Shown here one piece after another: positions 1 through 64,000 of a DNA stretch of 64,000 bases. The notes under the pieces are model-generated. The model did no database searches. It had not been told where the DNA came from and saw only the letters and a list, made by a program, of their open reading frames with translations. The DNA comes from an uncultured Dehalococcoidia bacterium (GTDB lineage: Bacteria > Chloroflexota > Dehalococcoidia > DSTF01 > JACRBR01): positions 75,509 through 139,508 of the forward strand of contig CAZAPT010000003.1 in assembly GCA_964487335.1 (NCBI GenBank). Direction: 5' to 3'. The position numbers were made by a program, and so were the translations under genes. Positions within the stretch are counted from its first letter, which is position 1. Every line of letters begins with the position of its first letter.

Positions 1-1
1 T

Positions 2-1303
2 AACGTTACCGCTACGGCGCTGGACTTCCCTGGCAGCTCTGAGTTCTCGGCGCCGTTCGCCAGCACCTGCTGGGGCACCTGCATGTCCGGGCTCCACGAG
101 GGCGTCTACAACAGCGCTGCTTCGCAATTTAACAACTGCACGGCGTCCGTCACGCAGGTCGGCGATGGCCAGTTAGCTGCTTCCATCACCGGTACCATCG
201 ACTGCACGACCGCACACGGCGGCACGCTCAGCGGGAGCATCAACCAGGCGACCAAAGTCATCAACCTGACGCTCTCGTTTACGTCACCCGTGTCGACCAG
301 CTCGGTGACGGGCACCATGTCGAACGACGGCTCGACCGGCAGCGGCACGTGGCAATGCCTGACCCCATCTCCCTGCGGGCCTTACACATGGTCCAGCGGG
401 CGAGTTGCGGCGTCCGCGAGCGCGATGATCTACCACGCCTCAGGTGGCCGCGTGACAACGGACCTCGGCGACTACCTTGACGTACCGCCGCTGTCCGTCG
501 CTGTTGACACAGCCGTTTCGATTGAAACGATTCCGCTCCACGTCCCGGCCGGCACACCGGCGCCTCCGTGCGTGCTGTCCCGCGCGTTCAGGGGTCAACC
601 GGACGGTACGCAGTTCAACCCCCCGGCAACGTTCGTGGTGCACTATGACCCCACGACCGATCTGCCAACCGGCTGCAGTGCCGCAACGCTGCAGATCATG
701 GTCTACAACTCGGCGTTCGGCCGCTGGATGTTTGTGTCCAGCACGCCCGGCCCGGACCCGAACAGCATTCAGTTCTCAGTCCCGCACTTCACCGACTACG
801 CCGTCTTCGACTGCGGCACCACGGACAACGATGGTCCCGGCGGATTCCAGTGGATCCACGACGGCGTCGGGCCCGAAGGTTCCGTCGACACAGGCCCCGA
901 CGCCTGCGACGCGAACGACGACAACGCGGGCTGCTCGGACGTAACCGAGCTCGGCCCGAGCCACACCCTCGGCGGCCAGCGCGACCCGTTGAACCCGTGG
1001 GACTTCGCCGACATGTGGACGCCGTCGCTGCCCGCTGCCGGCGGGCGCAGCGGGGCGATTACGATCGCCGACGTGATTGCCGTCCTGCCGTGGATTGGCA
1101 CTAGCAAGATCGGCCCGCCGAACTCCAGCGGCCGCAACTACACCGACGACGCGAATGCGAACGGTGTTTGGGATGGCGTGGAGTACGACCGCACCCCGAG
1201 CACGACGCCTGGCCAGCCCTGGCGCCTGAACGGCCCGAACGACGCCGTCTCGATCGCGGACGCCATCGCCGTCCTCGGTTCAATCGGCGATAAGTGCAGC
1301 TGA
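2..1303 (+). CDS. secreted protein, 5' end truncated by window edge; C-terminal ~100-aa dockerin/EF-hand-like module
   Basis: Reading frame is open back to position 2 with no upstream stop, so the listed ATG at 83 is probably internal. C-terminus (991..1300) has two 'AI[TS]IADxIAVL..IG' helices flanking a DANANGVWDGVE loop (DxNxNGxxDGxE). The same module ends the 2643..6110 product. Confidence 0.7.
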   Translation, partial: NVTATALDFPGSSEFSAPFASTCWGTCMSGLHEGVYNSAASQFNNCTASVTQVGDGQLAASITGTIDCTTAHGGTLSGSINQATKVINLTLSFTSPVSTSSVTGTMSNDGSTGSGTWQCLTPSPCGPYTWSSGRVAASASAMIYHASGGRVTTDLGDYLDVPPLSVAVDTAVSIETIPLHVPAGTPAPPCVLSRAFRGQPDGTQFNPPATFVVHYDPTTDLPTGCSAATLQIMVYNSAFGRWMFVSSTPGPDPNSIQFSVPHFTDYAVFDCGTTDNDGPGGFQWIHDGVGPEGSVDTGPDACDANDDNAGCSDVTELGPSHTLGGQRDPLNPWDFADMWTPSLPAAGGRSGAITIADVIAVLPWIGTSKIGPPNSSGRNYTDDANANGVWDGVEYDRTPSTTPGQPWRLNGPNDAVSIADAIAVLGSIGDKCS

Positions 1304-1490
1304 ACTGAACCTTCGCTCCTGAAGAGAAGGGGAGGAGCCGGAATGGCTGCTCCCCTCCGTCCATAGCCGATCAAAAACGTCGCCTGGGTGTGACCGCGTT
1401 CACAGCGCGGACGACCGCGCCTCGCGTACGTTGGCGTTACGGACGGTTGCGCGGGTGGCCGGGACCCCAACAACCGGACCCTCCTGAACT

Positions 1491-1529
1491 GCGCAGCGGG
1501 GAGGAACATCACGATCCTCCCCGCTGCGC
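1491..1529. terminator. perfect 14-bp-stem hairpin (GCGCAGCGGGGAGG / CCTCCCCGCTGCGC) between convergent genes
   Basis: Inverted repeat read directly; 11-nt loop; followed by tgtcttcgtcg; lies 27 nt beyond the stop of the minus-strand gene ending at 1556. Confidence 0.5.
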
Positions 1530-1555
1530 TGTCTTCGTCGACTGATCCGCCGGCG

Positions 1556-2557
1556 CTACGCCCCCGCGATCCCACCCATCATCTCATCCAGCAGGACGAT
1601 GAACTCGCATGTCACTTCGATGCGGATCGCGTCATTCACGTACCCCCCCGTGTTGTCCCATCCGCCGCTGTCCGACTGCTGCGCGATCAGCGCCTCGCCG
1701 ACGCGCTCCGCCAGCTGCAGGTACTTCTCGTCGCCGCTTACCCCGTAGATCAGCGCCGAGCCCCAGCCCACCTTGCCGACCTGCGCCGTCTCGTACATCT
1801 CGTCCAGCACGTTGAACCCGATCGACAGGTACTTCTTCCCCAGCTCCACCCACTCGCGGTCGCCCGTCGCCATCGCCAGCCGCGCCAGGAACGCCGCCGC
1901 GATGCCCATGTTGAAGTACATCTGCCGCCGCTCGTCCACCCGGATCGAGAACAGCCGCTGCCGCTCCGACGGGAAGTCCGTCCGCAGCCCCGCCCCCGGC
2001 TTGTACGAGAAGAACAGCTCCCGCTCCGGGTCCGGCTGCGCGTCCCACACCGTCCGCAGGAACCGCGCGACGTTCTTCGCCTCGCGCAGGTGTCCCGTGA
2101 ACAGGCACGCGTTCCCCGCCTGCGAGCTGTTCAGCAAATCCTGCGCCGACTCCTCGTCGTCGCGACGCGTCCGGAAGCCGCCGTCCTCCGCGTGCTGCAA
2201 CAGCAGCAGGAACTCCATCCCCCGCCGCGTGATGTCGAATCGCCCGAGCTTCTGCGCTCCGCAGATCATCCATGCGTTCGGATACGCGTAGCTGTACTTG
2301 TGCCCGTCGCCTCGCAGCGGCCCCGAGAAGTCGCCGTCGTCGTCGAGCACGTTCTTCGCGACCCACGTCGCGAGCCGGTTCCCGGCCTCCGCCTGCCCGG
2401 CCGCCGCCAGCGCCCATAACGCCTTGTAGTACGGCCCGAGTCCGTCCGCTTCCGGATTGCCGATCGCCCCGTCCGCGCGCTGCTGCTCCAGTACGAAGTC
2501 GATCCCGCGGTCCCGCGACTCCCTCAGCCACTGGACGATGTCCGTCGTCGCCACCAT
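1556..2557 (-). CDS. prenyltransferase/squalene-oxidase-repeat (alpha/alpha-toroid, terpene-cyclase-like) protein
   Basis: Repeated QxxDGG[FW] motifs (QQRADGAIG, QHAEDGGFR, QQSDSGGWDN). ATG at 2557 chosen because the longest ORF starts with TTG. No signal peptide. Confidence 0.45.
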   Translation of the reverse strand: MVATTDIVQWLRESRDRGIDFVLEQQRADGAIGNPEADGLGPYYKALWALAAAGQAEAGNRLATWVAKNVLDDDGDFSGPLRGDGHKYSYAYPNAWMICGAQKLGRFDITRRGMEFLLLLQHAEDGGFRTRRDDEESAQDLLNSSQAGNACLFTGHLREAKNVARFLRTVWDAQPDPERELFFSYKPGAGLRTDFPSERQRLFSIRVDERRQMYFNMGIAAAFLARLAMATGDREWVELGKKYLSIGFNVLDEMYETAQVGKVGWGSALIYGVSGDEKYLQLAERVGEALIAQQSDSGGWDNTGGYVNDAIRIEVTCEFIVLLDEMMGGIAGA

Positions 2558-2642
2558 GTGTGACCTCGATTCAGCTAGCGGACGCAACAAGCGCGCCCGA
2601 AGCCAGTCTAGATCGCCGCGAAGCCGCCCGTGCAGGCCGCCG

Positions 2643-5600
2643 CTAGTTGCACGAGTCGCCGATCGAGCTGAGGCTCACCAGCGCATCGGCGATTGTCACC
2701 GCCCCGCTCGGCGCGCCCGTCCGCCACGGCTTCGACATATCCGCGCTCGGCGACCGGTCGTACTCGTACCCGTCGTTGATGCCGTTACCGTTCAGGTCGG
2801 TGCCATACTTCGCGCCGTTCGTGTTCGCCGTGTTCGGCGACGACGCCGTCGTCCCGATGTACGCCAGCACGGCGATCGTGTCCTGGATGCTGATGGCATG
2901 GTTGCGCGTCCCCGTCATCAGCGAAGGCACCAGTGCCGGCGACGGCACGTCGAAGAAGTCCCAGAAGTTCGATGGGCTGCGGTCGCCGCCCGTCACGTGG
3001 TTCGCACCCATCTCGCGCGCGTCCGGGCATCCGTCCGCATCCGCATCCGGCGGCCCGTTCGTCGTGATCGTCGCCGCGCTGCAGCTCGTCGCGACGCCCA
3101 CCGTCGGGTTGCAGCTCGCGATCTCTTGCGTCGCGCCATGGTTGAAGATGTTCACGTTCGCGAGGCTCAGGATCGATCCGCCCGAAGCTCCCGCCACCGT
3201 GAACATCACCGATGCGATCCGCGTCGCGGTCGGCGCGTCCGGCCCGTTCGTCGGCCCGCTGCTCGTGCAGGAGATCCGCGCTGCTCGCTGCGCCCCGACC
3301 ACGATCGCCCCCACCGGATCCGGCGGCGTGCATGTGAACGTCCGCCCCGTGCTTTCGAGATACGCCTGGTCGGCGTTCGGGTTGCGGTCGCGGCTGTCCC
3401 CGCCGAGCACCGTCGGCGATGTCAGCACGTTCGGGTCATACCGAAGGTCGAAGTTGAACGTCCCGATGTCCGTCACGTTCGAAGCGACCACGTCCACCGT
3501 AAATGTCCCGCTCGACACCGTGCGCGTGCCCTGCACGCCCGCCGTCTGCGGGTCCATGTCGATCTGCACCGCCGCGTTCGATGCGGCCGGCCCCTGCGTC
3601 AGCATGTTGTTGATCTCGACGAACCGCCCCGTCGGGTTCAGGTGATAGTTCCACAGGTGTACCAGCCACCCTGCCCGCGCCGACCACCAGCTCTGCGACC
3701 GCGAGAGGCACGTCTGTTGATCCACGCCCTCCTGCACGGCGCCACCGTTGTTCCAGATGCACAGGTTGTCGTGGTAATGCCACGCGTCGTCGTTCCCAGC
3801 GAAGCCGTCTGGCGGAATCTGCGTCAGCTGGTACGGCACGATGAACATCGCGCCACCCAGCCGCCACCCGCCCGGCGAAGATGCATCCGGCTCGTAGAGC
3901 AGACTCTCGGGGTCCGACGGATCGAAGACACCATCGATCTGCGCGAGGCCCGCGACCCCGCCCTTCACCATGTGCCGGCCCTGCCCGGTGACATACGGCG
4001 TGATCTGCTGGAACCCCGCCGCGTACGCGTTGTTGATGTTCTGGTACGGCTCCATCGCCACCGTCGCCGCGCGGATCTGCCGGTCCACCAGCGGACAGCT
4101 CGCAGTGATGTCATCCAGGGTTCCTTGCACATCGGCGGAGTTGATCACCCGGTCGGAGTTCCAATCGCGCAGCCGCGAGTAGCCCGCGTCGCCGTAGCGT
4201 TTCCCGTAGTCGTTCGCGACGAGCATCACGTCCGCCATGCTCACCGCGCCGTCGCCGTCCACGTCGAAGCAGTAGTACGGGTCGGGATTCAGCGGCGTAG
4301 CCGTCACCGTGATGCGCACGTCGTCGCTCGCCGTGAAACCGTCGTTGTCTGTCACCGTCAGCGTCACGACGTGCGTCCCGAGCGTGAACTGAAGCGAGTC
4401 CACCGGATTCGTCGAGAGCGTCACGCCGTTCTCCGTCCACAGGTAGCTCACGATGAACCCGTCCGCGTCCGAGGATCCGCGCCCGTCGATCGTCACGTGC
4501 GCATGGTCGATGTGCGCGATCGGCGTGATTACGTCCGGCCCGGCATTCGCCACCGGAGGAATCGTCCCGCCACCCGATGCGTAGTTGTAAGCATTCGCCA
4601 GTGTCGCCGTGCCGATGCTGTTCGTCACGGTGACGCTCTTCAGACCCGTGGCGCTCGCACCGGTCGTCCCGGTAATCGTCGTTGAGTTCTGCACCACGAC
4701 GTTCGTCAGCGCCACCCCGCCGATGTCCGCCGTCGTATCCGCCGACGTCGTGAAGTTCGTCCCCGTGATCGTCACGTTCTGCCCGCCGGCTGCTGGACCG
4801 CCCGCCGGGTTGATTCCCGTGACGGTGATCGAGCTCACCGCCGTCTCGTCCGGCTTGAAGAACGTGATCTTGTTGCCGCCGTACTCCGCGACGTAGATCG
4901 TCCCGTCGCTCCCGACGGCCACGTCGAGCGCATTCACAAGCCCCGTCGCCAGCGTCGTGTCTGACACCACCGACAGTCCATCTGCCGAAAGCTTCACCCG
5001 ATGCAGCTGGCTGTCCACCCAGGCCGCGTACAGCAGGTCGCCCTGCATCTGCCCGCCGAACTTGTTCGACGTGTACTCCACGATCCCGTCGGATGACGCC
5101 GGGATGTTCGCTTCGATCGGCTGCGTGTAACCCGCCCCCGGCGCGTCCGTGCCCAGGTGGAACACGCACTGCCGCGGATCCGTCCGCCCTCGGTTCCGGT
5201 TCGGATGCCCGTAGTAGTTCCCCGGCTGGATCAGGTTCAGCTCGTCGTTCCCCGCGGCGTCCGTCGGATACGCCGTCGTGCACGACGCCGATCCCGGCCC
5301 GTACGTGAGGTTCGGCCCGTTGTCCGTGCCGTACAGCTTGCCGTTGCTGTGCCACAGCAGGTCGTATGGATTCCGAAAGCCCGGCGCGTACACGCTCACG
5401 TCGCCGCCCGTCTGGTCCACCGTCGGGCTGTACGTGTTCGGCGGGTTGTAAGTGACGTTGCCGTTGAACCCGGGCGCCTTGATGTCCGCGACGAGGATGG
5501 CGCCCGAAAGCGGCACCTCCTCGCGCTGGAACAGCCCTGGGTTTGGGTTCACGACCCCCGCGTTCGTCGTGCTCCCCTGCGCGATGTACAGCTTCCCGTC

Positions 5601-6110
5601 CGGCCCGAACGTCAGACCGTTCGTCTCGTGCCCGGAGTTCGACACCGGCAGTCCCGTGATCATGTCCGTCTTCGTCGCATACCCGGGTCCGCTGATTTTC
5701 GTGATCTTCCCCGAGAACGCGCCCGCCGGCGCCTGTCCGGCGTCGCCGAAGCCCGAGATCGTGTTGCTGATGTAGATCGGCGGCGGCGACGACGCGTCCG
5801 TCGGGTCGAACGCGATTCCGAAGATCTCCTGGATCTCGGTGTTCGTCGTGATCTGCTGGACCGCCGTCACGGCCTCCTTCGTGTTCGGATCGAGCGTCAG
5901 CGCCTGTAAGGCGCCGTTCGTATCCGCGACGTACAGCCGCCCATCCGGCCCCACGGCGACCGCGCTCGGATTCGTCGTCGCGAAGCCCGCCCCGGCGACC
6001 GTCCCGCGCGTGAAGTTGATGGGCTGGACGGCGCTCGCTGTGCCTGCATTTGGGAGCATCGCGGCGAACGCGGCAACGGCGGCGGTCGCCATAGCGAGAA
6101 TCCGGAGCAC
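2643..6110 (-). CDS. large secreted multidomain protein: signal peptide, SGL/NHL-like beta-propeller, IPT/TIG, PKD, dockerin, His/Trp-rich domain, cohesin-like domain, C-terminal dockerin/EF-hand-like module
   Basis: Signal peptide (…AFAAMLPNAGTASA). Propeller-type repeats (GPDGRLYV/GPDGKLYIA/NGKLYGTDNG). TIG-like segment (NVTITGTNFT…). PKD-like segment (VTLTVTDNDG). Canonical dockerin repeats DVDGDGAVSMADVMLV and DWNSDRVINSADV (~4105..4290). Cohesin-like segment FTVDVVASNVTDIGTFNFDLRYDPNVL (~3000..3530). C-terminal module 2646..2972 shared with 2..1303. GTG start. Confidence 0.85.
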   Translation of the reverse strand: MLRILAMATAAVAAFAAMLPNAGTASAVQPINFTRGTVAGAGFATTNPSAVAVGPDGRLYVADTNGALQALTLDPNTKEAVTAVQQITTNTEIQEIFGIAFDPTDASSPPPIYISNTISGFGDAGQAPAGAFSGKITKISGPGYATKTDMITGLPVSNSGHETNGLTFGPDGKLYIAQGSTTNAGVVNPNPGLFQREEVPLSGAILVADIKAPGFNGNVTYNPPNTYSPTVDQTGGDVSVYAPGFRNPYDLLWHSNGKLYGTDNGPNLTYGPGSASCTTAYPTDAAGNDELNLIQPGNYYGHPNRNRGRTDPRQCVFHLGTDAPGAGYTQPIEANIPASSDGIVEYTSNKFGGQMQGDLLYAAWVDSQLHRVKLSADGLSVVSDTTLATGLVNALDVAVGSDGTIYVAEYGGNKITFFKPDETAVSSITVTGINPAGGPAAGGQNVTITGTNFTTSADTTADIGGVALTNVVVQNSTTITGTTGASATGLKSVTVTNSIGTATLANAYNYASGGGTIPPVANAGPDVITPIAHIDHAHVTIDGRGSSDADGFIVSYLWTENGVTLSTNPVDSLQFTLGTHVVTLTVTDNDGFTASDDVRITVTATPLNPDPYYCFDVDGDGAVSMADVMLVANDYGKRYGDAGYSRLRDWNSDRVINSADVQGTLDDITASCPLVDRQIRAATVAMEPYQNINNAYAAGFQQITPYVTGQGRHMVKGGVAGLAQIDGVFDPSDPESLLYEPDASSPGGWRLGGAMFIVPYQLTQIPPDGFAGNDDAWHYHDNLCIWNNGGAVQEGVDQQTCLSRSQSWWSARAGWLVHLWNYHLNPTGRFVEINNMLTQGPAASNAAVQIDMDPQTAGVQGTRTVSSGTFTVDVVASNVTDIGTFNFDLRYDPNVLTSPTVLGGDSRDRNPNADQAYLESTGRTFTCTPPDPVGAIVVGAQRAARISCTSSGPTNGPDAPTATRIASVMFTVAGASGGSILSLANVNIFNHGATQEIASCNPTVGVATSCSAATITTNGPPDADADGCPDAREMGANHVTGGDRSPSNFWDFFDVPSPALVPSLMTGTRNHAISIQDTIAVLAYIGTTASSPNTANTNGAKYGTDLNGNGINDGYEYDRSPSADMSKPWRTGAPSGAVTIADALVSLSSIGDSCN

Positions 6111-6334
6111 GAGCGCCTCCTCCCGGCTGCGGGCGGGTTATGGGGGCTCCGCCATAGCATTGGAGGCGTCACACTCGCCAAGCATCGCGGGCTCGGGATT
6201 CGCGGCGCGCCCTCGACTCGCTGAGAACGAAAAAATTGTTGCGGAAGGGGCGTCCAGAGCGCGCCGCCCCGTCGTATAGTAGGCGCTGGATTCACCGGCC
6301 CGGATGGCCGCATCCCCGCAACTGGAGCCCTACG

Positions 6335-7258
6335 ATGCGTTACGTCATCTCGCTGCTCGCCGCAGTCGGCATTGCCACTCTCGCGCTCGTCTCAGCCGGA
6401 TCGCCCACCGCTCTCGCGGCCTTCCACTGCATGCGCGTCCATGCGGTGATGGCCGGCTACAACGGCAACAACAACATCCAGTATGTCGAGCTGCGGATGG
6501 ACACCGGCGGCCAGAGCTTCGTCGGCGGCCACGACATTAAGTTCTACTCCGGGGATCCGTCGGTCCCCGCAAACCTCAAGGCCACCTTCACCTTTCCGGC
6601 CAATGTCATGGGCAACGCGGGCACCGGAGACTCGATCCTCATCGCCACCGCGGAGTTCAACAGCACCGTGATGGGAGGAACTGCCGACTTCGTATTCAAG
6701 GCTGCGCCCGATCCGCAAGCGAACACTGTCGGCTCGAATGGCGGTGATCCCCTCCACCCGATTCAGAGCCCGAACGGCCTCGTGTATTTCGCGTCGGGCA
6801 ACGACAACTGCGACCCCGATTTCGTCGCTAGCCCTGGCGAGGTCGACTCCGTCGGGTACGGCACGACCCCCGCATTCTTCGGTGCCTCCGCACACGCGCT
6901 CCCAAGCCCTAACACCAACGGCGTGCTGCGCCTCAACAACATCAACACGACTCCCGCGAACAACAGCACCGAGTACGGCATCAACACCGTGTCCCCCACG
7001 ACGTTCAGCGTGGCTCCCGCGAATATCACCACCGACCTGACTACTCCGCGAAACAACGCGCGCACCGTCCTGGCCTTCCCGACGGCAGGCGGCCCCGTCG
7101 GCGGCATCTCGCAGGATCCACAGCTCGCACCTCCCGCCGACGCCACGTCATCGGGGGGCGGCAGCTCACGATGGTGGATCTACGCGTTGAGCGCCGCAGC
7201 CGCCGCCTTCGCGGCCGCATCTGTCGGCGCCTGGCGCCTCCGCGCGAAGCGCCGGTAG
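6335..7258 (+). CDS. secreted hypothetical protein with GlyGly-CTERM-like C-terminal anchor (GGG + hydrophobic helix + RLRAKRR)
   Basis: ATG at 6335 followed by a signal peptide (MRYVISLLAAVGIATLALVSAGSPTALA). C-terminus reads SSGGGSSRWWIYALSAAAAAFAAASVGAWRLRAKRR. Confidence 0.65.
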   Translation: MRYVISLLAAVGIATLALVSAGSPTALAAFHCMRVHAVMAGYNGNNNIQYVELRMDTGGQSFVGGHDIKFYSGDPSVPANLKATFTFPANVMGNAGTGDSILIATAEFNSTVMGGTADFVFKAAPDPQANTVGSNGGDPLHPIQSPNGLVYFASGNDNCDPDFVASPGEVDSVGYGTTPAFFGASAHALPSPNTNGVLRLNNINTTPANNSTEYGINTVSPTTFSVAPANITTDLTTPRNNARTVLAFPTAGGPVGGISQDPQLAPPADATSSGGGSSRWWIYALSAAAAAFAAASVGAWRLRAKRR

Positions 7259-7325
7259 CCGCATAGATCCGCCGTAGCTGCGGAGCGTCAGCTCCGCCTC
7301 ACGCGGCCGAAAGATCCGAAACGTA

Positions 7326-7357
7326 GGACGGGCCTTCAGGCCCGTCCTTCCTATTCC
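7326..7357 (+). terminator. rho-independent-type terminator (GGACGGGCC-TTCA-GGCCCGTCC + T-rich tail)
   Basis: Perfect 9-bp stem and 4-nt loop 68 nt after the stop at 7258. A second hairpin GCGGAGC-GTCA-GCTCCGC lies at 7277..7297. Confidence 0.6.
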
Positions 7358-7459
7358 CGGCGCATCCCTCCATGCGCACGCACAAGCGCGCCTCTCTACT
7401 GATTCAGGCGGTACCATCCTGACCGTCGCCTTAGGCTGGACGCGTCTTCCGAGAATGCG

Positions 7460-8284
7460 ATGACCGAATCCTCGACACGGCCAGAGTCGGACCGCCCCCA
7501 CTACGACGTCCACCCCGGAAATAGCCCATACTGCCTCTTCGTCCACGGCTATCTCTCCAGCCGCGCCCAGTGGATCCCGAACCTCACGGCGCTCTCGAAG
7601 GTCGTCCGGCCCGTCGTCCTCGAGCTGCTCGGCCACGGCCGCTCGCCGTCACCCGAAGATCCTCGCGATTACTCGCCCGCCGCCTACATCGAGCACTTCG
7701 AGCGCATCCGCACTGAGCTCGGCGTCGAAAAGTGGCTCATCTGCGGCCACTCGCTCGGCGCCGCGCTTACCCTGCGCTACGCGCTCGACCGTCCGGATCG
7801 CGTCGTCGCCCAGGTCTTCACGAACTCCATGTCCGCGCTCGCCCCGGACGAATGGAGCGCTCGTGTGCGACCCGCGATGCAAGCGCAGGCGCGCATGTTC
7901 GAGGAGCGCGGCCGCTCCGCCATCGAAGAGCATCCGCTGAACCCGCTCCGCTCCCGCCGCCTCGCGAACGACGTCCGCCGCGCGTTCGAAGCCGATCTCC
8001 TGCTCGCCGATCCGCTCGGCCTCGCCCGCACCGGCCTCTACACGGTGCCGGACTCGCCCGTCCGCTCGCGCATCGCCGGCAACACCGTGCCCTCCCTGCT
8101 CATAGCCGGCGATCGCGAAGCCCGCTTCGCCGAGTCCCGCGAGTTCGCCGAACGCAACATGCCCCACCTGCAGGTCGTCCGTCTCGACGGCGGCCACGCC
8201 ATCAATCTCGATGCCCCAGAAGCGTTCAACAGCGCCATCGTCACGTTCTTTGCGGAGCACGCGCGTGTGGGGACGGCGCCGTGA
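7460..8284 (+). CDS. alpha/beta-fold hydrolase
   Basis: GHSLG nucleophile-elbow motif. The hydrophobic core LFVHGY falls at the expected oxyanion-hole position. Confidence 0.8.
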   Translation: MTESSTRPESDRPHYDVHPGNSPYCLFVHGYLSSRAQWIPNLTALSKVVRPVVLELLGHGRSPSPEDPRDYSPAAYIEHFERIRTELGVEKWLICGHSLGAALTLRYALDRPDRVVAQVFTNSMSALAPDEWSARVRPAMQAQARMFEERGRSAIEEHPLNPLRSRRLANDVRRAFEADLLLADPLGLARTGLYTVPDSPVRSRIAGNTVPSLLIAGDREARFAESREFAERNMPHLQVVRLDGGHAINLDAPEAFNSAIVTFFAEHARVGTAP

Positions 8285-8406
8285 TCCGGCCTGCTGAATG
8301 ACGACGTGATCGGATTGGTGACGAAAAGACGCCTCGACACGCGCGCCGCGGTCGCCTGCAGCCGACGCTTGTTCCTCGAGAGGCCCCGCTGCCAAACGCG
8401 TACGAG

Positions 8407-9204
8407 CTACGCCGTGAGCGCGTAGATAATCCCCAGCCCACCAACCGCTACCGAGAGCACCAGCGTTTGCCCCCAGCTCGGCGGCGGCGCCAGCTTGTAA
8501 ACCAGCACAACGCCGCTAATGACGACGATCCACCCGAAGCTCGACATCCCGATGATCACCATCGCCGCCATCAGCGCCGCGCTGCATCCGATACAGCTCA
8601 GGCCGTACTTCGCGCCGACGACGGCACCGCTGCGCGTCAGGTTGAAGGGCAGCGGTCCGTGGAGCGCGCACGCTTCCCGGCAGCTTGCCTCACTCGCCCG
8701 CTTGATCGGCGTCAGTCCGTACACGCCCGCCAGTGCCAGCGCCGCTCCGCCGACCACACTCTTCTCGAGCCACGACATTGGCACCGGCGTGAGCAGCAAA
8801 TAACAGATCAGCCCGAACGCCAGCCACATCGCAAGATAGGTGAGCCCCAGCACCGCCGTCGCAGATCGCCACCCCCTCCGTCGCTCGGAGCTCTCGACGA
8901 ATGCGAACACAAGCGGCGTCGCGGACGGCAACATCATCGCCGTCATCATCACCACCCAGTCCGTCGAGAACGTCTTGATCGAGCCAAGCCCGCGGCGGCC
9001 CATCGTCATGGTCATGTCCGCGCTCGAGTGCGTCCGTCCCAGCATCTGCGCCCACGCCACTCCGGCGACGATCACGAAGGCCAGCACCGCCAGCGCCGGA
9101 GGAGCTAATTCGATGGGCTCGCGTCGCTGACCCGGGACAGCGGCGATCCACAGGCCGGCACGCAGGACAGAACCCGCGCCGCCTGGCTGGTCTGACAAGG
9201 CCAC
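8407..9204 (-). CDS. integral membrane protein (DUF2182-like, putative metal-binding)
   Basis: Multiple transmembrane helices with conserved Cys/His-containing loops. GTG start; family assignment is from memory. Confidence 0.55.
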   Translation of the reverse strand: MALSDQPGGAGSVLRAGLWIAAVPGQRREPIELAPPALAVLAFVIVAGVAWAQMLGRTHSSADMTMTMGRRGLGSIKTFSTDWVVMMTAMMLPSATPLVFAFVESSERRRGWRSATAVLGLTYLAMWLAFGLICYLLLTPVPMSWLEKSVVGGAALALAGVYGLTPIKRASEASCREACALHGPLPFNLTRSGAVVGAKYGLSCIGCSAALMAAMVIIGMSSFGWIVVISGVVLVYKLAPPPSWGQTLVLSVAVGGLGIIYALTA

Positions 9205-9231
9205 CCGCAGTCCTCGCCTGACCGAGCGCCA

Positions 9232-9960
9232 TCAGTCCTGGTACTCGTCCCGGCGCCGCACCCACACCGCCGCGGCGCCATCGGTCTCGTCCCGGCCCTT
9301 TGGAACCAGGTCCATGTAGTGGTACGCGACGTTCAACATGTCCAGCCCTCGCGCGTACGTCGAATAGGTGTGATAGATCTGCCCGCCCTCCTTGAGGAAG
9401 ACGCTGGCTCCGGGCGCCTCCGATCCGGACCATGGGTTCGACCGATAGTTGTAGTCCACCTTCCCCGATGCAAGCTGATCCGGACTGAACGACACGCCGT
9501 AGTCGTAGTTGAAGTCGCTCTCGGCCGAGGACAACCACGGGAACGTCCAGCCCATTCTCTTCTTGTATGCAACGAGCTTCGCGTAGGGCGCATGCGACAC
9601 CGCGACGATCGTGATGTCGCGATGGTCAAGGTGGACCGTGACACCGTTGAAGTTGTCCATCCAGAACGAGCAGACGTAGCACGGCTCATCAGTCGTCCAC
9701 GGCGTATGCTCCCCCGCCGTCTCCGGGTTGAACATGGCGTGGTAGACAACCAGCTGGTTGCGCCGTCCGAAAAGTTCGCTCAGCGATTGCCGGCCATGCT
9801 CGCCCTCGAAGACATACTCCTTCTCGACGACCTCCCACGGAAGCTCGCGACGCTCCTTGCTGAGCTGGTCGCGAAGCCTCGTGAACTCCTTCTCCTTCGC
9901 GAGGTGCTTCTTTCGAGCCGCGATCCACTTGTCATGCGTGACTACTGCGTGCGTTGGCAT
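9232..9960 (-). CDS. DUF899 thioredoxin-like family protein
   Basis: KWIAARKKHLAKEKEFTRLRD…LVVYHAMF…CxxCSFWMDN…MGWTFPWLSS matches the DUF899 pattern. ATG start. Lies 27 nt downstream of the preceding membrane-protein gene on the same strand. Confidence 0.75.
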   Translation of the reverse strand: MPTHAVVTHDKWIAARKKHLAKEKEFTRLRDQLSKERRELPWEVVEKEYVFEGEHGRQSLSELFGRRNQLVVYHAMFNPETAGEHTPWTTDEPCYVCSFWMDNFNGVTVHLDHRDITIVAVSHAPYAKLVAYKKRMGWTFPWLSSAESDFNYDYGVSFSPDQLASGKVDYNYRSNPWSGSEAPGASVFLKEGGQIYHTYSTYARGLDMLNVAYHYMDLVPKGRDETDGAAAVWVRRRDEYQD

Positions 9961-10087
9961 CCACTGCTCCTACGGCTGCCGCTCGGCGGGTGCGCCTACG
10001 GGCGAGAAATGAGCGACCCCGGCAAGTTCCAATCGGTGTGGCGAGTCGCTAAGACTGGATAATGGTAGGCCGGGCGCGACCTGACGA

Positions 10088-11635
10088 TCACGTCACCAGC
10101 CCCTCCCGCACCGCACGCACACCGGCAGCCGTCCGGGATGACGCCCGCATCTTCGACAGGATCGACGCCACGTGCTTGTTCACCGTGTAAGCGCTGATCC
10201 CCAGCGCTTCCGCGATCTCCTTATCCGCCAGGCCATTGCTCAGGTGATGAAGCACTGTCAGCTCACGGAACGTCAGCCCATACTGGCCTCCGTTGTCCAT
10301 CCGTGACTCGACGCGGCTCTCCAGATCGTCCCGCGCAGCGCGCTGTTCGTCCTCTTCGGCCATGCGCCGCTCCGCCGTGAAGTCCCGGACGAACGCAAGC
10401 ACTTCCTGCTCACTGATGGGCACGATTCGAGACTCGCGGTACCGCTGCTCGCCATCGATCTCTGTGAAGTAGTCAAATCGCTGCGTCGTCCTCGTTTCGA
10501 TGGCGTCTCTTATCAGCCGCAGCACCCGATCCGCTCGGTCCTTGGGCCAGATCTCGGCGACGTTGCGCCCGACGAACTCGGACGGAGGGATCGGCGTCGG
10601 CATGTTCTCGGCCTCGAAGTACTCCCTGGTGGCGCCATCCACGCCGACCCTGAAGACGAGGTCCGGCAGCGCGGTGATGACGTCGCGCTCGCGTTCCTGT
10701 GCAGCGCGCAACTGCTCCTCGAGGACCACCCGCTCCGTGACGTCGCGGATCACCGCGTCGATCGCAACCAGGCGTCCCCCGTCGCCGAACGTGAGCGCGT
10801 CCGAGTACTCCATCCAGAAGCTGGAACCATCTTTTCGCTTCCATCGAGCGTTGATCGGCCCTGCATGTTCCCGCACGAGCCTCCCGATCGTCTTCCTGTC
10901 CTGTGGGGGATCGAACAGACGGAGAAACAGGAACGGGTCGCTGATGAAGGCGTCTGCTGCATATCCGGTCAGCCGCTCCACCGCTGGACTGATGTACGTG
11001 AGCCTTGGCTGCGGCATCAACTCGAGTCGCAAGAACACGTCGTTCACGTGCTCGACCAATGCATGCAACTCGCGACCCCGCTGCGTCAACCCACGGATAA
11101 GCCGCGCCTGCTCGAGTTCGCCCTCCACGCGCGGCGCGACCGCTCGGAGCACCGCGTCGATCGCGCTGAGGTTCAGGTCTGCGTGGCGTGCCAGCACCCC
11201 GAGCTCACCGATCAACTCCCCGCCCTCAGCGTGAAGAGGTACGCCTGCGAACAACTCGGTCCCGCCTTCCGCCCACGTGAGGCCTGGGAACCGCGTGGCG
11301 ATGTCGTTCCCATCCGTCAGGTCGGCCCTCCCATCGCCCGCGGGCGCGCCGGCGACTCGGTACGGAATATCCGTGACGACACTACCGTCGTTCCAGAGCG
11401 CCACCATCCGGCGTATGTTCGGGTCGGCTGTCGTCTCCGTGATGAACGCGTACGCCGCGCCAAGCGTCGTCGCGCACGACGACACGACGACGTTCATGAA
11501 CCGCTCGCCGACGAGTGAGGAGGTCGCATCAACGATCCGGCTCACCGCCCGCTCCACCGAACGTCCCGTCGCCGGTGTTGCGTCTTGGTGTGCATGGTCG
11601 TGTGAGTCGCTCGCGGACTTGCGTCGGCCGGACAT
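10088..11635 (-). CDS. GAF-PAS-LuxR family transcriptional regulator
   Basis: C-terminal LuxR-type helix-turn-helix (LTFRELTVLHHLSNGLADKEIAEALGISAYTVNKHVASI). PAS and GAF regions lie upstream. ATG at 11635 preferred over the TTG-initiated maximal ORF ending at 11713. Confidence 0.75.
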   Translation of the reverse strand: MSGRRKSASDSHDHAHQDATPATGRSVERAVSRIVDATSSLVGERFMNVVVSSCATTLGAAYAFITETTADPNIRRMVALWNDGSVVTDIPYRVAGAPAGDGRADLTDGNDIATRFPGLTWAEGGTELFAGVPLHAEGGELIGELGVLARHADLNLSAIDAVLRAVAPRVEGELEQARLIRGLTQRGRELHALVEHVNDVFLRLELMPQPRLTYISPAVERLTGYAADAFISDPFLFLRLFDPPQDRKTIGRLVREHAGPINARWKRKDGSSFWMEYSDALTFGDGGRLVAIDAVIRDVTERVVLEEQLRAAQERERDVITALPDLVFRVGVDGATREYFEAENMPTPIPPSEFVGRNVAEIWPKDRADRVLRLIRDAIETRTTQRFDYFTEIDGEQRYRESRIVPISEQEVLAFVRDFTAERRMAEEDEQRAARDDLESRVESRMDNGGQYGLTFRELTVLHHLSNGLADKEIAEALGISAYTVNKHVASILSKMRASSRTAAGVRAVREGLVT

Positions 11636-11754
11636 GGGGGTGCGGTCGGTCGTCGCGCTGCGCCGAGATCGGCGAGGATCTCGTCGCCCAGAGGCCGGAT
11701 CTATCCCTTGCAAGATGTGTTGTTTCCAATCTAATCGATAATGGAGCCGGGCCG

Positions 11755-11784
11755 AGGTTCGTTGCAGCGGGAGTTCGTTGCAAC
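11755..11784. promoter_or_regulatory. tandem direct repeat GTTCGTTGCA(N6)GTTCGTTGCA containing the palindrome GTTGCAAC
   Basis: Read in the intergenic region between the regulator (10088..11635) and the small secreted-peptide gene. Candidate operator. Confidence 0.3.
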
Positions 11785-11954
11785 AGTGTGGCGTGTCCAG
11801 AACGGCTGGGCGACGATCCGCCGTGGCGAATTCGAGGTATCGCGACCCCCGAATATTGGCTACTAGTTATCCGACGAGAGCTATCAGCGTCCTTTGCGCG
11901 CAGGCGAACTGGCTGCGCCACCATCCGACGGATCACGGTCGCGTCGTCCCAGCC

Positions 11955-12173
11955 CTACGGCGGCCCCACCGTGCAGTTCGCCCCCACCTGCTGCAGCGCC
12001 ACGATCGCATCGCCGATCTGCACCGCTCCGCTCAGTGGCCCGCTCCGGTACGGCTTCGCGTTGTCGTTGTTCGGGTTGATGCTCTCGCTGTGCGCGATCG
12101 CCGACTCCGCAGCGAGAAGGCACGCCAGTGTGATGGCGGGTAGCACGGGGACCAGCAGCGTAAAGCTGGGCAT
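11955..12173 (-). CDS. 72-aa secreted peptide carrying the same C-terminal motif as the dockerin-like modules (…SGAVQIGDAIVALQQVGANCTVGPP)
   Basis: ATG start, signal peptide (MPSFTLLVPVLPAITLACLLAAESAIA). The mature ~45 aa align with …GAVTIADALVSLSSIGDSCN and …DAVSIADAIAVLGSIGDKCS from the two large proteins. Confidence 0.55.
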   Translation of the reverse strand: MPSFTLLVPVLPAITLACLLAAESAIAHSESINPNNDNAKPYRSGPLSGAVQIGDAIVALQQVGANCTVGPP

Positions 12174-12337
12174 GACGATGCGTCCTCGCGCGGGGTCCGC
12201 CGGCGCGGCAGCCGGGCTGGCGTTGTGGTGAAACGATCGTCCTATCCGAGGTAGCCGGCGTCAACCCCTCGCAGAGCAACAAGGAGGGCCTACCGCGTCA
12301 AGTACGCGCCCGCTAAGTCCGGAAGGGAAGGCTCAAC

Positions 12338-12985
12338 TCAGGCCACGTTCTCTTCGTACGCTTGCGACGACCGCCACTCGTCCTCCCCCAGCAGCGCGTC
12401 CAGCGTCTTCCCGTCGCCGGGGTATTCGCTGATCCGCACGTCGAGGTTCGCGAGCTTCGGCGTCAGCCGGGCCACGAAGATCTGCGCACCGTCGCGGTCG
12501 GTCTTCGGTAGCGCCACCGCCAGCGTCGTCCCAAGGTTACCGGCGAAGTCCACCTCGCGCAGCCAGTGCCTGTCCGCAATGTCCCCGGCGTGAAGCGGGT
12601 GCGCCGCCGTTCCCGAGATGCTCACGATCGCGAAGCGCTCGCCAAACCGCTCCGCACGCGAGATCTCCTCCTCGACGCGCAGGCGGAAATACCACGCCGA
12701 GTACGCCGCGCTGTCCCTGTCGAAGATCGGCCGGCGCCGGTCGCGCGCCACGGCGCGCAACGCCTCCGGCTCGATTCCCGCCACCACCGCCGGCGACGAC
12801 TGCACGCCCGTAGCCAACGCCGCTGCACGCCAGGTGCCTGCCACCGTGCACAGCACAGCCGCGATCTCGAGCATGATCCGCGCCGCGACCGGTCCTACCG
12901 CGGCCGCGACGCTGACGGCGATCACTCCGGCCACCGCAACCGGCGCGACAAGAGCCACCGCCCTCCGGCCGAGGCGCTCGGTCAC
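12338..12985 (-). CDS. membrane protein with degenerate GGDEF-like domain (non-catalytic)
   Basis: N-terminal transmembrane segments. RDSAAYSAWYFRLRVEEEISRAERFGERFAIVSI resembles the start of a GGDEF domain, but the GGDEF motif is replaced by LGTTL. GTG start. Confidence 0.45.
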   Translation of the reverse strand: MTERLGRRAVALVAPVAVAGVIAVSVAAAVGPVAARIMLEIAAVLCTVAGTWRAAALATGVQSSPAVVAGIEPEALRAVARDRRRPIFDRDSAAYSAWYFRLRVEEEISRAERFGERFAIVSISGTAAHPLHAGDIADRHWLREVDFAGNLGTTLAVALPKTDRDGAQIFVARLTPKLANLDVRISEYPGDGKTLDALLGEDEWRSSQAYEENVA

Positions 12986-13515
12986 TGGCCACCACCCTCA
13001 GAGCTCACGCAGAAGACCGAATGTCCCGCGAGGTTAGGCGGCACTTCGCCGCTGCAACGACTCGTAGCGTCAGCCGTCGCGATCTCCGAGTACAGCGTGT
13101 AGCTGGCGCCGTCAGACCGGTACTGATAGCTCCGCGCGCCGTCGCTGAACGAGAGCTTCGATGCCACCGCATTCAGTGCGCACGCCGCCTCCGAATTGTT
13201 GGAGCACGCCGTCTGGAACTGCGAGTTCGTCGTCGGATATATGCCGAAGCGTCGCTTGAACGTCTCGAGGGCATCGCGCAGCGTCGCTAGGTCGAGCTTG
13301 CGCCGTGAGTCGAGAAGGATCGCGCCGAGATCAGAAGTCGGCTGCGCGGATGCCGTCGCCGCAGGCGATGCGACAGCCGTCACCGTCGGCGCCGCGACCG
13401 CTCCGGCATCATTCCCCGATGTTCCCGCCAGCACCACGCCTGCCGCCGTGATCGCGACGAGCCCCAGGATCGGTCCGATGTAGCGCCAGTCGCGCACAGG
13501 CAGCATGAAGCGCAT
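12982..13515 (-). CDS. membrane-anchored or secreted hypothetical protein
   Basis: ATG start, N-terminal hydrophobic helix, Ala/Thr-rich linker. Its stop overlaps the downstream gene start by 4 nt. Confidence 0.45.
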   Translation of the reverse strand: MRFMLPVRDWRYIGPILGLVAITAAGVVLAGTSGNDAGAVAAPTVTAVASPAATASAQPTSDLGAILLDSRRKLDLATLRDALETFKRRFGIYPTTNSQFQTACSNNSEAACALNAVASKLSFSDGARSYQYRSDGASYTLYSEIATADATSRCSGEVPPNLAGHSVFCVSSEGGGQ

Positions 13516-13644
13516 CCTCGCGAAGATATCGACCCGATGCCCCTGAGCCTTAAGAGGGGAATCCCCTAGTTTCTATCGCATGCCACCTTTTTCCGACTCT
13601 TTCTAATCCGTTCAGGTTGCGTCCGCCCTGTACGCTGCAGGCAA

Positions 13645-14976
13645 ATGCGCATCCCGCAGCCGCTCGGCGAGCGCCGTACCACCGCGCTTGTCCTCGCCGC
13701 CGTTCTCCTCCTCGCCGCAGCCGCCCGCATGCCCTTCTGGCTCTCCTACACCTACGCCTACGGCCACGGCGACGCCATCATCTGGGAAGTCTGGGCGCGT
13801 GCCATCCACCAGCACGGGTTCATCAACGTCCTCCGCACCGCCGATAGCAACAACATCGGCTACCACTATGTCCTGTGGCCCACAAGCGCCGTCTACGCGC
13901 AGATCTCGCCTGGCTTTGTGCTGTGGACCCACTCCTTCCACGTCCTAATAAAGATCCCGCCGTTCCTCTGCGACCTCGGCCTCGCCGCCCTCATCTTCTA
14001 CGTTGCCCGGTCGATGTCCACCGCCTCCACGCCCTTCCGCCGCGACCTCGTTGCCGGCGCCGCGGCCTGCGCCTTCGCGCTCGCTCCGGCGACCATCTAC
14101 GACTCGATGTGGTGGAGCCAGATCGATTCGGTCACGACGCTCTGCATGATGGCCGCGCTCGTCCTCGCCGCGCGCGGTCACGTCGGATGGGGATGGGCGA
14201 TCGGAACCGTCGGCTTTCTCTTCAAGCCCCAGCCGATCGTCATCCTGCCCGTGCTCGCCGCCTTCACGTTCTGGAGGTTCGGCGGCCTCGCGCTGCTGCG
14301 CGGCGTGCTCGCATCAGGCGCGACGACCCTCGCTGCGCTGACGCCGTTCCTCATCCACGGCGACGCACGGCTCGTTGGCGAAACGTACGGCCGGATGTTC
14401 GAGCAGGATCCGCTCGACCTCGCGCAGGGCGCCTGGAACGGGTGGTCGATCCTCGATGCGCACGGCGATCCGCACCCGAAGGACGCGGTCCTCACCCTCG
14501 CCGGCCTCGACGTTTCCTACGCTTTGCTCTCGCTCCTGCTTTGCGCTGTTGCAACCGTGATCGCCCTCGTCTACCTTAGGCGTCATCTCGACGAGCCGGG
14601 ACTGCTCATGTCAGGCGCCGCGATGGTCTTCACGTTCTACATGCTTCCGACGAGCACACATGAGCGATACCTCTATCCCCTGTTCGCTCTCGCCGCGCCG
14701 CTCCTCGTCCGTGTGCCGGCGCTGATCCCCGGTTACATCGCGCTCGCCGCGACGTTCTTTCTCAACCTAGTCGCCATCACCCCGCCAAGCGATGCCTCGT
14801 ACTGGGACTGGCAGCGCACGAACTTCGCGATCGCGGTCGCCTCCTTCAACGTTGCGATCTACGTTGCATTCGTGCTGTGGATGATCCGAGAAAGCGTGGC
14901 GACGCGGCTCCCCCGCCGCCTCGGTGCGCCACCGCAACCCCAACCCGCCCTCGCCGTCGTCGAGCGCGATCCATGA
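13645..14976 (+). CDS. GT-C-fold membrane glycosyltransferase (PMT/ArnT/DUF2029-like)
   Basis: About ten transmembrane helices, with a conserved N-terminal periplasmic loop containing Y..GHGDA…W. ATG start. Confidence 0.6.
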   Translation: MRIPQPLGERRTTALVLAAVLLLAAAARMPFWLSYTYAYGHGDAIIWEVWARAIHQHGFINVLRTADSNNIGYHYVLWPTSAVYAQISPGFVLWTHSFHVLIKIPPFLCDLGLAALIFYVARSMSTASTPFRRDLVAGAAACAFALAPATIYDSMWWSQIDSVTTLCMMAALVLAARGHVGWGWAIGTVGFLFKPQPIVILPVLAAFTFWRFGGLALLRGVLASGATTLAALTPFLIHGDARLVGETYGRMFEQDPLDLAQGAWNGWSILDAHGDPHPKDAVLTLAGLDVSYALLSLLLCAVATVIALVYLRRHLDEPGLLMSGAAMVFTFYMLPTSTHERYLYPLFALAAPLLVRVPALIPGYIALAATFFLNLVAITPPSDASYWDWQRTNFAIAVASFNVAIYVAFVLWMIRESVATRLPRRLGAPPQPQPALAVVERDP

Positions 14977-15983
14977 GGCGCATCGCCCTCGGCGTCGGCT
15001 GGTTCGTCGCCGCGGGTATGGCAGCCGCCGTCGTCTTGCTCGCGTTCACCCGCGGCGGGTCCGCTCACGCCCCGCCCACCGTCTCGATCGAGGGATCCGC
15101 ACAGCCACTCTCCGCCGCGTCCGGCGATCTGCCGGCGACGTGGGCCGGCCGCCTGCATCAGAACGCCGGCACTACGCTGCTGATCTCATGCCTCGATGCC
15201 AACCACGACGGGCGCCTGACGACTGCCGACAATCCAGCCTTCGCCGGGCTCGACTTCCCCTTCGTGCGCGACAAGGAATGCCTCGATCCCGCGAACCATG
15301 CCGACTACTTCGAAGGCGAACCGTCCGATCCCGCTGCATACTCGTGTGACGCCCCGAAGCCGCCGCTGTTGGTGATCTCCATTGGCGGCGGCGGCACCGA
15401 TCTCAATATCGCGAGCTCCGGCGTCAGCCTCGGCCTCCTCGACATCGTGAACGACATCCAGTCGCGTGCTGCATCCGAAGGCATCGCGACGCTCCCCGTC
15501 CTCGCGGCCGGCGCCGTGTTCGATACCGATTTCCCGCAGACCCGCATGGAGCAGTGGATTGCCCACGAAGTCGAGTCACGACTCACGGCGCTGCCGTGCC
15601 TTCGCGCGGTCCTCATCGGCCACAGCCACGGCGGCGTCATCGTCACCGCCGCGATGTACGCGCTCGAAGACCGTTTCGCCTCGCGGATGTACGGCGTGGC
15701 GCTCGACCGCTCCCTCGCGCTCTACGACCACCCCGCCACGCAGCTCCCGAAGGTCGCGCCGCTGTTGAACGTCTTCCAGCTCAACGAGGGGTGGCACGGC
15801 ATCCCGCTCGACCAGCCGAACATCACGAACGCCGACGCTTCGTGGGCCGCCGCCCCGTTCCGGCCCTGGGTCTCCCCGCAACCACTCGCGACCGTCACCC
15901 ACCTGACCCTCGACGACTCACCCGCCGTCCAGCAGGGCATCGTCGACCGCGTCATGGCCTGGGCGGACGGAGCGGGATCCTGA
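14973..15983 (+). CDS. secreted alpha/beta hydrolase (lipase/esterase-like)
   Basis: ATGA overlap with the upstream glycosyltransferase. Signal peptide present. VLIGHSHGG nucleophile-elbow motif. Confidence 0.6.
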   Translation: MRRIALGVGWFVAAGMAAAVVLLAFTRGGSAHAPPTVSIEGSAQPLSAASGDLPATWAGRLHQNAGTTLLISCLDANHDGRLTTADNPAFAGLDFPFVRDKECLDPANHADYFEGEPSDPAAYSCDAPKPPLLVISIGGGGTDLNIASSGVSLGLLDIVNDIQSRAASEGIATLPVLAAGAVFDTDFPQTRMEQWIAHEVESRLTALPCLRAVLIGHSHGGVIVTAAMYALEDRFASRMYGVALDRSLALYDHPATQLPKVAPLLNVFQLNEGWHGIPLDQPNITNADASWAAAPFRPWVSPQPLATVTHLTLDDSPAVQQGIVDRVMAWADGAGS

Positions 15984-16023
15984 CGGCCACGAGGCTGGTG
16001 ACCATCGTCTCTTCAGAGTGACA

Positions 16024-16046
16024 CGCCTCGGCGAGGGCGTTTTCTA
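16024..16046. terminator. hairpin CGCCTCGGCGAGGGCG + TTTTCT between convergent genes
   Basis: Imperfect stem followed by a T-tract, about 40 nt after the stop at 15983. Confidence 0.4.
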
Positions 16047-16145
16047 AGTCACAGTCCCTGCACGTGGGAGTAACGGCGGCCGTGATCCGTCGACCGACTA
16101 TCGAGCGTGGGATCGAATCGTTGGACGGGCGCCGCTCGCGCTAGC

Positions 16146-17279
16146 TCACCACTGCACGAACATCGGCATGACCACGTGGATGTAGTTGTCGTTCTCCAGC
16201 GGCCGGATGACACCCGGCTGCGACGGCCCCGTCGTCTCCAGCGCGACGCGCCCGCCGTCCAGCACCTGCAGCACATCCTGTAGGTACTTGCCGTTGAACG
16301 CGATCTTCGCGGCTTCGCCTTCGACCTGCGCGTCCAGCTCGCCCGAGTTGTCGCCGATCTCCTCCGCGCGCGCAGCGATCGTCATCCGTCCGGGAGTCGA
16401 GTCTTCGCCCGACTGGAACGTGATGCGCACGATCCCGCTGCCATCCCGCGCGAAGATCGACGCGATCTTCGTCTCCTGCAGGAAGTCCCGCACCTCCACC
16501 ACCGCCCTGCTCCCCCACTCCTTCGGGATCAGCCTGCTGTAGTCCGGGAACGTCCCTTGGATCAGCTGCGCCACCAGCTCGACGTCCTTGAGCTGGAACA
16601 ACACCTGCGTCTTCGCGGCGTTGAACGTCATCTTCACCGGCTCGTCCTGGTCCTGAAGAAGGCGGCTCAACTCCGAAAGCGCTCGCGCCGGCACGATGAC
16701 TTCCTGCCGCTCGGCCGCCTTCTTCTTCAGCTGCAGGTGCCGCACCGCGAGCCGGAAGCCGTCCGCCGCCGCCAGCGTCAGCCGGTCCCCCTCCACCACC
16801 AGGTCGATGCCCGTTAGCACCGGCCGCGAGTCATCCGTCGCCGCCGAGAACACCACCTGCGAGATCGCTTCCCGCAGCATCTTCGCGTCGAGGTCGAACG
16901 TCGCGCCGTCTTCGACCGTCGGGATTGGCGGGAAGTCGTCCGCGTCCATCCCGCCGATCGTCGCCTCATTCCGCGCGCACGTCACCTTCATCTGCCGCGC
17001 GCGCGGCGCGATCGCCATCGTGATCTTCTCCGCCGGCAGCGAATTTACGAAGTCACTCAACAGCCGCGAAGGCACCGTGATCGCGCCCTCTTCTTCGATC
17101 TGTCCGCCGATCCAGCAACTCAGCGCGATGTCGAGGTTCGTCGCCGCAAGCTTGATGCGCCCGTGGTCCGTCGCGATCAGTACGTTCGATGTGATGGGAA
17201 GCGTGCTGCGCACCGCAACTGCGCGGCCGACGATCCCGAGGCCGCGCGCGAGGTTCTCCTGAAGACACGTAACCTTCAT
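16146..17279 (-). CDS. dnaN: DNA polymerase III subunit beta (sliding clamp)
   Basis: Full-length beta-clamp similarity (MKVTCLQENL… through …VVMPMFVQW). ATG at 17279. Confidence 0.9.
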   Translation of the reverse strand: MKVTCLQENLARGLGIVGRAVAVRSTLPITSNVLIATDHGRIKLAATNLDIALSCWIGGQIEEEGAITVPSRLLSDFVNSLPAEKITMAIAPRARQMKVTCARNEATIGGMDADDFPPIPTVEDGATFDLDAKMLREAISQVVFSAATDDSRPVLTGIDLVVEGDRLTLAAADGFRLAVRHLQLKKKAAERQEVIVPARALSELSRLLQDQDEPVKMTFNAAKTQVLFQLKDVELVAQLIQGTFPDYSRLIPKEWGSRAVVEVRDFLQETKIASIFARDGSGIVRITFQSGEDSTPGRMTIAARAEEIGDNSGELDAQVEGEAAKIAFNGKYLQDVLQVLDGGRVALETTGPSQPGVIRPLENDNYIHVVMPMFVQW

Positions 17280-17499
17280 CGCGCTCACCTGTGTAACCAT
17301 TTGCGCCGAGTATAAGCCTCGCGCAGAGAAGCGACAATAGATCAACACCCATGATCAATTGCTGCGCGATCACTTCGTGCGCGCGACGCGCATAGACGCA
17401 GCGATGAGGTGGAGTCGATCGCTGCGTCTGGCGCGGGGAGAACCACTGTTACGTCAATCGGAACGCATTGCCCCAACAATGCGCGTGCGCCCGTTACGT

Positions 17500-17706
17500 C
17501 TACACCTCGCCGCTCGTCCGTTCGCACGCGTCGCCGAGACGCCGCACGTACTGCTCGAAGCGGTCCGCGTACGACCGCACGTCGTCGCGCAGTTTCGGAT
17601 CGACGTCCGTCAGCGTCTCCGTCAGGTGCTGCAGGTTCGTCTCGATGACTCTGCTCTGCACGTACGCCCGGTCGAGCTGTGCGTTCGGCTTGGTCGCGGT
17701 TGGCAT
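17500..17706 (-). CDS. small hypothetical protein (68 aa)
   Basis: ATG-initiated ORF with a non-Arg-rich helical composition, upstream of and co-oriented with dnaN. Confidence 0.3.
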   Translation of the reverse strand: MPTATKPNAQLDRAYVQSRVIETNLQHLTETLTDVDPKLRDDVRSYADRFEQYVRRLGDACERTSGEV

Positions 17707-18073
17707 GCGGCGACTCCTTCGTCGTTATCTGAGTTAGAAGCCGATCGATGGGAGGAGCGTTCCGTCCGGGTCCACGAGCGCGGCGATCACGTCCAGCACG
17801 AGGACACCGACCACGATTCCAGACAGCCACAGTTCGATCATCTCACTGCTCCTGATGCGATAACGGTCGCGGCGGTGGGTGTTGCGCGTCTCAAACTCTG
17901 ACAGGGAGGGTGCTATCCTACGGCGCTTCGCGATCCATGCGGATAAATCGCCGCCATGACCGCCGGTTACATCCGCATAACATCGCCATATCAACGCCGG
18001 ACGACGACGCCGCAGCGCAACGCTTACCGCGCTGTACTCGATTCCGTTCGTCTCAAGATCGGTGCCGAAGCCC

Positions 18074-18796
18074 TCAGTGCGCCGTAAAACCGCCATCGAC
18101 GACGTACGCCGACCCCGTCACGTACGACGCCTCGTCCGACGCCAGGAACAGCGCCACGTTCGCCACTTCCTCTGGCTTGCCCCACCGCCCCAGCGGCGTC
18201 TGCTGCGAAATCATGTCCCGGATCGCCTCGACGCCCGAGATCGGCGCCGTCATCGCCGTCTCGATGAATCCCGGATTGATGCAGTTCACCCGCACGCCCC
18301 GCCCCGCGAGGTCCAGCGCGAACTGCCGCGTCAGCCCCACCACCCCGTGCTTGCTCGCCGTGTAGGCCCCCGCCCCCGGCAATGCCACCAGCCCCAGCAC
18401 CGACGCCAGGTTGATGATCGACCCGCTGCCACGCTCCGCCATCGCCGCGCCGCCATGCTTCAGCCCGTAGTACACGCCGCTGAGGTTCACCGCGATGGTC
18501 CGGTCCCACTCCGCCGCCGCCGCGATTCCCGCGTTGTTCACGAGCACGTCGAGCGCGCCGAACGCCTGGATGGCAGCGTCTACCGCACCCTTCACCTCGT
18601 CTTCGACTGTGACGTCCGTCTGCAGCGCCTTCGCGTTCGCCCCGATCGCTGCCGCCACGTCATCCGCCGCGCCAACGTTCACGTCCGCCGCAACCACCTT
18701 CGCGCCTTCCGCCCCAAACCGCATCGAGATCGCCCGCCCGATGCCGCTGCCCGCCCCTGTGATCAGTGCAACTTTCCCGGCCAGACGGTCGCCCAT
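18074..18796 (-). CDS. SDR-family oxidoreductase
   Basis: TGAGSGIGRA Rossmann motif, NNAG motif and YxxxK catalytic motif. Confidence 0.85.
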   Translation of the reverse strand: MGDRLAGKVALITGAGSGIGRAISMRFGAEGAKVVAADVNVGAADDVAAAIGANAKALQTDVTVEDEVKGAVDAAIQAFGALDVLVNNAGIAAAAEWDRTIAVNLSGVYYGLKHGGAAMAERGSGSIINLASVLGLVALPGAGAYTASKHGVVGLTRQFALDLAGRGVRVNCINPGFIETAMTAPISGVEAIRDMISQQTPLGRWGKPEEVANVALFLASDEASYVTGSAYVVDGGFTAH

Positions 18797-18886
18797 GTGC
18801 CTCTCCTGTCAGACGCAAACGCGCGCGGGTGGTGTTCTGATTACCACCCGCGCGCGACTGTCACAACTGAAGGAGCGTCTACGACG

Positions 18887-19894
18887 CTACGGTCCCCACG
18901 TCGCCCCGCCGTCCGACGTGTGGAACGTCGACGTCGCCGTCGTGAACGAGCCGTGCATCGCGTCCGTGAACGTGATCGACAGCACCGGATCGCCCGGCGT
19001 CAACCCCGAAACAATCACCTGCGTCCAGTTCACCCCGCCGTCCGTGGACCGCCAGAAGTTCTGACCCGGGCTGCTAAGTCCGAGCCATCCGTGTGTAGTG
19101 TCCTGGAAGAACAGCGCGCTCACGCCGATGCCGTTCGGTAGCGTCCCGACACCCGCTTCCGCCGGCGGACTCCCCAGCGTCGTCCGGCTGATCAGCGTCC
19201 ACGATGCCCCGCCGGTCGTCGTGTGGAACAGGAACTTCTCGTTGCTCCCCGCGGCCGCGCCGCCGAGGCAGAACTCCCACTTGTTGCTCGCATCCAGCGC
19301 GAACGTCTTGCCCGCCGTCAGCGCCGTGCCATCGATCGATGTCCGCAGCGTGCAAGGATCGACCAGCGTCGCACCGCCACCCCACGTCACGGTCCCGCAT
19401 CGATGGATCAGGTGCTGCCCCGGGTACCCTGGCACCTCGCCGATCTCGATCAGCGCCCACCGCGCCTCGCGGTTCGCCGGCGTGTCAGCCATCGTCAGGA
19501 ACTGGTTCACGCTCCCGTTCGTCACCGTTACGATGCCGGTGATCGTCACCTGCGAGAGCGTGAACGCCTCCGGCGCGCCCTCAGACTGCGGGCACGCCGC
19601 CCCTGTCCGCACCAGGTACAGGTAGCCATTCACCCCGTAGGATGGCGGCTTCCCGAAGTCGTCGCCCTTCACCCAGAGGTTCACCTGTCCCGCCGGCGGC
19701 CACACGTCGCCCGGCCCGGGCGCGAACGCCTGCAGCGTCGTGTTGTCGCGCCCTATACCGCTGAGATCGTTCGCGACGTTCAGGTGACCCTGCCCGACGA
19801 GCGTGCACGACACCGTCGCCAGCATTCCGGCGACGAGACCGAGCACGGCGAGCCGTTGCAATGCAATCTTCTGTACGAAACGCGTCATCATCAT
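18887..19894 (-). CDS. secreted BNR/Asp-box repeat protein (Ycf48-like)
   Basis: Signal peptide. Repeated SxDGGxxW motifs (STDGGVNW, TSDGGATW, TTGGASW). Confidence 0.7.
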   Translation of the reverse strand: MMMTRFVQKIALQRLAVLGLVAGMLATVSCTLVGQGHLNVANDLSGIGRDNTTLQAFAPGPGDVWPPAGQVNLWVKGDDFGKPPSYGVNGYLYLVRTGAACPQSEGAPEAFTLSQVTITGIVTVTNGSVNQFLTMADTPANREARWALIEIGEVPGYPGQHLIHRCGTVTWGGGATLVDPCTLRTSIDGTALTAGKTFALDASNKWEFCLGGAAAGSNEKFLFHTTTGGASWTLISRTTLGSPPAEAGVGTLPNGIGVSALFFQDTTHGWLGLSSPGQNFWRSTDGGVNWTQVIVSGLTPGDPVLSITFTDAMHGSFTTATSTFHTSDGGATWGP

Positions 19895-19938
19895 CCTCCT
19901 CCGAGCCGATTTTCAACTGCGTGCGCATGTAGCGGAAG

Positions 19939-19950
19939 TGCCGTACGGCA
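19939..19950. promoter_or_regulatory. perfect 12-bp palindrome TGCCGTACGGCA in a divergent intergenic region
   Basis: Read directly between the BNR gene (minus strand) and coaE (plus strand). Confidence 0.25.
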
Positions 19951-20147
19951 TGCCCGCCCTGACCCACGGAGATCATCGCCCGTCCTCCTGCGCGCCCGAA
20001 GGCCCGTTTCGCGTAATCCGCACGCTTGATTCACGTACGCTGCACTACCGACGCGTCGGCCTGTCGATGCCTTGTCCGCGCGAACTCAACTCGCCCATAA
20101 TGAGGCTGGCGCCGGATTCGGCGCGTTCGTTTTCTCAGGAGACATCC

Positions 20148-20774
20148 GTGACCGTCGTCATCGGCCTCACCGGCGGTATCGCCAGCGGCAAGTCCGCCGT
20201 CTCCGCCATGCTCCGCGACCGCGGCGCGCTCGTCATGGACGCCGACAAGCTCGGTCACGAGGCCTACGTTCCCGACACCGCCTGCTACAACGACGTCGTC
20301 GCCGCCTTCGGCGAGGACATCGTCGCGCCCGATCGCCAGATCGACCGCAAGAAGCTCGGCGCGAAGGTCTTCGGCGATCCGGCGCAGCGCCGCCGCCTCG
20401 AAGGCATCGTCTGGCCGTGGATGCGCGAGACGATGCGCAAGCGCCTCGACGCCCTCCGCGTCGAAAACACGCCGGTCGTCGTCCTCGAGGCCGCCGTGCT
20501 GATCGAAGCCGGTTGGCAGTCGCTCGTCGATCAGGTCTGGCTCGTCACCGTGAACCGCGATGTAGCGCGCACGCGGATCATGGAGCGCAACGGCCTCGAC
20601 CAGGCCCAGGCCGACGCCCGCATCGACGCCCAACTCACAAACGAGGAGCGCGCACAGCACGCGCAGCTGATCATCGAAAACAACGGCTCGCTCGAAGAAC
20701 TGCGCGAGCGCGTCGACGAAGCGTGGCGCAAACTCGAGGCAGCCGCGCCCGCAGCCGCCGGGAGGAAGGCATGA
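20148..20774 (+). CDS. coaE: dephospho-CoA kinase
   Basis: GTG start preceded by AGGAG six nt upstream. P-loop [11 protein letters not shown] and the conserved CoaE core. Confidence 0.85.
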
Positions 20775-21688
20775 CCGTGGAGGAGCAGGTCGAAGAGGGC
20801 GCCGGCTACCGCCAGTACGCCATCGAGGAGTACCACCCGCACGTCGAGCCGTACTACGTCGCGACCGGCGACGAGATCGATCTCTTCGAAGCGGCCTTCG
20901 CGTCGAAGATCCCGGTGCTGCTCAAGGGCCCGACCGGCTGCGGCAAGACCCGCTTCGTCGAGTACATGGCGTGGAAGCTCGGCCGGCCCCTCACCGTCGT
21001 GAAGGACCGCGGCCGCACCGATAAGCCCGCCTCCGACAACGGCGTCACCGAGGCGCTCCCACTCGTCACCGTCGCCTGCCACGAAGACCTCACCGCCAGC
21101 GACCTCGTCGGCCGCTACCTGCTCGAAGGCGAATCGACGCGCTGGATCGATGGCCCGCTCACCCGCGCGGTCAAGGCCGGCGCCATCTGCTACCTCGACG
21201 AGGTCGTCGAAGCGCGCAAGGACACCACCGTCCTCATCCACCCGCTCACCGACCACCGCCGCATCCTTCCGGTCGAAAAGCGCGGCCAGGTCGTCGAGGC
21301 GCGCGAAGGCTTCCTGCTGGTGATCTCCTACAACCCGGGCTACCAGAGCGCGCTGAAGGACCTGAAGCACAGCACGCGCCAGCGCTTCATCTCGCTCGAG
21401 TTCACGCACCCCCGCAAGGAGCTCGAGGCGAAGATCATCGCCCACGAGAGCGGCGTGTCCGAGGAGACGGCGCAGGATCTCGCCAAGCTCGGCGAGAAGG
21501 TGCGCAACCTCCGCGAGCACGGCCTCAGCGAAGGCGTCAGCACGCGACTGCTCGTCTACACCGGCAAGCTCATCCAGAAGGGCATCGCCCCGCGCCGCGC
21601 CTGCCAGGTCGGCGTCGTCTGGGCTCTCACCGACGACGCCGACGTCCAGCGCAGCATCGAAGAAGTCGCCAGCTCGATCTTCGAGTAG
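20771..21688 (+). CDS. AAA+ ATPase of the CbbQ/NirQ/NorQ (MoxR) family
   Basis: ATGA overlap with the coaE stop. Walker A motif [11 protein letters not shown]. Sequence aligns to CbbQ/NorQ along its length. Confidence 0.85.
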
Positions 21689-21713
21689 GCGTCACGGTTG
21701 GGGCGACGAGCGC

Positions 21714-22256
21714 CTATACACGTGGATGTAACTGCCAAACCCAGTAATGGCCTTCGTGCGCCGTCGGCCTCCCAGTCGAGATCGGGAGATCGACCCCGAG
21801 ATGGATTACCGAGAACGGTGGATGCTCTGCGACGCGAGTCTCAGTCGCAATGCGTTCTATGTCACACTCGTCAGACAGTGCAGGTCGGGCGTCGATGAGC
21901 AGCCAGAGCGGACCATCGAAGTCGTAGGTCTTAGCGCATTTCTTGTCGGCGGCGATTTGCACGAACGCCGCTAGCTGCTCGTCCGGGCCGATGAGCGCAC
22001 TCCCCGTTCGGCTCCGATCGCCACGCGCCCATGACCACCGAGCGGTGGCGTCGTCGTCGTTGTAATACGCCGTCACCACCTCGATTCCGATGTCCCCGTC
22101 GTCGGTGCGAGCGATGAGGTCAGGCCCCGGGGGTTCCGCTCCGGCGATGTCGCGATAAGCGAACCCGCGCTGCACGGCCAGCCAGTTCAAGAGTCGTGAT
22201 CCGGCCGCAAGTTCGTGTTGCCGTTTCAGTATGACGCTGCTTTTCAGCTGCGGCAC
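21714..22256 (-). CDS. hypothetical protein
   Basis: 180-aa ORF with a GTG start, convergent with the AAA ATPase gene. No recognisable motif. Confidence 0.35.
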   Translation of the reverse strand: MPQLKSSVILKRQHELAAGSRLLNWLAVQRGFAYRDIAGAEPPGPDLIARTDDGDIGIEVVTAYYNDDDATARWSWARGDRSRTGSALIGPDEQLAAFVQIAADKKCAKTYDFDGPLWLLIDARPALSDECDIERIATETRVAEHPPFSVIHLGVDLPISTGRPTAHEGHYWVWQLHPRV

Positions 22257-22315
22257 GTCGCCTCTATGGCGCCCTCGCTCACTGCCGTAGCCCCGGCGCG
22301 GGAATCACCGACCAG

Positions 22316-22771
22316 TCACCCGCGACACCGCCTCCAGGTAGACGTAGCTGACAACACGAGCGTCCTGCTCATGACGTTGCATCCATTCTGCCAACATTGT
22401 GTGTGCCCCACCTTGCGCGCCCGGTTATCACCAGTGCGAGGAGGACGGCGGACACCAGTGGGAGCAAGGATGCCAACGCGATCGCCACGTAAGGCTCGTA
22501 CTGCCGATCTGTGAACCGGGAGGTCGTGTTGAGAACGGCAAACGTATACGAGAACTATTGTGACTAGGTGCGCGGCGAATACTCCGGTAGCGATGCGACC
22601 GCGCCGGCTCACAAGCCAACCCACTCCACCAACTAAGTAGATTGGCGCGAGAACGACTGTCAATAACGCCGCAACGTCAGCCGAGTACACCGCAGTCACG
22701 GCGACCGCGCCGATCGCCGCACCGGGGAGTCCCTCCAGAAGCGTTGCTTCGATGGTCTTCATCGCGCGCAT
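22316..22771 (-). pseudogene. possible decayed small membrane-protein gene
   Basis: The first ~80 codons encode two transmembrane helices. The remainder is low-complexity Arg-rich sequence in a region of lower GC that carries stop codons in the other frames. Confidence 0.2.
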
Positions 22772-22837
22772 GACGCTTCGCGATCGAGGCAGTCACCGCA
22801 ACTCAAAACTCGAAGCTCGCTCGTCACCACTCCCCCA

Positions 22838-23605
22838 TCACACCGCCGATGCCCCCGGCACCGGGATCACCGCCCCCGTTACCCGCGCCGCCGAATCAGA
22901 ACAAAGGAACGCGACCACCTCAGCGATGTCCTGCGGCACGTTGCCTTCCGCCCCGCGCGGCCGCCCCTCCAGCGCCGCCCGCGCCTCCTCCATCGTCACG
23001 TGCGGCGTCGGCCCGGGCGCGACGGCGTTGATCGTGATCCCCCGCTCCAGCTCCATCGGCGCCAGCATCCGCGTGAACCAGTGCCGCGCCGCCTTCCCCA
23101 GCGGATAGTCCAGCGGCGCTTCCGGCGGCCCGTACCGCCAGTCGTCCGCCCGATACCCGCCGATGCTCACGATGCGCCCCCACCCCCGCTCCCGCATCGA
23201 TGGCAGCGCCGCCCGGATCAGCAGGAACGTCGCCTCGATCTCCGCCCCGACGACCCGCCGGAAGTGCGCCGGCTCGATCTCCGTGATGTCCTGCGGCTTC
23301 CACGGACCGCCGGCGTTGTTCACGACGATGTCCACCGGTCCGATTGCCGTCCGCGCCACCGCGAACATCCCCTCCACCTGCGCCGGGTCGCTCATGTCCG
23401 CCATGTGCGCCAGCACGCGCCCGCCCATCCGCGCGATCGCCGCCTCGACCTGAGTTGCCTGTTCGTGCTTCGAGCGATAGTTCAGCACCACGTCCGCGCC
23501 GTCTCTCGCCAACGTCAGCGCCACGCTTCGCCCGATGCCCTCGCCCGTGCCGCCGGTCACCAGCGCCACTTTGCCCTTCAGACTCACAGGCGAGCATAGG
23601 CGCAA
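22838..23605 (-). CDS. SDR-family oxidoreductase
   Basis: LKGKVALVTGGTGEGIGRS Rossmann motif and SDR catalytic motifs. TTG start, or GTG at 23587. Confidence 0.8.
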   Translation of the reverse strand: MRLCSPVSLKGKVALVTGGTGEGIGRSVALTLARDGADVVLNYRSKHEQATQVEAAIARMGGRVLAHMADMSDPAQVEGMFAVARTAIGPVDIVVNNAGGPWKPQDITEIEPAHFRRVVGAEIEATFLLIRAALPSMRERGWGRIVSIGGYRADDWRYGPPEAPLDYPLGKAARHWFTRMLAPMELERGITINAVAPGPTPHVTMEEARAALEGRPRGAEGNVPQDIAEVVAFLCSDSAARVTGAVIPVPGASAV

Positions 23606-23892
23606 CCGCCGCCGAACCGCTACATTCGGCGAGAGCGGTCCGCACCGTACCGCCTACGTGCGGCCGGGCCCGTACGGGCGCACCTATGTGTGCGCGGGCC
23701 GGGTGCCGCGCGGTGACGCGACGCGATCGGAGATCGTCAACTGGTTCTGTTACGTTCGGGCTGCCGCCCTCGTGCACCCTCGGAGAACACGATGCCTAAC
23801 ATCGGGCTGCGAACACCCCTGGCGACCGACGGCACCCGCGCGATCTCGTCACACCACCGGCGACGCGCGACCGCCCGCCCGCTCGCCATAAC

Positions 23893-24040
23893 CTTTGATT
23901 GTTTTCTCCGTCAATCAACCAAACTCAATCAAAACCATCAAAATCTCGAATCTGCGATCCGCCGAAATTCCGGCAGCCAGATTCAGACCCCGCCAGTACT
24001 CGAAAAAACAAAGATCAATCAAAAACCCGACATAAACGCC
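23893..24040. repeat. AT-rich leader with repeated CAATCA/TGATTG heptads upstream of the SDR gene
   Basis: TGATTG…CAATCAACC…CAATCAAAACCATCAAAATC…GATCAATCAAAAACC. The stretch is strongly AT-biased in a ~68% GC context. Confidence 0.4.
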
Positions 24041-24063
24041 ACACCACACAGGGTGCGGACCTG

Positions 24064-24825
24064 ATGGGACTCTTCGACGGCAAGATAGCCCTCATCACCG
24101 GCGGCTCCCGAGGCATCGGCAGGGCGATCGCCCTCCGTCTCGCCCGAGACGGCGCCGCCGTCGCCGTCAACTACTCCCGCAACGCCGGCCACGCCGAGGC
24201 CGCTGCCGACGAGATCCGCGCCCTCGGCGTCCGCGCCGAGACCGTGCAGGCCGACGTCGGCGACCGCGACGCGGTGCACGCGATGGTCGCCTCCGTCGCC
24301 GAGCGCTTCGGCCGCATCGACATCGTCGTCAACAGCGCCGCCCGCGGCCTCGAGCGCCCGCGCGCCGCCATTGACTCACTCCCGAAGCACCTCCGCCACA
24401 CCATGGACGTGAACGTCTTCGGCCCGTGGTTCGTCTCGCAGGAAGCCGCCAAGCAGATGCCGGACGGCGGCGCGATCATCAACCTGCTCAGCCCCGGCTC
24501 CGATCGCTACCTGCCCAAGTACGCGCCCGTCGGCGTCTCGAAGGGCGCGCTCGAGTCCCTGACCATCTACCTCGCCGTCGAGCTCGCCCCGCGCGGCATC
24601 CGCGTCAACGCCGTCTCCGCCGGCCTCGTCGAGGGTACCGACGGCGTCCGCCTCATGGATAGCGACCTCGTCTCCGGCTACGAAACGAAGGTTCCCGCCG
24701 GCCGCCACGTCCACCCGGAAGACGTCGCCGAAGCCGTAGCGTTCCTCGCCTCCCCCGCCGCGTCGATGATCGTCGGTCAGACCCTCCTCGTCGACGGCGG
24801 ATACTCGCTGCTCGGCATGATCTGA
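24064..24825 (+). CDS. SDR-family oxidoreductase (3-oxoacyl-ACP-reductase-like)
   Basis: ATG start. IALITGGSRGIGRAIA Rossmann motif, NSAA motif and YxxxK catalytic motif. Confidence 0.85.
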   Translation: MGLFDGKIALITGGSRGIGRAIALRLARDGAAVAVNYSRNAGHAEAAADEIRALGVRAETVQADVGDRDAVHAMVASVAERFGRIDIVVNSAARGLERPRAAIDSLPKHLRHTMDVNVFGPWFVSQEAAKQMPDGGAIINLLSPGSDRYLPKYAPVGVSKGALESLTIYLAVELAPRGIRVNAVSAGLVEGTDGVRLMDSDLVSGYETKVPAGRHVHPEDVAEAVAFLASPAASMIVGQTLLVDGGYSLLGMI

Positions 24826-24897
24826 GCGCGACGCTCCGTTCCCGCTCCCGCACGCGCTCCGATATGATCGCCGCGCGATAGGAGAGACCGACAAGAA

Positions 24898-25989
24898 ATG
24901 AAGCCGAAGATCGGCGTCATCGGCGCCGGCATCATGGGAACCGCGCACGGTAAGTCCATCCACTTCTGCCGGAAGAATGGGCTGATCGACTGCGACTTCG
25001 TCGCCCTCGCCGAAACGGACCCAGAGCGCCGCGAGAGCTATGCCGCGAAGGCCGGCGTCGCCTGGACCACGGACGACGCCCACGCGCTCATCGCCTCCGA
25101 CGACGTAAACACCGTCTACATCTGCACGCCCACCCACAACCACAAAGAGCTTGCGCTCGACGTCCTCTCGCGCGGCAAGGCGCTCTTCTGCGAGAAGCCG
25201 CTCGCCTTCAACGCATCGGACGCCGGCGCGATCCGCGACGCCGCGAGGCAGGCAGGCGTCACCCACCAGGTCGGGCTCGTGATGCGCTTCTCCCCCGTCA
25301 TCACCGTTGTGCGCGACCTCCTGCAGGACGCAGCTCTCGGCCGCCCGATGACCGCCGTGATGGTGGACGACCAGTACTTCCCCATCCAGGGCCACTACCG
25401 CAGTGCCTGGCGCGGCGACGTTGCTCTCGTCGGCGCCGGCACGCTCCTCGAGCACGCCATCCACGACGTCGACATCCTCGTCTCGTATTTCGGGCGCGTG
25501 AAGCGCGTCTTCGGCGTCACCCGACACTTCTTCGAGCGCGAGGGGGTCGAGGACGTCAGCAGCGAGCTCCTCGAGTTCGAGTCAGGAGCCGTCGTGAGCC
25601 ACGTATCCGTCTGGCACAACCTGCTCTCGCGAGGCAGCAGCCGCCGCATGCACGTCATCTGCGAGAACGGCCAGTTCAGCTGGGATGACGACGACTGGGA
25701 CGCGCCGATTCGCTGTGAGACCAACGCCCAGAAACACTTCGAGATCCCATCGGAAGAAGTCGTCGCGCGCTACATCGAGAGCGCCGGCGTCACGGACCCC
25801 ACCCTGGATCGCGCCGTGCGCGCACCCTACGCCGGTCAGGACTACGTGCTCGAGGACTACGCCTTCCTGAAAGCCGTCACCGAAGATCGACCGGCCTTCC
25901 CAGACTTCGACACCGCCCTCTACGCACACGAAGTCGTCGACGCTATATACGACTCAGCCCGCACGCAGCAGCCGGTCAAGCTCGGATGA
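24898..25989 (+). CDS. Gfo/Idh/MocA-family oxidoreductase
   Basis: ATG preceded by GGAGAG. N-terminal Rossmann motif IGVIGAGIMG and EKP motif. Confidence 0.85.
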   Translation: MKPKIGVIGAGIMGTAHGKSIHFCRKNGLIDCDFVALAETDPERRESYAAKAGVAWTTDDAHALIASDDVNTVYICTPTHNHKELALDVLSRGKALFCEKPLAFNASDAGAIRDAARQAGVTHQVGLVMRFSPVITVVRDLLQDAALGRPMTAVMVDDQYFPIQGHYRSAWRGDVALVGAGTLLEHAIHDVDILVSYFGRVKRVFGVTRHFFEREGVEDVSSELLEFESGAVVSHVSVWHNLLSRGSSRRMHVICENGQFSWDDDDWDAPIRCETNAQKHFEIPSEEVVARYIESAGVTDPTLDRAVRAPYAGQDYVLEDYAFLKAVTEDRPAFPDFDTALYAHEVVDAIYDSARTQQPVKLG

Positions 25990-26010
25990 CGCCGCTCACG
26001 GATCGACGCG

Positions 26011-27486
26011 ATGCCTGATTACGACCTGATCCTCCGCAGCGGCACCATCGTCGACGGCACCGGCGATCCGTCGTACACTGGCAGCCTCGCCATCACCGGC
26101 GACCGCATCGCCGCCGTCGGCGACGTCAACGGCTCCGCGAAGACGGAGATCGACGTCAGCCGCCTCGTCATCTCTCCCGGCTTCGTCGACGTCCACGCCC
26201 ACGACGATGCGGCCGTCGTCCGCGACCCCTCTGTCGACTTCAAGATCATGCAGGGCGTCACCACCGACGTCGTCGGCAACTGCGGCGCGGGCGTCGCTCC
26301 GACGTCCGACGCGTTCCGCCAGTTCTACGCTCGCGGCATCGGCCCCATCCTCGGCGACTCCGCGCTCGCCTGGACCACCACGCACGACTACTTCGCTGCT
26401 GTCGAAGCGGCGCATCCAGCGGTGAACGTCACGGCCTACGTCCCACACGGCGTCCTGCGCTACATCGCTCTCGCTCTCGAGCGCCGCGAGCCCGACGACA
26501 GCGAGCTGTCACACATGAAGGACCTGGCCGACGAAGGCATGACCGCCGGCGCAATCGGCATGTCCACCGGCCTCATCTATCCGCCCGGCTACTTCTCGCG
26601 CACACCCGAACTGATCGAGCTCGCGAAGGTCGTCGCGAAGCACGGCGGAATCTACACCAGCCACATCCGCGACGAAGGCCCCGGCCTGCTCCGCGCCGTC
26701 GAAGAGGCGATCCGCATCGGCGAAGAGAGCGGCTGCCCCGTCGAGATCTCGCACCACAAGGCCGCCGGCCGCGAAGCCTGGGGCTCGACCGAGCGGTCGC
26801 TGGAAGTCCTAGAAGCGGCGCGCGCCCGCGGCATCGACGTCACCGTCGACGTCTACCCCTACACAGCGGGAAGCACCGCCCTTGCCGCCATCGCTCGCTT
26901 CGGCGACGACGTCTTCGAGATGCCGGCGCTCATCGCCAGCGTAAAGCACAACAAGGCGGCGTATGAAGGTAAGTACGTCGCCGACATCGCCGAAGAACTG
27001 GGTATGTCGAAGGGCGATGCGGTCCGCAAGCTCCTGCACGACGAGGAGAACTCGCCGACCGTGATCAACTTCACTATGGACGAGCCCGATGTCCGCCGGG
27101 TCCTCGCCTACCAGCACGCAATGATCGGCTCCGACGGCATTCCCTCCGAAGGCAAGCCCCATCCCCGCCTCTACGGCACGATGCCGCGCGTCCTCGGCAC
27201 GTACGTCCGCGAGCACGGTGTCCTCACCCTCGAGGACGCCGTCCGCAAGATGACGTCGCTTCCCGCCGGCAAGCATCGCGTGAAGGACCGCGGCACGCTC
27301 CGCGAAGGCGGGTTCGCGGACGTCGTGGTCTTCGACCCGGCGAAGGTCGATGACATCGCGACGTATCCCGAGCCGCGCCAGTACCCGAAGGGCATCGAGT
27401 ACGTGGTCGCCAACGGCAAGCTCGCCGTCGACGGCGGTCATCAGACCGCCGCGCGCGCCGGACGCATGCTCCGTCGCGATCAGTAG
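26011..27486 (+). CDS. N-acyl-D-amino-acid deacylase (D-aminoacylase), amidohydrolase superfamily
   Basis: DLILRSGTIVDGTG…PGFVDVHAHDD metal-binding motif. Length and pattern are typical of this family. Confidence 0.8.
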   Translation: MPDYDLILRSGTIVDGTGDPSYTGSLAITGDRIAAVGDVNGSAKTEIDVSRLVISPGFVDVHAHDDAAVVRDPSVDFKIMQGVTTDVVGNCGAGVAPTSDAFRQFYARGIGPILGDSALAWTTTHDYFAAVEAAHPAVNVTAYVPHGVLRYIALALERREPDDSELSHMKDLADEGMTAGAIGMSTGLIYPPGYFSRTPELIELAKVVAKHGGIYTSHIRDEGPGLLRAVEEAIRIGEESGCPVEISHHKAAGREAWGSTERSLEVLEAARARGIDVTVDVYPYTAGSTALAAIARFGDDVFEMPALIASVKHNKAAYEGKYVADIAEELGMSKGDAVRKLLHDEENSPTVINFTMDEPDVRRVLAYQHAMIGSDGIPSEGKPHPRLYGTMPRVLGTYVREHGVLTLEDAVRKMTSLPAGKHRVKDRGTLREGGFADVVVFDPAKVDDIATYPEPRQYPKGIEYVVANGKLAVDGGHQTAARAGRMLRRDQ

Positions 27487-27493
27487 GAGCGCC

Positions 27494-27868
27494 ATGGACG
27501 TGCCACCAATCGAGTCCCAGGTCCGCCGCAAGGTCGGCGCCAAGGCCGAGACCACGGACTTCGGCAGCGTGGAGTGGGCGGCGCGCGAAGGCCACCCGCC
27601 CGGCGCGGAGCAGACCGTCGGTCTCGCGACGTTCGACGCCGGCAAGAGCAACGCCCGCCACATCCATCCCAATTGCGAAGAGGTCGTGTACGTCCTCGAA
27701 GGCGAGGTCGAGCACACGCTCGGCGACCAGTCCACGCGCCTCCGCGCCGGCGACCTGATCGTCGTCCCGCGCGGCACCCCCCACCAACTCCTGAACCAGA
27801 GCGATGCGCCCGTCCGCGCGTTCATCGTCTTCTCGTCGCCCGAGCGTCAGTTCGTCCCCGTCGACTGA
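27494..27868 (+). CDS. cupin-domain protein
   Basis: HxH…E…H cupin motifs (HIHPNCEEVVYVLEG…H). Confidence 0.65.
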   Translation: MDVPPIESQVRRKVGAKAETTDFGSVEWAAREGHPPGAEQTVGLATFDAGKSNARHIHPNCEEVVYVLEGEVEHTLGDQSTRLRAGDLIVVPRGTPHQLLNQSDAPVRAFIVFSSPERQFVPVD

Positions 27869-27903
27869 CCGTCACCTCGGTGGCGCATTGATACCCTGCC
27901 GCC

Positions 27904-28665
27904 GTGCCCTTCACCACGATCGCCGTCACGCAGTCCGCTCCGATCGCGGAGATCCGCCTCAACCGTCCGGACGACGGCAACCCCATCGATCCGCAGCTCC
28001 TCGACGAGATCGACGCCGCCGCGTCGCTGCTCGACGAGAACGACGCCGTCCGCGCCGTCCTCCTCACCACCGCCGGCGGCGTGTTCTCGCTCGGTTGGGA
28101 TGACGCCCGATACCCACGCACCGCCGTCGCCTCACGCGCATCGCCTCCGTTCCGCAGCCTCGAGCTGCTGGGCAAGCCGGTCTTCGCCTGCATCGAGGGC
28201 GACGCCACCGGAGCAGGACTGGAACTCGCCCTCGCCTGCGACATCCGCGTCATCGCTGACACCGCCGTGCTGTCCATGCCCGACGTCGCCGCAGGTCACC
28301 TGGTGTCGTGCGGCGGCACGCAGCGCCTCCCACGCATCGCAGGGCGCAGCGTCGCCGCATCGGTGCTCCTCCTCGGCGAAGCGCTCGACGCGCAGCGCGC
28401 CCTTGCCTGCGGGCTTGCTAACGCCGTCATCCCGCGCGAGGACGTGCTGGCCACGGCGACGGCCATTGCTGAGCGCATCTCCGCCCACGGCCCGCTCGCC
28501 CTGCGTTACGCGAAGGAAGCGATCGTCCGCGGCCAGGACCTTAGCCTCGACGCCGCGCTCCGCTACGAGACAGACCTCACCGTCATCCTCCAGACCACCG
28601 CGGACCGTGCCGAAGGCGTCGCCGCGTTCGTCGAGAAACGCCCGCCGAAGTTCGTGGGAAAGTAG
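27904..28665 (+). CDS. enoyl-CoA hydratase/isomerase (crotonase) family protein
   Basis: GTG start. Crotonase-fold pattern including GGVFSLGWD and the oxyanion-hole glycines. Confidence 0.8.
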   Translation: MPFTTIAVTQSAPIAEIRLNRPDDGNPIDPQLLDEIDAAASLLDENDAVRAVLLTTAGGVFSLGWDDARYPRTAVASRASPPFRSLELLGKPVFACIEGDATGAGLELALACDIRVIADTAVLSMPDVAAGHLVSCGGTQRLPRIAGRSVAASVLLLGEALDAQRALACGLANAVIPREDVLATATAIAERISAHGPLALRYAKEAIVRGQDLSLDAALRYETDLTVILQTTADRAEGVAAFVEKRPPKFVGK

Positions 28666-28672
28666 CACCGCG

Positions 28673-29191
28673 ATGACCGCGCCGGCAGCATTGCGTCTAG
28701 GAATTGCGTCCCTGCTCGCGCTCGGTGGTGTCGCTACCGCCGCCTACTGCTACACCCGTTCACGATCATCGGATACGTTCGCAACGGCATCGACCGCTGA
28801 TGCCAAAGCTACTGAACTAGCTCCGCCCGGGCTCGTCGGCGTCACGCCGATCATTCCGACTTCGATCGACAGGCCCAACGATGCGGCGCTCATTACCGCT
28901 GACCGCGCACGCGAGGTCGGGGCGAAGGTGCTCGGCTTCTCCTCGTTCGACCCTACATCCGTCATCGTCGTGTTACGGCGCGCCGCAGACATGCGCGACT
29001 TCGCCCGCTACGCCGGCGACTACCCGATATGGGTCATCTCAGCCAGAGGCTTGTTCATCCAGGCTTACGGTCCGCCGGCGCCCGGCGGCCCCGGATTCGC
29101 TCCCGTCTCCTACCGGCACGAGTCGGTGTTCGTCGATGGCATGACGGGGTCAGTGCTCGGAGTCCAACTCGACGACTCGGTAGAGCGCTGA
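28673..29191 (+). CDS. hypothetical membrane-anchored protein
   Basis: ATG at 28673, in frame after the crotonase stop. One N-terminal transmembrane or signal segment. Confidence 0.4.
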   Translation: MTAPAALRLGIASLLALGGVATAAYCYTRSRSSDTFATASTADAKATELAPPGLVGVTPIIPTSIDRPNDAALITADRAREVGAKVLGFSSFDPTSVIVVLRRAADMRDFARYAGDYPIWVISARGLFIQAYGPPAPGGPGFAPVSYRHESVFVDGMTGSVLGVQLDDSVER

Positions 29192-29415
29192 GCGATTTGG
29201 TGCAACGCGATCCCGGGAAGCCCGCTCGCGACGACATCCCCGTCTCCGCCGGCCTCTGCGCCACTTGCACGAACGCACGCTCTGTCGCCACGGCGCGCGG
29301 CTCCCGCTTCGTACTCTGCGCTCTCTCCGCGACCGACCCACGCTTCCCGAAATACCCGCGCCTCCCGGTGACCGAATGTGAAGGCTACGAAGAACGACAC
29401 AATGCGAGCGATAGC

Positions 29416-29498
29416 TTGACTCCCGGTTGACGCCGTCCGTCGCGACGCCGTTGCAATCCGTCAATCCGTTGACGGTTCGACAGGCGTCTTCCTATACT
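29416..29498 (+). promoter_or_regulatory. candidate promoter (TTGACG-18-TATACT) with overlapping palindrome CCGTCAA-TCCG-TTGACGG and additional TTGAC repeats upstream of the thiolase gene
   Basis: -35 element at 29469..29474 and -10 element at 29493..29498. Palindrome at 29458..29475. TTGAC copies at 29416 and 29427. Confidence 0.4.
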
Positions 29499-29559
29499 CG
29501 TTGCACCCGCAAAACTCAGTCCCATTACGTCGAGCCGCGACGCGGCCGGAGGTCATCTC

Positions 29560-30732
29560 ATGGAAGACGTGGTCATCGTCAGCGGCGCGCGCACCCCCAT
29601 CGGTAAGTTCCAGGGCGCATTCTCCAACCTACCGGCATCTGACCTCGCGGCCATCGCCATCAAGGCCTCCGTCGAGCGCGCCGGCCTCAAGCCTGACCAG
29701 GTCGACCACGTCGTGCTCGGATGCGTCGGCCAGGTCGCAGAAGACGGCTACATCTCACGGCACGCCGCCGTGAAGGCCGGCATCCCCATCGAGACGCCCG
29801 CCGTTACCGTCAACCGAATCTGCGGCAGCGGCCTCGAAGCCGTGAATACCGCCGCACGCTACATCCAGAGCGGCGATGCCACGGTCGTCGTTGCCGGCGG
29901 CGCCGAGAATATGACGATGATGCCCTACTACCTGCGGCAGGCTCGTGCCGGGTACCGCATGGGCAACGGCACGATCGAAGATGGCATCTTGCACCTCCTC
30001 GGCGATCCCTTCAGCAAGCAGCACATGGGCATTACGGCCGAAAACCTCGCGGAGAAGTACGAGGTCTCGCGCGAGGCTCAGGACGAAGTTGCCATGCGTT
30101 CGCAGGAGCGCGCTGCCGCCGCCATTGCCGCCGGGAAGTTCAAGGACGAGATCGTCCCGGTCGAAGTCAGAGCCGGCAAAGAGACCGTCACGATCGACAA
30201 CGACGAGCACCCGCGCGCGACGACGCTCGAGGCGCTCGCGAAGCTGAAGCCGGCCTTCAAGGAAGGCGGCATGGTCACTGCCGGCAACGCCAGCGGTATC
30301 AACGACGGTGCCGCCGCACTCGTCGTCACCAGCGCCGAGAGGGCCCGCGACCTCGGCCTGCGCCCGCGCCTGAAGCTGGTCGCTCGCGCCGAAGCCGGCG
30401 TCGAGCCCTCCATTATGGGAAGTGGCCCCATCCCGGCCGTACAGAAGGCCCTCCAGAAGGCGAACCTGACCATCGACCAGATCGACCTCGTCGAGCTCAA
30501 CGAGGCCTTCGCCTCCGTTGCCGCGGCCTGCAGCACGGTCCTCCGCCTCGACCCGGAGAAGACGAACGTGAACGGCGGGGCGATCGCCCTCGGCCACCCC
30601 GTCGGGGCCACCGGCGCGATCCTTACGGTAAAGTTGATGTACGAGATGGAGCGTCGGAACGCCCGTTACGGCCTCGTCAGCCTGTGCATCGGCGGCGGCC
30701 AGGGGATCGCCTCGATCTTCGAGCGAGTCTAG
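29560..30732 (+). CDS. acetyl-CoA C-acetyltransferase (thiolase)
   Basis: GGAGG eight nt upstream of the ATG. Thiolase N-terminal motif VIVSGARTPIGKF. Active-site cysteine (…NRICGSGLEA…) and C-terminal CIGGGQG. Confidence 0.9.
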   Translation: MEDVVIVSGARTPIGKFQGAFSNLPASDLAAIAIKASVERAGLKPDQVDHVVLGCVGQVAEDGYISRHAAVKAGIPIETPAVTVNRICGSGLEAVNTAARYIQSGDATVVVAGGAENMTMMPYYLRQARAGYRMGNGTIEDGILHLLGDPFSKQHMGITAENLAEKYEVSREAQDEVAMRSQERAAAAIAAGKFKDEIVPVEVRAGKETVTIDNDEHPRATTLEALAKLKPAFKEGGMVTAGNASGINDGAAALVVTSAERARDLGLRPRLKLVARAEAGVEPSIMGSGPIPAVQKALQKANLTIDQIDLVELNEAFASVAAACSTVLRLDPEKTNVNGGAIALGHPVGATGAILTVKLMYEMERRNARYGLVSLCIGGGQGIASIFERV

Positions 30733-30880
30733 TGCGAACCCCTAGGATCGCGGACACCGGTCGAACTTTTTCGCATTCTTGCGAGGTATCTGTTACCGCG
30801 AATCTGCGCCACTTCTGACGCGTCCATGGTCAGAGAGCGGCAGCTACTGCCAATCTGGGTATAACTACTCCTTATTGGTC

Positions 30881-30909
30881 TTGATCCCAACCACTCCATG
30901 GCTATAATC
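30881..30909 (+). promoter_or_regulatory. sigma70-like promoter TTGATC-17-TATAAT upstream of the 3D-domain gene
   Basis: -35 at 30881..30886 and -10 at 30904..30909, within a 300-bp relatively AT-rich noncoding stretch. Confidence 0.4.
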
Positions 30910-31039
30910 CGCCTGTTTTGCGCCCGACGTCCTGGGCGCTGACCCCTTCCCTGGCGGGAAAACCTGACCACTGCTCGGCTCTCTGAGTGCAGGAGGCAAC
31001 TATCTGAGTTACCGACGAATCGTTGTTGGTGCCCGCGTC

Positions 31040-31927
31040 GTGACGATGATCATCGGCACGGCGACCGCCCTCGGCGTGGCCATCAGCAGCGATCGCGCTA
31101 GGTCCGCGCGCGGCTCGTCGCTCGGCGTGGGCTTCGGCCCCGCGCTCGCGCTACCGCAGTCAGTCGCACGCTCGGGCGCTGCCGCCACAGCAGTGCTCGA
31201 TGCGCTCAAGCCTCGGGACTTCCTGGCGAAGCAACTCGCCTGGGCGGCCGCAGCCACCCTGCTCGTCTTCGCAGCCGTCACCGCACTACCCGCAATCAGC
31301 GCGTTCGCCAGCGGCCTGAGCGCGCCGTCCCGCGGCGCCCCCGGATGGCAACAACCGGCGCCGGCTTCCGCCGAACCTCCAAAGACCGACCTCGCTCACC
31401 TCTGGGCCGACCACTCGCAGAGCATGGGCATCGACGCGAATGTTGAGTTCGGGAAGGGACTCGCGAAGATAGCTCGCGACCAGTACAACTGGGCCGTCCT
31501 CTACGCGATGCGCAGCATCGCTGACGAGCGCACGGCGGCAGATGACCAGGCCGCAGCCGCGGCGCGCCGCGCGGTCGCGCCCGCCGCGCCGCCGTACACG
31601 CTCGGCTCGCAGTCCGGATACGCGCCCGGCACTGTCCTCCGCGCGCGCATCACGATCTACGGCTGCACCGGGCCCGGCGGAGGCTTCTGCGACCACATGG
31701 CGAGTGGCGGCGACGCGTTCGAGGGCGCCGCCGCGTGCAGCGCCGATCTCCCGTTTGGCACACGGCTCAAGATCGAGGGTGACCCCACCGGTCGGATCTA
31801 CGAATGCCTCGACCGCGGCCAGCTGCCGGCTACCTGGATCGACGTCTACTTCAGCGACACCACCGACGGCATGGCCTGGCAGAGCACCCTCGGCGGTACC
31901 ATCGGCAGCATCACCATCGTCAACTGA
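31040..31927 (+). CDS. 3D-domain (RlpA-like double-psi beta-barrel) cell-wall-associated protein
   Basis: C-terminal ITIYGCTGPGGGFC…MASGG…ACS…LPFGTRLKIEG…YECLDRG…IDVYF matches the 3D/MltA-like domain. The N-terminus has a hydrophobic anchor. Confidence 0.7.
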   Translation: MTMIIGTATALGVAISSDRARSARGSSLGVGFGPALALPQSVARSGAAATAVLDALKPRDFLAKQLAWAAAATLLVFAAVTALPAISAFASGLSAPSRGAPGWQQPAPASAEPPKTDLAHLWADHSQSMGIDANVEFGKGLAKIARDQYNWAVLYAMRSIADERTAADDQAAAAARRAVAPAAPPYTLGSQSGYAPGTVLRARITIYGCTGPGGGFCDHMASGGDAFEGAAACSADLPFGTRLKIEGDPTGRIYECLDRGQLPATWIDVYFSDTTDGMAWQSTLGGTIGSITIVN

Positions 31928-31987
31928 TCTCGCTAGCGTGAAGTCCACGCCGCCGCGCTAACGGCGAGCTTCGCGCTAATCTGCGCC

Positions 31988-32926
31988 GTGCCAACGTCCT
32001 CGAACAAGCGCAAAGCGCGAGCACCGCGTACCGTACGCCTTCATTCCAACGTCGCGCGCGTCCCTGAGATCGTCGAGCGCCTTGACGTCGCATACGGCGT
32101 CCCCGAGTGGCGTCCGCACCGCGACCCGGTCTCCGAGCTGGTGCTCACGATCCTTTCGCAGAACACATCCGACGCGAACTCCGGCCGCGCGTTCGTGCGC
32201 CTCATGGAGCGCTTCAGTAGCTGGGACGAAGTCGCCGCCGCGCCGCTGCCAGAGCTAATCGCCACGATCCAGCCTGGCGGCCTCGCACCGACGAAGGCGC
32301 CGCGCATCCAGGCTGCACTGCGCGATATCGCCCAGCGCGGTGGCGGCTTCGACCTCTCGTTCCTCGCGGAGGTGCCCCTCGAAGACGCTCGCGTGTGGCT
32401 GCGCTCCATCCACGGCGTCGGCCCGAAGACCGTCGCCTGCGTCCTGCTTTTCGCCCTCGGCCGTCCGGCGATGCCGGTGGATACCCACGTCTTCCGCGTC
32501 GCCGCGCGGCTCTCGCTCATCCCGCCACGCGCGGGCAAAGCGATGATGACCGCCGAGAAGGCGCATGAGTTGCTCGAGGCGCGTGTGCCGGCGAAAGACG
32601 TCTATGCCTTTCACATCGGCCTGATCAAGCATGGCCGTCGCGTCTGCATCGCCCAGCGCCCCCACTGCGCCGAGTGCGTGCTCAACGACCTCTGCCCGAG
32701 TGCCCGGAAGTTCCACCCCGAGCTAGGAGAGCCGAAAGTGCGGACGCGGAGACTCGTCGGAACGCCCACGACACGCCGAGCCGCCCGTGCGAGGGCTCAC
32801 CCGCCCGATAAGAGACCTACGCCTGCGCGAGCCCCCACCGCTGCCGCACCCACCACTCCAGCGGGCCGAAGAACAGCCGATCGAACGCCAGCCCGATCGC
32901 GACGATCACCGCCATCACCGCGATGA
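31988..32926 (+). CDS. endonuclease III-like HhH-GPD DNA glycosylase with a [4Fe-4S] cluster loop and a Pro/Arg-rich tail
   Basis: HhH-GPD core (…LPGVGPKTVACVLLF…). Cx6Cx2Cx5C cluster motif (CIAQRPHCAECVLNDLC). GTG start. The last ~70 codons overlap the convergent permease gene. Confidence 0.7.
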   Translation: MPTSSNKRKARAPRTVRLHSNVARVPEIVERLDVAYGVPEWRPHRDPVSELVLTILSQNTSDANSGRAFVRLMERFSSWDEVAAAPLPELIATIQPGGLAPTKAPRIQAALRDIAQRGGGFDLSFLAEVPLEDARVWLRSIHGVGPKTVACVLLFALGRPAMPVDTHVFRVAARLSLIPPRAGKAMMTAEKAHELLEARVPAKDVYAFHIGLIKHGRRVCIAQRPHCAECVLNDLCPSARKFHPELGEPKVRTRRLVGTPTTRRAARARAHPPDKRPTPARAPTAAAPTTPAGRRTADRTPARSRRSPPSPR

Positions 32927-33629
32927 CCAGCGGCATGTCCGCGAGGTCGCGCCCGACCGCCAGCAGGTGCCCGAGCCCGACCGCCGTGTACAGAAGCTCA
33001 GCCGCCATCAGCGACCGCCACGAGAACGACCACCCGAGCTTGAGCCCCTGGGCCATCGATGGGAGCATTCCCGGCAGCGTGACGAAGCGGATGGTCTGCA
33101 GCGGGCTCGCGCCGAACACCTTAGCCGCGCGGCGTTGCAGCGGTGGGATGTTCCGCACGCCGTCGCGTGCCGAAATTGCGATCGCCCACACCGACCCCAT
33201 CAGCACAACGAACGTGATCGCGTTCGGCGACAGCCCGAACCAGAGCACGGCCAACGGCAGCCATGCGATGCTCGGCAGCGACTGCATCCCGAGCACCAGG
33301 CTTCCCAGCGTCTCGTCCACCCACCGCATCGTCCCGCACGCCACACCCATCGCCGTCCCCACCACGAACGCGAGCGCGAAGCCGACGAGGAGCCGCTGTA
33401 GACTCGCCTTCGTCGAGTCCCAGATCAGTCCGTTCTCGATGTATTGACGCAGCGACGACCACACGTCGTGCGGTGAAGGGAAGAGGTACGGCGACCAGAT
33501 CTCAAGGCTGTACAGAAGCTGCCACACCGCGAGCAGCAGCCCGTAGAACACGATCTGCCGCACCAGCCGCCAGAAGTTCGCCATCATGAAGACATTCGAC
33601 GCGAACCGCGCGATCGCGTTAGATGACAT
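32817..33629 (-). CDS. ABC transporter permease (NitT/TauT, SsuC/TauC-like)
   Basis: Six transmembrane helices and the EAA-type loop typical of the family. ATG at 33629. Confidence 0.8.
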   Translation of the reverse strand: MSSNAIARFASNVFMMANFWRLVRQIVFYGLLLAVWQLLYSLEIWSPYLFPSPHDVWSSLRQYIENGLIWDSTKASLQRLLVGFALAFVVGTAMGVACGTMRWVDETLGSLVLGMQSLPSIAWLPLAVLWFGLSPNAITFVVLMGSVWAIAISARDGVRNIPPLQRRAAKVFGASPLQTIRFVTLPGMLPSMAQGLKLGWSFSWRSLMAAELLYTAVGLGHLLAVGRDLADMPLVIAVMAVIVAIGLAFDRLFFGPLEWWVRQRWGLAQA

Positions 33630-34413
33630 AGCCGCCGCCCGAGTCACGTTTCACGTATTCGTCGTGCTGCAGCTCCCGCCGGATCTCCGCCGCAAAGTCC
33701 ACGACCGCGTGCGTATCGATGTCGCGCGGCCGCTGCAGCGGCACGGCGATCTCCGCCTTGATGCGCCCCGGACCCGGCGTCATCACGATCACCCGGTCCG
33801 CCAGCAGCGCCGCCTCCCGCACGTTGTGCGTGACGAAGAGGATCGTCGCGCCGGTGCGCAGCCAGATCTCCTGCAACTCCTCCTGCAGGACGTCGCGCGT
33901 CTGCGCGTCGAGCGCGGCGAACGGCTCGTCCATGAGCAGCATGCGCGGCTCGACGGCGAGAGCCCGCGCGAGTTGCACGCGCTGCTTCATCCCGCCGGAC
34001 AGTTCGTGTACGAAGGCGCGTTCGAACTTCCGTAGGTTCACCAGATCGAGGTACCGATCCGCGATCGCGTGCCGCTCCCTCCCGCGAACGCCGTTCATCT
34101 TCAGCCCGAACTCGACGTTCGCCCGCACGTTGAGCCATGGGTACAGCGCCGCGTCCTGGAACACGACGACGCGGTCCGCCCCCGCCCCGCGGATGGGCCG
34201 CCCGTCGAACGTCGCCTCCCCTGCGTCCGCGCGGTCGAGCCCGGCAACGATGTTGAGCAGCGTCGACTTCCCGCATCCCGACGGCCCGACGACCACCACG
34301 AACTCGCCCGGTGCCACATCGAGCGTTATGTCCTGAACCGCCGTCGTGTTGTGCCGCGACGTCACGAACCGCTTCGACACGTCCCGTAGCGAGAGGAGCG
34401 GCGCCGCCGTCAT
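33619..34413 (-). CDS. ABC transporter ATP-binding protein (SsuB/TauB-like)
   Basis: Walker A motif GPSGCGKST, signature motif LSGGMKQR and Walker B motif LLLMDEPF. ATG at 34413. Confidence 0.85.
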   Translation of the reverse strand: MTAAPLLSLRDVSKRFVTSRHNTTAVQDITLDVAPGEFVVVVGPSGCGKSTLLNIVAGLDRADAGEATFDGRPIRGAGADRVVVFQDAALYPWLNVRANVEFGLKMNGVRGRERHAIADRYLDLVNLRKFERAFVHELSGGMKQRVQLARALAVEPRMLLMDEPFAALDAQTRDVLQEELQEIWLRTGATILFVTHNVREAALLADRVIVMTPGPGRIKAEIAVPLQRPRDIDTHAVVDFAAEIRRELQHDEYVKRDSGGGYVI

Positions 34414-34462
34414 CGACGTTCGCAGTGGGGCAGGCGCGGTCTTCGGAGCAATCGCCACCATC

Positions 34463-35527
34463 CTAGCCCGCCTTCACCTCCGGAAGGTTCTTCTCCTTCA
34501 GCGCGACGTTGAGCGCGTCCAGTGAGAACAGACTCGAGAGGTCCGGCTTCTCCGCAAGGAATCCCAGCGCGTACGCGTTGTCTGCGCCCGTCTGCACCGC
34601 CGACGCGATCGGGTCGTTCGTCACCGAGATGAGCTTCCATGAGTCGTCGATCGTGCTCTGCTTCAGCGCCTTGCCAGTGAGCTGCTCCAGCCCGCTGTTC
34701 ACCAGTCCCTTCGCTTCTTCCGAGTTCGCGGAGATCCACTGCGTCGTCTCCACGTGCGCGCGAAGGAAGTTCTGTACGACGTCCGGATGCTTGTTGAGGA
34801 AGTCGGTGCGAGCGATCACAACCGCGGTCGAGAACTGCCCGCCAGGCCACAGCGTCTTCTCGTCGAGGAACAGCTTCCCGCCCGCCTCCTGGATCAAACG
34901 CGTTCCCCACGGCTCCGGTACCCAGGCCGCATCGATGTCGCCTTTCTGCATCGCCACGAGCGTGTCCGCGTTCTGCGTCGGGATGACGGTCACGTTCCCG
35001 CCCTGCTCTCTGGCGTTCAGCCTGTTGTCCTTCAGCCACGTCCGCAAAGCGACGTCCTGCGTGTTCCCGAGCTGCGGCGACGCGACCTTCTTGTTCGCGA
35101 AGTCGGACGCCGAGTTGATCCCCGCGCCATCGCGGACGATCAGCTCGGCGCCACCGTTCACAGCGCCCGCGATGATCCGCAGGTCATTGCCCTTCGACTT
35201 GATGTATCCGTTGACCGCCGGGCTCGGGCCGATATAGCCGATGTCGATCTGGCCCGCCAGCAGCGCCGTAATCTCGTCCGGTCCCGCGTTGAACGTCTTC
35301 GCGTCGATCTTCACGCCATCGCCGAGCGCCGCCTGGAACGTCCCCCGCGCCAGCCCGACGATGGGCTGGGCGTGCGTGAAGTTCGGGAAATACGCCAGGT
35401 GCAACGTCACGGACCCGGACTGCTGCGTTCCGCCGCTCGCCGCCGTGCCGCTCTTGTCGCTCCCCGAGCCACATGCAACCGCCACGACGAGGGTAAGGAT
35501 GAGCGCAAGCGGCGCGAATCGTCTCAT
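34463..35527 (-). CDS. ABC transporter substrate-binding lipoprotein (NMT1/SsuA/TauA-like)
   Basis: Lipoprotein signal (LTLVVAVAC). Periplasmic-binding-protein fold pattern. Confidence 0.8.
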   Translation of the reverse strand: MRRFAPLALILTLVVAVACGSGSDKSGTAASGGTQQSGSVTLHLAYFPNFTHAQPIVGLARGTFQAALGDGVKIDAKTFNAGPDEITALLAGQIDIGYIGPSPAVNGYIKSKGNDLRIIAGAVNGGAELIVRDGAGINSASDFANKKVASPQLGNTQDVALRTWLKDNRLNAREQGGNVTVIPTQNADTLVAMQKGDIDAAWVPEPWGTRLIQEAGGKLFLDEKTLWPGGQFSTAVVIARTDFLNKHPDVVQNFLRAHVETTQWISANSEEAKGLVNSGLEQLTGKALKQSTIDDSWKLISVTNDPIASAVQTGADNAYALGFLAEKPDLSSLFSLDALNVALKEKNLPEVKAG

Positions 35528-35663
35528 GGCGGGCTCCCGTAACGAATTCGATAAAGTCTATCGATTTAGTCGAGATTCTAGGGTGCGGGTCTGGCCTCTG
35601 TCAAACTCCGGCGCCCGAAGCGCCCGGTCCGCCGGGTCGGCTAACGCACGCCTATCGCACGGC

Positions 35664-37046
35664 CTACCGCTCGTGGCGCGCCGAACTCCACGCGACCTCG
35701 AACAGGCGCACGGCGTCTTCGAAGCCCTTGAGCGACACCAGACCCTGGTCCGCAAAGAGGAAACTCTTGCCTGAGACCAGGTGACGAACTCCCTCCGGAA
35801 CCAGGATCTGGCCAGGTTCGGCGTGATCGCACACCCTGCGCGCCAGCTGCACTGCCGATCCGAACAGATCGCCGTTCTCAGCCAGCGGTTCGCCGGAGTT
35901 GAGCCCGATACGAACTCGGAGCGGCAGTTCAGGTTCGGCCTCGTTCCGCTCTGCGACACGCCGTTGGATCTCGATCGCCGCCTCCAACGCACGTGACGCG
36001 GACGCGAACGAAGCCATCATCCCGTCGCCCGTGTGCTTCCGTTCCTCGCCGCGACACGCCCGGATAGCCGCTCGCGCGATGTGGTCATGCGACTGAATCA
36101 ACGCATGCGCCCGAGCGTCCCCATGGCGCTGCGTCAGCGATGTCGATTCTGCGATGTCAGTGAAGAGAATCGTCACTACGCCGGGATCCTTGGTCGCCAT
36201 GACTGTCCGCTCCCGTTGACCCCTGGCGGGCGGCACGCCGACAAAATCATCGATCCAGCCCCAGTCCCCCTCCCAGTCTCCCGCGTCCGAGACGCCGCCC
36301 ACATGCGCATGCGACATGAGCCGCGCATGCGGAATCCGCGCCGCTAAGACGCGCGAGAGGTGGGCTGGTGGCCACGGCGCATCAGGCGAGGTGATCACGA
36401 GCGTGGGAGCCTCTATACGGGGCAGGAGATCGGTGACGTCGAAGCTACCCACGGCAGCAAAAGCGGCTTTGGCGGTCTCATGGTCGAGTGCGCCGGCGAG
36501 GAACAGCGCCAGTTCGTGGGCCTCGGCGCCGCGAGACCATCCCATGATGAGAGCGTGCGCGATGTGCTCCGTGAAGATTGACCAGTTGGAATCAAGAAGA
36601 GACTCGACGGCTACCATCTCCGGCGCCTGCATCGCTGGAGCGGCGTTGGCGTAGGTGTGCATCAAGAGCAGGTGCGACACGCTGGATGGATGTTGTGCGG
36701 CGTATGCGACGGCGACCGGTCCAGCGGCATATGAGCCGATGAGCACGAACCGTTCGAGCCCCGCGCTCCCCACAACCGCTTCGAGATCACTCAGATAACC
36801 CTCGAGCGAGAAATCGAGAACTCCTCGGTCGGAGGATCCACTTCCGCGACAGTCATAGCGGATGAGTCGGTGCGTCTGAGCCACCTCTTCCCATCGCCGA
36901 TTCACTTCCCCTCTCTGACTCTCCGCGTAGACGTCACTAAACGGAAGCGCCTCGCTAACAAAGACGAACGGGATCCCCTGTCCAACGTCGTAGAACGCGA
37001 TGTTCACGCCGTCGGATGCTCTGGTGAACTGAAGCCGCGGCTGCAT
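35664..37046 (-). CDS. alpha/beta-hydrolase domain fused to a class III adenylyl/guanylyl cyclase domain (Rv1900c-like)
   Basis: N-terminal hydrolase fold. C-terminal cyclase homology domain with its conserved motifs (VVTILFTDIAESTSL…KHTGDGMMASF…). Confidence 0.75.
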   Translation of the reverse strand: MQPRLQFTRASDGVNIAFYDVGQGIPFVFVSEALPFSDVYAESQRGEVNRRWEEVAQTHRLIRYDCRGSGSSDRGVLDFSLEGYLSDLEAVVGSAGLERFVLIGSYAAGPVAVAYAAQHPSSVSHLLLMHTYANAAPAMQAPEMVAVESLLDSNWSIFTEHIAHALIMGWSRGAEAHELALFLAGALDHETAKAAFAAVGSFDVTDLLPRIEAPTLVITSPDAPWPPAHLSRVLAARIPHARLMSHAHVGGVSDAGDWEGDWGWIDDFVGVPPARGQRERTVMATKDPGVVTILFTDIAESTSLTQRHGDARAHALIQSHDHIARAAIRACRGEERKHTGDGMMASFASASRALEAAIEIQRRVAERNEAEPELPLRVRIGLNSGEPLAENGDLFGSAVQLARRVCDHAEPGQILVPEGVRHLVSGKSFLFADQGLVSLKGFEDAVRLFEVAWSSARHER

Positions 37047-37088
37047 GGGTTCATGCTACTCAATCGGCCATACTCAGACGGAGGTTTT

Positions 37089-37544
37089 ATGCCAATCGAC
37101 CCGAAGCGCGTCGACCACGTCAGCATGGCCGTGTGGAAGATCGACGACGCCCTGCCATTCTTCACCGGCGTTTTTGGTTGGAAGGAAGCCGGCCGCTTCA
37201 GCAGCGAGGAGGCCGGATTCAGCGGGGTTGTCCTCGACGTCCCCGGACCCGACGGGGAGCGCCAGATGCAGTGGGAGATCCTGGAGCCCCTTGGCGAGAA
37301 CAGCTTCATCGAAAAGTTCCTGCGCGAGCGCGGCGCCGGCCTCCACCACGTCACCCTCGAAGTGGACGATGCGGACGCCGCCGCGTCCGGCCTGCGCTCA
37401 CATGGCATCGAGCCGTTCGGCGGGCCGCGTGTCAGCTACGACTGGAAAGAGATGTTCATCCACCCGAAGTCATCGGGCGGTGTACTCTTTCAGCTCTACG
37501 AGCAACTCGATGAGCCAGCCGCAGGCGCGGCGACCGGCGAGTAG
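37089..37544 (+). CDS. VOC-family (glyoxalase / methylmalonyl-CoA-epimerase-like) protein
   Basis: Paired beta-alpha-beta-beta-beta modules (VDHVSMAV…HHVTLEVDD). ATG start. Confidence 0.7.
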   Translation: MPIDPKRVDHVSMAVWKIDDALPFFTGVFGWKEAGRFSSEEAGFSGVVLDVPGPDGERQMQWEILEPLGENSFIEKFLRERGAGLHHVTLEVDDADAAASGLRSHGIEPFGGPRVSYDWKEMFIHPKSSGGVLFQLYEQLDEPAAGAATGE

Positions 37545-37548
37545 TGCA

Positions 37549-38178
37549 ATGTCCCCCGTGAACGAGATCCGCTGGGCGAAGCGGGTACGCCCGGAGCTTG
37601 TTCGCCGCCTCTACAAGTCCGAGGCCGAGGGTATCGAGGACCCCGAGCTGATCGACGAGGTCGGCTACGCGCTTCTGGTCCGCTGCGAGGCCATCTTGAC
37701 CTGCACCGAGGCGCACCAGGGCAGGGCGGCATGCCCTCGTTGCAAAACCAAGATCGCCCACAACTGGAACAAGACAGCCGCGCTCGTCTGCACATGCGGA
37801 TGGACGGCGACTTGGGGCGAATACTTCGGGTCGTACCAGCACCACCAGCTCGTCGGTGGCGCGGCGTTTCCCGCATTCGCCCGGTTCGCCGACGAGTGGC
37901 CGCGCGCGAAGAGCCCGCGGGACAAGATGCTCCTCATCGATACGCTCATCCATGCCTGCCATGTGAACGTCCGATATGGCGCCTCCCGTCCCGCCGCGGC
38001 GAACCTACTCGATGGCACGACGAAGGAACTGGTCGTATTCCTCGATCAACTCGCGTACAGCGACCTCAGCAGCGCGAGCAGTCGATCGACGAGAGATGAG
38101 TGGCGACGGCAAGTCACGAGCGGGCCATGGGGTGACCGAAACAAACCGCTCGTCAAGCCGGATCCGGCCGACGATTAG
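37549..38178 (+). CDS. hypothetical protein with CxxC…CxC zinc-ribbon
   Basis: ATG four nt after the VOC gene stop. CPRCKTK…CTCGW cysteine motif. Confidence 0.45.
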   Translation: MSPVNEIRWAKRVRPELVRRLYKSEAEGIEDPELIDEVGYALLVRCEAILTCTEAHQGRAACPRCKTKIAHNWNKTAALVCTCGWTATWGEYFGSYQHHQLVGGAAFPAFARFADEWPRAKSPRDKMLLIDTLIHACHVNVRYGASRPAAANLLDGTTKELVVFLDQLAYSDLSSASSRSTRDEWRRQVTSGPWGDRNKPLVKPDPADD

Positions 38179-38212
38179 ATCGCGTCACCAGCTCCTCAAA
38201 GCATCAGTTGAC

Positions 38213-39070
38213 CTAGTGCGCCGCTAGAAAGTCGATCAGCTCTTGCGTCGTCCGCTCGTTCTCTTCGACGAGCGGATGATGTCCTACTCCCGGAAGCTCA
38301 GCGCGCCGCACAACCGGTAGTCCTCGTTCGAGCAGTCGGCCGCCGGCCACGAACGGCGCGTCGTTCCCGCCATGAATGACGAGCACAGGACAGGCAATAT
38401 CCTCGAGCTGTGAGACGAGATCGATCCGGAAGGCAGCCTGCTCGAGCGTCTTGGCGTTGTCGTTGTCGGCGAGGATCTCGCGTTCGCGTACCGCGGCGCG
38501 AAACTCCCTCCGCCCTTCCTGCATGATCCCCATGATCGAGTACCGCGCCCTCGTCCTTGTTTCGCTCTCCCGGCGCCAACTCCACGCGAGTCCGTACCAG
38601 ACGGCCCTCATGAGCAACCGCGCCGCCCGAATGCCACCGAGCGCGCGCAGCGTGGGAAGCGCCATTCGACCCATCGCGCCCGACGGGGAGCAATCCATAA
38701 GCGCCAGCGATCGGCATCTGTCCGCGTGCCGAAGCGCGAACTGTAGGGCGACGAACCCGCCCATTGAGTGCGCGAGGATGCTCACTCGCTCGAAGCCGAG
38801 ATGTCGCCGGAGTTCGTCGACATCGTCCGCGAGGCGCTCGAACGTGTAGCTCTCCGTCGGCGCGACGTCCGATGCTCCCGAGCCGCGGTAGTCGTGGAAC
38901 ACCAGCGTGAGCTGCTCGACCAACGGCGCGAGATCGCCGACGAGGTATTCGTGCGTTGTGCTCGGACCGCCGTGGCAGATGATCGCCGGGTTTCCGCTGC
39001 CCAGGGCCTCATAGGCGATCCTGACGCCATCGCTGGTGGTGAATTGGTTACGAACGCTGGTAGGAGTCAC
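38213..39070 (-). CDS. alpha/beta-fold hydrolase
   Basis: GHSMGG nucleophile elbow, HGG oxyanion motif (IICHGGP). GTG start. Confidence 0.75.
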   Translation of the reverse strand: MTPTSVRNQFTTSDGVRIAYEALGSGNPAIICHGGPSTTHEYLVGDLAPLVEQLTLVFHDYRGSGASDVAPTESYTFERLADDVDELRRHLGFERVSILAHSMGGFVALQFALRHADRCRSLALMDCSPSGAMGRMALPTLRALGGIRAARLLMRAVWYGLAWSWRRESETRTRARYSIMGIMQEGRREFRAAVREREILADNDNAKTLEQAAFRIDLVSQLEDIACPVLVIHGGNDAPFVAGGRLLERGLPVVRRAELPGVGHHPLVEENERTTQELIDFLAAH

Positions 39071-39243
39071 CTGCCTCCTCGCTTGGCCGTCTTGGTTGAC
39101 GCAACCTGCCGCCCATCGTATCGTATTCGCACTAACGTTCTAGTGCGGATGGAGCCCCCGCCGGTTGCATCGTGGGCGGTCTCAAGGAGAAGACGACGGC
39201 AACGGTGCGAGTCCCGGAGCAGGGAGGCTGATCGAGCAAGAAA

Positions 39244-40110
39244 ATGCAGAGCCACCGCCTCGGCAACATCGTCCTCCTTATCCTCAGCGACGGCACCTAC
39301 TACCAGGACGCTGGCGCCGTCTTCGGCGTCGTCCCGCGCATGATGTGGGAGCGCATCGGCATCGAGATCAACGACCGCTACCAGATGGCGCTCGGCCTCA
39401 ACTCGCTGCTCGTCCGCTCGCAGGGCAAGACCGTGCTAATCGAGACCGGGGTCGGCGACAAGGAGCGCGTGCGGGCGCAGTCATCGCCGCTCAGTGACGG
39501 CTCGCTGCTCGACGAGTTGACCGCGGCGGGCGTCGCGCCCGACGACGTCGATGTCGTGATCAACACGCACCTCCACGCCGACCACTGCGGCTGGAACACC
39601 CGCAAGAACGCGGCCGGCGACTATGAGCCGACATTCCCGCGCGCCCGATACCTCATCCGCCGCGGCGAGTGGGACGCCGCCACGCACCCCAACGAGCGCA
39701 CGCGCGCGACGTACCTCCCCGAAAACCTCCTACCTCTCGAACAGGCCGGCCAACTTGACCTGATCGACGGCGAGATGAAGGTCACGGACGACATCACCGT
39801 CATCGACACGCCCGGCCACACAGCCGATCACGCCAGCGTCGTCCTGGCGTCCGGCGCCGAGCGCGCGATCTACATCGGCGACATGATCCAGCATCCCGTT
39901 CAGCTCGAACGCACGGCGTGGGTGTCGTCGTTCGACGTCTTCCCGCTCCAGGCAATGGAGACGAAGAAGACGATCGTTCAGCGCGCGATCGACGAGCACG
40001 AGCTCGTCGTCGCCGTCCATTGCCCGTTCCCAGGGCTCGGCTACATGACCCAGACGGACGACGGCAAGCGCAAGTGGACGCCCATCGAAGCGAACCGCAG
40101 CGCGAAATGA
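39244..40110 (+). CDS. MBL-fold metallo-hydrolase (lactonase-like)
   Basis: HLHADHCGWN (HxHxDH) zinc-binding motif. ATG start. Confidence 0.8.
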   Translation: MQSHRLGNIVLLILSDGTYYQDAGAVFGVVPRMMWERIGIEINDRYQMALGLNSLLVRSQGKTVLIETGVGDKERVRAQSSPLSDGSLLDELTAAGVAPDDVDVVINTHLHADHCGWNTRKNAAGDYEPTFPRARYLIRRGEWDAATHPNERTRATYLPENLLPLEQAGQLDLIDGEMKVTDDITVIDTPGHTADHASVVLASGAERAIYIGDMIQHPVQLERTAWVSSFDVFPLQAMETKKTIVQRAIDEHELVVAVHCPFPGLGYMTQTDDGKRKWTPIEANRSAK

Positions 40111-42035
40111 TCGAGCTCTACGACTGGCAGCGCGAAGCGATCGACGCGCTCGTCGGCGAGCCCGGCCGCGTGCTCGTCGTCGCGCCGACCGGCGGCGGGA
40201 AGAGCATGTGCTTCCAGCAGCCCGCGTCGCAGCTCGAGGGCATCGCCGTCGTCATCACGCCCCTCGTGGCGCTGATGGCCGACCAGGTCGCGTCGCTGCA
40301 GGCGCGCGGCATCCCCGCCACGTACCTAGCGTCAAGCCTGCCGCCGATCGACAACCAGCGCCGCACCGAGCTGGCGATGTCCGGGCGCTTCAAGCTGCTC
40401 TACGTCGCCCCCGAACGTCTGGCATCCGAGCGCTTCGTCGAAGAAGTGCTGACACAGCTACCGATCTCGCTGCTCGCTGTGGACGAGGCGCACTGCATCT
40501 CGCACTGGGGCCACGACTTCCGTCCCGACTACCTCCGGCTCGGAGCGCTGGTCGAGCGCCTTCGTCCGCCGCGACTCATCGCACTCACCGCCACCGCTAC
40601 CCCGGCCGTCCGCCGCGAGATCATCGAACGGCTGCACATGCCCGAAGCGCGCCAAATCCTCCGGGGCTTCGCCCGCAACAACCTGGAGCTGTCCGTCGAA
40701 GAGGCGAGCGGCGCGCGCGCGAAAGAGCATCGCATCGCATCCGAGGTCCGCCAGACGCTCGGCAAGCCACGCGCCGGCCGTGGCACCGCGCTGGTCTACA
40801 CCGGCTCCCGTCGCAATGCCGAGGCGGTAGCCGAAGCGCTGCGCCACAACGGCTGGCGCACGGAGCATTACCACGCCGGCATGACCGGCGAAGAGCGCAC
40901 CACTGTCCAGGAGAAGTTCCATTCCGGCGCGCTCGACGTCGTCGCCGCCACCAACGCCTTCGGCATGGGCATCGACCGCGCCGACATCCGGCTGGTGCTC
41001 CACCACGCGATCCCGGAGTCGATCGAGGCCTACTATCAGGAGGTCGGCCGCGCCGGGCGCGATGGCGCTCCCGCCGCCGGCGTGGTGCTGGTGTCCGACA
41101 CAGACATTCACCGCCGCTTCGCACTGATCGCATCGGACGCGGACGGCGAGGCAACGCCGTCTCCGGAGCAGCAGCTCCATCGCCGTGAACTGCTTCGCGC
41201 GATGATCTCATACACCGAGACGACGCAGTGCCGTCACGACGCGATCCTCCATTACTTCGAGGACGAGGCCGAAGAGCTCGGCGGCTGCGGCCACTGCGAC
41301 AACTGCCGCGCCAACGCCTCCTCGCGAGAAGAGCCGGACGAAGCGCAGTCCTCCGATGAAGTCCAGCGCGCTCTCGCCGCGATCCGCGCCTTGCCGTTCG
41401 CCGTTGGATCCGGCGTGCTCACCAGCTATCTGCTCGGCCACGACACTCCGCAGGTCCGAGGCTACGACTGGCACCAGCGGCCGGACTTCGGCGTCCTGCG
41501 CGACCGCCGCGATGCCTGGATACGTCGGCTGCTGCGACGATGCCTCGCAGCCGGAATGCTTGCCGTCGGATCCGAACGCCCGACGCTCCACCTCACCCGC
41601 CGCGGCGCCGAAGTAATCTCCGGCGCCCGCCCTAATCCCGTGCGACTCCCTCCCGACGATCGCCGATCTGCGCGATCCGATCGCTCGACTGCCACACCAT
41701 CGTCGGGCGACCTCGACGGCGCCGCGGCGTCCATGTTCGAACGCCTCAAGGCATGGCGCCTCCGCCGCGCCCAGTCCGACGACGTGCCGGCGTACATGGT
41801 CTTCTCCGACGCAACGCTCCGCGCCATCGCCGCCGCCCGCCCAACATCGACCGAAGCCATGCTCGAGATCAGCGGTGTCGGCCCATCGAAGCTCGAACGC
41901 TACGGCGCCGACGTTTTCGAAGTGCTGGGCGAGAGAATCCGCCGGCTGGCTCCCCCGCCGCACCCACGCCGTCCGGCGATGGCGATGGATCGCTCTACGA
42001 GCGGCTGCGTGCGTGGCGACGACGGCGCGCGGTAG
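40107..42035 (+). CDS. recQ: ATP-dependent DNA helicase RecQ (in-frame portion; an out-of-frame HRDC domain follows)
   Basis: ATG overlaps the upstream stop (ATGA). Helicase motifs are present (VVAPTGGGKSMCFQ; DEAH as VDEAHCIS). RecQ C-terminal zinc cysteines (CGHCDNC). First HRDC domain at about 41700..41930. Confidence 0.85.
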   Translation: MIELYDWQREAIDALVGEPGRVLVVAPTGGGKSMCFQQPASQLEGIAVVITPLVALMADQVASLQARGIPATYLASSLPPIDNQRRTELAMSGRFKLLYVAPERLASERFVEEVLTQLPISLLAVDEAHCISHWGHDFRPDYLRLGALVERLRPPRLIALTATATPAVRREIIERLHMPEARQILRGFARNNLELSVEEASGARAKEHRIASEVRQTLGKPRAGRGTALVYTGSRRNAEAVAEALRHNGWRTEHYHAGMTGEERTTVQEKFHSGALDVVAATNAFGMGIDRADIRLVLHHAIPESIEAYYQEVGRAGRDGAPAAGVVLVSDTDIHRRFALIASDADGEATPSPEQQLHRRELLRAMISYTETTQCRHDAILHYFEDEAEELGGCGHCDNCRANASSREEPDEAQSSDEVQRALAAIRALPFAVGSGVLTSYLLGHDTPQVRGYDWHQRPDFGVLRDRRDAWIRRLLRRCLAAGMLAVGSERPTLHLTRRGAEVISGARPNPVRLPPDDRRSARSDRSTATPSSGDLDGAAASMFERLKAWRLRRAQSDDVPAYMVFSDATLRAIAAARPTSTEAMLEISGVGPSKLERYGADVFEVLGERIRRLAPPPHPRRPAMAMDRSTSGCVRGDDGAR

Positions 42036-42235
42036 CCGACGGCGTGAAGCTCTGGCAGGTGTGCGGCAACGAGGCGCTGCACGCTATCGCGGAAGCGCGC
42101 CCGTCGTCGCCCGCTGCGTTACGCAAGATCGGCGCGTTCCCGGTTGCGGATGCGGAGCGCTACGGAACTGAACTGCTCGCCGAGATCGCCGCTTTTCGCG
42201 CCGCGGAATCGGAACCGGCGCCTCAGCTCGTCTGA
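41960..42235 (+). other. second HRDC domain of recQ in the +1 frame (apparent frameshift in a C5 run at ~41950)
   Basis: SLYERLRAWRRRRAVADGVKLWQVCGNEALHAIAEARPSSPAALRKIGAFPVADAERYG parallels the in-frame HRDC domain (SMFERLKAWRLRRAQSDDVPAYMVFSDATLRAIAAARPTS…). Confidence 0.5.
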
Positions 42236-42238
42236 GCG

Positions 42239-43627
42239 CTACTCGATCGCCGACCGACGCGCGAGGATCCGCTGCTCCGGCACCCACCGCTCACGCAGCG
42301 CACCCACCAGGAACATCGATCCCGTCACGCACACGACGTCATCGTCGGTGGCAGACGCAATCGCTCGGTCGAGCGCATCGTAGGGCGCTCGCTCGAACGC
42401 GACGTTGCGCTCGCCCAGCGCTCGCCCCAGCAGCCGCAGCATCCGCTCGGGATCGCCAATGCGCTCCTCGAGCGGCGGCTGTGTGACGACGACGCTGCTC
42501 GCGACCGGCGCCACCGCGCGCACCATCGCCGTCTGGTCCTTGTCCGCGAGCACGCCGAGCACCAGGTGCAGCTTTACGCCGTCGCGTAACTCGTGCGCCC
42601 GCAGCGCCTGCGCCAGTGCGCGCGCCTCGACCGGGTTGTGCGCCGAATCTAGCAACACGCGCGGACGCTCCTGCACGACCTCCAGCCGCCCGCTCAGCCG
42701 CACGCCCTCCAAACCCGTACGCACCTCCGCCTCGCTGACTTCTCGGCGCGTCGACCGCCCGAACGCCAGCGCCGCTGCCACGGCAAGCGCGGCGTTCGTC
42801 ACCTGGTGCCCACCTGCAAGCGGGAGCCGCAACGACTCGAACGACGCGAGCGGCGTCTGCACGTCGAACACACTACCCTGCGCGTCGGCGCATCGAACTC
42901 GCGCCTTCACCTCACGGGCGATGCGCCAGAGTGTTGCAGCGCGCTCGTCGCACGTCGCCTCGACGATCGGCGCCGCCTCCCGTCGCGTCACGCCGCTCAC
43001 CACAAGCTCGCCAGCGCGGATGATCGCCGCCTTCTCGCGCGCGATCGATGTCAGCGACCACCCCAGCCGCTCGCGATGCTCGTAGTCCACGGAAGTCAGC
43101 ACCGTCACAGGCTTCTCGTCGAAGACGTTCGTGTAGTCCGTCCGCCCGCCCAACCCCACCTCCACGACGACCGCATCGCAGCGCTCGTCCGCGAAGTGCT
43201 TCATCCCCGCCGCGAACGCCACTTCCACCAACGACGGCCGCCCGAAACCCACGCCGTCGATCACTTCGAGGTGCATCTGGCGCACGAGCGGGTCGAGCCC
43301 GAGCACGAGATCCGCGAACCGCTCCGGCGCGATCAGCTCGCCATCCACATCGATGCGCTCGATGAACGTCTGCAGGTGCGGCGATGTGTAGAGTCCCGTC
43401 CGGAGACCCGCGGCCCGCAGGATCGACGCCACCATCGTCGCCGTGGAGCCCTTCCCCGCGCTCCCGCCGACGTGTACGACGGGAACCCGCAAGTGCGGAT
43501 CGGCGAAATGCGCCAGCACGTGCTTGATCCGCGACTGCAGCGCTCGCTCGACGGGCACGATGGGCAGTTCGTGCCACAGCCGCCGCTGCAGGTAGTCCAC
43601 TGCCTCGAAATACCGCTCGAACGCCAT
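42239..43627 (-). CDS. folC: bifunctional folylpolyglutamate synthase / dihydrofolate synthase
   Basis: Mur-ligase P-loop VVHVGGSAGKGST and the FolC domain pattern. ATG at 43627 preferred over the GTG at 43657. Confidence 0.8.
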   Translation of the reverse strand: MAFERYFEAVDYLQRRLWHELPIVPVERALQSRIKHVLAHFADPHLRVPVVHVGGSAGKGSTATMVASILRAAGLRTGLYTSPHLQTFIERIDVDGELIAPERFADLVLGLDPLVRQMHLEVIDGVGFGRPSLVEVAFAAGMKHFADERCDAVVVEVGLGGRTDYTNVFDEKPVTVLTSVDYEHRERLGWSLTSIAREKAAIIRAGELVVSGVTRREAAPIVEATCDERAATLWRIAREVKARVRCADAQGSVFDVQTPLASFESLRLPLAGGHQVTNAALAVAAALAFGRSTRREVSEAEVRTGLEGVRLSGRLEVVQERPRVLLDSAHNPVEARALAQALRAHELRDGVKLHLVLGVLADKDQTAMVRAVAPVASSVVVTQPPLEERIGDPERMLRLLGRALGERNVAFERAPYDALDRAIASATDDDVVCVTGSMFLVGALRERWVPEQRILARRSAIE

Positions 43628-43677
43628 GCCTGAGGCTAGCACGGGATCCGCGTCCACGATGCACTACGATCATCGCG

Positions 43678-44675
43678 ATGAGAGCAATGATGCTCGACCG
43701 CACCGGCGCGGCTGAAGCCAACCTCCTCGCCCTGCGCGAAGTTCCCGAACCGCACGCCGGCCCCGGCGAAGTCGTGATTGCCGTCGAGGCCTGCGGCGTC
43801 TGCCGGACCGACCTGCATCTCGTGGAAGGCGAAGTCTCGGCTCCGCTCCCGCTCATCCCCGGTCACCAGGCCGCCGGCCGCGTCGTTGAGGTCGGCGCTG
43901 GCGTGACGCATCTTCGCGAAGGCGACCTCGCCGGCGTCGGCTGGTTGCACAGCACCTGCGGCAAGTGCAGGTTCTGCAGGTCCGGACGCGAGAACGTCTG
44001 CGAGCGTGCGCGGTTCAGCGGACGCGACGTACCCGGAGGCTACGCCGAGCGCCTGCTCGCCGACGCCCGCTTCGCATACAAGCTCCCGCCAGCTTTCGAC
44101 CGATCGACGCCGCACCGCTGCTCTGCGCCGGCATCATTGGCTACCGCTCGCTGCGCCTCTCCCAGATCGTTCCCGGCGGCAAGCTCGGCTTGATCGGCTT
44201 CGGTGCATCAGCGCACCTCGCGATCCAGGTCGCGCTGCACTGGGGCTGCCAGGTCTTCGCGTTTACGCGCGAGGAGCACCACCGCCGCCTCGCGCTCGAA
44301 CTCGGCGCCGCATGGGCTGGCGCGATCGACGACGATCCGGGCGGGAAGCTCGACTCGGCCGTGATTTTCGCGCCCGCCGGAGAACTGATTCCGCGCGCAC
44401 TGGAACTGCTCGATCGCGGCGGCACACTCTCCGTCAACGCCATTCGCATGTCGCCGATCCCGTCGTTCGATTTCGAGGCGCTGTACTGGGAGCGGACCGT
44501 CCGCAGTGTGGCCAACTATACCCGCCGTGACGCGGAGGAGTTCCTCGCCCTCGCAGCCGAGATCCCGGTGCGCGCTGACGTCGAGCGCTTCCCGCTCGAG
44601 CAGGCGAACGAGGCGCTCGTGCGCGTGAAGCATGGCGAGGTGCACGGCGCCGCGGTGCTGGAAATCCCGCGGTAA
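43678..44675 (+). pseudogene. zinc-dependent alcohol dehydrogenase (MDR family) interrupted by a 1-nt frameshift near 44095
   Basis: The N-terminal part (GHQAAGRV…[15 protein letters not shown]) runs in one frame to 44193. The C-terminal part ([17 protein letters not shown]…GxGxxG…) is in another frame, 43965..44675. The junction reads TTCGACCGATCGAC where TTCGACCCGATCGAC would restore the frame. Confidence 0.55.
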
Positions 44676-44729
44676 CCCGCGCCGCTTCACCTACGGCGTG
44701 CCGGAGCCTCGTCCGATACGATCAGGCGT

Positions 44730-45962
44730 ATGACACTCGTGGTCCAGAAGTACGGCGGCACCTCCGTCGCGAACGCCGACCGCATCAAGCATGTGGCGTC
44801 GCGCATCAAGCAGCGCGCGGAGGCGGGCGACCGCGTCGTCGCCGTCGTGTCCGCGATGGGCGACACCACCGACGACTTGATCGCGCTCGCGAACCAGGTC
44901 ACCGAGCATCCCGAAGCTCGCGAGCTCGACGTATTGGTCAGCACCGGCGAGCTGCAGACGAGCGCGCTGTTGGTCATGGCCCTGCACGCCATCGGCGTCG
45001 ACGCCATCAGCCTCTCCGGCGGACAGGCCGGAATGCGCACCGACTCCATGCACTCCCGTGCCCGCATCCGCCACATCGACCCCAAGCGCGTGCGTGACGA
45101 AGTGGACCGCGGGCGCGTTGTGATCGTCGCCGGCTTCCAGGGCGTCACCGAGGACATGGACGTCGCCACGATCGGCCGCGGCGGCAGCGACACGACGGCC
45201 GTCGCCTTCGCCGCCGCCCTCCAGTGCCGCTGCGAGGTCTACACAGACGTCGACGGCGTGTACACCGCCGACCCGCGCATCGAACCGGACGCGCGCAAGC
45301 TGCAGGACATTAGCTACGAAGAGATGCTCGAGCTCGCGAGCAAGGGCGCCAAGGTCATGGCGCCGCGCGCCGTCGAACTCGGATCGGTGTACAACATCCC
45401 CATCCTGGTCGCGTCCAGCTTCAAGGACGAGCTGGGCACGCTCATCCACGGAGGTGTCGACATGGAGGGCTTCAACCGCGTCCGCGGCATCGCGCACGAC
45501 CTCGACGTCGCGAAGATCACCATTCGTCATGTCCCCGACCGCCCCGGCGTCGCGGCCGAGATCTTCGGCGCGCTCGCCGATGCCCATCTCTCCGTCGACA
45601 CGATCGTGCAGAACGCCAGCGAACTCGACCTGACCGACATCACCTTCACGTTGGCGAAGAACGACCTGCCGCGCGCCATGCCCGCCGTCCGCGAAGTCGC
45701 GAAGGACATCGGAGCGAAGGAAGTGATCGCCGACGAGCGGATGGGCAAGGTCAGCATCGTCGGCACCGGCATCCAGAGCGCACCGGGCTACGCCGCCCGC
45801 ATGTTCAAGACCCTCGCCGACAGCGGTATCAACATCGAGGTCATCGCGACCAGCGAGATCCGGATCACCTGCATCGTGCCCGAAGACCGCGTCGCCGACG
45901 CCGTCCGCGCCCTGCACCGCGCGTTCGAGCTCGAGAAGGCGGAGTCGTCGGTCCCCGGCTAG
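44730..45962 (+). CDS. lysC: aspartate kinase
   Basis: LVVQKYGGTSV N-terminus, amino-acid-kinase fold and two C-terminal ACT domains. Confidence 0.9.
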   Translation: MTLVVQKYGGTSVANADRIKHVASRIKQRAEAGDRVVAVVSAMGDTTDDLIALANQVTEHPEARELDVLVSTGELQTSALLVMALHAIGVDAISLSGGQAGMRTDSMHSRARIRHIDPKRVRDEVDRGRVVIVAGFQGVTEDMDVATIGRGGSDTTAVAFAAALQCRCEVYTDVDGVYTADPRIEPDARKLQDISYEEMLELASKGAKVMAPRAVELGSVYNIPILVASSFKDELGTLIHGGVDMEGFNRVRGIAHDLDVAKITIRHVPDRPGVAAEIFGALADAHLSVDTIVQNASELDLTDITFTLAKNDLPRAMPAVREVAKDIGAKEVIADERMGKVSIVGTGIQSAPGYAARMFKTLADSGINIEVIATSEIRITCIVPEDRVADAVRALHRAFELEKAESSVPG

Positions 45963-45999
45963 CGCGCGTCTCGTAGCTCGTCGCTCGATAGACTCACGC

Positions 46000-46767
46000 A
46001 TGGCGATCGATTCCGCGCTTGCTCTGCGCATCCTCAACAACGACCGGCTGCGCACTGGGATCGGCGACTGGGGCGACACGCACGACCTGCACGGCGCGCT
46101 CGTCAGTACCGCCGACGTCCCGATCGTCGACCTCAACTGCCTGAAGGACTTCACGTCCGATGACCGCCGCGTCGAAGGCCTGCTCGACATCGGCTTCGCG
46201 CTGCTCCGCACCTTCGACCGCGAACCCGCCGCACGCGTCACCCCGCTCGACCGCCCGCGCTCCCTCGATAAACGCCTCGAACGCCGCCGCCTCTCCGTCG
46301 TCAGCCGACGTAGCTGGATGGCGCTCCGCGACGACGCGCCATCGATCGCACGCAACGCTGACGTCGACATCCGCTGTGGCATACCCGAGGACGTCGCCTC
46401 CTTTGCCACGATCCACAGCGCGGGCTCGAAGTTCGTCCGCCGCATGTCGATCGCCTCCACGCTCGCCGGCCTTCGTCGAGGAGGCAACCTCTACTACCTC
46501 GCGCATCTCGACGGCCAGGCCGTGGCCACTGGCCACCTGCTCATCGACGGCCGCACCGCTGGTATCTACGCCCTCGCCACCATGCGCCCGTATCGCAAGC
46601 GCGGTGTCAGTTCGACGATCCTCGCCCGCGCCATCGACGACGCTCGCGCCGCCGGCTGCGACCTCATTTGCCTCAGCGCAGAAGCCGAGGGCGCGCCGGA
46701 ACGCCTCTACCGCAACCTCGGCTTCGAACGCATCTTCGAATCCCAAACCTGGTCGATGCCCACCTAG
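46000..46767 (+). CDS. GNAT-family N-acetyltransferase
   Basis: C-terminal GNAT motifs A and B (…YRKRGVSSTIL…LYRNLGFERI). Confidence 0.65.
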   Translation: MAIDSALALRILNNDRLRTGIGDWGDTHDLHGALVSTADVPIVDLNCLKDFTSDDRRVEGLLDIGFALLRTFDREPAARVTPLDRPRSLDKRLERRRLSVVSRRSWMALRDDAPSIARNADVDIRCGIPEDVASFATIHSAGSKFVRRMSIASTLAGLRRGGNLYYLAHLDGQAVATGHLLIDGRTAGIYALATMRPYRKRGVSSTILARAIDDARAAGCDLICLSAEAEGAPERLYRNLGFERIFESQTWSMPT

Positions 46768-46770
46768 GCT

Positions 46771-46855
46771 CCTCGCGTTGTTCCGCGCCCTCCGTTGTCT
46801 GTCGTCGGTTGTCTGCTGTCCTCTGTTCTCTGTCCTTTGTTCTCTCTTCTCCGAT
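46771..46855. repeat. pyrimidine-rich (CT) low-complexity tract with TGTC/TCTG repeats upstream of the acyl-CoA dehydrogenase gene
   Basis: ccgttgtctgtcgtcggttgtctgctgtcctctgttctctgtcctttgttctctcttctcc. Confidence 0.35.
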
Positions 46856-46884
46856 ACCCTCAACCGCACCACAGGAGCACGCAC

Positions 46885-48051
46885 ATGGACTTCACCCTCA
46901 CCGAAGAGCATCGTCTGATCCAGGAGACAGCGCGCCGAATCGCGAAGGAGAAGATCGCGCCGCGCGCCGCGGAGATCGATGAGACGCAGGAATACCCGCA
47001 CGACATCTTCGAGGCCTTCCGTGACACGGGCCTCACCGGCCTGACGATCCCGCAGCAGTACGGAGGCAGCGGCGCCGGCATGCTCCCGCTCGCCCTCGCC
47101 GTCGAGGAGGCCGCGAAGTACTGCTGCGCCTCGGGCCTGATGCTCCTGCTGTCCGCCCTTCCCTCGCAGCCGGTGATCATCGGCGGCGACGACCGGCAGA
47201 AGAAGTGGATCGGAGAAGGCATCGCGAGCGGCTCGATGAAGGGCGCGTTCTGCCTGACCGAGCCCAACCATGGCTCCGACGCCGCTAACCTCGAGACGCG
47301 CGCCGCACGCGACGGCGATGACTACATCCTCAACGGCGAGAAGATGTACATCAGCGGCGGCACCGTCGCCGACTACGTCGTGGCGTTCGCGCGCACCAAC
47401 GGCACGCCCGGCGCGCGCGGCATCTCCGGCTTCATCGTCGAGACGAAGTCGCCGGGCTTCCGCGTCGCAGGCCAGGACCGGAAGATGGGCGTCCGCGGAG
47501 TGCCCACCGCCGACATCGTCTTCGAGGATTGCCGCGTCCCACGTGAGAACCTCATCGGCGGCGCCGAAGGGCAGGGCTTCAACCACGCGATGCTCACGCT
47601 GAATTCATGCCGGCCGGTCGTCGGCGCCCGCGGGCTCGGACTCGCTGAAGGCGCGATGTCCTATGCACTCGAGTTCGCCCGCCAGCGCGAGGCGTTCGGC
47701 AAGCCGATCGCCGACCTGCAGGCGATCCAGTTCATGTTCGCTGACATGGCAATCCAGATCGAAGCTGCGCGCCTGCTCGTGTACCAGGGCGCGTGGCGCG
47801 TCGACCAGGGGCTGCTCGACCGCGAGCACGCAGCGTATCTCTCGATCGCGAAGACGTTCGCCACAGAGGTCGGCGTGAGGGTCTCGAGCGATGCCATGCA
47901 GGTGCTCGGTGCGCAGGGCTACATGATGGACCATCCACTCGAGCGTCACTACCGCGACGCGCGCCAGCTCATGATCGTCGAAGGCACCAGCCAGGTGCAG
48001 CGCGTCGTCATCGCCCGCTCCCTCCTCGAGCGGGAGTTGGTGTATCCGTAA
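46885..48051 (+). CDS. acyl-CoA dehydrogenase
   Basis: AGGAG seven nt upstream of the ATG. ACAD N-terminal, middle and C-terminal domain motifs (…GSDAANL…). Confidence 0.85.
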   Translation: MDFTLTEEHRLIQETARRIAKEKIAPRAAEIDETQEYPHDIFEAFRDTGLTGLTIPQQYGGSGAGMLPLALAVEEAAKYCCASGLMLLLSALPSQPVIIGGDDRQKKWIGEGIASGSMKGAFCLTEPNHGSDAANLETRAARDGDDYILNGEKMYISGGTVADYVVAFARTNGTPGARGISGFIVETKSPGFRVAGQDRKMGVRGVPTADIVFEDCRVPRENLIGGAEGQGFNHAMLTLNSCRPVVGARGLGLAEGAMSYALEFARQREAFGKPIADLQAIQFMFADMAIQIEAARLLVYQGAWRVDQGLLDREHAAYLSIAKTFATEVGVRVSSDAMQVLGAQGYMMDHPLERHYRDARQLMIVEGTSQVQRVVIARSLLERELVYP

Positions 48052-48120
48052 CACGAGTAGTTGGACGCGTCTTTCAGTCGTGAGGGGATCGCCGAGCGTA
48101 GCGCGGGCCAACTTTTTTCG

Positions 48121-49005
48121 ATGACCACCCGCTTCCCCGACTGGGTCGAGCCCATGGCGGCCACGCTGACCCGCGAGCGCGTCGAGTCGCCCGACTGGGT
48201 CTTCGAGCGCAAGTACGACGGCATTCGCCTGCTCGCCTTCATGCACGGCCGCGACGTCCGCCTGCTCTCTCGCAACCGCCTGCTGCAAAACGCCGCGTAT
48301 CCGCAGGTCGTCGATGCCGTCGCCGCACTCCCGGTCCGCGAGGTGATCCTCGATGGCGAAGCGACGGGCGTCTGGGGCAAGCACGACGGCGTCGTCGCCT
48401 ACAACGTCTTCGACATCCTCTGGCTCGACGGTCGCGATATGACGCGGCTCCCGCTCGACGAACGCCGCGACGTGCTCGAGAAGTTGCCCCTCCGCGCGCC
48501 GCTGGTGCTCGTCCAGCGGCTCCGCGGATCGGCCCCGTGGGAGCGCGCCTGCCGCGACGGCTGGGAGGGCGTGATCGCCAAGCGCCGCGACGCGCCGTAC
48601 GAGCATCGCCGCTCGCCGCTCTGGCTGAAGATGAAATGCGAGGCGACGCAGGAACTCGTCGTCGGCGGCTTCACCGATCCGCAGGGCGGACGCGTTGGCC
48701 TCGGCTCCTTGCTCGTCGGCTACTACGAGGGCAACGACTTCGTCTTCGCCGGCAAGGTCGGCACCGGCTTCGACTGGAGCCTGTTACGAGACCTCCGCTC
48801 CCGCCTCGACGCGCTCGAGATCCCGCAGCCTCCCTTCACCAGGGCCACGAACCTGCCGAAGCGCGCCCACTGGGTTCGACCAGAGATCGTCGTGCAGACC
48901 GCCTTCACCGAATGGACCGTCCACGGCAAGCTGCGCCATCCACGCTTCGTCGGTGTTCGCATCGACAAGTCCGCCCGCGAAGTGGTCCGCGAGGAACCCA
49001 AGTGA
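48121..49005 (+). CDS. ATP-dependent DNA ligase (LigD/LigC-type ligase domain only)
   Basis: KxDGxR adenylation motif (ERKYDGIR) plus the nucleotidyltransferase and OB-fold region. ATG start. Confidence 0.8.
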   Translation: MTTRFPDWVEPMAATLTRERVESPDWVFERKYDGIRLLAFMHGRDVRLLSRNRLLQNAAYPQVVDAVAALPVREVILDGEATGVWGKHDGVVAYNVFDILWLDGRDMTRLPLDERRDVLEKLPLRAPLVLVQRLRGSAPWERACRDGWEGVIAKRRDAPYEHRRSPLWLKMKCEATQELVVGGFTDPQGGRVGLGSLLVGYYEGNDFVFAGKVGTGFDWSLLRDLRSRLDALEIPQPPFTRATNLPKRAHWVRPEIVVQTAFTEWTVHGKLRHPRFVGVRIDKSAREVVREEPK

Positions 49006-49079
49006 GCATCCCACGCGACTCCCTCCCAACCCACCGACGCGTAGTCCGTGAGCAGGTGTTCCCGTATCCTTCGAACCAC

Positions 49080-50105
49080 ATGACGCTCGAATCCATCCAC
49101 ACAGAACCAGAGCTGACAGCTCCCGTATCGCTCTGCACACCAGTCGGCCATCTGAACCGTGACGCCGTCGGCTGGTCGCGCCACCCCCTCCACCGATGCA
49201 ACCTTCCGCCGTCGCTCGCCCGCAAGAAGAAATGGAACTACTGGGCAGTCGACGACGGTAACCTCCTCTTCTCCGCCACCATTGCTGACATAGACCGTCT
49301 CCAGCTCGCCGGCGCCTACGTCTTCGATCGCCACAGCCACCGTCATATCGACAAGTCCGCCGTCGTGGCCCCGAATACGAGTCAGATGCCCGAAGCCATC
49401 GCCGGTGACATCGCGATCGAGCACCCCGACCTTCACGTCGCTCTCATGGACGAAGGCGCCGGCACGCGCATCCGCGTGACAGCGAACGATTTCGGCGGCG
49501 CGCCGCTGGAGGCGGACATCGTCATCGAGCGTCCTGCCGGTCACGAAACGCTAAACGTTGTAATCCCTTGGAGCGACGAAGAGTTCCAGTTCACGTCGAA
49601 GCAGAACACGCTGCCCGCGTCAGGCTTCGTCCGCCTCGGCGACGAGCAGATCGATTTCGCCTCGCCGAGCTTCGGTTGCCTCGACTACGGTCGCGGCGTC
49701 TGGCCCGAATGCACGAAGTGGAACTGGGGCGCCGCGTCTGGGGTACAGCACGGGCGCATCGTCGGCCTCAACCTCGGCGGCCAGTGGACCGATGGCACCG
49801 GCATGACCGAGAACGGCATCTGCGTCGATGGCCGCCTGACGAAGATCGGCGAAGACCTCTCCTTCGACTACGACCGCGCCGCCCTCATGAAGCCATGGCG
49901 CATCGACGCGGCGTCGAGCGATCGCGTTGACCTGCGCTTCGACCCGGAGTTCGAGCGCGTTTCCGAGAGTGGCAACGCGAAGTTCTACATGAACGTCCAC
50001 CAGATGTTCGGTACGTACTCGGGCCATGTCACGCCCGACCGGGGCGATCCCATCGAGCTCCGCGATCTCTTTGGCTGGGTCGAAGATCAGGAAGCTCGCT
50101 GGTGA
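49080..50105 (+). CDS. conserved hypothetical protein (possibly DUF2804 family)
   Basis: 341-aa ORF with an ATG start and a Trp-rich conserved-looking core. The family name is from memory and is low-confidence. Confidence 0.5.
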   Translation: MTLESIHTEPELTAPVSLCTPVGHLNRDAVGWSRHPLHRCNLPPSLARKKKWNYWAVDDGNLLFSATIADIDRLQLAGAYVFDRHSHRHIDKSAVVAPNTSQMPEAIAGDIAIEHPDLHVALMDEGAGTRIRVTANDFGGAPLEADIVIERPAGHETLNVVIPWSDEEFQFTSKQNTLPASGFVRLGDEQIDFASPSFGCLDYGRGVWPECTKWNWGAASGVQHGRIVGLNLGGQWTDGTGMTENGICVDGRLTKIGEDLSFDYDRAALMKPWRIDAASSDRVDLRFDPEFERVSESGNAKFYMNVHQMFGTYSGHVTPDRGDPIELRDLFGWVEDQEARW

Positions 50106-50122
50106 CTAGAGCACACACATAG

Positions 50123-50542
50123 ATGCCCGTCGAACTCACGGACGAGATGACCCGCGCGATGGACAATGCGCTTGTCGAGCGCAGCCCTTGCCTCGTTGCC
50201 ACCGCATCTGCCGAAGGAGTACCGGACGTCTCCTATCGCGGGAGCGTGCTCGTGTTCGATGCGGAGCACCTCGCGTTCTGGGAGCGCGCGAAAGGCGAGA
50301 CGCTCGCGAATATCCGCGAGAATCCGTATGTCTGCGTCCTGTACCGCAACGCCGAGACGCGTGTGAACTGGCGGTTCTACGGCGAAGCGCAGATCCTCGA
50401 AGATGGCCCCGTCCGTGAGCAGATCATGGCGCGCGTGAACGCCTTCGAGTTGGCGCAGGATCCCGACCGCATCGGATTCGCCGTTCTGATCCGTGTTGAT
50501 CGCGTCCGTGCCCGCAACGACACCATCATGGCGCGCGACTAG
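50123..50542 (+). CDS. pyridoxamine 5'-phosphate oxidase-family (FMN/F420-binding split-barrel) protein
   Basis: Size and pattern (…PCLVATASAEGVPDVSYRGS…) are typical of PPOX-class split-barrel proteins. Confidence 0.7.
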   Translation: MPVELTDEMTRAMDNALVERSPCLVATASAEGVPDVSYRGSVLVFDAEHLAFWERAKGETLANIRENPYVCVLYRNAETRVNWRFYGEAQILEDGPVREQIMARVNAFELAQDPDRIGFAVLIRVDRVRARNDTIMARD

Positions 50543-50556
50543 CGTTCGCCCGCGCG

Positions 50557-51003
50557 TTACTTCCGTCGCACCAGGAACACCGGGATCACGCGTTTCGTCC
50601 GCTGCTGATACTCCGCGTACGGCGGAAACGCCTTCACCGCGCGGTCCCACCAGACCTGACGCTCGTCGCCCGACAGCTCGCGCACTACGACGCGGAATGG
50701 CTCCGGGCCGTCCTGAAACAGCACCTCGTCAGGGTTCGCCCTGAGGTTCCAGTACCAGACCGGATGCTTCGGCGCTCCGCCCACCGACGCCACGATCGCG
50801 TATTCGCCGTCGTGTTCGACCCGCATCAGCGGCGTCTTCCGCACCTTCCCGGTCGTCTTCCCCCGCGTCGTCACGATGATGATCGGCAGCCCTGTGTCCC
50901 GCAGGGTGTTCGCCTCGCGGCCGCCCGTGCGCTCGTACGTCTCGACCTGATCGCGCACCCAGCCCCACGGACTCGCCTCGTATTCGCCTTCAATCTTCGC
51001 CAT
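50557..51003 (-). CDS. deazaflavin (F420H2)-dependent nitroreductase-family oxidoreductase (Ddn/DUF385-like)
   Basis: The pattern …IIVTTRGKTTGKVRKTPLM…PVWYWNLRANP… is characteristic of the Ddn family. Confidence 0.75.
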   Translation of the reverse strand: MAKIEGEYEASPWGWVRDQVETYERTGGREANTLRDTGLPIIIVTTRGKTTGKVRKTPLMRVEHDGEYAIVASVGGAPKHPVWYWNLRANPDEVLFQDGPEPFRVVVRELSGDERQVWWDRAVKAFPPYAEYQQRTKRVIPVFLVRRK

Positions 51004-51012
51004 GACGCCTCC

Positions 51013-51133
51013 ACTTACTCCCGCGGCCGAACGCGAACACGATCTCCGCGGACCGTACCGCGGGCTTTCACCCGGCGAGTAGCTCCTCGAACCCTACTCC
51101 CGCGGACGCCCGAACCCGAACATGATCTGCGCG
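51013..51133. repeat. ~40-bp imperfect direct repeat duplicating the 3' end of the acyl-CoA dehydrogenase gene
   Basis: Copy A at 51013..51050 (cttactcccgcggccgaacgcgaacacgatctccgcgg) and copy B at 51093..51133 (cctactcccgcggacgcccgaacccgaacatgatctgcgcg). Copy B encodes the last residues of the ACAD gene; copy A is intergenic. Confidence 0.3.
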
Positions 51134-52344
51134 ATCCGCCGCATCTGGATCTCCTCCGATCCCTCCGTGATCCGGTACCGCCGGTGGTGCCGGTAGATGT
51201 GCTCGAACGGCATATGCCGCGTGTACCCGATGCCGCCGTGCACCTGGATCGCCCGGTCCGCCGCCTCGCACACGAGCCGGTTCGCGCGATAGTTGCACAT
51301 CGCCACCTTGTCGCTGATCGCCATGTGGTGCTTCTGGTCCAGCTCCCACGCCGTCTTCCGCACGAGCTGCCGCACCATCTCGCACTCCGTCTGAAGCTCG
51401 ACGAGCGGCCACTGGATCGCCTGCCGTGCCGCGAGCGGCTGCCCGAACGTCACGCGCTCGCGCGCGTACGCCACCGACTGGTTGACGCAGTACTGCGCCG
51501 CCCCGACTCCCGATGCCGCCTGCCGGATCCGGTTCTCGTGAGTGAAGGTGTTCGCAAGCGCCAGCCCGTCGCCCTCGCGTCCCAGCATCGCCGTTGCCGG
51601 CACGCGCACATCGGTCAGCGAAACCTCCGCATGGTCAGTCGGCATGTTGAACGTCCACCACATGAAGTCCACGGAGAACCCAGGGGTGCTTGTCGGGACG
51701 ATGAAGCAACTGATCCCCTCGGCTCGTCCTTCGTCTCCGGACGTCCGCGCGAAGATCAGGTCGTGGGTCGCGGCATGCATGCCGCTGTTGAACCGCTTCT
51801 GGCCATTGATGATCCACTCGTCGCCGTCGCGCGTCGCCTTCGTCTCGAGCCACGACGCGTCCGAGCCGTGGTTCGGCTCGGTCAGCCCGAACGCGACGCG
51901 AGTGCGCCCCGTGAACATCCCGTCCAGGAACTCCCTCTTCTGCTCCTCGCTGCCGTAGTTCTCCCACATCTTGATCGTCGGGAAGTTGCCGACGATCGAC
52001 GACTCGTTCTGAAGGTCGTTGTGCAGCCCCAGCCCCTTCGCCGCCAGGTGCTCGCGGATGATCGCCATCGCCAGGTTCGTGCCGTCCCGCCCGCCGTACT
52101 TCGCGGGGATGCCGTACCGCAGGTAGCCCGCACGGTCGGCGCGCAACCGCATCTCGCGGAGCAGCTCCTCCCAGTCCTTCCGCGGCACACCGCCGTTCTC
52201 GTAGTCCGTCCGCGCGTACTCGCGCCGGTGGTCGAAGAAGCGGATGTTGTCGTCCTGCTCTTCGAGCGGCTTGATCTCCGCCTCGATGAACGCATCGAGG
52301 TCATCGAGCACCTGCTGTATGTCCGCCGGAATATCGAAGTCCAT
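51094..52344 (-). CDS. acyl-CoA dehydrogenase
   Basis: ATG at 52344 with GGGGAG five nt upstream. ACAD motifs (FGLTEPNHGSDAS…). Confidence 0.85.
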   Translation of the reverse strand: MDFDIPADIQQVLDDLDAFIEAEIKPLEEQDDNIRFFDHRREYARTDYENGGVPRKDWEELLREMRLRADRAGYLRYGIPAKYGGRDGTNLAMAIIREHLAAKGLGLHNDLQNESSIVGNFPTIKMWENYGSEEQKREFLDGMFTGRTRVAFGLTEPNHGSDASWLETKATRDGDEWIINGQKRFNSGMHAATHDLIFARTSGDEGRAEGISCFIVPTSTPGFSVDFMWWTFNMPTDHAEVSLTDVRVPATAMLGREGDGLALANTFTHENRIRQAASGVGAAQYCVNQSVAYARERVTFGQPLAARQAIQWPLVELQTECEMVRQLVRKTAWELDQKHHMAISDKVAMCNYRANRLVCEAADRAIQVHGGIGYTRHMPFEHIYRHHRRYRITEGSEEIQMRRIAQIMFGFGRPRE

Positions 52345-52453
52345 GCCAAGCTCCCCTGCCACCTGAATGCCGCATGTCAGGCCTCAGGATCGGGTGTTGG
52401 CCGCACTCGCGAAAGGGGAGTCCCACAGGTTTCGCGCGAAGTCGCACCGTCCT

Positions 52454-53962
52454 CTATGATGCCGGGACCATCGACGCGGCACATTCGGCGCCGATCCGTG
52501 CGCTCTCACGCACAATCGCTTCGACGTCCTGCGCCCGCGTCCGGAAGTTCGTGACGCACGCCCGCAGCGCGCTTCGGCCGCCGCTGAGGCTGGCGTTCGA
52601 TATCATCGCGATCCCGCGGCGCTCCAGCTCGTCGATGACCCTGCTCTGCAGCGCCTCCAGCGCCTCTCCCTTGAGGCCCGGCGGCGTCACTCGCCAGCAC
52701 ACGATCGAGAGGCTTTGCGGCGCCGCCAGCTCCAGCGTCGGCGTCGCTTGGACGAGCTCCGCCATGTACTGCGCCAGCCGGATGTTGAAGTCGATCATCT
52801 CGGCGTACCCGTCCCGACCCAATGCTTGGAGAGCGAGCCATACCTTGAGCGCCCGGTTCGGCCGCGAGTTCTCGGGGGTCCGCTCCAGGAAGTCCACGTG
52901 CGCGCCGTTTGCCGCCGTCTCCAGGTAGGAGGCGTGGAACGCGAACGACCGCTCGAGCAGCCCCCGCTCCCGAACCAGCACGACGCCAGCATCGATCGCA
53001 GAGTAGAGCCACTTGTGCGGGTCGCACGCGACCGAGTCGGCCTCGGAGAGCGCCCGCAGCTCCGGCGGGCACGACGGCGTCGCCGCCGCAAACGCCCCGT
53101 ACGCCCCATCGACGTGCAGCCACAGCTGTTCCGCTCGCGCCACCTTGCCGAGCTCCGCGATCGGATCGATCGCGCCAGTACCGACAGTACCGGCCGTGGC
53201 GACGATCGCAATCGGCAGGTCGCCGCGTGCCCGGTCTTCCGCGATCATCTGCGTCAGCGCGTCCACGCGTATCCGGTACTGCTCGTCGACCGGCACGCTG
53301 CGCACAGCGTCCCGACCCATTCCGAGCAGCTCCGCCGCCTGCTCGTGGCAGTAGTGCAGCTCGCTGCTCGCATAGATCCGCACCTGCGGCGCGTTGCCCT
53401 CCGGCCCGCGCATGCCGAATCGCCGCGTGTCCCACGGCGCCTTCGTGTCGCGCAGCACCGCCTGCGTCACGATGTTCGCCATCTGCCCCCCGCTGACGAA
53501 CACCCCTTCGGTCGTCGCCGGCAGCCCCACCATGTCGGCGATCCAGCCTAGAGTCTGCACTTCGATCGCCGTCGCCGAAGGGGCGACGCGCCACAGCCCG
53601 GTGTTCTGGTTGATCGCCGCTGAAACGAGACTTCCAAGCACGGAAATCGGCGTCGGAGCTCCCATGATGTACGCCAGCCAGCGCGGATGCCCGTTGTATG
53701 CAGCCGCCGGGATGACATCTTCCTCGATGCGCCGCACCAGCTCGTCGAACGGCAACGGCGAAGCAGGGAGCGGACCCGAGAACAGCTCCGCGACCGCGTC
53801 CGTGTCCGCAGGCGAGGGATGTCGAACATCCCACCGCGTCGATGCGGCCGCGAGCACATCAAGAAGGCGCGCGCCCTTCACGCACCAGGCCTCCGCGTCC
53901 CAGTCGAACCCCTGCGGCGCTTGTTCGAGGCCGCGTCGCAGCTCTGCCAGACGCTCACTCAT
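52454..53962 (-). CDS. group II pyridoxal-phosphate-dependent decarboxylase (aromatic-amino-acid / 2,4-diaminobutyrate-decarboxylase-like)
   Basis: SGGQMANI motif, and a CDPHKW lysine in the PLP-binding loop. ATG at 53962 overlaps the upstream gene stop (ATGA). Confidence 0.8.
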   Translation of the reverse strand: MSERLAELRRGLEQAPQGFDWDAEAWCVKGARLLDVLAAASTRWDVRHPSPADTDAVAELFSGPLPASPLPFDELVRRIEEDVIPAAAYNGHPRWLAYIMGAPTPISVLGSLVSAAINQNTGLWRVAPSATAIEVQTLGWIADMVGLPATTEGVFVSGGQMANIVTQAVLRDTKAPWDTRRFGMRGPEGNAPQVRIYASSELHYCHEQAAELLGMGRDAVRSVPVDEQYRIRVDALTQMIAEDRARGDLPIAIVATAGTVGTGAIDPIAELGKVARAEQLWLHVDGAYGAFAAATPSCPPELRALSEADSVACDPHKWLYSAIDAGVVLVRERGLLERSFAFHASYLETAANGAHVDFLERTPENSRPNRALKVWLALQALGRDGYAEMIDFNIRLAQYMAELVQATPTLELAAPQSLSIVCWRVTPPGLKGEALEALQSRVIDELERRGIAMISNASLSGGRSALRACVTNFRTRAQDVEAIVRESARIGAECAASMVPAS

Positions 53963-54843
53963 GGCTGCCTCCGCTCTCTGACGCCCTCGAAGAGGTCTTC
54001 CTCCCGCTCGCTCGTCCGCACGAGGGAAAACACGCGGTGAAACGTCAACCGTCCCCAGAGCACCTTGTGGTACTCCTCCGGCAGATCGAGCAGCTTCTGG
54101 TACCCGGGAAGCTGCGATCGATGGCATCGGATCGCCTCCCAGACACGCTTCCAGTGCGCCGACGTATCGACCCACGCGGACACGGACCAGTGCGGCCACG
54201 TCACCGGCCGCCGCTCCGCTCCATCGATCAGCATCCGCAGCTCTCCGAACGCCTGCTCATACGCGTCGGCGACCTCCTGCGTCCATGCGAAGTAGTACAA
54301 CTTCGAGACGGCATGTGGTGCCAGCCCCGAGCCCTCACAGTAGGTCGAGTCGGCGGCGGCGACCACTGCGGACGTCGCCGCGCGTGTCACTGCGATGTGG
54401 TCGGGGTGACCGTAAATGCCGTTCTGGTCGAACGTCACTACTACATCGGGGCGGAGTCGTCGGATGTGGGCGACAAGCTGCCGCACCAACTCGCCCTGGT
54501 CGGCGTTCTCGACCTCGCCATCGACGTAATCGAGAAGGTTGACCTCGCGAATACCGAGGACCGCCGCCGCGTCGCGCAGTTCTCGCTCGCGGATCTGCCC
54601 GAGGGCCGTCAATCCGGGGTTATCGTCTGGCCTTCCGAACCACCCACGCTCGCCGCGGGTAGCAGTCACGAGATACGTCTCCAGCCCCTCCGACGCATAC
54701 CGCGCGATGATGCCTCCAAGCCCAAGTGACTCGTCGTCCGGATGCGCCAGGATGCACAACATGCGCAGCGGCGTCGAGCCTCGCGTCGAGTCCGCGATCG
54801 ACTGATACGATTCGTCTTCCGGTGGTACTGCTTGCCGCGCCAT
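53959..54843 (-). CDS. PIG-L/LmbE-family deacetylase (MshB/BshB/Mca-like)
   Basis: AHPDDE metal-binding motif and YGHPDH motif. Confidence 0.75.
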   Translation of the reverse strand: MARQAVPPEDESYQSIADSTRGSTPLRMLCILAHPDDESLGLGGIIARYASEGLETYLVTATRGERGWFGRPDDNPGLTALGQIRERELRDAAAVLGIREVNLLDYVDGEVENADQGELVRQLVAHIRRLRPDVVVTFDQNGIYGHPDHIAVTRAATSAVVAAADSTYCEGSGLAPHAVSKLYYFAWTQEVADAYEQAFGELRMLIDGAERRPVTWPHWSVSAWVDTSAHWKRVWEAIRCHRSQLPGYQKLLDLPEEYHKVLWGRLTFHRVFSLVRTSEREEDLFEGVRERRQP

Positions 54844-54861
54844 GACGAGCCTCTGTGCTGC

Positions 54862-56097
54862 CTACAGACCTTGGGGTTCCATGCCCAGCGCGATCGCGCC
54901 GATATAGGCGAACGCCAGGTTCGCGCCCAGCGGCTGCATGAACGCGCCGGCTCGCGCGTCGCGATACAGCCTCGAGAGCGGATGGGCATTCATGAACGCC
55001 CCTCCGCCAACGATCGTCATCGCGCGGTCGACGATACGCACCGCCGCCTGGTTGACGAATGCCTTTGCCGCCTGCCCCTCCGCAAACACGGCATGTGCCT
55101 CTTCGAGCGAGCCGTAGCCCGCCGGATGCAACAGGTAGTGCTCGTCGATGAGCCTCAGCGCACGGTCAAGGATGGCGCGAGCCGCACCCAGGTCGATGGC
55201 GTTCTCGGCGGCGAGATGAATCATAGTGCCACTTACGGAGGCATCGCCCTTCCGGGAACGTCGCTGAGCAACAGCCTCAACCGAAATGCGGTTCGCGTAC
55301 TCCGCGACGCCCATCGAGGCGGACGCATGCGCGGGACCGAAGGTCAGTGTCTGCTCCAGGTACTCCGCCGTATACACGCCGGCGAGGGCGCCGCGGCTTG
55401 GTGCGTTTGGAACACACGCGTCCTCGAATGTCACGGACACGCTGCCCGAAGCGCGCATGCCGAGCGCGTCCCAGTCGTCGTGCACCGTCACGCCGGGAGT
55501 GTTTCGGGGCACGAGCGCGTACCCGTAACGCTCTTCGCCATCTCCGCCGGTGTAATCCACGGCAACCGAGAAGTGGGTGGCGGCGGGCGCCAGGCTGCTG
55601 ATGATCTTACGGCCATTCAATGTCCAGCCGTTGTCGCCGCGGACCGCCGTGGTCTTCGGCCGGAGCAGGTTCTGGTCGGGCTCGCTCACCGCCGCACCTA
55701 CCACAGCATTGGCGCGCACGATCGCCCGCATCTGCGCGCCCGCGGCCGCGGCTCGCTTCCCGTCCTCGCGGTTGCACGCGATCTCGTGGATGCGCGCCAT
55801 CGACAGCACCGAGATGAGATGCATGTTGGTGCCTACGGTCAGCGAAGGATCGCCCTCCGCCAGCCGGCTCGCCGCCACGAAAACGTCCTGTACCGAGTCT
55901 ACGCCCAGGCCGCCGTACGCTTCCGGAATCGGCGAGTACAGATAGCCCGACAGCTTCAGCTCCGCCAGGTTCTCGAAAGGAAAGGAGCCGTCGGCGTCAT
56001 GCCGCGCAGCCCGCTCTGCGAAGTCGGCCGCGTGCTTTTCTGCCAGTGCTACGAGCTTGCCTCCGGCTTCAGTCTCTGCCTTCATTTGATGTGACAT
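54862..56097 (-). CDS. acyl-CoA-dehydrogenase-fold flavoenzyme (SfnB/DszC/N-oxygenase-like)
   Basis: ACAD fold throughout, but the sequence diverges from fatty-acyl ACADs. Lies immediately upstream of the deacetylase and decarboxylase genes on the same strand. Confidence 0.7.
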   Translation of the reverse strand: MSHQMKAETEAGGKLVALAEKHAADFAERAARHDADGSFPFENLAELKLSGYLYSPIPEAYGGLGVDSVQDVFVAASRLAEGDPSLTVGTNMHLISVLSMARIHEIACNREDGKRAAAAGAQMRAIVRANAVVGAAVSEPDQNLLRPKTTAVRGDNGWTLNGRKIISSLAPAATHFSVAVDYTGGDGEERYGYALVPRNTPGVTVHDDWDALGMRASGSVSVTFEDACVPNAPSRGALAGVYTAEYLEQTLTFGPAHASASMGVAEYANRISVEAVAQRRSRKGDASVSGTMIHLAAENAIDLGAARAILDRALRLIDEHYLLHPAGYGSLEEAHAVFAEGQAAKAFVNQAAVRIVDRAMTIVGGGAFMNAHPLSRLYRDARAGAFMQPLGANLAFAYIGAIALGMEPQGL

Positions 56098-56168
56098 CGG
56101 TTTTCTCCTTCACGATCTCGCGCACCTTCGGCAGCAGTGGGCCACTTCGCAGCTCGCGGTGCTCGGCG

Positions 56169-56414
56169 TCAAAAGCCGGCGCGTGGCCACGGGCACGACG
56201 TACTGAATCGGCCGAACTCGTCCCGGTAGATGTAGCCCGCGTCTTCGTGACGTCGGACCCACGCACCGCCGCGCCGAGGATCCTCGCCGAGTAGTGTGGC
56301 AATCTCGTCGCAACTCAGCGGACCAGCGTCGCCGATAACCGAGTAAATGCTGTCTGCCTGTGTTCGCGTCTTCATCAGAGTCTGCATCACTGACCTCCGG
56401 TTCTGGAACGGCAT
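56169..56414 (-). CDS. small hypothetical protein, possible winged-helix regulator
   Basis: 81-aa ORF with an ATG start. …GPLSCDEIATLLGED… resembles a helix-turn-helix recognition segment. Confidence 0.3.
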   Translation of the reverse strand: MPFQNRRSVMQTLMKTRTQADSIYSVIGDAGPLSCDEIATLLGEDPRRGGAWVRRHEDAGYIYRDEFGRFSTSCPWPRAGF

Positions 56415-56417
56415 TCA

Positions 56418-56630
56418 TCAACAATCGACACATGGGGGCGTTGGTCGCCGACCTAGCGTTGCGCTGAGCCGAATAGCCCGATGCGCAACAGCCGCGACGA
56501 ACCCGCGAACAGTCGTGCGCGGAGGGATGTTCGAATCGGTCCTCGTGACGTCGTACGTCCAGACGTGCTGCCGCGCGTCTCGCTCGAACTCTCTCAGCTT
56601 CTCGGTCAGGTACAGCTGCTGATCCCACAT
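56418..56630 (-). CDS. small hypothetical protein (70 aa)
   Basis: ATG-initiated ORF with reasonable codon usage, sitting between two better-supported genes. Confidence 0.2.
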   Translation of the reverse strand: MWDQQLYLTEKLREFERDARQHVWTYDVTRTDSNIPPRTTVRGFVAAVAHRAIRLSATLGRRPTPPCVDC

Positions 56631-56734
56631 GTCGGTCTCGCCTTCCGTTCCGTACCCCTCTGGCGTTCGGCTGTTGATGACGAAGCCGCCGGCAGGAGGA
56701 GGGGCGGCCACCCGCCGGCATGCGTCTTCGTCGA

Positions 56735-57235
56735 TCAGACCGCGCTCCCGACGGGAGTCACCGCGAGGCGGATGCTCGCAAGGTGCGCGCCCACGTGCGC
56801 GATCAAGACGGGGCCCTCGATGAGCTGCTCGGTGCTCACCGACGCGCCATCTGCGAGGCTCAGCTTGCCCGTGCGGTCGAGCTGCTCGTCGCTGAGCCCG
56901 CGGATGTACGCCGCGGTCGAGGCGGCGTTGGTCCGCAGCTCCTTCACGACCTCGCCCTGGGTTGCCGAGCGGTTCCGCTCCGCGCGGCCCTCGTTCTTGC
57001 TGTTGAGTTCGTCCCACGTCAGCTGCGGCATCGGTCGTGCCGCCGCTGAGGCGGTGATGAACTCCATCTCCAGCGGGATCTGCCCCGACACGTGCTGCGC
57101 GGTCTGTCCGACCGTCCAGCCCTCGTCATCGCAGATCGCTGCCCACTCGGCCGGAGTGAACTTCTCGACCGTCTCGGCGAACTCGGCTACTGCCGCTTCG
57201 AACCGCTGGGCTAACTCCTTCGCACGCTCACTCAT
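56735..57235 (-). CDS. DinB/MDMPI-like (mycothiol-dependent-enzyme N-terminal-domain) protein
   Basis: …DEGWTVGQTAQHVSG… matches the EGWTVRDLxAHL signature of DinB_2/MST-type proteins. AAGGAGGA six nt upstream of the ATG at 57235. Confidence 0.55.
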   Translation of the reverse strand: MSERAKELAQRFEAAVAEFAETVEKFTPAEWAAICDDEGWTVGQTAQHVSGQIPLEMEFITASAAARPMPQLTWDELNSKNEGRAERNRSATQGEVVKELRTNAASTAAYIRGLSDEQLDRTGKLSLADGASVSTEQLIEGPVLIAHVGAHLASIRLAVTPVGSAV

Positions 57236-57543
57236 CTTCCTGTCCTCCTTCATTTGAGTAGGCGTCTCGCCGATCTCGACGCCACACTTCGAGTCTGGCA
57301 GGCAGACGCCGCCTCCGAATCGTGGAGAGTACGGATATCAGCAGACAACGAGTACGGAGATCGCGATGCCCGCGAGCCGCGATCCCTCCGCTTGGGAATC
57401 GAAGTAGGCGCCCGGAGGCCATTACGAGCGCCACGATGAACGTCGGGGCTGAGGCAAAATCCCTTCGCGCGCGGTCGAAGTCCACGCGAGGTGACCGCTG
57501 CAGATAGGGATGCTTCGACGGGGATGCCATCCCCTCGCGTCGC

Positions 57544-60500
57544 TTAGTCGCCCAGCAACCCGCGCTTCGCACCCCACGCCGCGATCTGGGCACGAGAAGT
57601 GAATCCGAGCTTGGTGAGGATGTTTCCGACGTGCGTTTCGACGGTCCGCTCGCTGAGCACGAGCTCCTCGGCGATCTGCCGGTTACCGTGGCCCCGCGTC
57701 ACCAGCGCTGCGACCTCACGCTCGCGTTCCGTCAGGCCCTCCCACTCCCGCTTCGCCGCCCGCCGCGCCGTGGGCGCGCGAACCTGCAACAGTGCATCGC
57801 CCGCATCGAGGAACCGCTGGCGAGCCTCAGCGTCGAGCCCTTCGGCGAGCTCTAGCGCCGCCGCGCGCGCCTCGTCGCTCTTGGCCTCGGATTCGGCGCG
57901 GCGATCTGCCGCAGCATAGGCGCGTGAAAGCGCGCACTGCGTTCGCCAGAGCCACGGCGACGTCCCGTGAACGGCAGCGGATGCTTCGGCCTGCTTCAGC
58001 AGATCGCAAGCCGAAGCGTGATCGCCGATCGCGGAGAATGCGTGAGCCCGGGTGACCAGTAGCGCCGAAGGCAAGCGCGAAGGCAGTGGGTCGATGATCG
58101 TGCTCAGAAGCCGAGCGGTCAGCGCCAGCGCGTCGTCAGCGCGCTTCTCAGCCACCAGCAGCTCGGCCATCGCCCACGCAACGCGTCGTTCAGGCAGCGT
58201 CTGCCGCGAGCAGGATTCCAGCGAACAATCGCCAAGTATCTCGCGCGCCGCTACGGTATCTCCGCGCTGGAGGTACGCGAGTGCGAGATACGCGCTCACG
58301 TTGCCGATCCACCACGCGGACTTCAGGGATCGCACCAGGGGAAGCGCTGCCTCGAGATGTCGGATCGCGTCATCCGTCTGCAGCATCAGCCAGTGCAGCT
58401 GCCCGAGCGAGAAGTGCCCTCCAGTGATCCACTGCTCATGCTGGATCTCCGTCGCGATGCGCAGCCCCTTCTCGATGAGCGCCATCCCCTCCGCGACCGC
58501 TCCGAACGACCCGACCGCACCGCCCAGCGTCCAGTACGCGAACGCGCTTCCCACGGATGAGCCGCTGCGCTCGGCGAGCCTGAGCGCGGCTTCACCGTCG
58601 CTACGCACGCCATCGAGCGTGCGCGTGCTGGCGCAGACCGTCTCGGCCATGCTGGGACTGCCGTATGTCGTCCGGCCGGAGAGGGCCGACATCAACCGTT
58701 GCTCGTCCCCGAGTTCCAACAGCAATTCGATCGCCTCGCCGTAGTGGTCTACACAGCGCGGAAGATCGCCATGCATGCCGTACGCCATCGCGAGTAGATC
58801 GAGCGTCTCGGCAATACCGTGTCGATCGTCCGCGCTACTGAACATGTCCAGTGCGGCTCGATGCTGCTCGATTCCCTCTGACGTCCGCCCAACGTTGATC
58901 AGCCAGTTCCCTAGCCGGTTCTGGCTCCGGCCGAGGACCGCGGTCTCCTGACCGGCTCGGGCGAGGTCGAGCGCGCCCTGGTAGAACTCACCGGCGCGGT
59001 CGTAATCGCGCACCGACCAAAGCGCTCCGAGGTCAATGAGCGCCTGCCACTCGCCCGCCTGATCGCCCGACCCGCGTGACAGTCGCAGCGCGGCTTCGTG
59101 ATCGTCTCGCGCCCCGTCGAAGTTGCCGAGGGCGTCGTGTGCCCGTCCTCGCGCGCTGTATATCCACGCCGAAGTTCCGACCCCCGTATGGCTGGCTGCT
59201 TCGAGCGCGCGAGTGAAGTGCGCCATCGCCGCAGCGGGAGAGAACAGCTCCTGCGCCTGTTCGCCGGCGCGGCACGCGTACTCGAACGCCCGATCCCACG
59301 TGTTGGCCTCGTATGTGTGCATCGCCAGCTCGCCCAGCCGCGACTCGCCGGATGCGTGACCGACCGATTCCAGCGCGGCCGCGATCTCCGCGTGCACGGC
59401 GCGCCGTTGGCTTCGCAGTAACGAGGAGTACACCGCCTGCTGCGTTAGCGCGTGCCGGAATGCGAAGCGGTCCACCGCCTCCTCGACGACGAGCTGCGCG
59501 TCGACCAGCTCTTTCACGAGATGCAGAAGATCGTGCTCGTCCTCGTCGCTGAGTCGGGCCAGCAACGGCAGGTCGAAGCGTCGCCCCGCGACCGACGCTC
59601 GGATCAGGACGCGCTGCGCCCCGGGGCTCAGCTGTGCCGTGCGACGCCGAACCGCCTCCTGCACGCTCCTCGGTATCTGATGCTCGGCGAGCGTTCCCGG
59701 CAACGCGGCGCCGTTGTGCTGGGGAAGATCGTTCGATGTGGCGAGCGACTTCAGCACTTCCTCGATGAAGAACGGATTGCCGTCCGTGAGCTCGTACAGG
59801 ACCTGCACGAAGTCGTCCCGGAGTAGTTGTTCGCCGTCGAGCATCGCCCGGACCATCAACCTCACGTCGGATCGTGAGAGCGGTCGAAGCGTGAAGTCAC
59901 GCGCTAGCCGCCTTCGTTCCAGCTCCGCGAGAAAGCTCGCGAGTTGCCCGCTGGCTTCGTCGACGCGGTACGTCAGTAACAACGCGAGCGGAAGTTCTTC
60001 GGCGCGCCGCGCGAGCTGCAGCAGGAACTCGATGCTCGCATCGTCGCTCCAGTGCAAATCCTCGAAGACCACCAGCAACGGGCCGTCGCTGCATAGCCGC
60101 ACGATAGGCTGCAACAGCGCTTGCAGGAGTCGGCGCTTCTCTTGCTCTGGCTCGTTCGTGGTGACGTCGTCGATCGTGCCGAGAGGGGCGCCAAGCTCTG
60201 GCACGAGCTTGACGATGTCCGATGACTCGCGACCGATGACGATCTTGAGTTCGTCATCGGGTAGGCTCAGCGCGAACGTGCGCCACAGGTCGGCCACCGG
60301 CGCGAACGGCACTGCCGCATCCCCCTCGAAGCACCCTGCAGTGAGGATCTTCACGCCCGCATGGATCTCACGCGCGCGGGCGACAAGCTCCCGAACCAGC
60401 CTCGACTTCCCGACGCCTGCCTCACCGGCGACCGTGATCGTCCGCCCCCGACCTTCGATGACCTCGGCAAACGCCGCCGCGAAGTCGGTCAGATATCTGT

Positions 60501-60552
60501 CGCGCCCGATCAGGATGGGACAGGTAATCGTGGCCTCAGACATGGTCTCCAT
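57544..60552 (-). CDS. large ATP-binding LuxR-family regulator (LAL/MalT-like: AAA+ domain, TPR-like region, C-terminal LuxR helix-turn-helix)
   Basis: Walker A motif VAGEAGVGKS near the N-terminus. C-terminal LTEREREVAALVTRGHGNRQIAEELVLSERTVETHVGNILTKLG. ATG at 60552/60543 chosen because the upstream part of the ORF is Arg-rich noncoding-like. Confidence 0.8.
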   Translation of the reverse strand: METMSEATITCPILIGRDRYLTDFAAAFAEVIEGRGRTITVAGEAGVGKSRLVRELVARAREIHAGVKILTAGCFEGDAAVPFAPVADLWRTFALSLPDDELKIVIGRESSDIVKLVPELGAPLGTIDDVTTNEPEQEKRRLLQALLQPIVRLCSDGPLLVVFEDLHWSDDASIEFLLQLARRAEELPLALLLTYRVDEASGQLASFLAELERRRLARDFTLRPLSRSDVRLMVRAMLDGEQLLRDDFVQVLYELTDGNPFFIEEVLKSLATSNDLPQHNGAALPGTLAEHQIPRSVQEAVRRRTAQLSPGAQRVLIRASVAGRRFDLPLLARLSDEDEHDLLHLVKELVDAQLVVEEAVDRFAFRHALTQQAVYSSLLRSQRRAVHAEIAAALESVGHASGESRLGELAMHTYEANTWDRAFEYACRAGEQAQELFSPAAAMAHFTRALEAASHTGVGTSAWIYSARGRAHDALGNFDGARDDHEAALRLSRGSGDQAGEWQALIDLGALWSVRDYDRAGEFYQGALDLARAGQETAVLGRSQNRLGNWLINVGRTSEGIEQHRAALDMFSSADDRHGIAETLDLLAMAYGMHGDLPRCVDHYGEAIELLLELGDEQRLMSALSGRTTYGSPSMAETVCASTRTLDGVRSDGEAALRLAERSGSSVGSAFAYWTLGGAVGSFGAVAEGMALIEKGLRIATEIQHEQWITGGHFSLGQLHWLMLQTDDAIRHLEAALPLVRSLKSAWWIGNVSAYLALAYLQRGDTVAAREILGDCSLESCSRQTLPERRVAWAMAELLVAEKRADDALALTARLLSTIIDPLPSRLPSALLVTRAHAFSAIGDHASACDLLKQAEASAAVHGTSPWLWRTQCALSRAYAAADRRAESEAKSDEARAAALELAEGLDAEARQRFLDAGDALLQVRAPTARRAAKREWEGLTEREREVAALVTRGHGNRQIAEELVLSERTVETHVGNILTKLGFTSRAQIAAWGAKRGLLGD

Positions 60553-60753
60553 CGTTGGACAGTCGGCGACGTTGGCTCGGTCGCACACGCGCGAAAAGAG
60601 CATATCACTGCATGCCTGGCGCAACCGGTGGGACCAGCGCCACCCGCGGGTCACGTCGAGAGCAATGTCCGCACGCAAGCGCTGACTCTCGCCGACCAGC
60701 GGGAATCCGGTTCCCCACAAGGCATCAGCCCAGTGACGATCAGTACTCGGCCG

Positions 60754-60864
60754 GTGATTACCGACGTCGCGCCCTCCTTCGTAGTGGATGATGTCGCCCG
60801 CACAGCGGCGTGGTACCGCGCCGCGCTTGGTTTGGAGATCGGCCTCCTCGTCAGAGGAAGGTGA
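60754..60864 (+). pseudogene. N-terminal fragment of a VOC/glyoxalase-family gene (truncated remnant)
   Basis: VITDVAPSFVVDDVARTAAWYRAALGLEI resembles a glyoxalase N-terminus, but the ORF stops after ~36 codons. It lies within a 480-bp divergent intergenic region. Confidence 0.25.
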
Positions 60865-61030
60865 TGCACGATCGCCGCTCCCGATAGCACCCTGGTTTCC
60901 ATATAGTAGTCTCCTGTTCTTCGAATTGCGGCGAAGGCGACGTTGTGGCTCCGACCGCGCCGTCAATCGCGCGACGGCTTCAGGTTCAGCGGGGAGTCGC
61001 GTACGTCGTTCGAGTGAACCGGAGGTTCTG

Positions 61031-62023
61031 ATGCCAGTCGACAGTCGAGAAGTGCATCTCGTCGCGCGGCCCGAGGGAATGCCCAAGCCATCGGACTTCG
61101 CCGTAGTCGAGACGACCGTGCCGGACGCAGGCGAAGGCCAGATACTCGTGCAGAACCTCTACAACAGCATCGACCCGGCGACGCGGCCACGGCTCGCGCA
61201 ACAGCCACTCGAGACGCCGCCGTGGGGCTACGCCATCGGACGCGTAGCGCAGTCACGGCATCCCGACTATCGCGAAGGTGACATCGTTCAGGGCCTCGGG
61301 TATCGCGAGGCCTACGTCTCGGACGGCCGCGGCATCGCTAAGGTCGCGACGGATCCATCGTTCCCGCTAACGGTGTACCTTGGCGCGCTTGGGGTGGCGG
61401 GGTTCGTCGCTTACGGCGGGCTGCTGGAGGTCGGCAAACTTCAGCAGAGCGAGCAGGTGTTCGTTTCGACCGCCGCGGGAGCGGTCGGCTCCTTCGCCGT
61501 CCAGATCGCGAAGTTGCGCGGATGTTACGTGATCGGAAGCACGGGCTCGGACGAGAAGTGCCGGTTCCTGACGGACGAGCTGGGCATCGACGCCGCTGTC
61601 AATTACAAATCGCAACCGATCCGCAAGGCGCTAAAGGACGCCGCGCCAAAGGGCATCGACGTTTACTTCGACAATGTCGGCGGCGATCATCTCGATGCCG
61701 CGCTCCCGCGCATGAACTTGCTTGGCCGCGTCGCGGTATGCGGAATGATCTCGGCGTATAACACCGAGGGAGCGATCTCCGCGCCGGTGACGACGCTCTC
61801 AAACATCATCTACAGCCGCGTGACGATCCGTGGCTTCGTGACGGCTGACTTCCCGCACCTGCGCGAGCGGTTCGCGGCGGAGATGGGCGGCTGGCTGAAG
61901 GACGGCACCGTGAAGTACCGCGAGACGATTCTTGAGGGCATCGAGAGCTCGCCCGCCGCGCTGATCGCCATGCTCAGCGGCGAAAACATCGGCAAGACGA
62001 TGGTGCGCGTGCTCTCTCGGTAG
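61031..62023 (+). CDS. NADP-dependent oxidoreductase, MDR superfamily (YncB / prostaglandin-reductase-like)
   Basis: GGAGG upstream of the ATG. Cofactor-binding motif AAGAVGSFAVQIAKLRG and the MDR fold pattern. Confidence 0.8.
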   Translation: MPVDSREVHLVARPEGMPKPSDFAVVETTVPDAGEGQILVQNLYNSIDPATRPRLAQQPLETPPWGYAIGRVAQSRHPDYREGDIVQGLGYREAYVSDGRGIAKVATDPSFPLTVYLGALGVAGFVAYGGLLEVGKLQQSEQVFVSTAAGAVGSFAVQIAKLRGCYVIGSTGSDEKCRFLTDELGIDAAVNYKSQPIRKALKDAAPKGIDVYFDNVGGDHLDAALPRMNLLGRVAVCGMISAYNTEGAISAPVTTLSNIIYSRVTIRGFVTADFPHLRERFAAEMGGWLKDGTVKYRETILEGIESSPAALIAMLSGENIGKTMVRVLSR

Positions 62024-62111
62024 TCGCCCGCTCATCTACGATCAAAGGAGACCTTGGGGACGCGCCAGTCCGAGCGCGGAGGAAACTTCCCGGTAAAGCG
62101 AATCCCCTTGG

Positions 62112-62142
62112 TCCCTGGTTTCGAATCCGGGCGGGCCCGCCA
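62112..62142 (+). other. tRNA 3'-end-like fragment (T-arm-like GGTTTCGAATCC + 7-nt acceptor strand + G + CCA) with no matching 5' half
   Basis: CCTGGTTTCGAATCCGGGCGGGCCCGCCA read directly. No complementary 5' acceptor strand exists upstream. Confidence 0.25.
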
Positions 62143-62146
62143 ATCC

Positions 62147-62632
62147 TCAACGCAGCGTGACGAGCAGGTCGTCGAGCTGGCCGAACGTCTCCTGCGTCGC
62201 GTCTGCCGCGCCCGTGCCGGCGGAGTCGAGCGCTTCCTTCGACGGATAGAGCTCGCTCATGACGACCAGCGTCTGACCGTTCTCCTCCTCGAACGTCACG
62301 GTTGTGACGGAGGCGTTGTCGCCACCTTCTTCATTCGTCCACACGATGCGCGAGGGCGGCGTCACCTCGATGTAGCGGCCAAAGAAGTCCATGCCGTCGC
62401 CGAAGTTCAGGCGGTACTTGCCGCCGGTGCGCACGTCCATCTCGCAGGAACGCAGCGTCATGCCCATGGACTTCGGCACCCACCACCGCTTGAACAGCTC
62501 GGGATTCGACCATGCTTCGAACACGAGTCGCGCCGGCGCGTCGAACGTGCGCGTGACGACGAGCTCGCGATCGGACGTGCGCTCCACCGTCGTGCGCCTC
62601 ATGGCGACCTCACTTGGCTTTCTTGCTTCCAT
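62147..62632 (-). CDS. SRPBCC-family protein (AHSA1/activator-of-Hsp90-ATPase-like)
   Basis: Pattern …FDAPARLVFEAWSNPELFKRWW… is typical of the family. Its ATG directly follows the arsR stop (TGAATG). Confidence 0.7.
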   Translation of the reverse strand: MEARKPSEVAMRRTTVERTSDRELVVTRTFDAPARLVFEAWSNPELFKRWWVPKSMGMTLRSCEMDVRTGGKYRLNFGDGMDFFGRYIEVTPPSRIVWTNEEGGDNASVTTVTFEEENGQTLVVMSELYPSKEALDSAGTGAADATQETFGQLDDLLVTLR

Positions 62633-62998
62633 TCAGCTTCTCCTTCCCTTCAATTCTTCGACGACCTTGTCCAGCTCGTTGAATCGGGCGTCCCAGAGCT
62701 GGTGATATCTGTCGATCCACGCGGCGACATCCTCCAACCGCCGCGCGCCGATCCGGCAGGTTCGAACCCGGCCGACCTTCTCCGTGATCACTAGCCCGGC
62801 CCGCTCGAGGACACCAACGTGCTTCTTCATGCCAGTGAGTGTCATGTCGAACGTCTCGGCCAAGTCCGTGATCGAGGCTTCCGCGCCGCCCAGCTGCTCC
62901 AAGACGCCGCGGCGGGTAACGTCTGCCAGCGCGGAGAACGACGCGTCGAGGCCAGCATTCGTATGCTTATACTGAACCATATGGTTCAGTATAAGCAT
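62633..62998 (-). CDS. ArsR/SmtB-family transcriptional regulator
   Basis: Helix-turn-helix region …LADVTRRGVLEQLGGAEASITDLAETFDMTLTGMKKHVGVLERAGLV…. The start codon sits inside the 36-bp palindrome. Confidence 0.75.
   Translation of the reverse strand: MLILNHMVQYKHTNAGLDASFSALADVTRRGVLEQLGGAEASITDLAETFDMTLTGMKKHVGVLERAGLVITEKVGRVRTCRIGARRLEDVAAWIDRYHQLWDARFNELDKVVEELKGRRS
62963..62998. promoter_or_regulatory. perfect 36-bp palindrome ATGCTTATACTGAACCAT|ATGGTTCAGTATAAGCAT overlapping the arsR start: probable autoregulatory operator
   Basis: Read directly. It encodes MLILNHMVQYKH on both strands. Confidence 0.6.
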
Positions 62999-63097
62999 AG
63001 CTTGCGCGGACACGCAAGAGGAGTAGGCTGGGTCGCCAATCTTTACGCGATAAAAAAACAATCCGGCCCAAATCGGCCGGTCCTAGCTTCAAAACAG

Positions 63098-63142
63098 TGG
63101 CACGGGTGGAGGGACTCGAACCCCCGACCGGCGGTTTTGGAG
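63098..63142 (-). tRNA. tRNA-Trp(CCA) 3' fragment (anticodon loop through CCA end); 5' half absent: probable att-site relic
   Basis: The minus strand reads CTCCAAA-ACCGC-CGGTC-GGGGGTTCGAGTCCCTC-CACCCGT-G-CCA, which is closely parallel to bacterial tRNA-Trp from the anticodon loop onward. The upstream sequence cannot pair as acceptor, D or anticodon stems. Confidence 0.45.
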
Positions 63143-63304
63143 GACGATTGGGTTGGTCCCACGGAGCCCTTCCATGAGCCATAACGTGTCGTCTTGTATC
63201 TGCGCGTTTGCCCTATGTTCTGTTTCATCCTGTTCTGTATCGACTCGTTTCGCGATTCTGGGCAGCAAAATGGCAGCGGAGTGCATCGAGGAACTCCGCT
63301 TTGC

Positions 63305-63997
63305 CTACTCGCCAACGAGCTGCTCGATCTCCTCCCGGGAGAGGATGTAGGCGTCGCCCTCTGAGGCCACCGCACCGAGGTTGACCAGGCACTCGGTGAA
63401 TAATTCCCGTGTCTTGAGCTCCAGGTCTTGGAGCTTCATGTCCGTCATGGCGCCGATGATGTGCTGACCCTTCTTGATGTGGGTCCGCTCGTCCGCCCGG
63501 ATGAAGTCGGCGATGTGCGCCACCAACGCGTCGTCGCGAGCCTTCGCCTCTTCGATCATGCGCCCGATCGTCTTCATGATGGCGACCTCTCCGAAGAGGT
63601 TGATCTGGGCCATCGCGTACTCGGGCTCCATCGGCCCGCGGCACACCGACGAGCTGAGGCGGTTCGGCAACTCGAACGGGTCGTAGCCGCACGCCTCCAG
63701 TGTGCGATGGCCGATCTCAGTGTGCCGCGCCTCGTCCCAGGTGATCCGCGCCAGCATGTACTCCGCATCGAAGTCCCTGAACCGGATGTCCCAGAGGAAC
63801 GTCCCAAACGCTTCGATGGCATCCACCTCGTCACGTTGTGTGCGGATGAAGTACATCCGGAACTGGTCGTAGGTGTTGGGCGTGTGCCGCGCCTCGCCGT
63901 CTGCCTTGTCGTAATCGCCGGTGTGGTCGAAGGTCACAAACCGCGAGTCCCGCATCGGAACAACGCCCCGCTCGTACGGCTTGGCGATCGACCGCAT
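63305..63997 (-). CDS. ferritin-like superfamily protein (DUF455/MiaE-like)
   Basis: ATG-initiated 230-aa ORF containing helical E…H…E…EXXH-like pairs (EARHTEIGHR…DERTHIKKG). Confidence 0.5.
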   Translation of the reverse strand: MRSIAKPYERGVVPMRDSRFVTFDHTGDYDKADGEARHTPNTYDQFRMYFIRTQRDEVDAIEAFGTFLWDIRFRDFDAEYMLARITWDEARHTEIGHRTLEACGYDPFELPNRLSSSVCRGPMEPEYAMAQINLFGEVAIMKTIGRMIEEAKARDDALVAHIADFIRADERTHIKKGQHIIGAMTDMKLQDLELKTRELFTECLVNLGAVASEGDAYILSREEIEQLVGE

Positions 63998-64000
63998 CGG

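Follow-up and report, generated by a model that had tools for sequence, protein, structure and literature searches.

A GSDH-type propeller protein of Chloroflexota with an undescribed 4-His domain and noncellulosomal cohesin and dockerin modules

The gene at positions 2643..6110 (minus strand) of the window, by which we mean the whole 64-kb stretch of DNA analysed, encodes what is, judging from its sequence, a secreted multidomain protein of a Chloroflexota (Dehalococcoidia-type) bacterium. Eight modules succeed one another from the N- to the C-terminus: signal peptide, GSDH propeller, TIG, PKD, dockerin, 4-His, cohesin and flexitail. We read this product, with a probability of about 0.6, as a surface-displayed multidomain enzyme equipped with attachment modules, in which cohesin and dockerin would be put to noncellulosomal use rather than make up a scaffoldin. 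The surface enzyme is preferred to a scaffoldin because there is one cohesin, the window holds no partner modules and synteny is not conserved.

The open reading frame proposed in an earlier note on this DNA is confirmed. It comprises 1155 codons plus a stop and begins with a GTG located 8 nt downstream of the RBS GGGAGGAGG; full-length homologs of its product at 53-68% identity show the gene to be real. The modules listed in that note were checked with Pfam and NCBIfam, and each of them found support; their coordinates below refer to the minus strand. Direct reading of the translation gives a Sec-type signal peptide at residues 1-27 (6030..6110), MLRILAMATAAVAAFAAMLPNAGTASA followed by VQP, with the cleavage context TASA/VQP. 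Homologs have equivalent hydrophobic N-termini with an A-x-A end and then a conserved VQPINF motif, in agreement with the signal peptide originally claimed.

Residues 47-409 (4884..5972) form a GSDH/sGDH-type six-bladed beta-propeller, which scores 80.3 bits with Pfam PF07995 (cut-off, 25 bits). Pfam detects NHL repeats in this region as well; the previous designation, SGL/NHL-type, named the correct clan, and GSDH is the better name. A phmmer comparison matches the propeller to sGDH 1c9u (E=1.4e-9), with H161 aligning with the catalytic His of the KDHQSG motif and R246-N247 with the RN of GHRNPQ. These three positions are conserved in at least 90% of the family, where they correspond to the nearly invariant alignment columns H222, R324 and N325. 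The propeller thus has the attributes by which a GSDH is recognized: a PF07995 score above the cut-off, the catalytic His and the PQQ-pocket Arg-Asn. Against the curated NCBIfam PQQ-dehydrogenase model TIGR03606 it reaches 53.8 bits, short of the cut-off for membership (434.55), and, since this is so far below, the substrate and the use of PQQ remain putative. As anticipated, an IPT/TIG Ig-like domain (residues 429-499; 4614..4826; PF01833, 46 bits) and a K319L-like PKD domain (residues 519-602; 4305..4556; PF22352, 34 bits; PF18911, 22.4 bits) follow the propeller.

A two-repeat dockerin, recognized from its Ca loops, the Dockerin_1 model and a family profile, lies between the invariant residues Cys614 and Cys672 (4095..4271). 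Type I dockerins are defined by two tandem F-hand Ca2+ loops, with D or N at positions 1, 3, 5, 9 and 12 and a helix after each loop. Both loops of the present module, D616-V-D-G-D-G-A-V-S-M-A-D627 and D649-W-N-S-D-R-V-I-N-S-A-D660, conform to this pattern, and C614, D616, D627, D649, D660 and C672 are invariant in all 74 relatives. Dockerin_1 (PF00404) yields 18.2 bits with the whole protein and 22.7 bits with the isolated segment, below the gathering cut-off of 22.9; precomputed annotation places PF00404 in about 20 of the 74 homologs. A profile made from 30 family sequences matches solved dockerins in the PDB, 2y3n_B at E=9.4e-10 over both repeats (profile 11-65, chain 8-62) and then 5k39_B at E=5.5e-6. 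The canonical two-repeat dockerin described earlier is thus upheld, though its Pfam score stays just under the cut-off.

The cohesin occupies residues ~846-1015 (3066..3575) and contains four conserved Cys (927, 948, 1000 and 1010). When scanned as an isolated segment it matches PF00963 with 26.1 bits (E=1.1e-5; cut-off, 24.1), over profile positions 11-68 of 139 only; the match is not reported when the entire 1155-aa protein is scanned. PF00963 appears in the precomputed annotation of five long-form homologs. A single-sequence search of the PDB with the segment returned nothing significant, and a cohesin family profile retrieved almost exclusively proteins with cohesin modules (E=9e-4 to 3e-3). 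In the AF2 model that includes the cohesin (pLDDT 88.7), the domain is predicted to have the nine-stranded jelly-roll topology of cohesins, and the top 50 Foldseek matches in the PDB are all cohesins (best, 2xdh, E=9.8e-10; target-normalised TM up to 0.72); although the model also contains the flexitail, its cohesin part dominates the matches. The partial Pfam match, absent from the whole-protein scan, and the Dockerin_1 score below the gathering cut-off count against the surface-enzyme reading. Nonetheless, the fold matches bear out the cohesin-like beta-sandwich that had been noticed and, together with the profiles, the presence of a genuine cohesin and a genuine dockerin in one non-cellulosomal polypeptide.

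The terminal module had been called EF-hand-like. It does contain Ca loops, and its proper identity is the flexitail (residues ~1017-1155; 2646..3062): NCBIfam NF041520 matches residues 1022-1147 of 1155 with 75.8 bits (cut-off, 40), at the C-terminal position expected of this model. The flexitail consists of a TSP3-like DxDxDGCxDxxE loop and two dockerin-like loop-helix units, is closed by Cys1028 and Cys1154, and is modelled by AF2 with pLDDT 92-98. Aligned to the dockerin profile with hhalign it gives a probability of 84.5% (E=6.9e-6), and the top PDB matches of the flexitail profile are dockerins. This module, which is specific to Chloroflexota and C-terminal, therefore appears to be an expanded relative of the dockerin. 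Among sampled proteins, unrelated enzymes (VWA, metallophosphatase, lysyl oxidase, TSP3) have it as their very last domain; the exception is the fusion of GSDH with an S8 peptidase, which has an internal flexitail. Such placement fits a targeting or anchoring role. A literature search on "flexitail" returned unrelated antibody-engineering papers only and nothing on the domain. What is new here is the apparent kinship of flexitail and dockerin, together with the frequent location of the flexitail C-terminal to a cohesin; this kinship suggests how Chloroflexota may attach surface proteins.

The most interesting part of the protein is an undescribed and widespread domain. The earlier note had remarked on a His/Trp-rich segment of 200 aa that it could not place; the segment is a discrete domain of ~170 aa, and still has no family name. 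This "4-His" domain (residues ~673-840; 3591..4094) has its histidines at H713, H778, H780 and H818. The family counts at least 787 cluster representatives at 50% identity, from Actinomycetota and Chloroflexota. Across 309 domains the four His and both Cys (an invariant disulfide) are conserved, and the His are lost jointly, by a statistic that ignores phylogeny. Structure prediction, which had been proposed for the segment, gives a confident predicted fold with no solved structural relative. No Pfam or NCBIfam model covers the domain, and Pfam and NCBIfam scans of about 25 other proteins carrying it provided no name; neither a single-sequence PDB search nor a comparison of the domain profile with PDB sequences gave a significant match. 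A cupin reading of G772-x5-H-x-H was dropped, as the fold matches include no cupin and the sequence does not agree with the second cupin motif. Standalone actinobacterial members have His-rich tails. Occasionally, the domain is fused to a plastocyanin-type cupredoxin (P0266) or a c-type cytochrome (P0232), fusions that identify it as a probable metal or redox domain. In Actinomycetota and Chloroflexota, this family is thus a candidate for a metal-binding fold of a new kind.

By its predicted modules, the overall architecture is not unique but belongs to a recurrent, uncharacterised Chloroflexota family. About 74 relatives, all from Chloroflexota/Dehalococcoidia MAGs, share the core propeller-TIG-PKD-dockerin-4-His; 46 of them consist of this core only, and 27 add a cohesin and a Ca-binding tail. 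In each complete cohesin-bearing member, the cohesin is followed by a Ca-binding tail of dockerin/TSP3 type ending in Cys. A cohesin plus flexitail cassette is also found without dockerin and 4-His in at least five of the proteins retrieved. Since 46 of the 74 relatives do without it, the cohesin is an accessory that this enzyme-like protein may or may not carry at its C-terminus, and not its organising principle.

Genomic context offers little help. The adjacent gene (83..1303, plus strand), in a frame open from window position 2, that is from the window edge, to 1303, had been presented as a second module-bearing protein. It has a flexitail in common with the present protein (917..1297, plus strand; NF041520, 69.8 bits) and nothing else, as no cohesin, dockerin or His/Trp module was detected in it. 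The assignment of the 1556..2590 neighbour as an intracellular alpha/alpha-toroid protein is weak (Prenyltrans, 16.7 bits; cut-off, 26.5), and none of 13 related loci contains a match to the gene. None of the window's neighbours recurs in the two orthologous loci examined (L001 and L002); the sole recurrent one, a signal-peptide/TM protein (6236..7258), is seen once more, in L003. Three standalone His/Trp genes have no conserved neighbours either. Guilt by association thus failed, and with it the argument that the neighbourhood supports a scaffold. The whole 64-kb window contains no second cohesin or dockerin module, and ten ORFs scanned at 12-31 kb include no CAZyme, which fits the earlier statement that this is not a classical cellulosome.

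These data bear on the emphasis previously given to self-assembly. According to such a model, the protein would be primarily a surface scaffold whose cohesin pairs with a dockerin or flexitail, either of the protein itself or of a neighbour, within one chain (in cis) or from head to tail between chains (in trans), so as to build a polymeric surface layer with the propeller as cargo or adhesive head. A cohesin and two dockerin-type modules on one chain speak for such a layer; the Ca-binding tail that accompanies the cohesin in every complete member, the cohesin plus flexitail cassettes lacking dockerin and 4-His, and the flexitail on the adjacent gene point the same way. However, there is only one cohesin, the 46 members without it retain the dockerin, no other cohesin or dockerin occurs within the window and the neighbourhood is not conserved. 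Furthermore, the AF2 model of cohesin plus flexitail has a pTM of just 0.67 despite confident folding of both domains, and does not indicate a fixed intramolecular complex. With an optional cohesin and an enzyme-like core, we consider a primary scaffold unlikely. Still less probable is that the propeller is a non-catalytic, lectin-like binder as in HHIP-type GSDH-fold proteins, the whole being an adhesin in which the Ig-like modules, the cohesin and the dockerin are purely adhesive. Modules such as TIG, PKD, cohesin and dockerin typically serve as spacers or in adhesins, and the TIGR03606 score would suit a propeller devoid of activity; but the alignment to sGDH shows both the catalytic His and the Arg-Asn pair to be retained, their positions are conserved in at least 90% of the family, and the conserved fusion to 4-His, a domain found elsewhere with cupredoxin or cytochrome c, speaks for redox chemistry.

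The role of the dockerin-like module calls for separate consideration. Eighteen proteins without a GSDH propeller carry it N-terminal to a 4-His domain, so that its role may be structural, as a Ca module, and not that of a ligand free to bind cohesins. It would then be a Ca2+-stabilised, disulfide-clasped sub-domain of the 4-His unit, and only the flexitail, if anything, would meet cohesins. The invariant Cys614 and Cys672, which clasp the module onto the start of 4-His, and the retention of a dockerin in the two-thirds of the family that lack a cohesin agree with this possibility. Against it, 224 4-His proteins are without any dockerin-like module, indicating that the 4-His domain does not need one, and in both of its repeats the module matches authentic dockerins that bind cohesins. 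On balance, we hold the structural role to be rather doubtful.

In the surface enzyme that we favour, the propeller would use PQQ/Ca2+ to oxidise a substrate outside the cell, a sugar or a compound of aldose type. A metal would be bound by the 4-His domain, which would be the conserved functional partner of the propeller, perhaps accepting its electrons or providing another site of catalysis. Through the internal dockerin and the cohesin/flexitail cassette, the enzyme may form Ca2+-dependent protein-protein attachments and may in this way be held at the cell envelope or linked to molecules of its own kind. A bolder version, to which we give little credence at present, sees in 4-His a novel family of redox domains that work outside the cell with a metal, probably copper, and that in this protein would receive electrons from a hard-wired PQQ propeller; cohesin and dockerin/flexitail would position this redox assembly on the surface of the Chloroflexota cell. 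If true, the protein would be a single-chain analogue of pairs of a dehydrogenase and an oxidative metalloenzyme such as AA12/CDH with LPMO, and the cupredoxin and c-type cytochrome fused to 4-His elsewhere would represent alternative electron feeders.

Clostridial cellulosome scaffoldins and anchoring proteins contain the same two module types as the present protein. They differ in having a tandem array of cohesins where this protein, which has no CBM, has one; in addition, no dockerin-bearing glycoside hydrolases lie near the present gene, which belongs to a high-GC Chloroflexota genome. Within the protein and the window neighbours scanned, the combination that defines a cellulosome scaffoldin (tandem cohesins, CBM, dockerin-bearing glycoside hydrolases) is not found. 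The propeller resembles sGDH (1c9u; Thermus 2ism; PF07995) in its six blades and in the aligned catalytic His and PQQ-pocket Arg-Asn. Unlike sGDH, it is accompanied by six further modules (TIG, PKD, dockerin, 4-His, cohesin and flexitail) and stays well below the TIGR03606 cut-off. Fungal AA12 PQQ-dependent pyranose dehydrogenase is an extracellular GSDH-fold quinoprotein with a fused cytochrome and CBM. By analogy, the present protein may likewise be an extracellular GSDH-fold quinoprotein in lasting union with targeting modules and with a distinct domain for electron transfer or metal; its partner is 4-His instead of cytochrome b, its lineage is bacterial and no observation connects it with LPMOs. 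The C-terminal 130-140 aa correspond to the NF041520 "flexitail domain-containing putative surface protein" family, and this module forms the extreme C-terminus of nearly all sampled relatives.

Noncellulosomal cohesin and dockerin modules are described as common and present in all domains of life, with a function outside the cellulosome that is unknown, in PMC5244752, which cites Peer et al. 2009. The modules studied here resemble them in occurring outside any scaffoldin/glycoside-hydrolase system, no cellulosome context being seen. The differences are that here they are joined to a GSDH-type propeller and a 4-His domain, that a flexitail or TSP3-type tail follows the cohesin, that the cohesin has four conserved Cys and that the protein is known from sequence and models. 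An enzyme with a single cohesin and a dockerin-related tail, and with short paralogous forms that have neither, constitutes a tractable case of noncellulosomal cohesin/dockerin use, in which docking in cis or trans, as well as surface anchoring, is open to direct tests. It is among these noncellulosomal cohesins, in Archaeoglobus fulgidus, that the closest structural match of the present cohesin (2xdh) is found.

The protein is encoded by the ORF at 2643..6110 (-), which is present as the earlier note gave it; it has 1155 codons and a GTG start with GGGAGGAGG upstream. It is a real gene, because a search of 5.8 billion proteins retrieved full-length relatives at 53-68% identity. Genome matches all fall in MAGs of Dehalococcoidia/Chloroflexota recovered from soil and groundwater, and sources name family members only as "glucose/arabinose dehydrogenase" or "PQQ-dependent sugar dehydrogenase". 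The architecture is that of a recurrent, uncharacterised Chloroflexota family. In the closest genomic relative (L008 6001-8776, MAG MFD02199.bin.2.91, 78% identity) the match is split over two reading frames; the switch, near residue 636, indicates a frameshift, and hence either a pseudogene or an assembly error. G+C content is 62-69% throughout the window, and cumulative GC skew is monotonic over its whole length.

The propeller, TIG and PKD modules first read from the sequence were all recovered with Pfam on the (-) strand: a GSDH propeller with NHL repeats (residues 47-409; PF07995, 80.3 bits), a TIG domain (residues 429-499; 46 bits) and a K319L-like PKD domain (residues 537-602; 34 bits). 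A solved soluble quinoprotein glucose dehydrogenase (sGDH), 1c9u, aligns with the propeller (E=1.4e-9), pairing the His of KDHQSG with H161, the RN of GHRNPQ with R246-N247, and DDEINLIVKGGNYGWPN with the propeller's NDELNLIQPGNYYGHPN. In sGDH, the His is the general base His144 and the RN pair the PQQ-contacting Arg228/Asn229. Since H161 and R246-N247 match these residues, the propeller looks catalytically competent at the level of sequence. Against the curated subfamily TIGR03606 it scores 53.8, far below the cut-off of 434.55 bits.

The His/Trp-rich segment (residues ~673-840), left unplaced in the earlier note, is a discrete domain, core to the family, and is referred to here as the 4-His domain. 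Among 74 relatives (the query and 73 homologs), 46 stop directly after it (…AGWLVHLWNYxPNPxGRFVEVN) and 27 go on into the cohesin, followed where complete by a Ca-binding tail. This tail is a flexitail in 19 cohesin forms and, in 7, TSP3 repeats with a dockerin-like end in Cys-Pro; one protein (P0036) is alone in ending at the cohesin. An AF2 model of the 4-His domain (pLDDT 93.2, pTM 0.87) has two N-terminal helices and about nine strands. Profile searches of Pfam, NCBIfam and PDB gave no match to it; phmmer against 1.84 billion cluster representatives returned 787 matches at E<=1e-3, of which 152 reach E<=1e-10; they are mostly "hypothetical proteins" of 180-450 aa from Actinomycetota and Chloroflexota that carry the domain C-terminally. 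H713, H778, H780 and H818 occur together in 295 of 309 complete domains, and the few losses are joint, H818 being absent from all eight sequences without H713 (Fisher p=2e-14, ignoring phylogeny). C784 is present in 309/309 and C801 in 308/309. In two members the domain is fused to electron carriers, a cupredoxin of the plastocyanin/amicyanin type (P0266) and a PSCyt1 c-type cytochrome (P0232); in both, the W-H-x-H motif has Gly at the position of its first His. Standalone members have N-termini with a signal, TM segment or lipobox, and His-rich tails (e.g., GHGHG, DDHHH, CAHGH). Altogether, these features suggest an extracytoplasmic, metal-binding and possibly redox domain.

Preceding it, the segment C614-F-D-V-D-G-D-G-A-V-S-M-A-D...D-W-N-S-D-R-V-I-N-S-A-D...C672 contains two textbook F-hand loops, with C614, D616, D627, D649, D660 and C672 invariant in the alignment of the query and 73 relatives. 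Pfam Dockerin_1 narrowly misses its cut-off of 22.9 bits (22.7 for the isolated segment, 18.2 for the whole protein), yet a 30-sequence profile of the segment finds solved dockerins in the PDB, 2y3n_B (E=9.4e-10, both repeats covered) and 5k39_B (E=5.5e-6), ranked above calmodulins. The module thus stands as a predicted dockerin. A dockerin-like module is paired with the 4-His domain also in 18 non-GSDH proteins; therefore, the internal dockerin may be a structural part of this unit.

The cohesin-like module of the earlier note likewise stands as a predicted cohesin. PF00963 scores 26.1 bits on isolated segment 850-1030 (cut-off 24.1), covering profile positions 11-68 only, and a 20-sequence profile matches almost exclusively cohesin-module proteins in the PDB (E=9e-4 to 3e-3). 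When an AF2 model of residues 845-1155 (pLDDT 88.7) was compared with the PDB by Foldseek, cohesins made up all 50 best matches.

The terminal module, initially called EF-hand-like, is no generic EF-hand but a member of the "flexitail" family of NCBIfam (NF041520), scoring 75.8 bits where the cut-off is 40. A literature search under that name returned nothing on the domain. In the flexitail alignment, a TSP3-like DxDxDGCxDxxE loop is followed by two loop-helix units (…ISIQDTIAVLAYIG…, …GAVTIADALVSLSSIG…), with Cys1028 and Cys1154 closing the module; short variants have DFYDTNGDGVVNLLDDVLAVV, a plain dockerin F-hand, as their first unit. Aligned with the dockerin profile by hhalign (probability 84.5%, E=6.9e-6), the flexitail matches in both helices and the terminal Cys, and its three best PDB matches are all dockerins (E=0.004-0.012). 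The flexitail is probably an expanded dockerin relative. In sampled proteins it usually occupies the extreme C-terminus of otherwise unrelated chains (VWA, metallophosphatase, lysyl oxidase, TSP3). Four proteins (P0081, P0084, P0087, P0088), in which a short flexitail/dockerin-like module, labelled dockerin by Pfam, lies internally with a GSDH propeller and a subtilisin (S8) domain, show that the position is not always C-terminal.

HMMs built from our dockerin, cohesin, 4-His and flexitail alignments detected no second dockerin, cohesin or 4-His module in the 64 kb, and two further flexitail signals. One is in the adjacent gene (2..1303 (+)), whose frame is open to the left window edge and which is probably cut there; its 406-aa version lacks a signal peptide, and the N-terminal part is Cys-rich with no Pfam match. 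The other, a 72-aa ORF (11955..12173 (-); HMM positions 104-138, E=2.5e-7), has a signal-like hydrophobic N-terminus followed by just the last loop-helix unit/F-hand (…KPYRSGPLSGAVQIGDAIVALQQVGANC…), and may be either a mini-protein or what remains of a longer gene. The alpha/alpha-toroid neighbour of the earlier note, a downstream 344-aa gene, retains a toroid likeness, but a weak one (16.7 bits, below the cut-off of 26.5). A divergently transcribed neighbour (6236..7258 (+)) encodes a protein with a signal peptide, a beta-rich region without Pfam match, a C-terminal TM helix and a basic tail (…WWIYALSAAAAAFAAASVGAWRLRAKRR). A homolog of this protein (52% identical) is the only recurrent neighbour, found once beside an ortholog (L003 9702-10442, MAG DASRHM010000118); at the two orthologous loci examined, L001 and L002, neighbours are unrelated to those of the window. 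Two genes 2-3 kb from the modular gene encode a PpoB2-type "copper chaperone" family membrane protein (8407..9204 (-); PF09948, 115 bits) and, at 9232..9960 (-), a thioredoxin-like protein with DUF899. They may be linked to the putative metal domain, but the 13 related loci compared hold no counterpart of either. No CAZyme was seen among ORFs scanned further along the window, which include a thiolase, an amidohydrolase and dnaN (DNA polymerase III beta subunit, 16146..17348 (-)); given dnaN, the window may be near the chromosomal replication origin. A second large ORF (57544..61086 (-), 1180 aa) has no relation to the modular protein; its product is a regulator of the AAA_16-TPR-LuxR (GerE) type.

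The earlier note had proposed a self-assembling surface scaffold. With a cohesin beside two dockerin-type modules in one chain, self-assembly through these modules is conceivable; however, the cohesin is single and optional in the family, partners are absent nearby and synteny is not kept, which argues against a scaffoldin. The protein fits a surface-displayed GSDH-type enzyme, in which the 4-His domain would be a conserved functional partner of the propeller, and the cassette of cohesin and dockerin-like tail would have been gained by a sub-lineage for attachment. A more far-reaching reading, in which the 4-His domain represents a novel type of metal-dependent redox domain working together with a quinoprotein, seems rather unlikely.

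The best Foldseek match, 2xdh from Archaeoglobus fulgidus (E=9.8e-10), shares the cohesin fold and is itself noncellulosomal. Cohesins and dockerins outside cellulosomes are already known as a kind; PMC5244752, citing Peer et al. 2009, describes their function there as unknown. New here are the likely link between flexitail and dockerin, the Ca-binding tail that always follows the cohesin in complete forms, and the previously undescribed 4-His domain.

Follow-up and report, generated by a model that had tools for sequence, protein, structure and literature searches.

A composite gene cluster behind a candidate LAL box in an uncultured Dehalococcoidia bacterium

Nine adjacent genes in the genome of an uncultured Dehalococcoidia bacterium encode a large regulator and an unusual set of enzymes, which raises the question of whether they form one pathway and what that pathway might do. 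The window analyzed here is the whole 64,000-nucleotide stretch of contig CAZAPT010000003.1 in which they lie. An earlier note on this DNA described nine co-oriented minus-strand genes at 50557-60552; all nine open reading frames (9/9) are indeed on the minus strand at those coordinates, and every domain call made in the note is upheld by Pfam. The short gaps or 4-nt overlaps that it reported are found everywhere except in the 308-nt spacer between the LAL and DinB-fold genes. From the LAL gene downwards, the intergenic gaps are 308, 104, 30, 71, 18, 91, and 90 nt, and the ATG of the decarboxylase gene overlaps the stop codon of the LmbE gene by 4 nt, as the note had it. Two mechanically called reading frames (56110-56721 and 57228-57593) were rejected as noncoding on account of their Arg-rich translations and a third-position GC content (GC3) of ∼0.6. 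Co-orientation by itself is weak evidence for a unit. The arrangement goes beyond chance because it is kept in other genomes and is accompanied by a common cis-element, and neither the conservation nor the element extends over the whole run. Across the loci compared, the nine genes are not kept together as a single cluster, and the evidence gives good support to a real yet composite gene cluster.

The LmbE-decarboxylase pair is well supported as an old, tightly coupled unit with an ABM-fold protein as its normal leader. The first member (53959..54843, minus strand) is a predicted LmbE/PIG-L zinc amidohydrolase of 294 amino acids (Pfam PIG-L) that resembles Mca and MshB over its full length. 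The metal and catalytic residues of MshB (residue roles from PMC4101496) have aligned counterparts in its AHPDDES and GHPDH motifs, and its NCBIfam scores of 126 bits for Mca and 115 bits for MshB are both under cut-off. The protein is thus Mca/MshB-like, in keeping with the LmbE-like deacetylase proposed earlier, and is an orthologue of neither Mca nor the housekeeping MshB. The second member (52454..53962, minus strand) is a predicted group II PLP-dependent amino-acid decarboxylase of 502 amino acids (PF00282, 229 bits), with Lys317 in a DPHKW motif; catalytic motifs are intact in both proteins. It reaches the cut-off of no NCBIfam equivalog and is approximately equidistant (about 200-208 bits) from the Sphaerobacter enzyme 4RIT, a gut Trp decarboxylase, DOPA decarboxylase, and DfoJ. 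An LmbE gene (68-78% identity) lies immediately 5' of the decarboxylase gene in 24 of the 27 metagenomic loci whose decarboxylase is at least 66% identical to that of the window, and in none of the 34 loci below 66%; three close decarboxylase orthologues lack LmbE. The usual gene before the pair encodes a 104-aa ABM protein, a homologue of which is found upstream in 20 loci, and in the window the nitrososynthase-like oxygenase stands in its place. The pairing of the decarboxylase with an ACAD-fold N-oxygenase, as first suggested, gives way to LmbE plus the ABM protein as the constant partners.

This oxygenase (54862..56097, minus strand) is predicted from Pfam and PDB comparisons to be an ACAD-fold flavin-dependent monooxygenase. 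It scores 166 bits against KijD3, 143 against DnmZ, and 142 against ORF36, compared to at most 65 for true acyl-CoA dehydrogenases (ACADs), and its Gln388 (FMQP motif) occupies the position of the ACAD catalytic Glu when aligned to the true ACAD of the window. Its grouping with nitrososynthases by score and the replacement of Glu by Gln both agree with the N-oxygenase idea raised before. The enzyme could also act as an S-oxygenase, as the best NCBIfam match is SfnB (111 bits, under cut-off). Homologues at 46-75% identity are spread in Thermoleophilia and Chloroflexota, where the family's partners include OsmC (53/80), flavin reductase (20/80), and AhpD-like CMD proteins; no flavin reductase partner was found in the window. 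The other protein of this fold (51094..52362, minus strand) has all three ACAD Pfam domains and a catalytic Glu400 in an ITEGS motif. Both members of the "two ACAD-fold enzymes" therefore have the fold, but this one is a true dehydrogenase and not a conserved partner: it is not found beside LmbE-decarboxylase elsewhere, except in locus L112, where a 92% orthologue lies 5' of ABM-LmbE-decarboxylase. The Ddn-type F420H2-dependent (quinone) reductase (50557..51003, minus strand; F420H2_quin_red, PF04075 and TIGR00026, both above cut-off) is likewise not kept next to the pair, with a distant, convergent Ddn-family gene after the decarboxylase in L096. The true ACAD and Ddn are probably neighbors only, outside the system. 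A PNPOx-like gene also lies downstream in the window.

At the other end of the run, the LAL-type regulator (57544..60552, minus strand; alternative start at 60603, giving 1019 aa) combines an AAA_16 ATPase, a TPR sensor region, and a C-terminal LuxR/GerE HTH, as assigned by Pfam. LAL-like proteins are numerous (1702 listed at an E value of 1e-60 or better), and orthologues at 57-61% identity were found in five other uncultured genomes (L085, L161, L162, L163/164, and L165), where their presumed targets are methyltransferase, DinB, NMO, and SDR genes. A quinone-oxidoreductase-like gene is divergent from the LAL gene in the window. The next gene (56735..57235, minus strand; ribosome-binding site AAGGAGGA) encodes a 166-aa protein assigned by Pfam to the DinB_2/MDMPI_N fold, a putative thiol S-transferase or thiol-dependent enzyme whose only three His residues (48, 147, and 151) are arranged as H...HxxxH. 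DinB orthologues (66-70% identity) adjoin LAL orthologues in L085, L162, and L165, and they accompany LAL, usually plus a methyltransferase, and not LmbE. The LmbE-decarboxylase pair occurs together with LAL-DinB in only 2 of ∼20 distinct contexts; joint conservation of the DinB-LmbE S-conjugate module envisaged earlier stops at these two genomes.

Two small reading frames follow the DinB gene, and only one of them stood up as a gene. The 72-aa frame at 56169..56387 (minus strand) has a GGAGG ribosome-binding site, an independent gene-finder call, a C-terminal YRDEFG..TSCPWPRxGF motif, and a homologue in L085 that is 56% identical and lies 3' of DinB. Substitutions between the two genes are distributed 22/16/40 over the codon positions, and different codons are used at 19 of 38 identical residues; judged by these sequence comparisons, it is a real gene. 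Its product is possibly a winged helix, the AlphaFold model being of low confidence (pLDDT 54). The 70-aa frame at 56418..56630 (minus strand) is unproven: it has a modest third-position GC of 0.69 and a plausible ribosome-binding site, and neither a homologue in the fetched loci nor a family match turned up.

The 308-nt LAL-DinB spacer contains a conserved bipartite direct-repeat element (57318..57363, minus strand), a candidate LAL box or regulated promoter. The repeats are TCTCCGTA (57360-57353) and TATCCGTA (57337-57330), spaced 23 nt start to start; the second is followed by CTCTCCACGA (57329-57320), and the box ends 84 nt before the DinB ATG. The consensus, T(C/A)CGT(A/G)-N15-T(C/A)CGT(A/G)NTYTCCACGA, was built from the spacers of the window, L085, L161, L162, and L163, with the element lying 79-125 nt 5' of target genes in L085 (two copies), L161, L162, and L163/164. 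Once fixed, the pattern was recovered in two loci outside its derivation set, L083 and L165, the latter fetched only after the pattern had been fixed. Exact matches to the box 15-mer are confined to the derivation spacers and L083. A position weight matrix scan of 2.17 Mb gave no further match above 18 bits, an Rfam search with the box gave none, and the window contains one box at 0 mismatches, with relaxed matches at chance level. To our knowledge, its sequence is new. The box-preceded genes encode the DinB-fold protein, an Rv2258c-like methyltransferase, and ACAD-fold oxygenases and, in one genome, form an oxygenase-thioesterase-LmbE-decarboxylase operon; across the six related uncultured (probably Chloroflexota) genomes, these genes are presumably LAL controlled. 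Co-occurrence suggests that the LAL protein binds the box. The earlier view of a pathway-specific regulator is plausible for the genes downstream, since the conserved box travels with LAL orthologues.

In L085, a unit of the 72-aa gene, DinB, and LAL is divergent from an operon encoding an ACAD-fold protein, a 4HBT protein, a small protein (s66), LmbE, and the decarboxylase, with no other synteny to the window. The ACAD-fold protein there belongs to the same oxygenase clade (165 bits against 5z8t and 106 against nitrososynthases); in L085, too, a flavin monooxygenase takes the place of ABM. In that locus, the box stands ahead of the DinB gene as well as the oxygenase-LmbE-decarboxylase operon, and in L083 it lies 125 nt 5' of a 71%-identical orthologue of the window oxygenase. 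The window thus has the appearance of regulon units joined behind one box. Good support exists for three target units in tandem behind this single box, namely, DinB with the small protein, the oxygenase, and LmbE-decarboxylase. They probably form one transcript of six genes, as the spacing and the lack of a second box suggest; simple scans of the run detected no promoters and no informative terminators.

As for function, the operon is most likely an inducible detoxification or conjugate-processing system, to judge from its predicted enzymes. The zinc amidase would cleave an amide bond, to an N-acetyl group or, as in Mca/Bca, to an amino sugar, and release an alpha-amino acid. An S-substituted cysteine, from a low-molecular-weight-thiol conjugate made by the DinB-fold enzyme, is the most appealing candidate for this amino acid. 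The decarboxylase would turn it into an amine, and an oxygenase (ABM or flavin dependent) could oxidize the N or S of substrate or product. The unit as a whole would serve as an inducible response to electrophiles or xenobiotics and not as an antibiotic pathway. A chemical precedent exists in lincosamide biosynthesis, where a mycothiol conjugate has its cysteinyl residue processed step by step by LmbV (DinB type), LmbE (Mca-like), and LmbF/CcbF, which are PLP enzymes (PMC5518657). The detoxification theme is favored by the DinB/MDMPI fold, the full-length Mca-like match, the targets of LAL orthologues, the OsmC, flavin reductase, and CMD partners, and the redox-type neighbors in the window. 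Against this reading stand the equal distance of the decarboxylase from aromatic and diamine decarboxylases, the co-conservation of DinB with LAL instead of LmbE, and the lack of thiol-biosynthesis genes and of a flavin reductase partner in the window. Moreover, if an N-acetylated thiol were cleaved in the Mca manner, the result would be an N-acetyl-cysteine conjugate, unusable by a PLP enzyme without deacetylation. A LAL/box-controlled composite operon for electrophile or xenobiotic response and conjugate processing is our best explanation of the whole, held tentatively and at somewhat less than an even chance.

Neither PKS nor NRPS nor any other scaffold enzyme is encoded in the flanks of the run, and with no scaffold-forming enzymes nearby, the natural-product pathway of the earlier note is less likely than detoxification or processing. 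Its specific form, in which the decarboxylase yields an amine, the ACAD-fold enzyme N-hydroxylates or N-oxidizes it, LmbE removes a protecting acetyl, and LAL activates the genes, is unlikely, although a decarboxylase followed by a flavin N-hydroxylase is established logic (VlmD/VlmH/VlmR, DesA/DesB; PMC7347517). Amino-group oxygenases are the nearest relatives of the oxygenase, secondary-metabolite clusters are often under LAL regulators, and the box links oxygenase and decarboxylase operon to one regulator. Set against this are the constant partners of the decarboxylase (LmbE and ABM, not an ACAD-fold enzyme), oxygenase orthologues (46-73% identity) that sit without any decarboxylase, the lack nearby of an N-N-forming enzyme, ligase, acyltransferase, NIS synthetase, or flavin reductase, and the resemblance of the remaining box targets to detoxification enzymes. 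Fortuitous adjacency of co-oriented housekeeping and stress genes, with LmbE-decarboxylase as the sole functional pair, is quite improbable: LAL-DinB and the 72-aa gene lie beside oxygenase-LmbE-decarboxylase in two genomes with different layouts and otherwise no synteny, and DinB, the L085 operon, and the L083 oxygenase all have the same rare cis-element ahead of them. It would account for neighbors that mostly differ among genomes, for the nonconserved true ACAD and Ddn, and for DinB, Ddn, ACAD, and LAL families that are highly expanded in these phyla.

Amino-sugar or GlcNAc-glycoside modification or catabolism, in which LmbE deacetylates GlcNAc, the oxygenase oxidizes the sugar amine, and the decarboxylase takes an attached amino-acid moiety as its substrate, is slightly less probable again. 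GlcNAc derivatives are the main substrates of LmbE-family enzymes (MshB, BshB, and chitobiose deacetylases), the Arg/Asp/His substrate positions are apparently kept (IRERE at 84, YVDG at 106, and GHPDH at 146; PMC4101496), the closest relatives of the oxygenase with a solved structure act on dTDP-amino sugars, and oxygenase and LmbE are also adjacent in L008, L058, and L068. However, genes for glycosyltransferases, sugar nucleotides, or sugar catabolism are absent from the cluster and its flanks, the kinship of the oxygenase with nitrososynthases is no more than distant, OsmC is the usual companion of its family, and the group II decarboxylase is left without a role. Least probable is biosynthesis of a Chloroflexota-specific low-molecular-weight thiol or GlcN-based cofactor, with LmbE as an MshB/BshB-type deacetylase and the decarboxylase tailoring the amino-acid moiety. 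The full-length similarity to MshB/Mca, the wide conservation of the ABM-LmbE-decarboxylase trio, which suggests a housekeeping role, and thiol-linked neighbors at some loci (OsmC, AhpD-like, thioredoxin reductase-glutaredoxin, and redoxins) fit it; the LmbE scores far under the MshB and BshB cut-offs, the close decarboxylase orthologues without LmbE, and the lack of an MshA/BshA glycosyltransferase or MshC/BshC cysteine ligase beside the pair at all loci examined do not.

The reading as an inducible electrophile or xenobiotic response invites comparison with mycothiol/bacillithiol S-conjugate detoxification (MST/Bst plus Mca/Bca). As there, the window has a co-oriented DinB_2/MDMPI_N-fold protein and Mca/MshB-like amidase, the latter with intact motifs, in a stress- or detoxification-type gene context. 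Unlike there, both proteins fall short of the NCBIfam cut-offs for Mca, MshB, BshB, and YfiT, DinB and LmbE are not co-conserved, and translational coupling ties the amidase to a PLP decarboxylase without counterpart in the known pathways, where the cysteine conjugate is N-acetylated and then exported. The lincosamide appendage genes (LmbV, LmbE, deacetylase, and LmbF/CcbF; PMC5518657) share the enzyme-type order, which in them runs from a DinB-type thiol exchange enzyme through an Mca-like amidase to a PLP enzyme for the liberated S-cysteinyl residue, and CcbF carries out a decarboxylation-linked reaction. However, neither LmbF nor CcbF is a group II decarboxylase, and both belong to a large biosynthetic cluster with scaffold enzymes, of which there are none here; nor does anything here point to mycothiol or ergothioneine. 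Valanimycin VlmD/VlmH/VlmR and desferrioxamine DesA/DesB (PMC7347517) also place a PLP decarboxylase and a flavin oxygenase (ACAD-fold, VlmH-like class) in one operon, but the cluster studied here has no flavin reductase, ligase, acyltransferase, or N-N-forming genes, and its decarboxylase-oxygenase pairing is not conserved, LmbE being the constant partner.

The nitrososynthases KijD3, DnmZ, and ORF36 align end to end with the window oxygenase (residues 9-407, 142-166 bits) and share its C-terminal HPLxRLxRDxxAGxFMQP, without the ACAD catalytic Glu; the similarity is nonetheless distant, the window has no dTDP-sugar genes, and the oxygenase family usually pairs with OsmC and flavin reductase. 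Finally, the window LAL protein has the architecture of MalT/LAL regulators, with an N-terminal AAA_16, TPR, and a C-terminal GerE HTH in ∼1000 aa. MalT boxes are direct repeats just 5' of the core promoter, and the candidate operator is likewise a direct-repeat pair in that position. Maltose genes or a polyketide cluster are not among its presumed targets, which are small genes of the detoxification type.

The enzyme families of this gene run are known; what is new is a widespread unit of an ABM-fold protein or ACAD-fold oxygenase, a PIG-L/LmbE amidase-like protein and a decarboxylase, together with a proposed regulon of a large ATP-binding LuxR-family (LAL) regulator and its DNA box. In the literature, we found no description of a Mca/MshB-like amidase paired with a group II decarboxylase and an exchangeable leading oxygenase, and nothing useful on PDB entries 5Z8T and 5GJ7.

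All nine minus-strand ORFs named in the earlier note exist, and each of its domain assignments was confirmed by Pfam. The run begins with the LAL regulator (57544-60552), which has an N-terminal ATPase (AAA_16 at residues 14-191), a TPR region (four TPR_12 matches) and a C-terminal LuxR helix-turn-helix (GerE at 940-992). Downstream lie a DinB_2/MDMPI_N protein (56735-57235; PF12867 at 35.5 and PF11716 at 38.8, both above cut-off), two small ORFs (56418-56630 and 56169-56387), the ACAD-fold flavoprotein (54862-56097; assigned by Pfam, with KijD3, DnmZ and ORF36 as relatives), the LmbE-like protein (53959-54843; PF02585 at 121 bits, cut-off 28) and a group II PLP decarboxylase (52454-53962; PF00282 at 229 bits). 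The last two genes encode an acyl-CoA dehydrogenase (51094-52362) and a Ddn-type protein (50557-51003). From LAL to Ddn, the intergenic gaps are 308, 104, 30, 71, 18, -4, 91 and 90 nt. Two long mechanical ORFs (56110-56721 and 57228-57593) were Arg-rich and were rejected as noncoding.

The surrounding DNA (∼66% G+C) is chromosomal, with dnaN, coaE, recQ, aspartokinase and Mur ligase genes present. Its proteins find their nearest homologues in MAGs of Chloroflexi and Dehalococcoidia, which makes an uncultured member of the Chloroflexota the probable source; identical proteins are encoded on one NCBI contig (153 kb) and one Logan contig. Across the whole 64 kb, no tRNA gene and no Rfam family at threshold was found; GC skew is negative throughout and never switches, despite dnaN at 16146-17348. 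Another LuxR-type regulator, which carries two PAS domains (10088-11713), is apparently unrelated to the cluster. Divergent from LAL is a zeta-crystallin/alkenal-reductase-like (quinone-oxidoreductase-like) gene (61031-62023, plus strand), beyond which lies an AHSA1/SRPBCC protein gene (62147-62632, minus strand); AHSA1-family genes also occur near oxygenase homologues in four comparison loci (L022, L026, L038 and L059). Past the Ddn end, all on the plus strand, are an ATP-dependent DNA ligase domain (48061-49005), a DUF2804 gene (49077-50105) and a PNPOx-like split-barrel gene (50123-50542). The region does not qualify as a natural-product BGC: within 39-64 kb, no core enzyme that would build a scaffold was found (PKS, NRPS, terpene synthase, RiPP precursor with maturase, or NIS synthetase), and the gene set is co-conserved only in part.

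Conservation was gauged on comparison loci, either GTDB species representatives or metagenomic, that carry homologues of window genes (labelled with the letter L). With the decarboxylase as anchor, LmbE (68-78% identity) is the gene directly upstream in 24 of the 27 metagenomic loci whose decarboxylase reaches at least 66% identity, often with overlapping stop and start codons, and in none of the 34 loci below 66%. Around the decarboxylase homologues of 52-64% identity, no neighbour is conserved, and these loci offer no hint of the substrate. The LmbE-decarboxylase pairing is common in uncultured soil Chloroflexota, and in 20 loci the gene before LmbE encodes a 104-aa ABM-fold protein. This recurrence makes ABM-LmbE-decarboxylase the canonical unit, around which further neighbours vary. 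Among loci with upstream DNA present, the clear exceptions are the window and L085, in which the ABM position is occupied by ACAD-fold oxygenases that belong to one broad clade; this looks like one oxygenase displacing another. In L096, the LmbE-decarboxylase pair lacks ABM and has unrelated pilus genes upstream.

The ACAD-fold oxygenase as anchor gave a different picture. Among the matches listed, all 80 oxygenase-anchored GTDB loci (46-56% identity; Thermoleophilia and Chloroflexota) lack the cluster, as do three closer metagenomic loci (64-73% identity); the setting is instead one of OsmC and flavin reductase genes. The usual partners of this family, among the matches listed, are OsmC (53 of 80 loci), flavin reductase (20 loci) and, in at least 14 of the loci, a large regulator of SARP or LAL type; LmbE follows the oxygenase solely in L008, L058 and L068 among these matches. 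Oxygenase homologues with OsmC-like and Flavin_Reduct genes, often with a SARP- or LAL-type AAA+TPR regulator, recur as a conserved module (L002 to L081; e.g., L003:10001-11986 and L067:3748-6305), apparently an uncharacterised two-component monooxygenase/OsmC system.

The nine-gene unit proposed in the earlier note is only partly borne out, and its last two genes are not conserved partners of the operon. The product of 51094-52362 is a true acyl-CoA dehydrogenase (ACAD2), with three ACAD Pfam domains and the catalytic Glu400 (ITEGS at 398), and that of 50557-51003 is a Ddn/F420H2-dependent reductase (PF04075 at 141 bits against 22; TIGR00026 at 102 bits against 46). In L112 (3-4470), a 92% orthologue of the window ACAD is found ∼1.3 kb upstream of an ABM-LmbE-decarboxylase operon; the proteins of that operon share only 68-72% identity with their window counterparts. 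In these two genomes, the ACAD flanks such an operon on opposite sides, which suggests replacement or rearrangement at this site. A distant Ddn-family (F420H2_quin_red) gene is convergent directly after the decarboxylase in L096 (11528-12055); since the family is large, this may be coincidence.

LAL orthologues (57-61% identity) occur in L085, L161, L162, L163/164 and L165. The downstream gene is a DinB orthologue in the window and L085 and an Rv2258c-like methyltransferase in L161 and L163; L162 (5445-13014) and L165 (7-6828) carry, in order, LAL, the Rv2258c-like methyltransferase, a DinB orthologue (66-70%), an NMO-type FMN enzyme and an SDR. This pattern indicates that DinB travels with the regulator, not with LmbE, so that the S-conjugate module of DinB plus LmbE envisaged previously is only partly borne out. 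Spacer comparison revealed a bipartite direct-repeat box, T(C/A)CGT(A/G)-N15-T(C/A)CGT(A/G)-N-T-Y-TCCACGA(A/T), and in all the compared spacers 79-95 nt separate its end from the start codon that follows. The window copy (57363-57318) lies between LAL and DinB, and the box sits ahead of the methyltransferase in L162 and L165. L085 has two copies, one upstream of DinB and the other in a divergent spacer toward an operon of ACAD' (the L085 oxygenase), thioesterase, s66, LmbE and decarboxylase.

A 15-nt degenerate pattern was derived from five box instances and searched against 2 x 2.2 Mb; at ∼25 bits, ∼0.1 chance matches are expected. It retrieved the source spacers and one new site, with the full bipartite architecture, 125 nt upstream of a 71% orthologue of the window oxygenase in L083. 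A 46-nt matrix gave nothing further above 18 bits. In L165, which was examined after the pattern had been fixed, the box stands precisely at the predicted place. An Rfam search of the spacers returned no family and no known RNA element, and sigma-70 promoter and terminator scans of the region were uninformative. Just past the LAL stop codon, the window has a GC-rich hairpin (GGGGATGGCATCCCC; 57507-57543) that lacks a T-run. The hairpin at the same place in L162 and L165 is clearer: it is GC-rich, ends in a T-run and stands between the LAL gene and box 1, abutting the latter, which argues that the target genes have their own promoter. Based on its co-occurrence with LAL orthologues, we interpret the box as a candidate LAL operator overlapping the regulated promoter, with putative activation of the adjacent promoters. 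Direct repeats fit a MalT-like protein. With target genes of at least five kinds over six genomes, the regulator and its box amount to a regulon hypothesis. A reading of the regulator as an anti-phage STAND NTPase was rejected, as PADLOC gave generic TPR and HTH matches only.

Of the genes next to the box, DinB encodes a protein whose only histidines (His48, His147 and His151) have the H...HxxxH arrangement of the DinB_2 fold. It scores low against YfiT (20.5 versus 160) and TIGR03083 (20.3 versus 50) in NCBIfam, and a PDB sequence search gave no match and no close characterised relative; by its four-helix DinB_2 fold and candidate three-His metal site, it belongs with the DinB/MST/YfiT proteins and is a putative thiol S-transferase. 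The two small ORFs fared differently. That at 56169-56387, which encodes a 72-aa protein, has a GGAGG ribosome-binding site, an independent gene call and a 56% identical homologue in L085 (2736-2942). Substitutions between the two number 22/16/40 by codon position, and for half of the residues that are identical the codons differ; the ribosome-binding site, gene call and third-position bias together mark it as a real gene. The ORF at 56418-56630 (70 aa) is a candidate gene; it was compared with the 66-aa ORF before L085 LmbE, and an equivalence was rejected for want of similarity. The 72-aa protein is confined to the two genomes having both modules (window and L085), belongs to no Pfam or NCBIfam family, and gave a single-sequence AlphaFold model (pLDDT 54) too poor for structure search. 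It has an invariant C-terminal TSCPWPRxGF tail with a single conserved Cys.

Over its entire length, the ACAD-fold protein can be aligned with three N-oxygenases of amino sugars, KijD3, DnmZ and ORF36 (142-166 bits), compared to at most 65 bits for true ACADs and ∼42 bits for DszC. It shares with KijD3 an FMQP motif, in which Gln388 stands opposite Glu400 of ACAD2; the alignment and this Gln in place of Glu identify it as an oxygenase. These relatives would suit modification of an amino sugar, which we regard as very unlikely: no dTDP-amino-sugar or glycosylated natural-product genes were found by the oxygenase, and the flanking genes serve housekeeping and redox functions only. The relatives of the oxygenase would also suit a pathway to an N-oxygenated amine, with the decarboxylase supplying the amine. 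The enzyme may oxidise either N or S, as its top-scoring NCBIfam model is SfnB, though beneath the cut-off. No Flavin_Reduct homologue for a two-component oxygenase was found in the window. We consider the N-oxygenated amine pathway unlikely.

The hydrolase has the AHPDDES (from residue 33) and GHPDH (from 145) motifs, which align with the zinc and catalytic residues of MshB; IRERE at 84 and YVDG at 106, outside the phmmer alignment, were identified by reading. In MshB, Arg68, Asp95 and His144 are conserved substrate-binding positions (PMC4101496). Domain and motifs place LmbE among the PIG-L zinc amidohydrolases, and such kinship would fit the biosynthesis of a thiol or cofactor. That explanation is highly improbable: although the Mca model matches over full length, LmbE scores far below cut-off for Mca (126/277), MshB (115/224), BshB2 (87/195) and BshB1 (82/183) and is neither MshB nor Mca. 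The decarboxylase is a group II enzyme (PLP-lysine motif DPHKW at 314-318; DGAYG at 285). It reaches none of the DABA RhbB, PanP, MfnA, His, Tyr or Glu models (best, RhbB, 200 bits against 900), and PDB relatives acting on aromatic amino acids or diamines, as well as uncharacterised group II enzymes, score alike at ∼200 bits; with equal scores regardless of substrate, its substrate is not readable from sequence. Fortuitous adjacency of these genes would accord with the oxygenase-anchored loci and with the unconserved ACAD and Ddn. The window and L085 have no other shared synteny, so that the repeated adjacency of LAL, DinB and the 72-aa protein gene and of oxygenase, LmbE and decarboxylase is unlikely to be chance; we judge this explanation quite unlikely.

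Our preferred explanation combines an architecture with a chemistry. In the window, one box is followed by DinB, two small ORFs, oxygenase, LmbE and decarboxylase. Since the same units are separate in relatives, box-bearing or independent, the window appears to join several regulon units in a single operon, and this architecture and regulon we consider probable. As to the chemistry, the strict coupling of hydrolase and decarboxylase suggests that the former makes the substrate of the latter, a free amino acid. The amide hydrolase would free an alpha-amino acid for the decarboxylase to take on, and the oxygenase would act before or after hydrolysis and decarboxylation. A bacillithiol-type conjugate, if cut by the LmbE amidase, would yield an S-substituted cysteine with a free amine, a plausible decarboxylase substrate. 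Gene context points to detoxification, given the DinB/MDMPI fold and Mca-like amidase; the further targets of the box, which are methyltransferase, NMO and SDR genes; the pairing of the oxygenase family with OsmC and AhpD-like proteins; and the neighbours of the run, namely Ddn, the PNPOx-like gene and, divergent from LAL, the quinone-oxidoreductase-like gene. The conjugate chemistry is tentative and on balance doubtful, and the combined statement of regulon and chemistry falls somewhat short of an even chance.

A more specific version, which we hold to be rather unlikely, is that the trio of ABM or flavin oxygenase, LmbE and decarboxylase represents an undescribed Chloroflexota pathway in which an amino acid is freed from an amide-linked conjugate and then decarboxylated. 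Such a pathway could be an alternative to the mercapturate route, converting cysteine S-conjugates to S-substituted cysteamines, or could lead toward a novel low-molecular-weight thiol of decarboxylated type. In a single lineage, the trio would have been recruited, alongside DinB, a methyltransferase and an N/S-oxygenase, to the control of a STAND-type LuxR regulator with a new direct-repeat box. Should the substrate turn out to be a common N-acetyl amino acid, the result is a modest annotation improvement. If it is a thiol conjugate, the unit would show how a large, little-studied phylum disposes of electrophiles, and perhaps its thiol. The nearest chemical precedent is thiol S-conjugate processing as in the lincosamide pathway, where a mycothiol conjugate has its cysteinyl residue processed successively by a DinB-type enzyme, the Mca-like LmbE and then PLP enzymes (PMC5518657).
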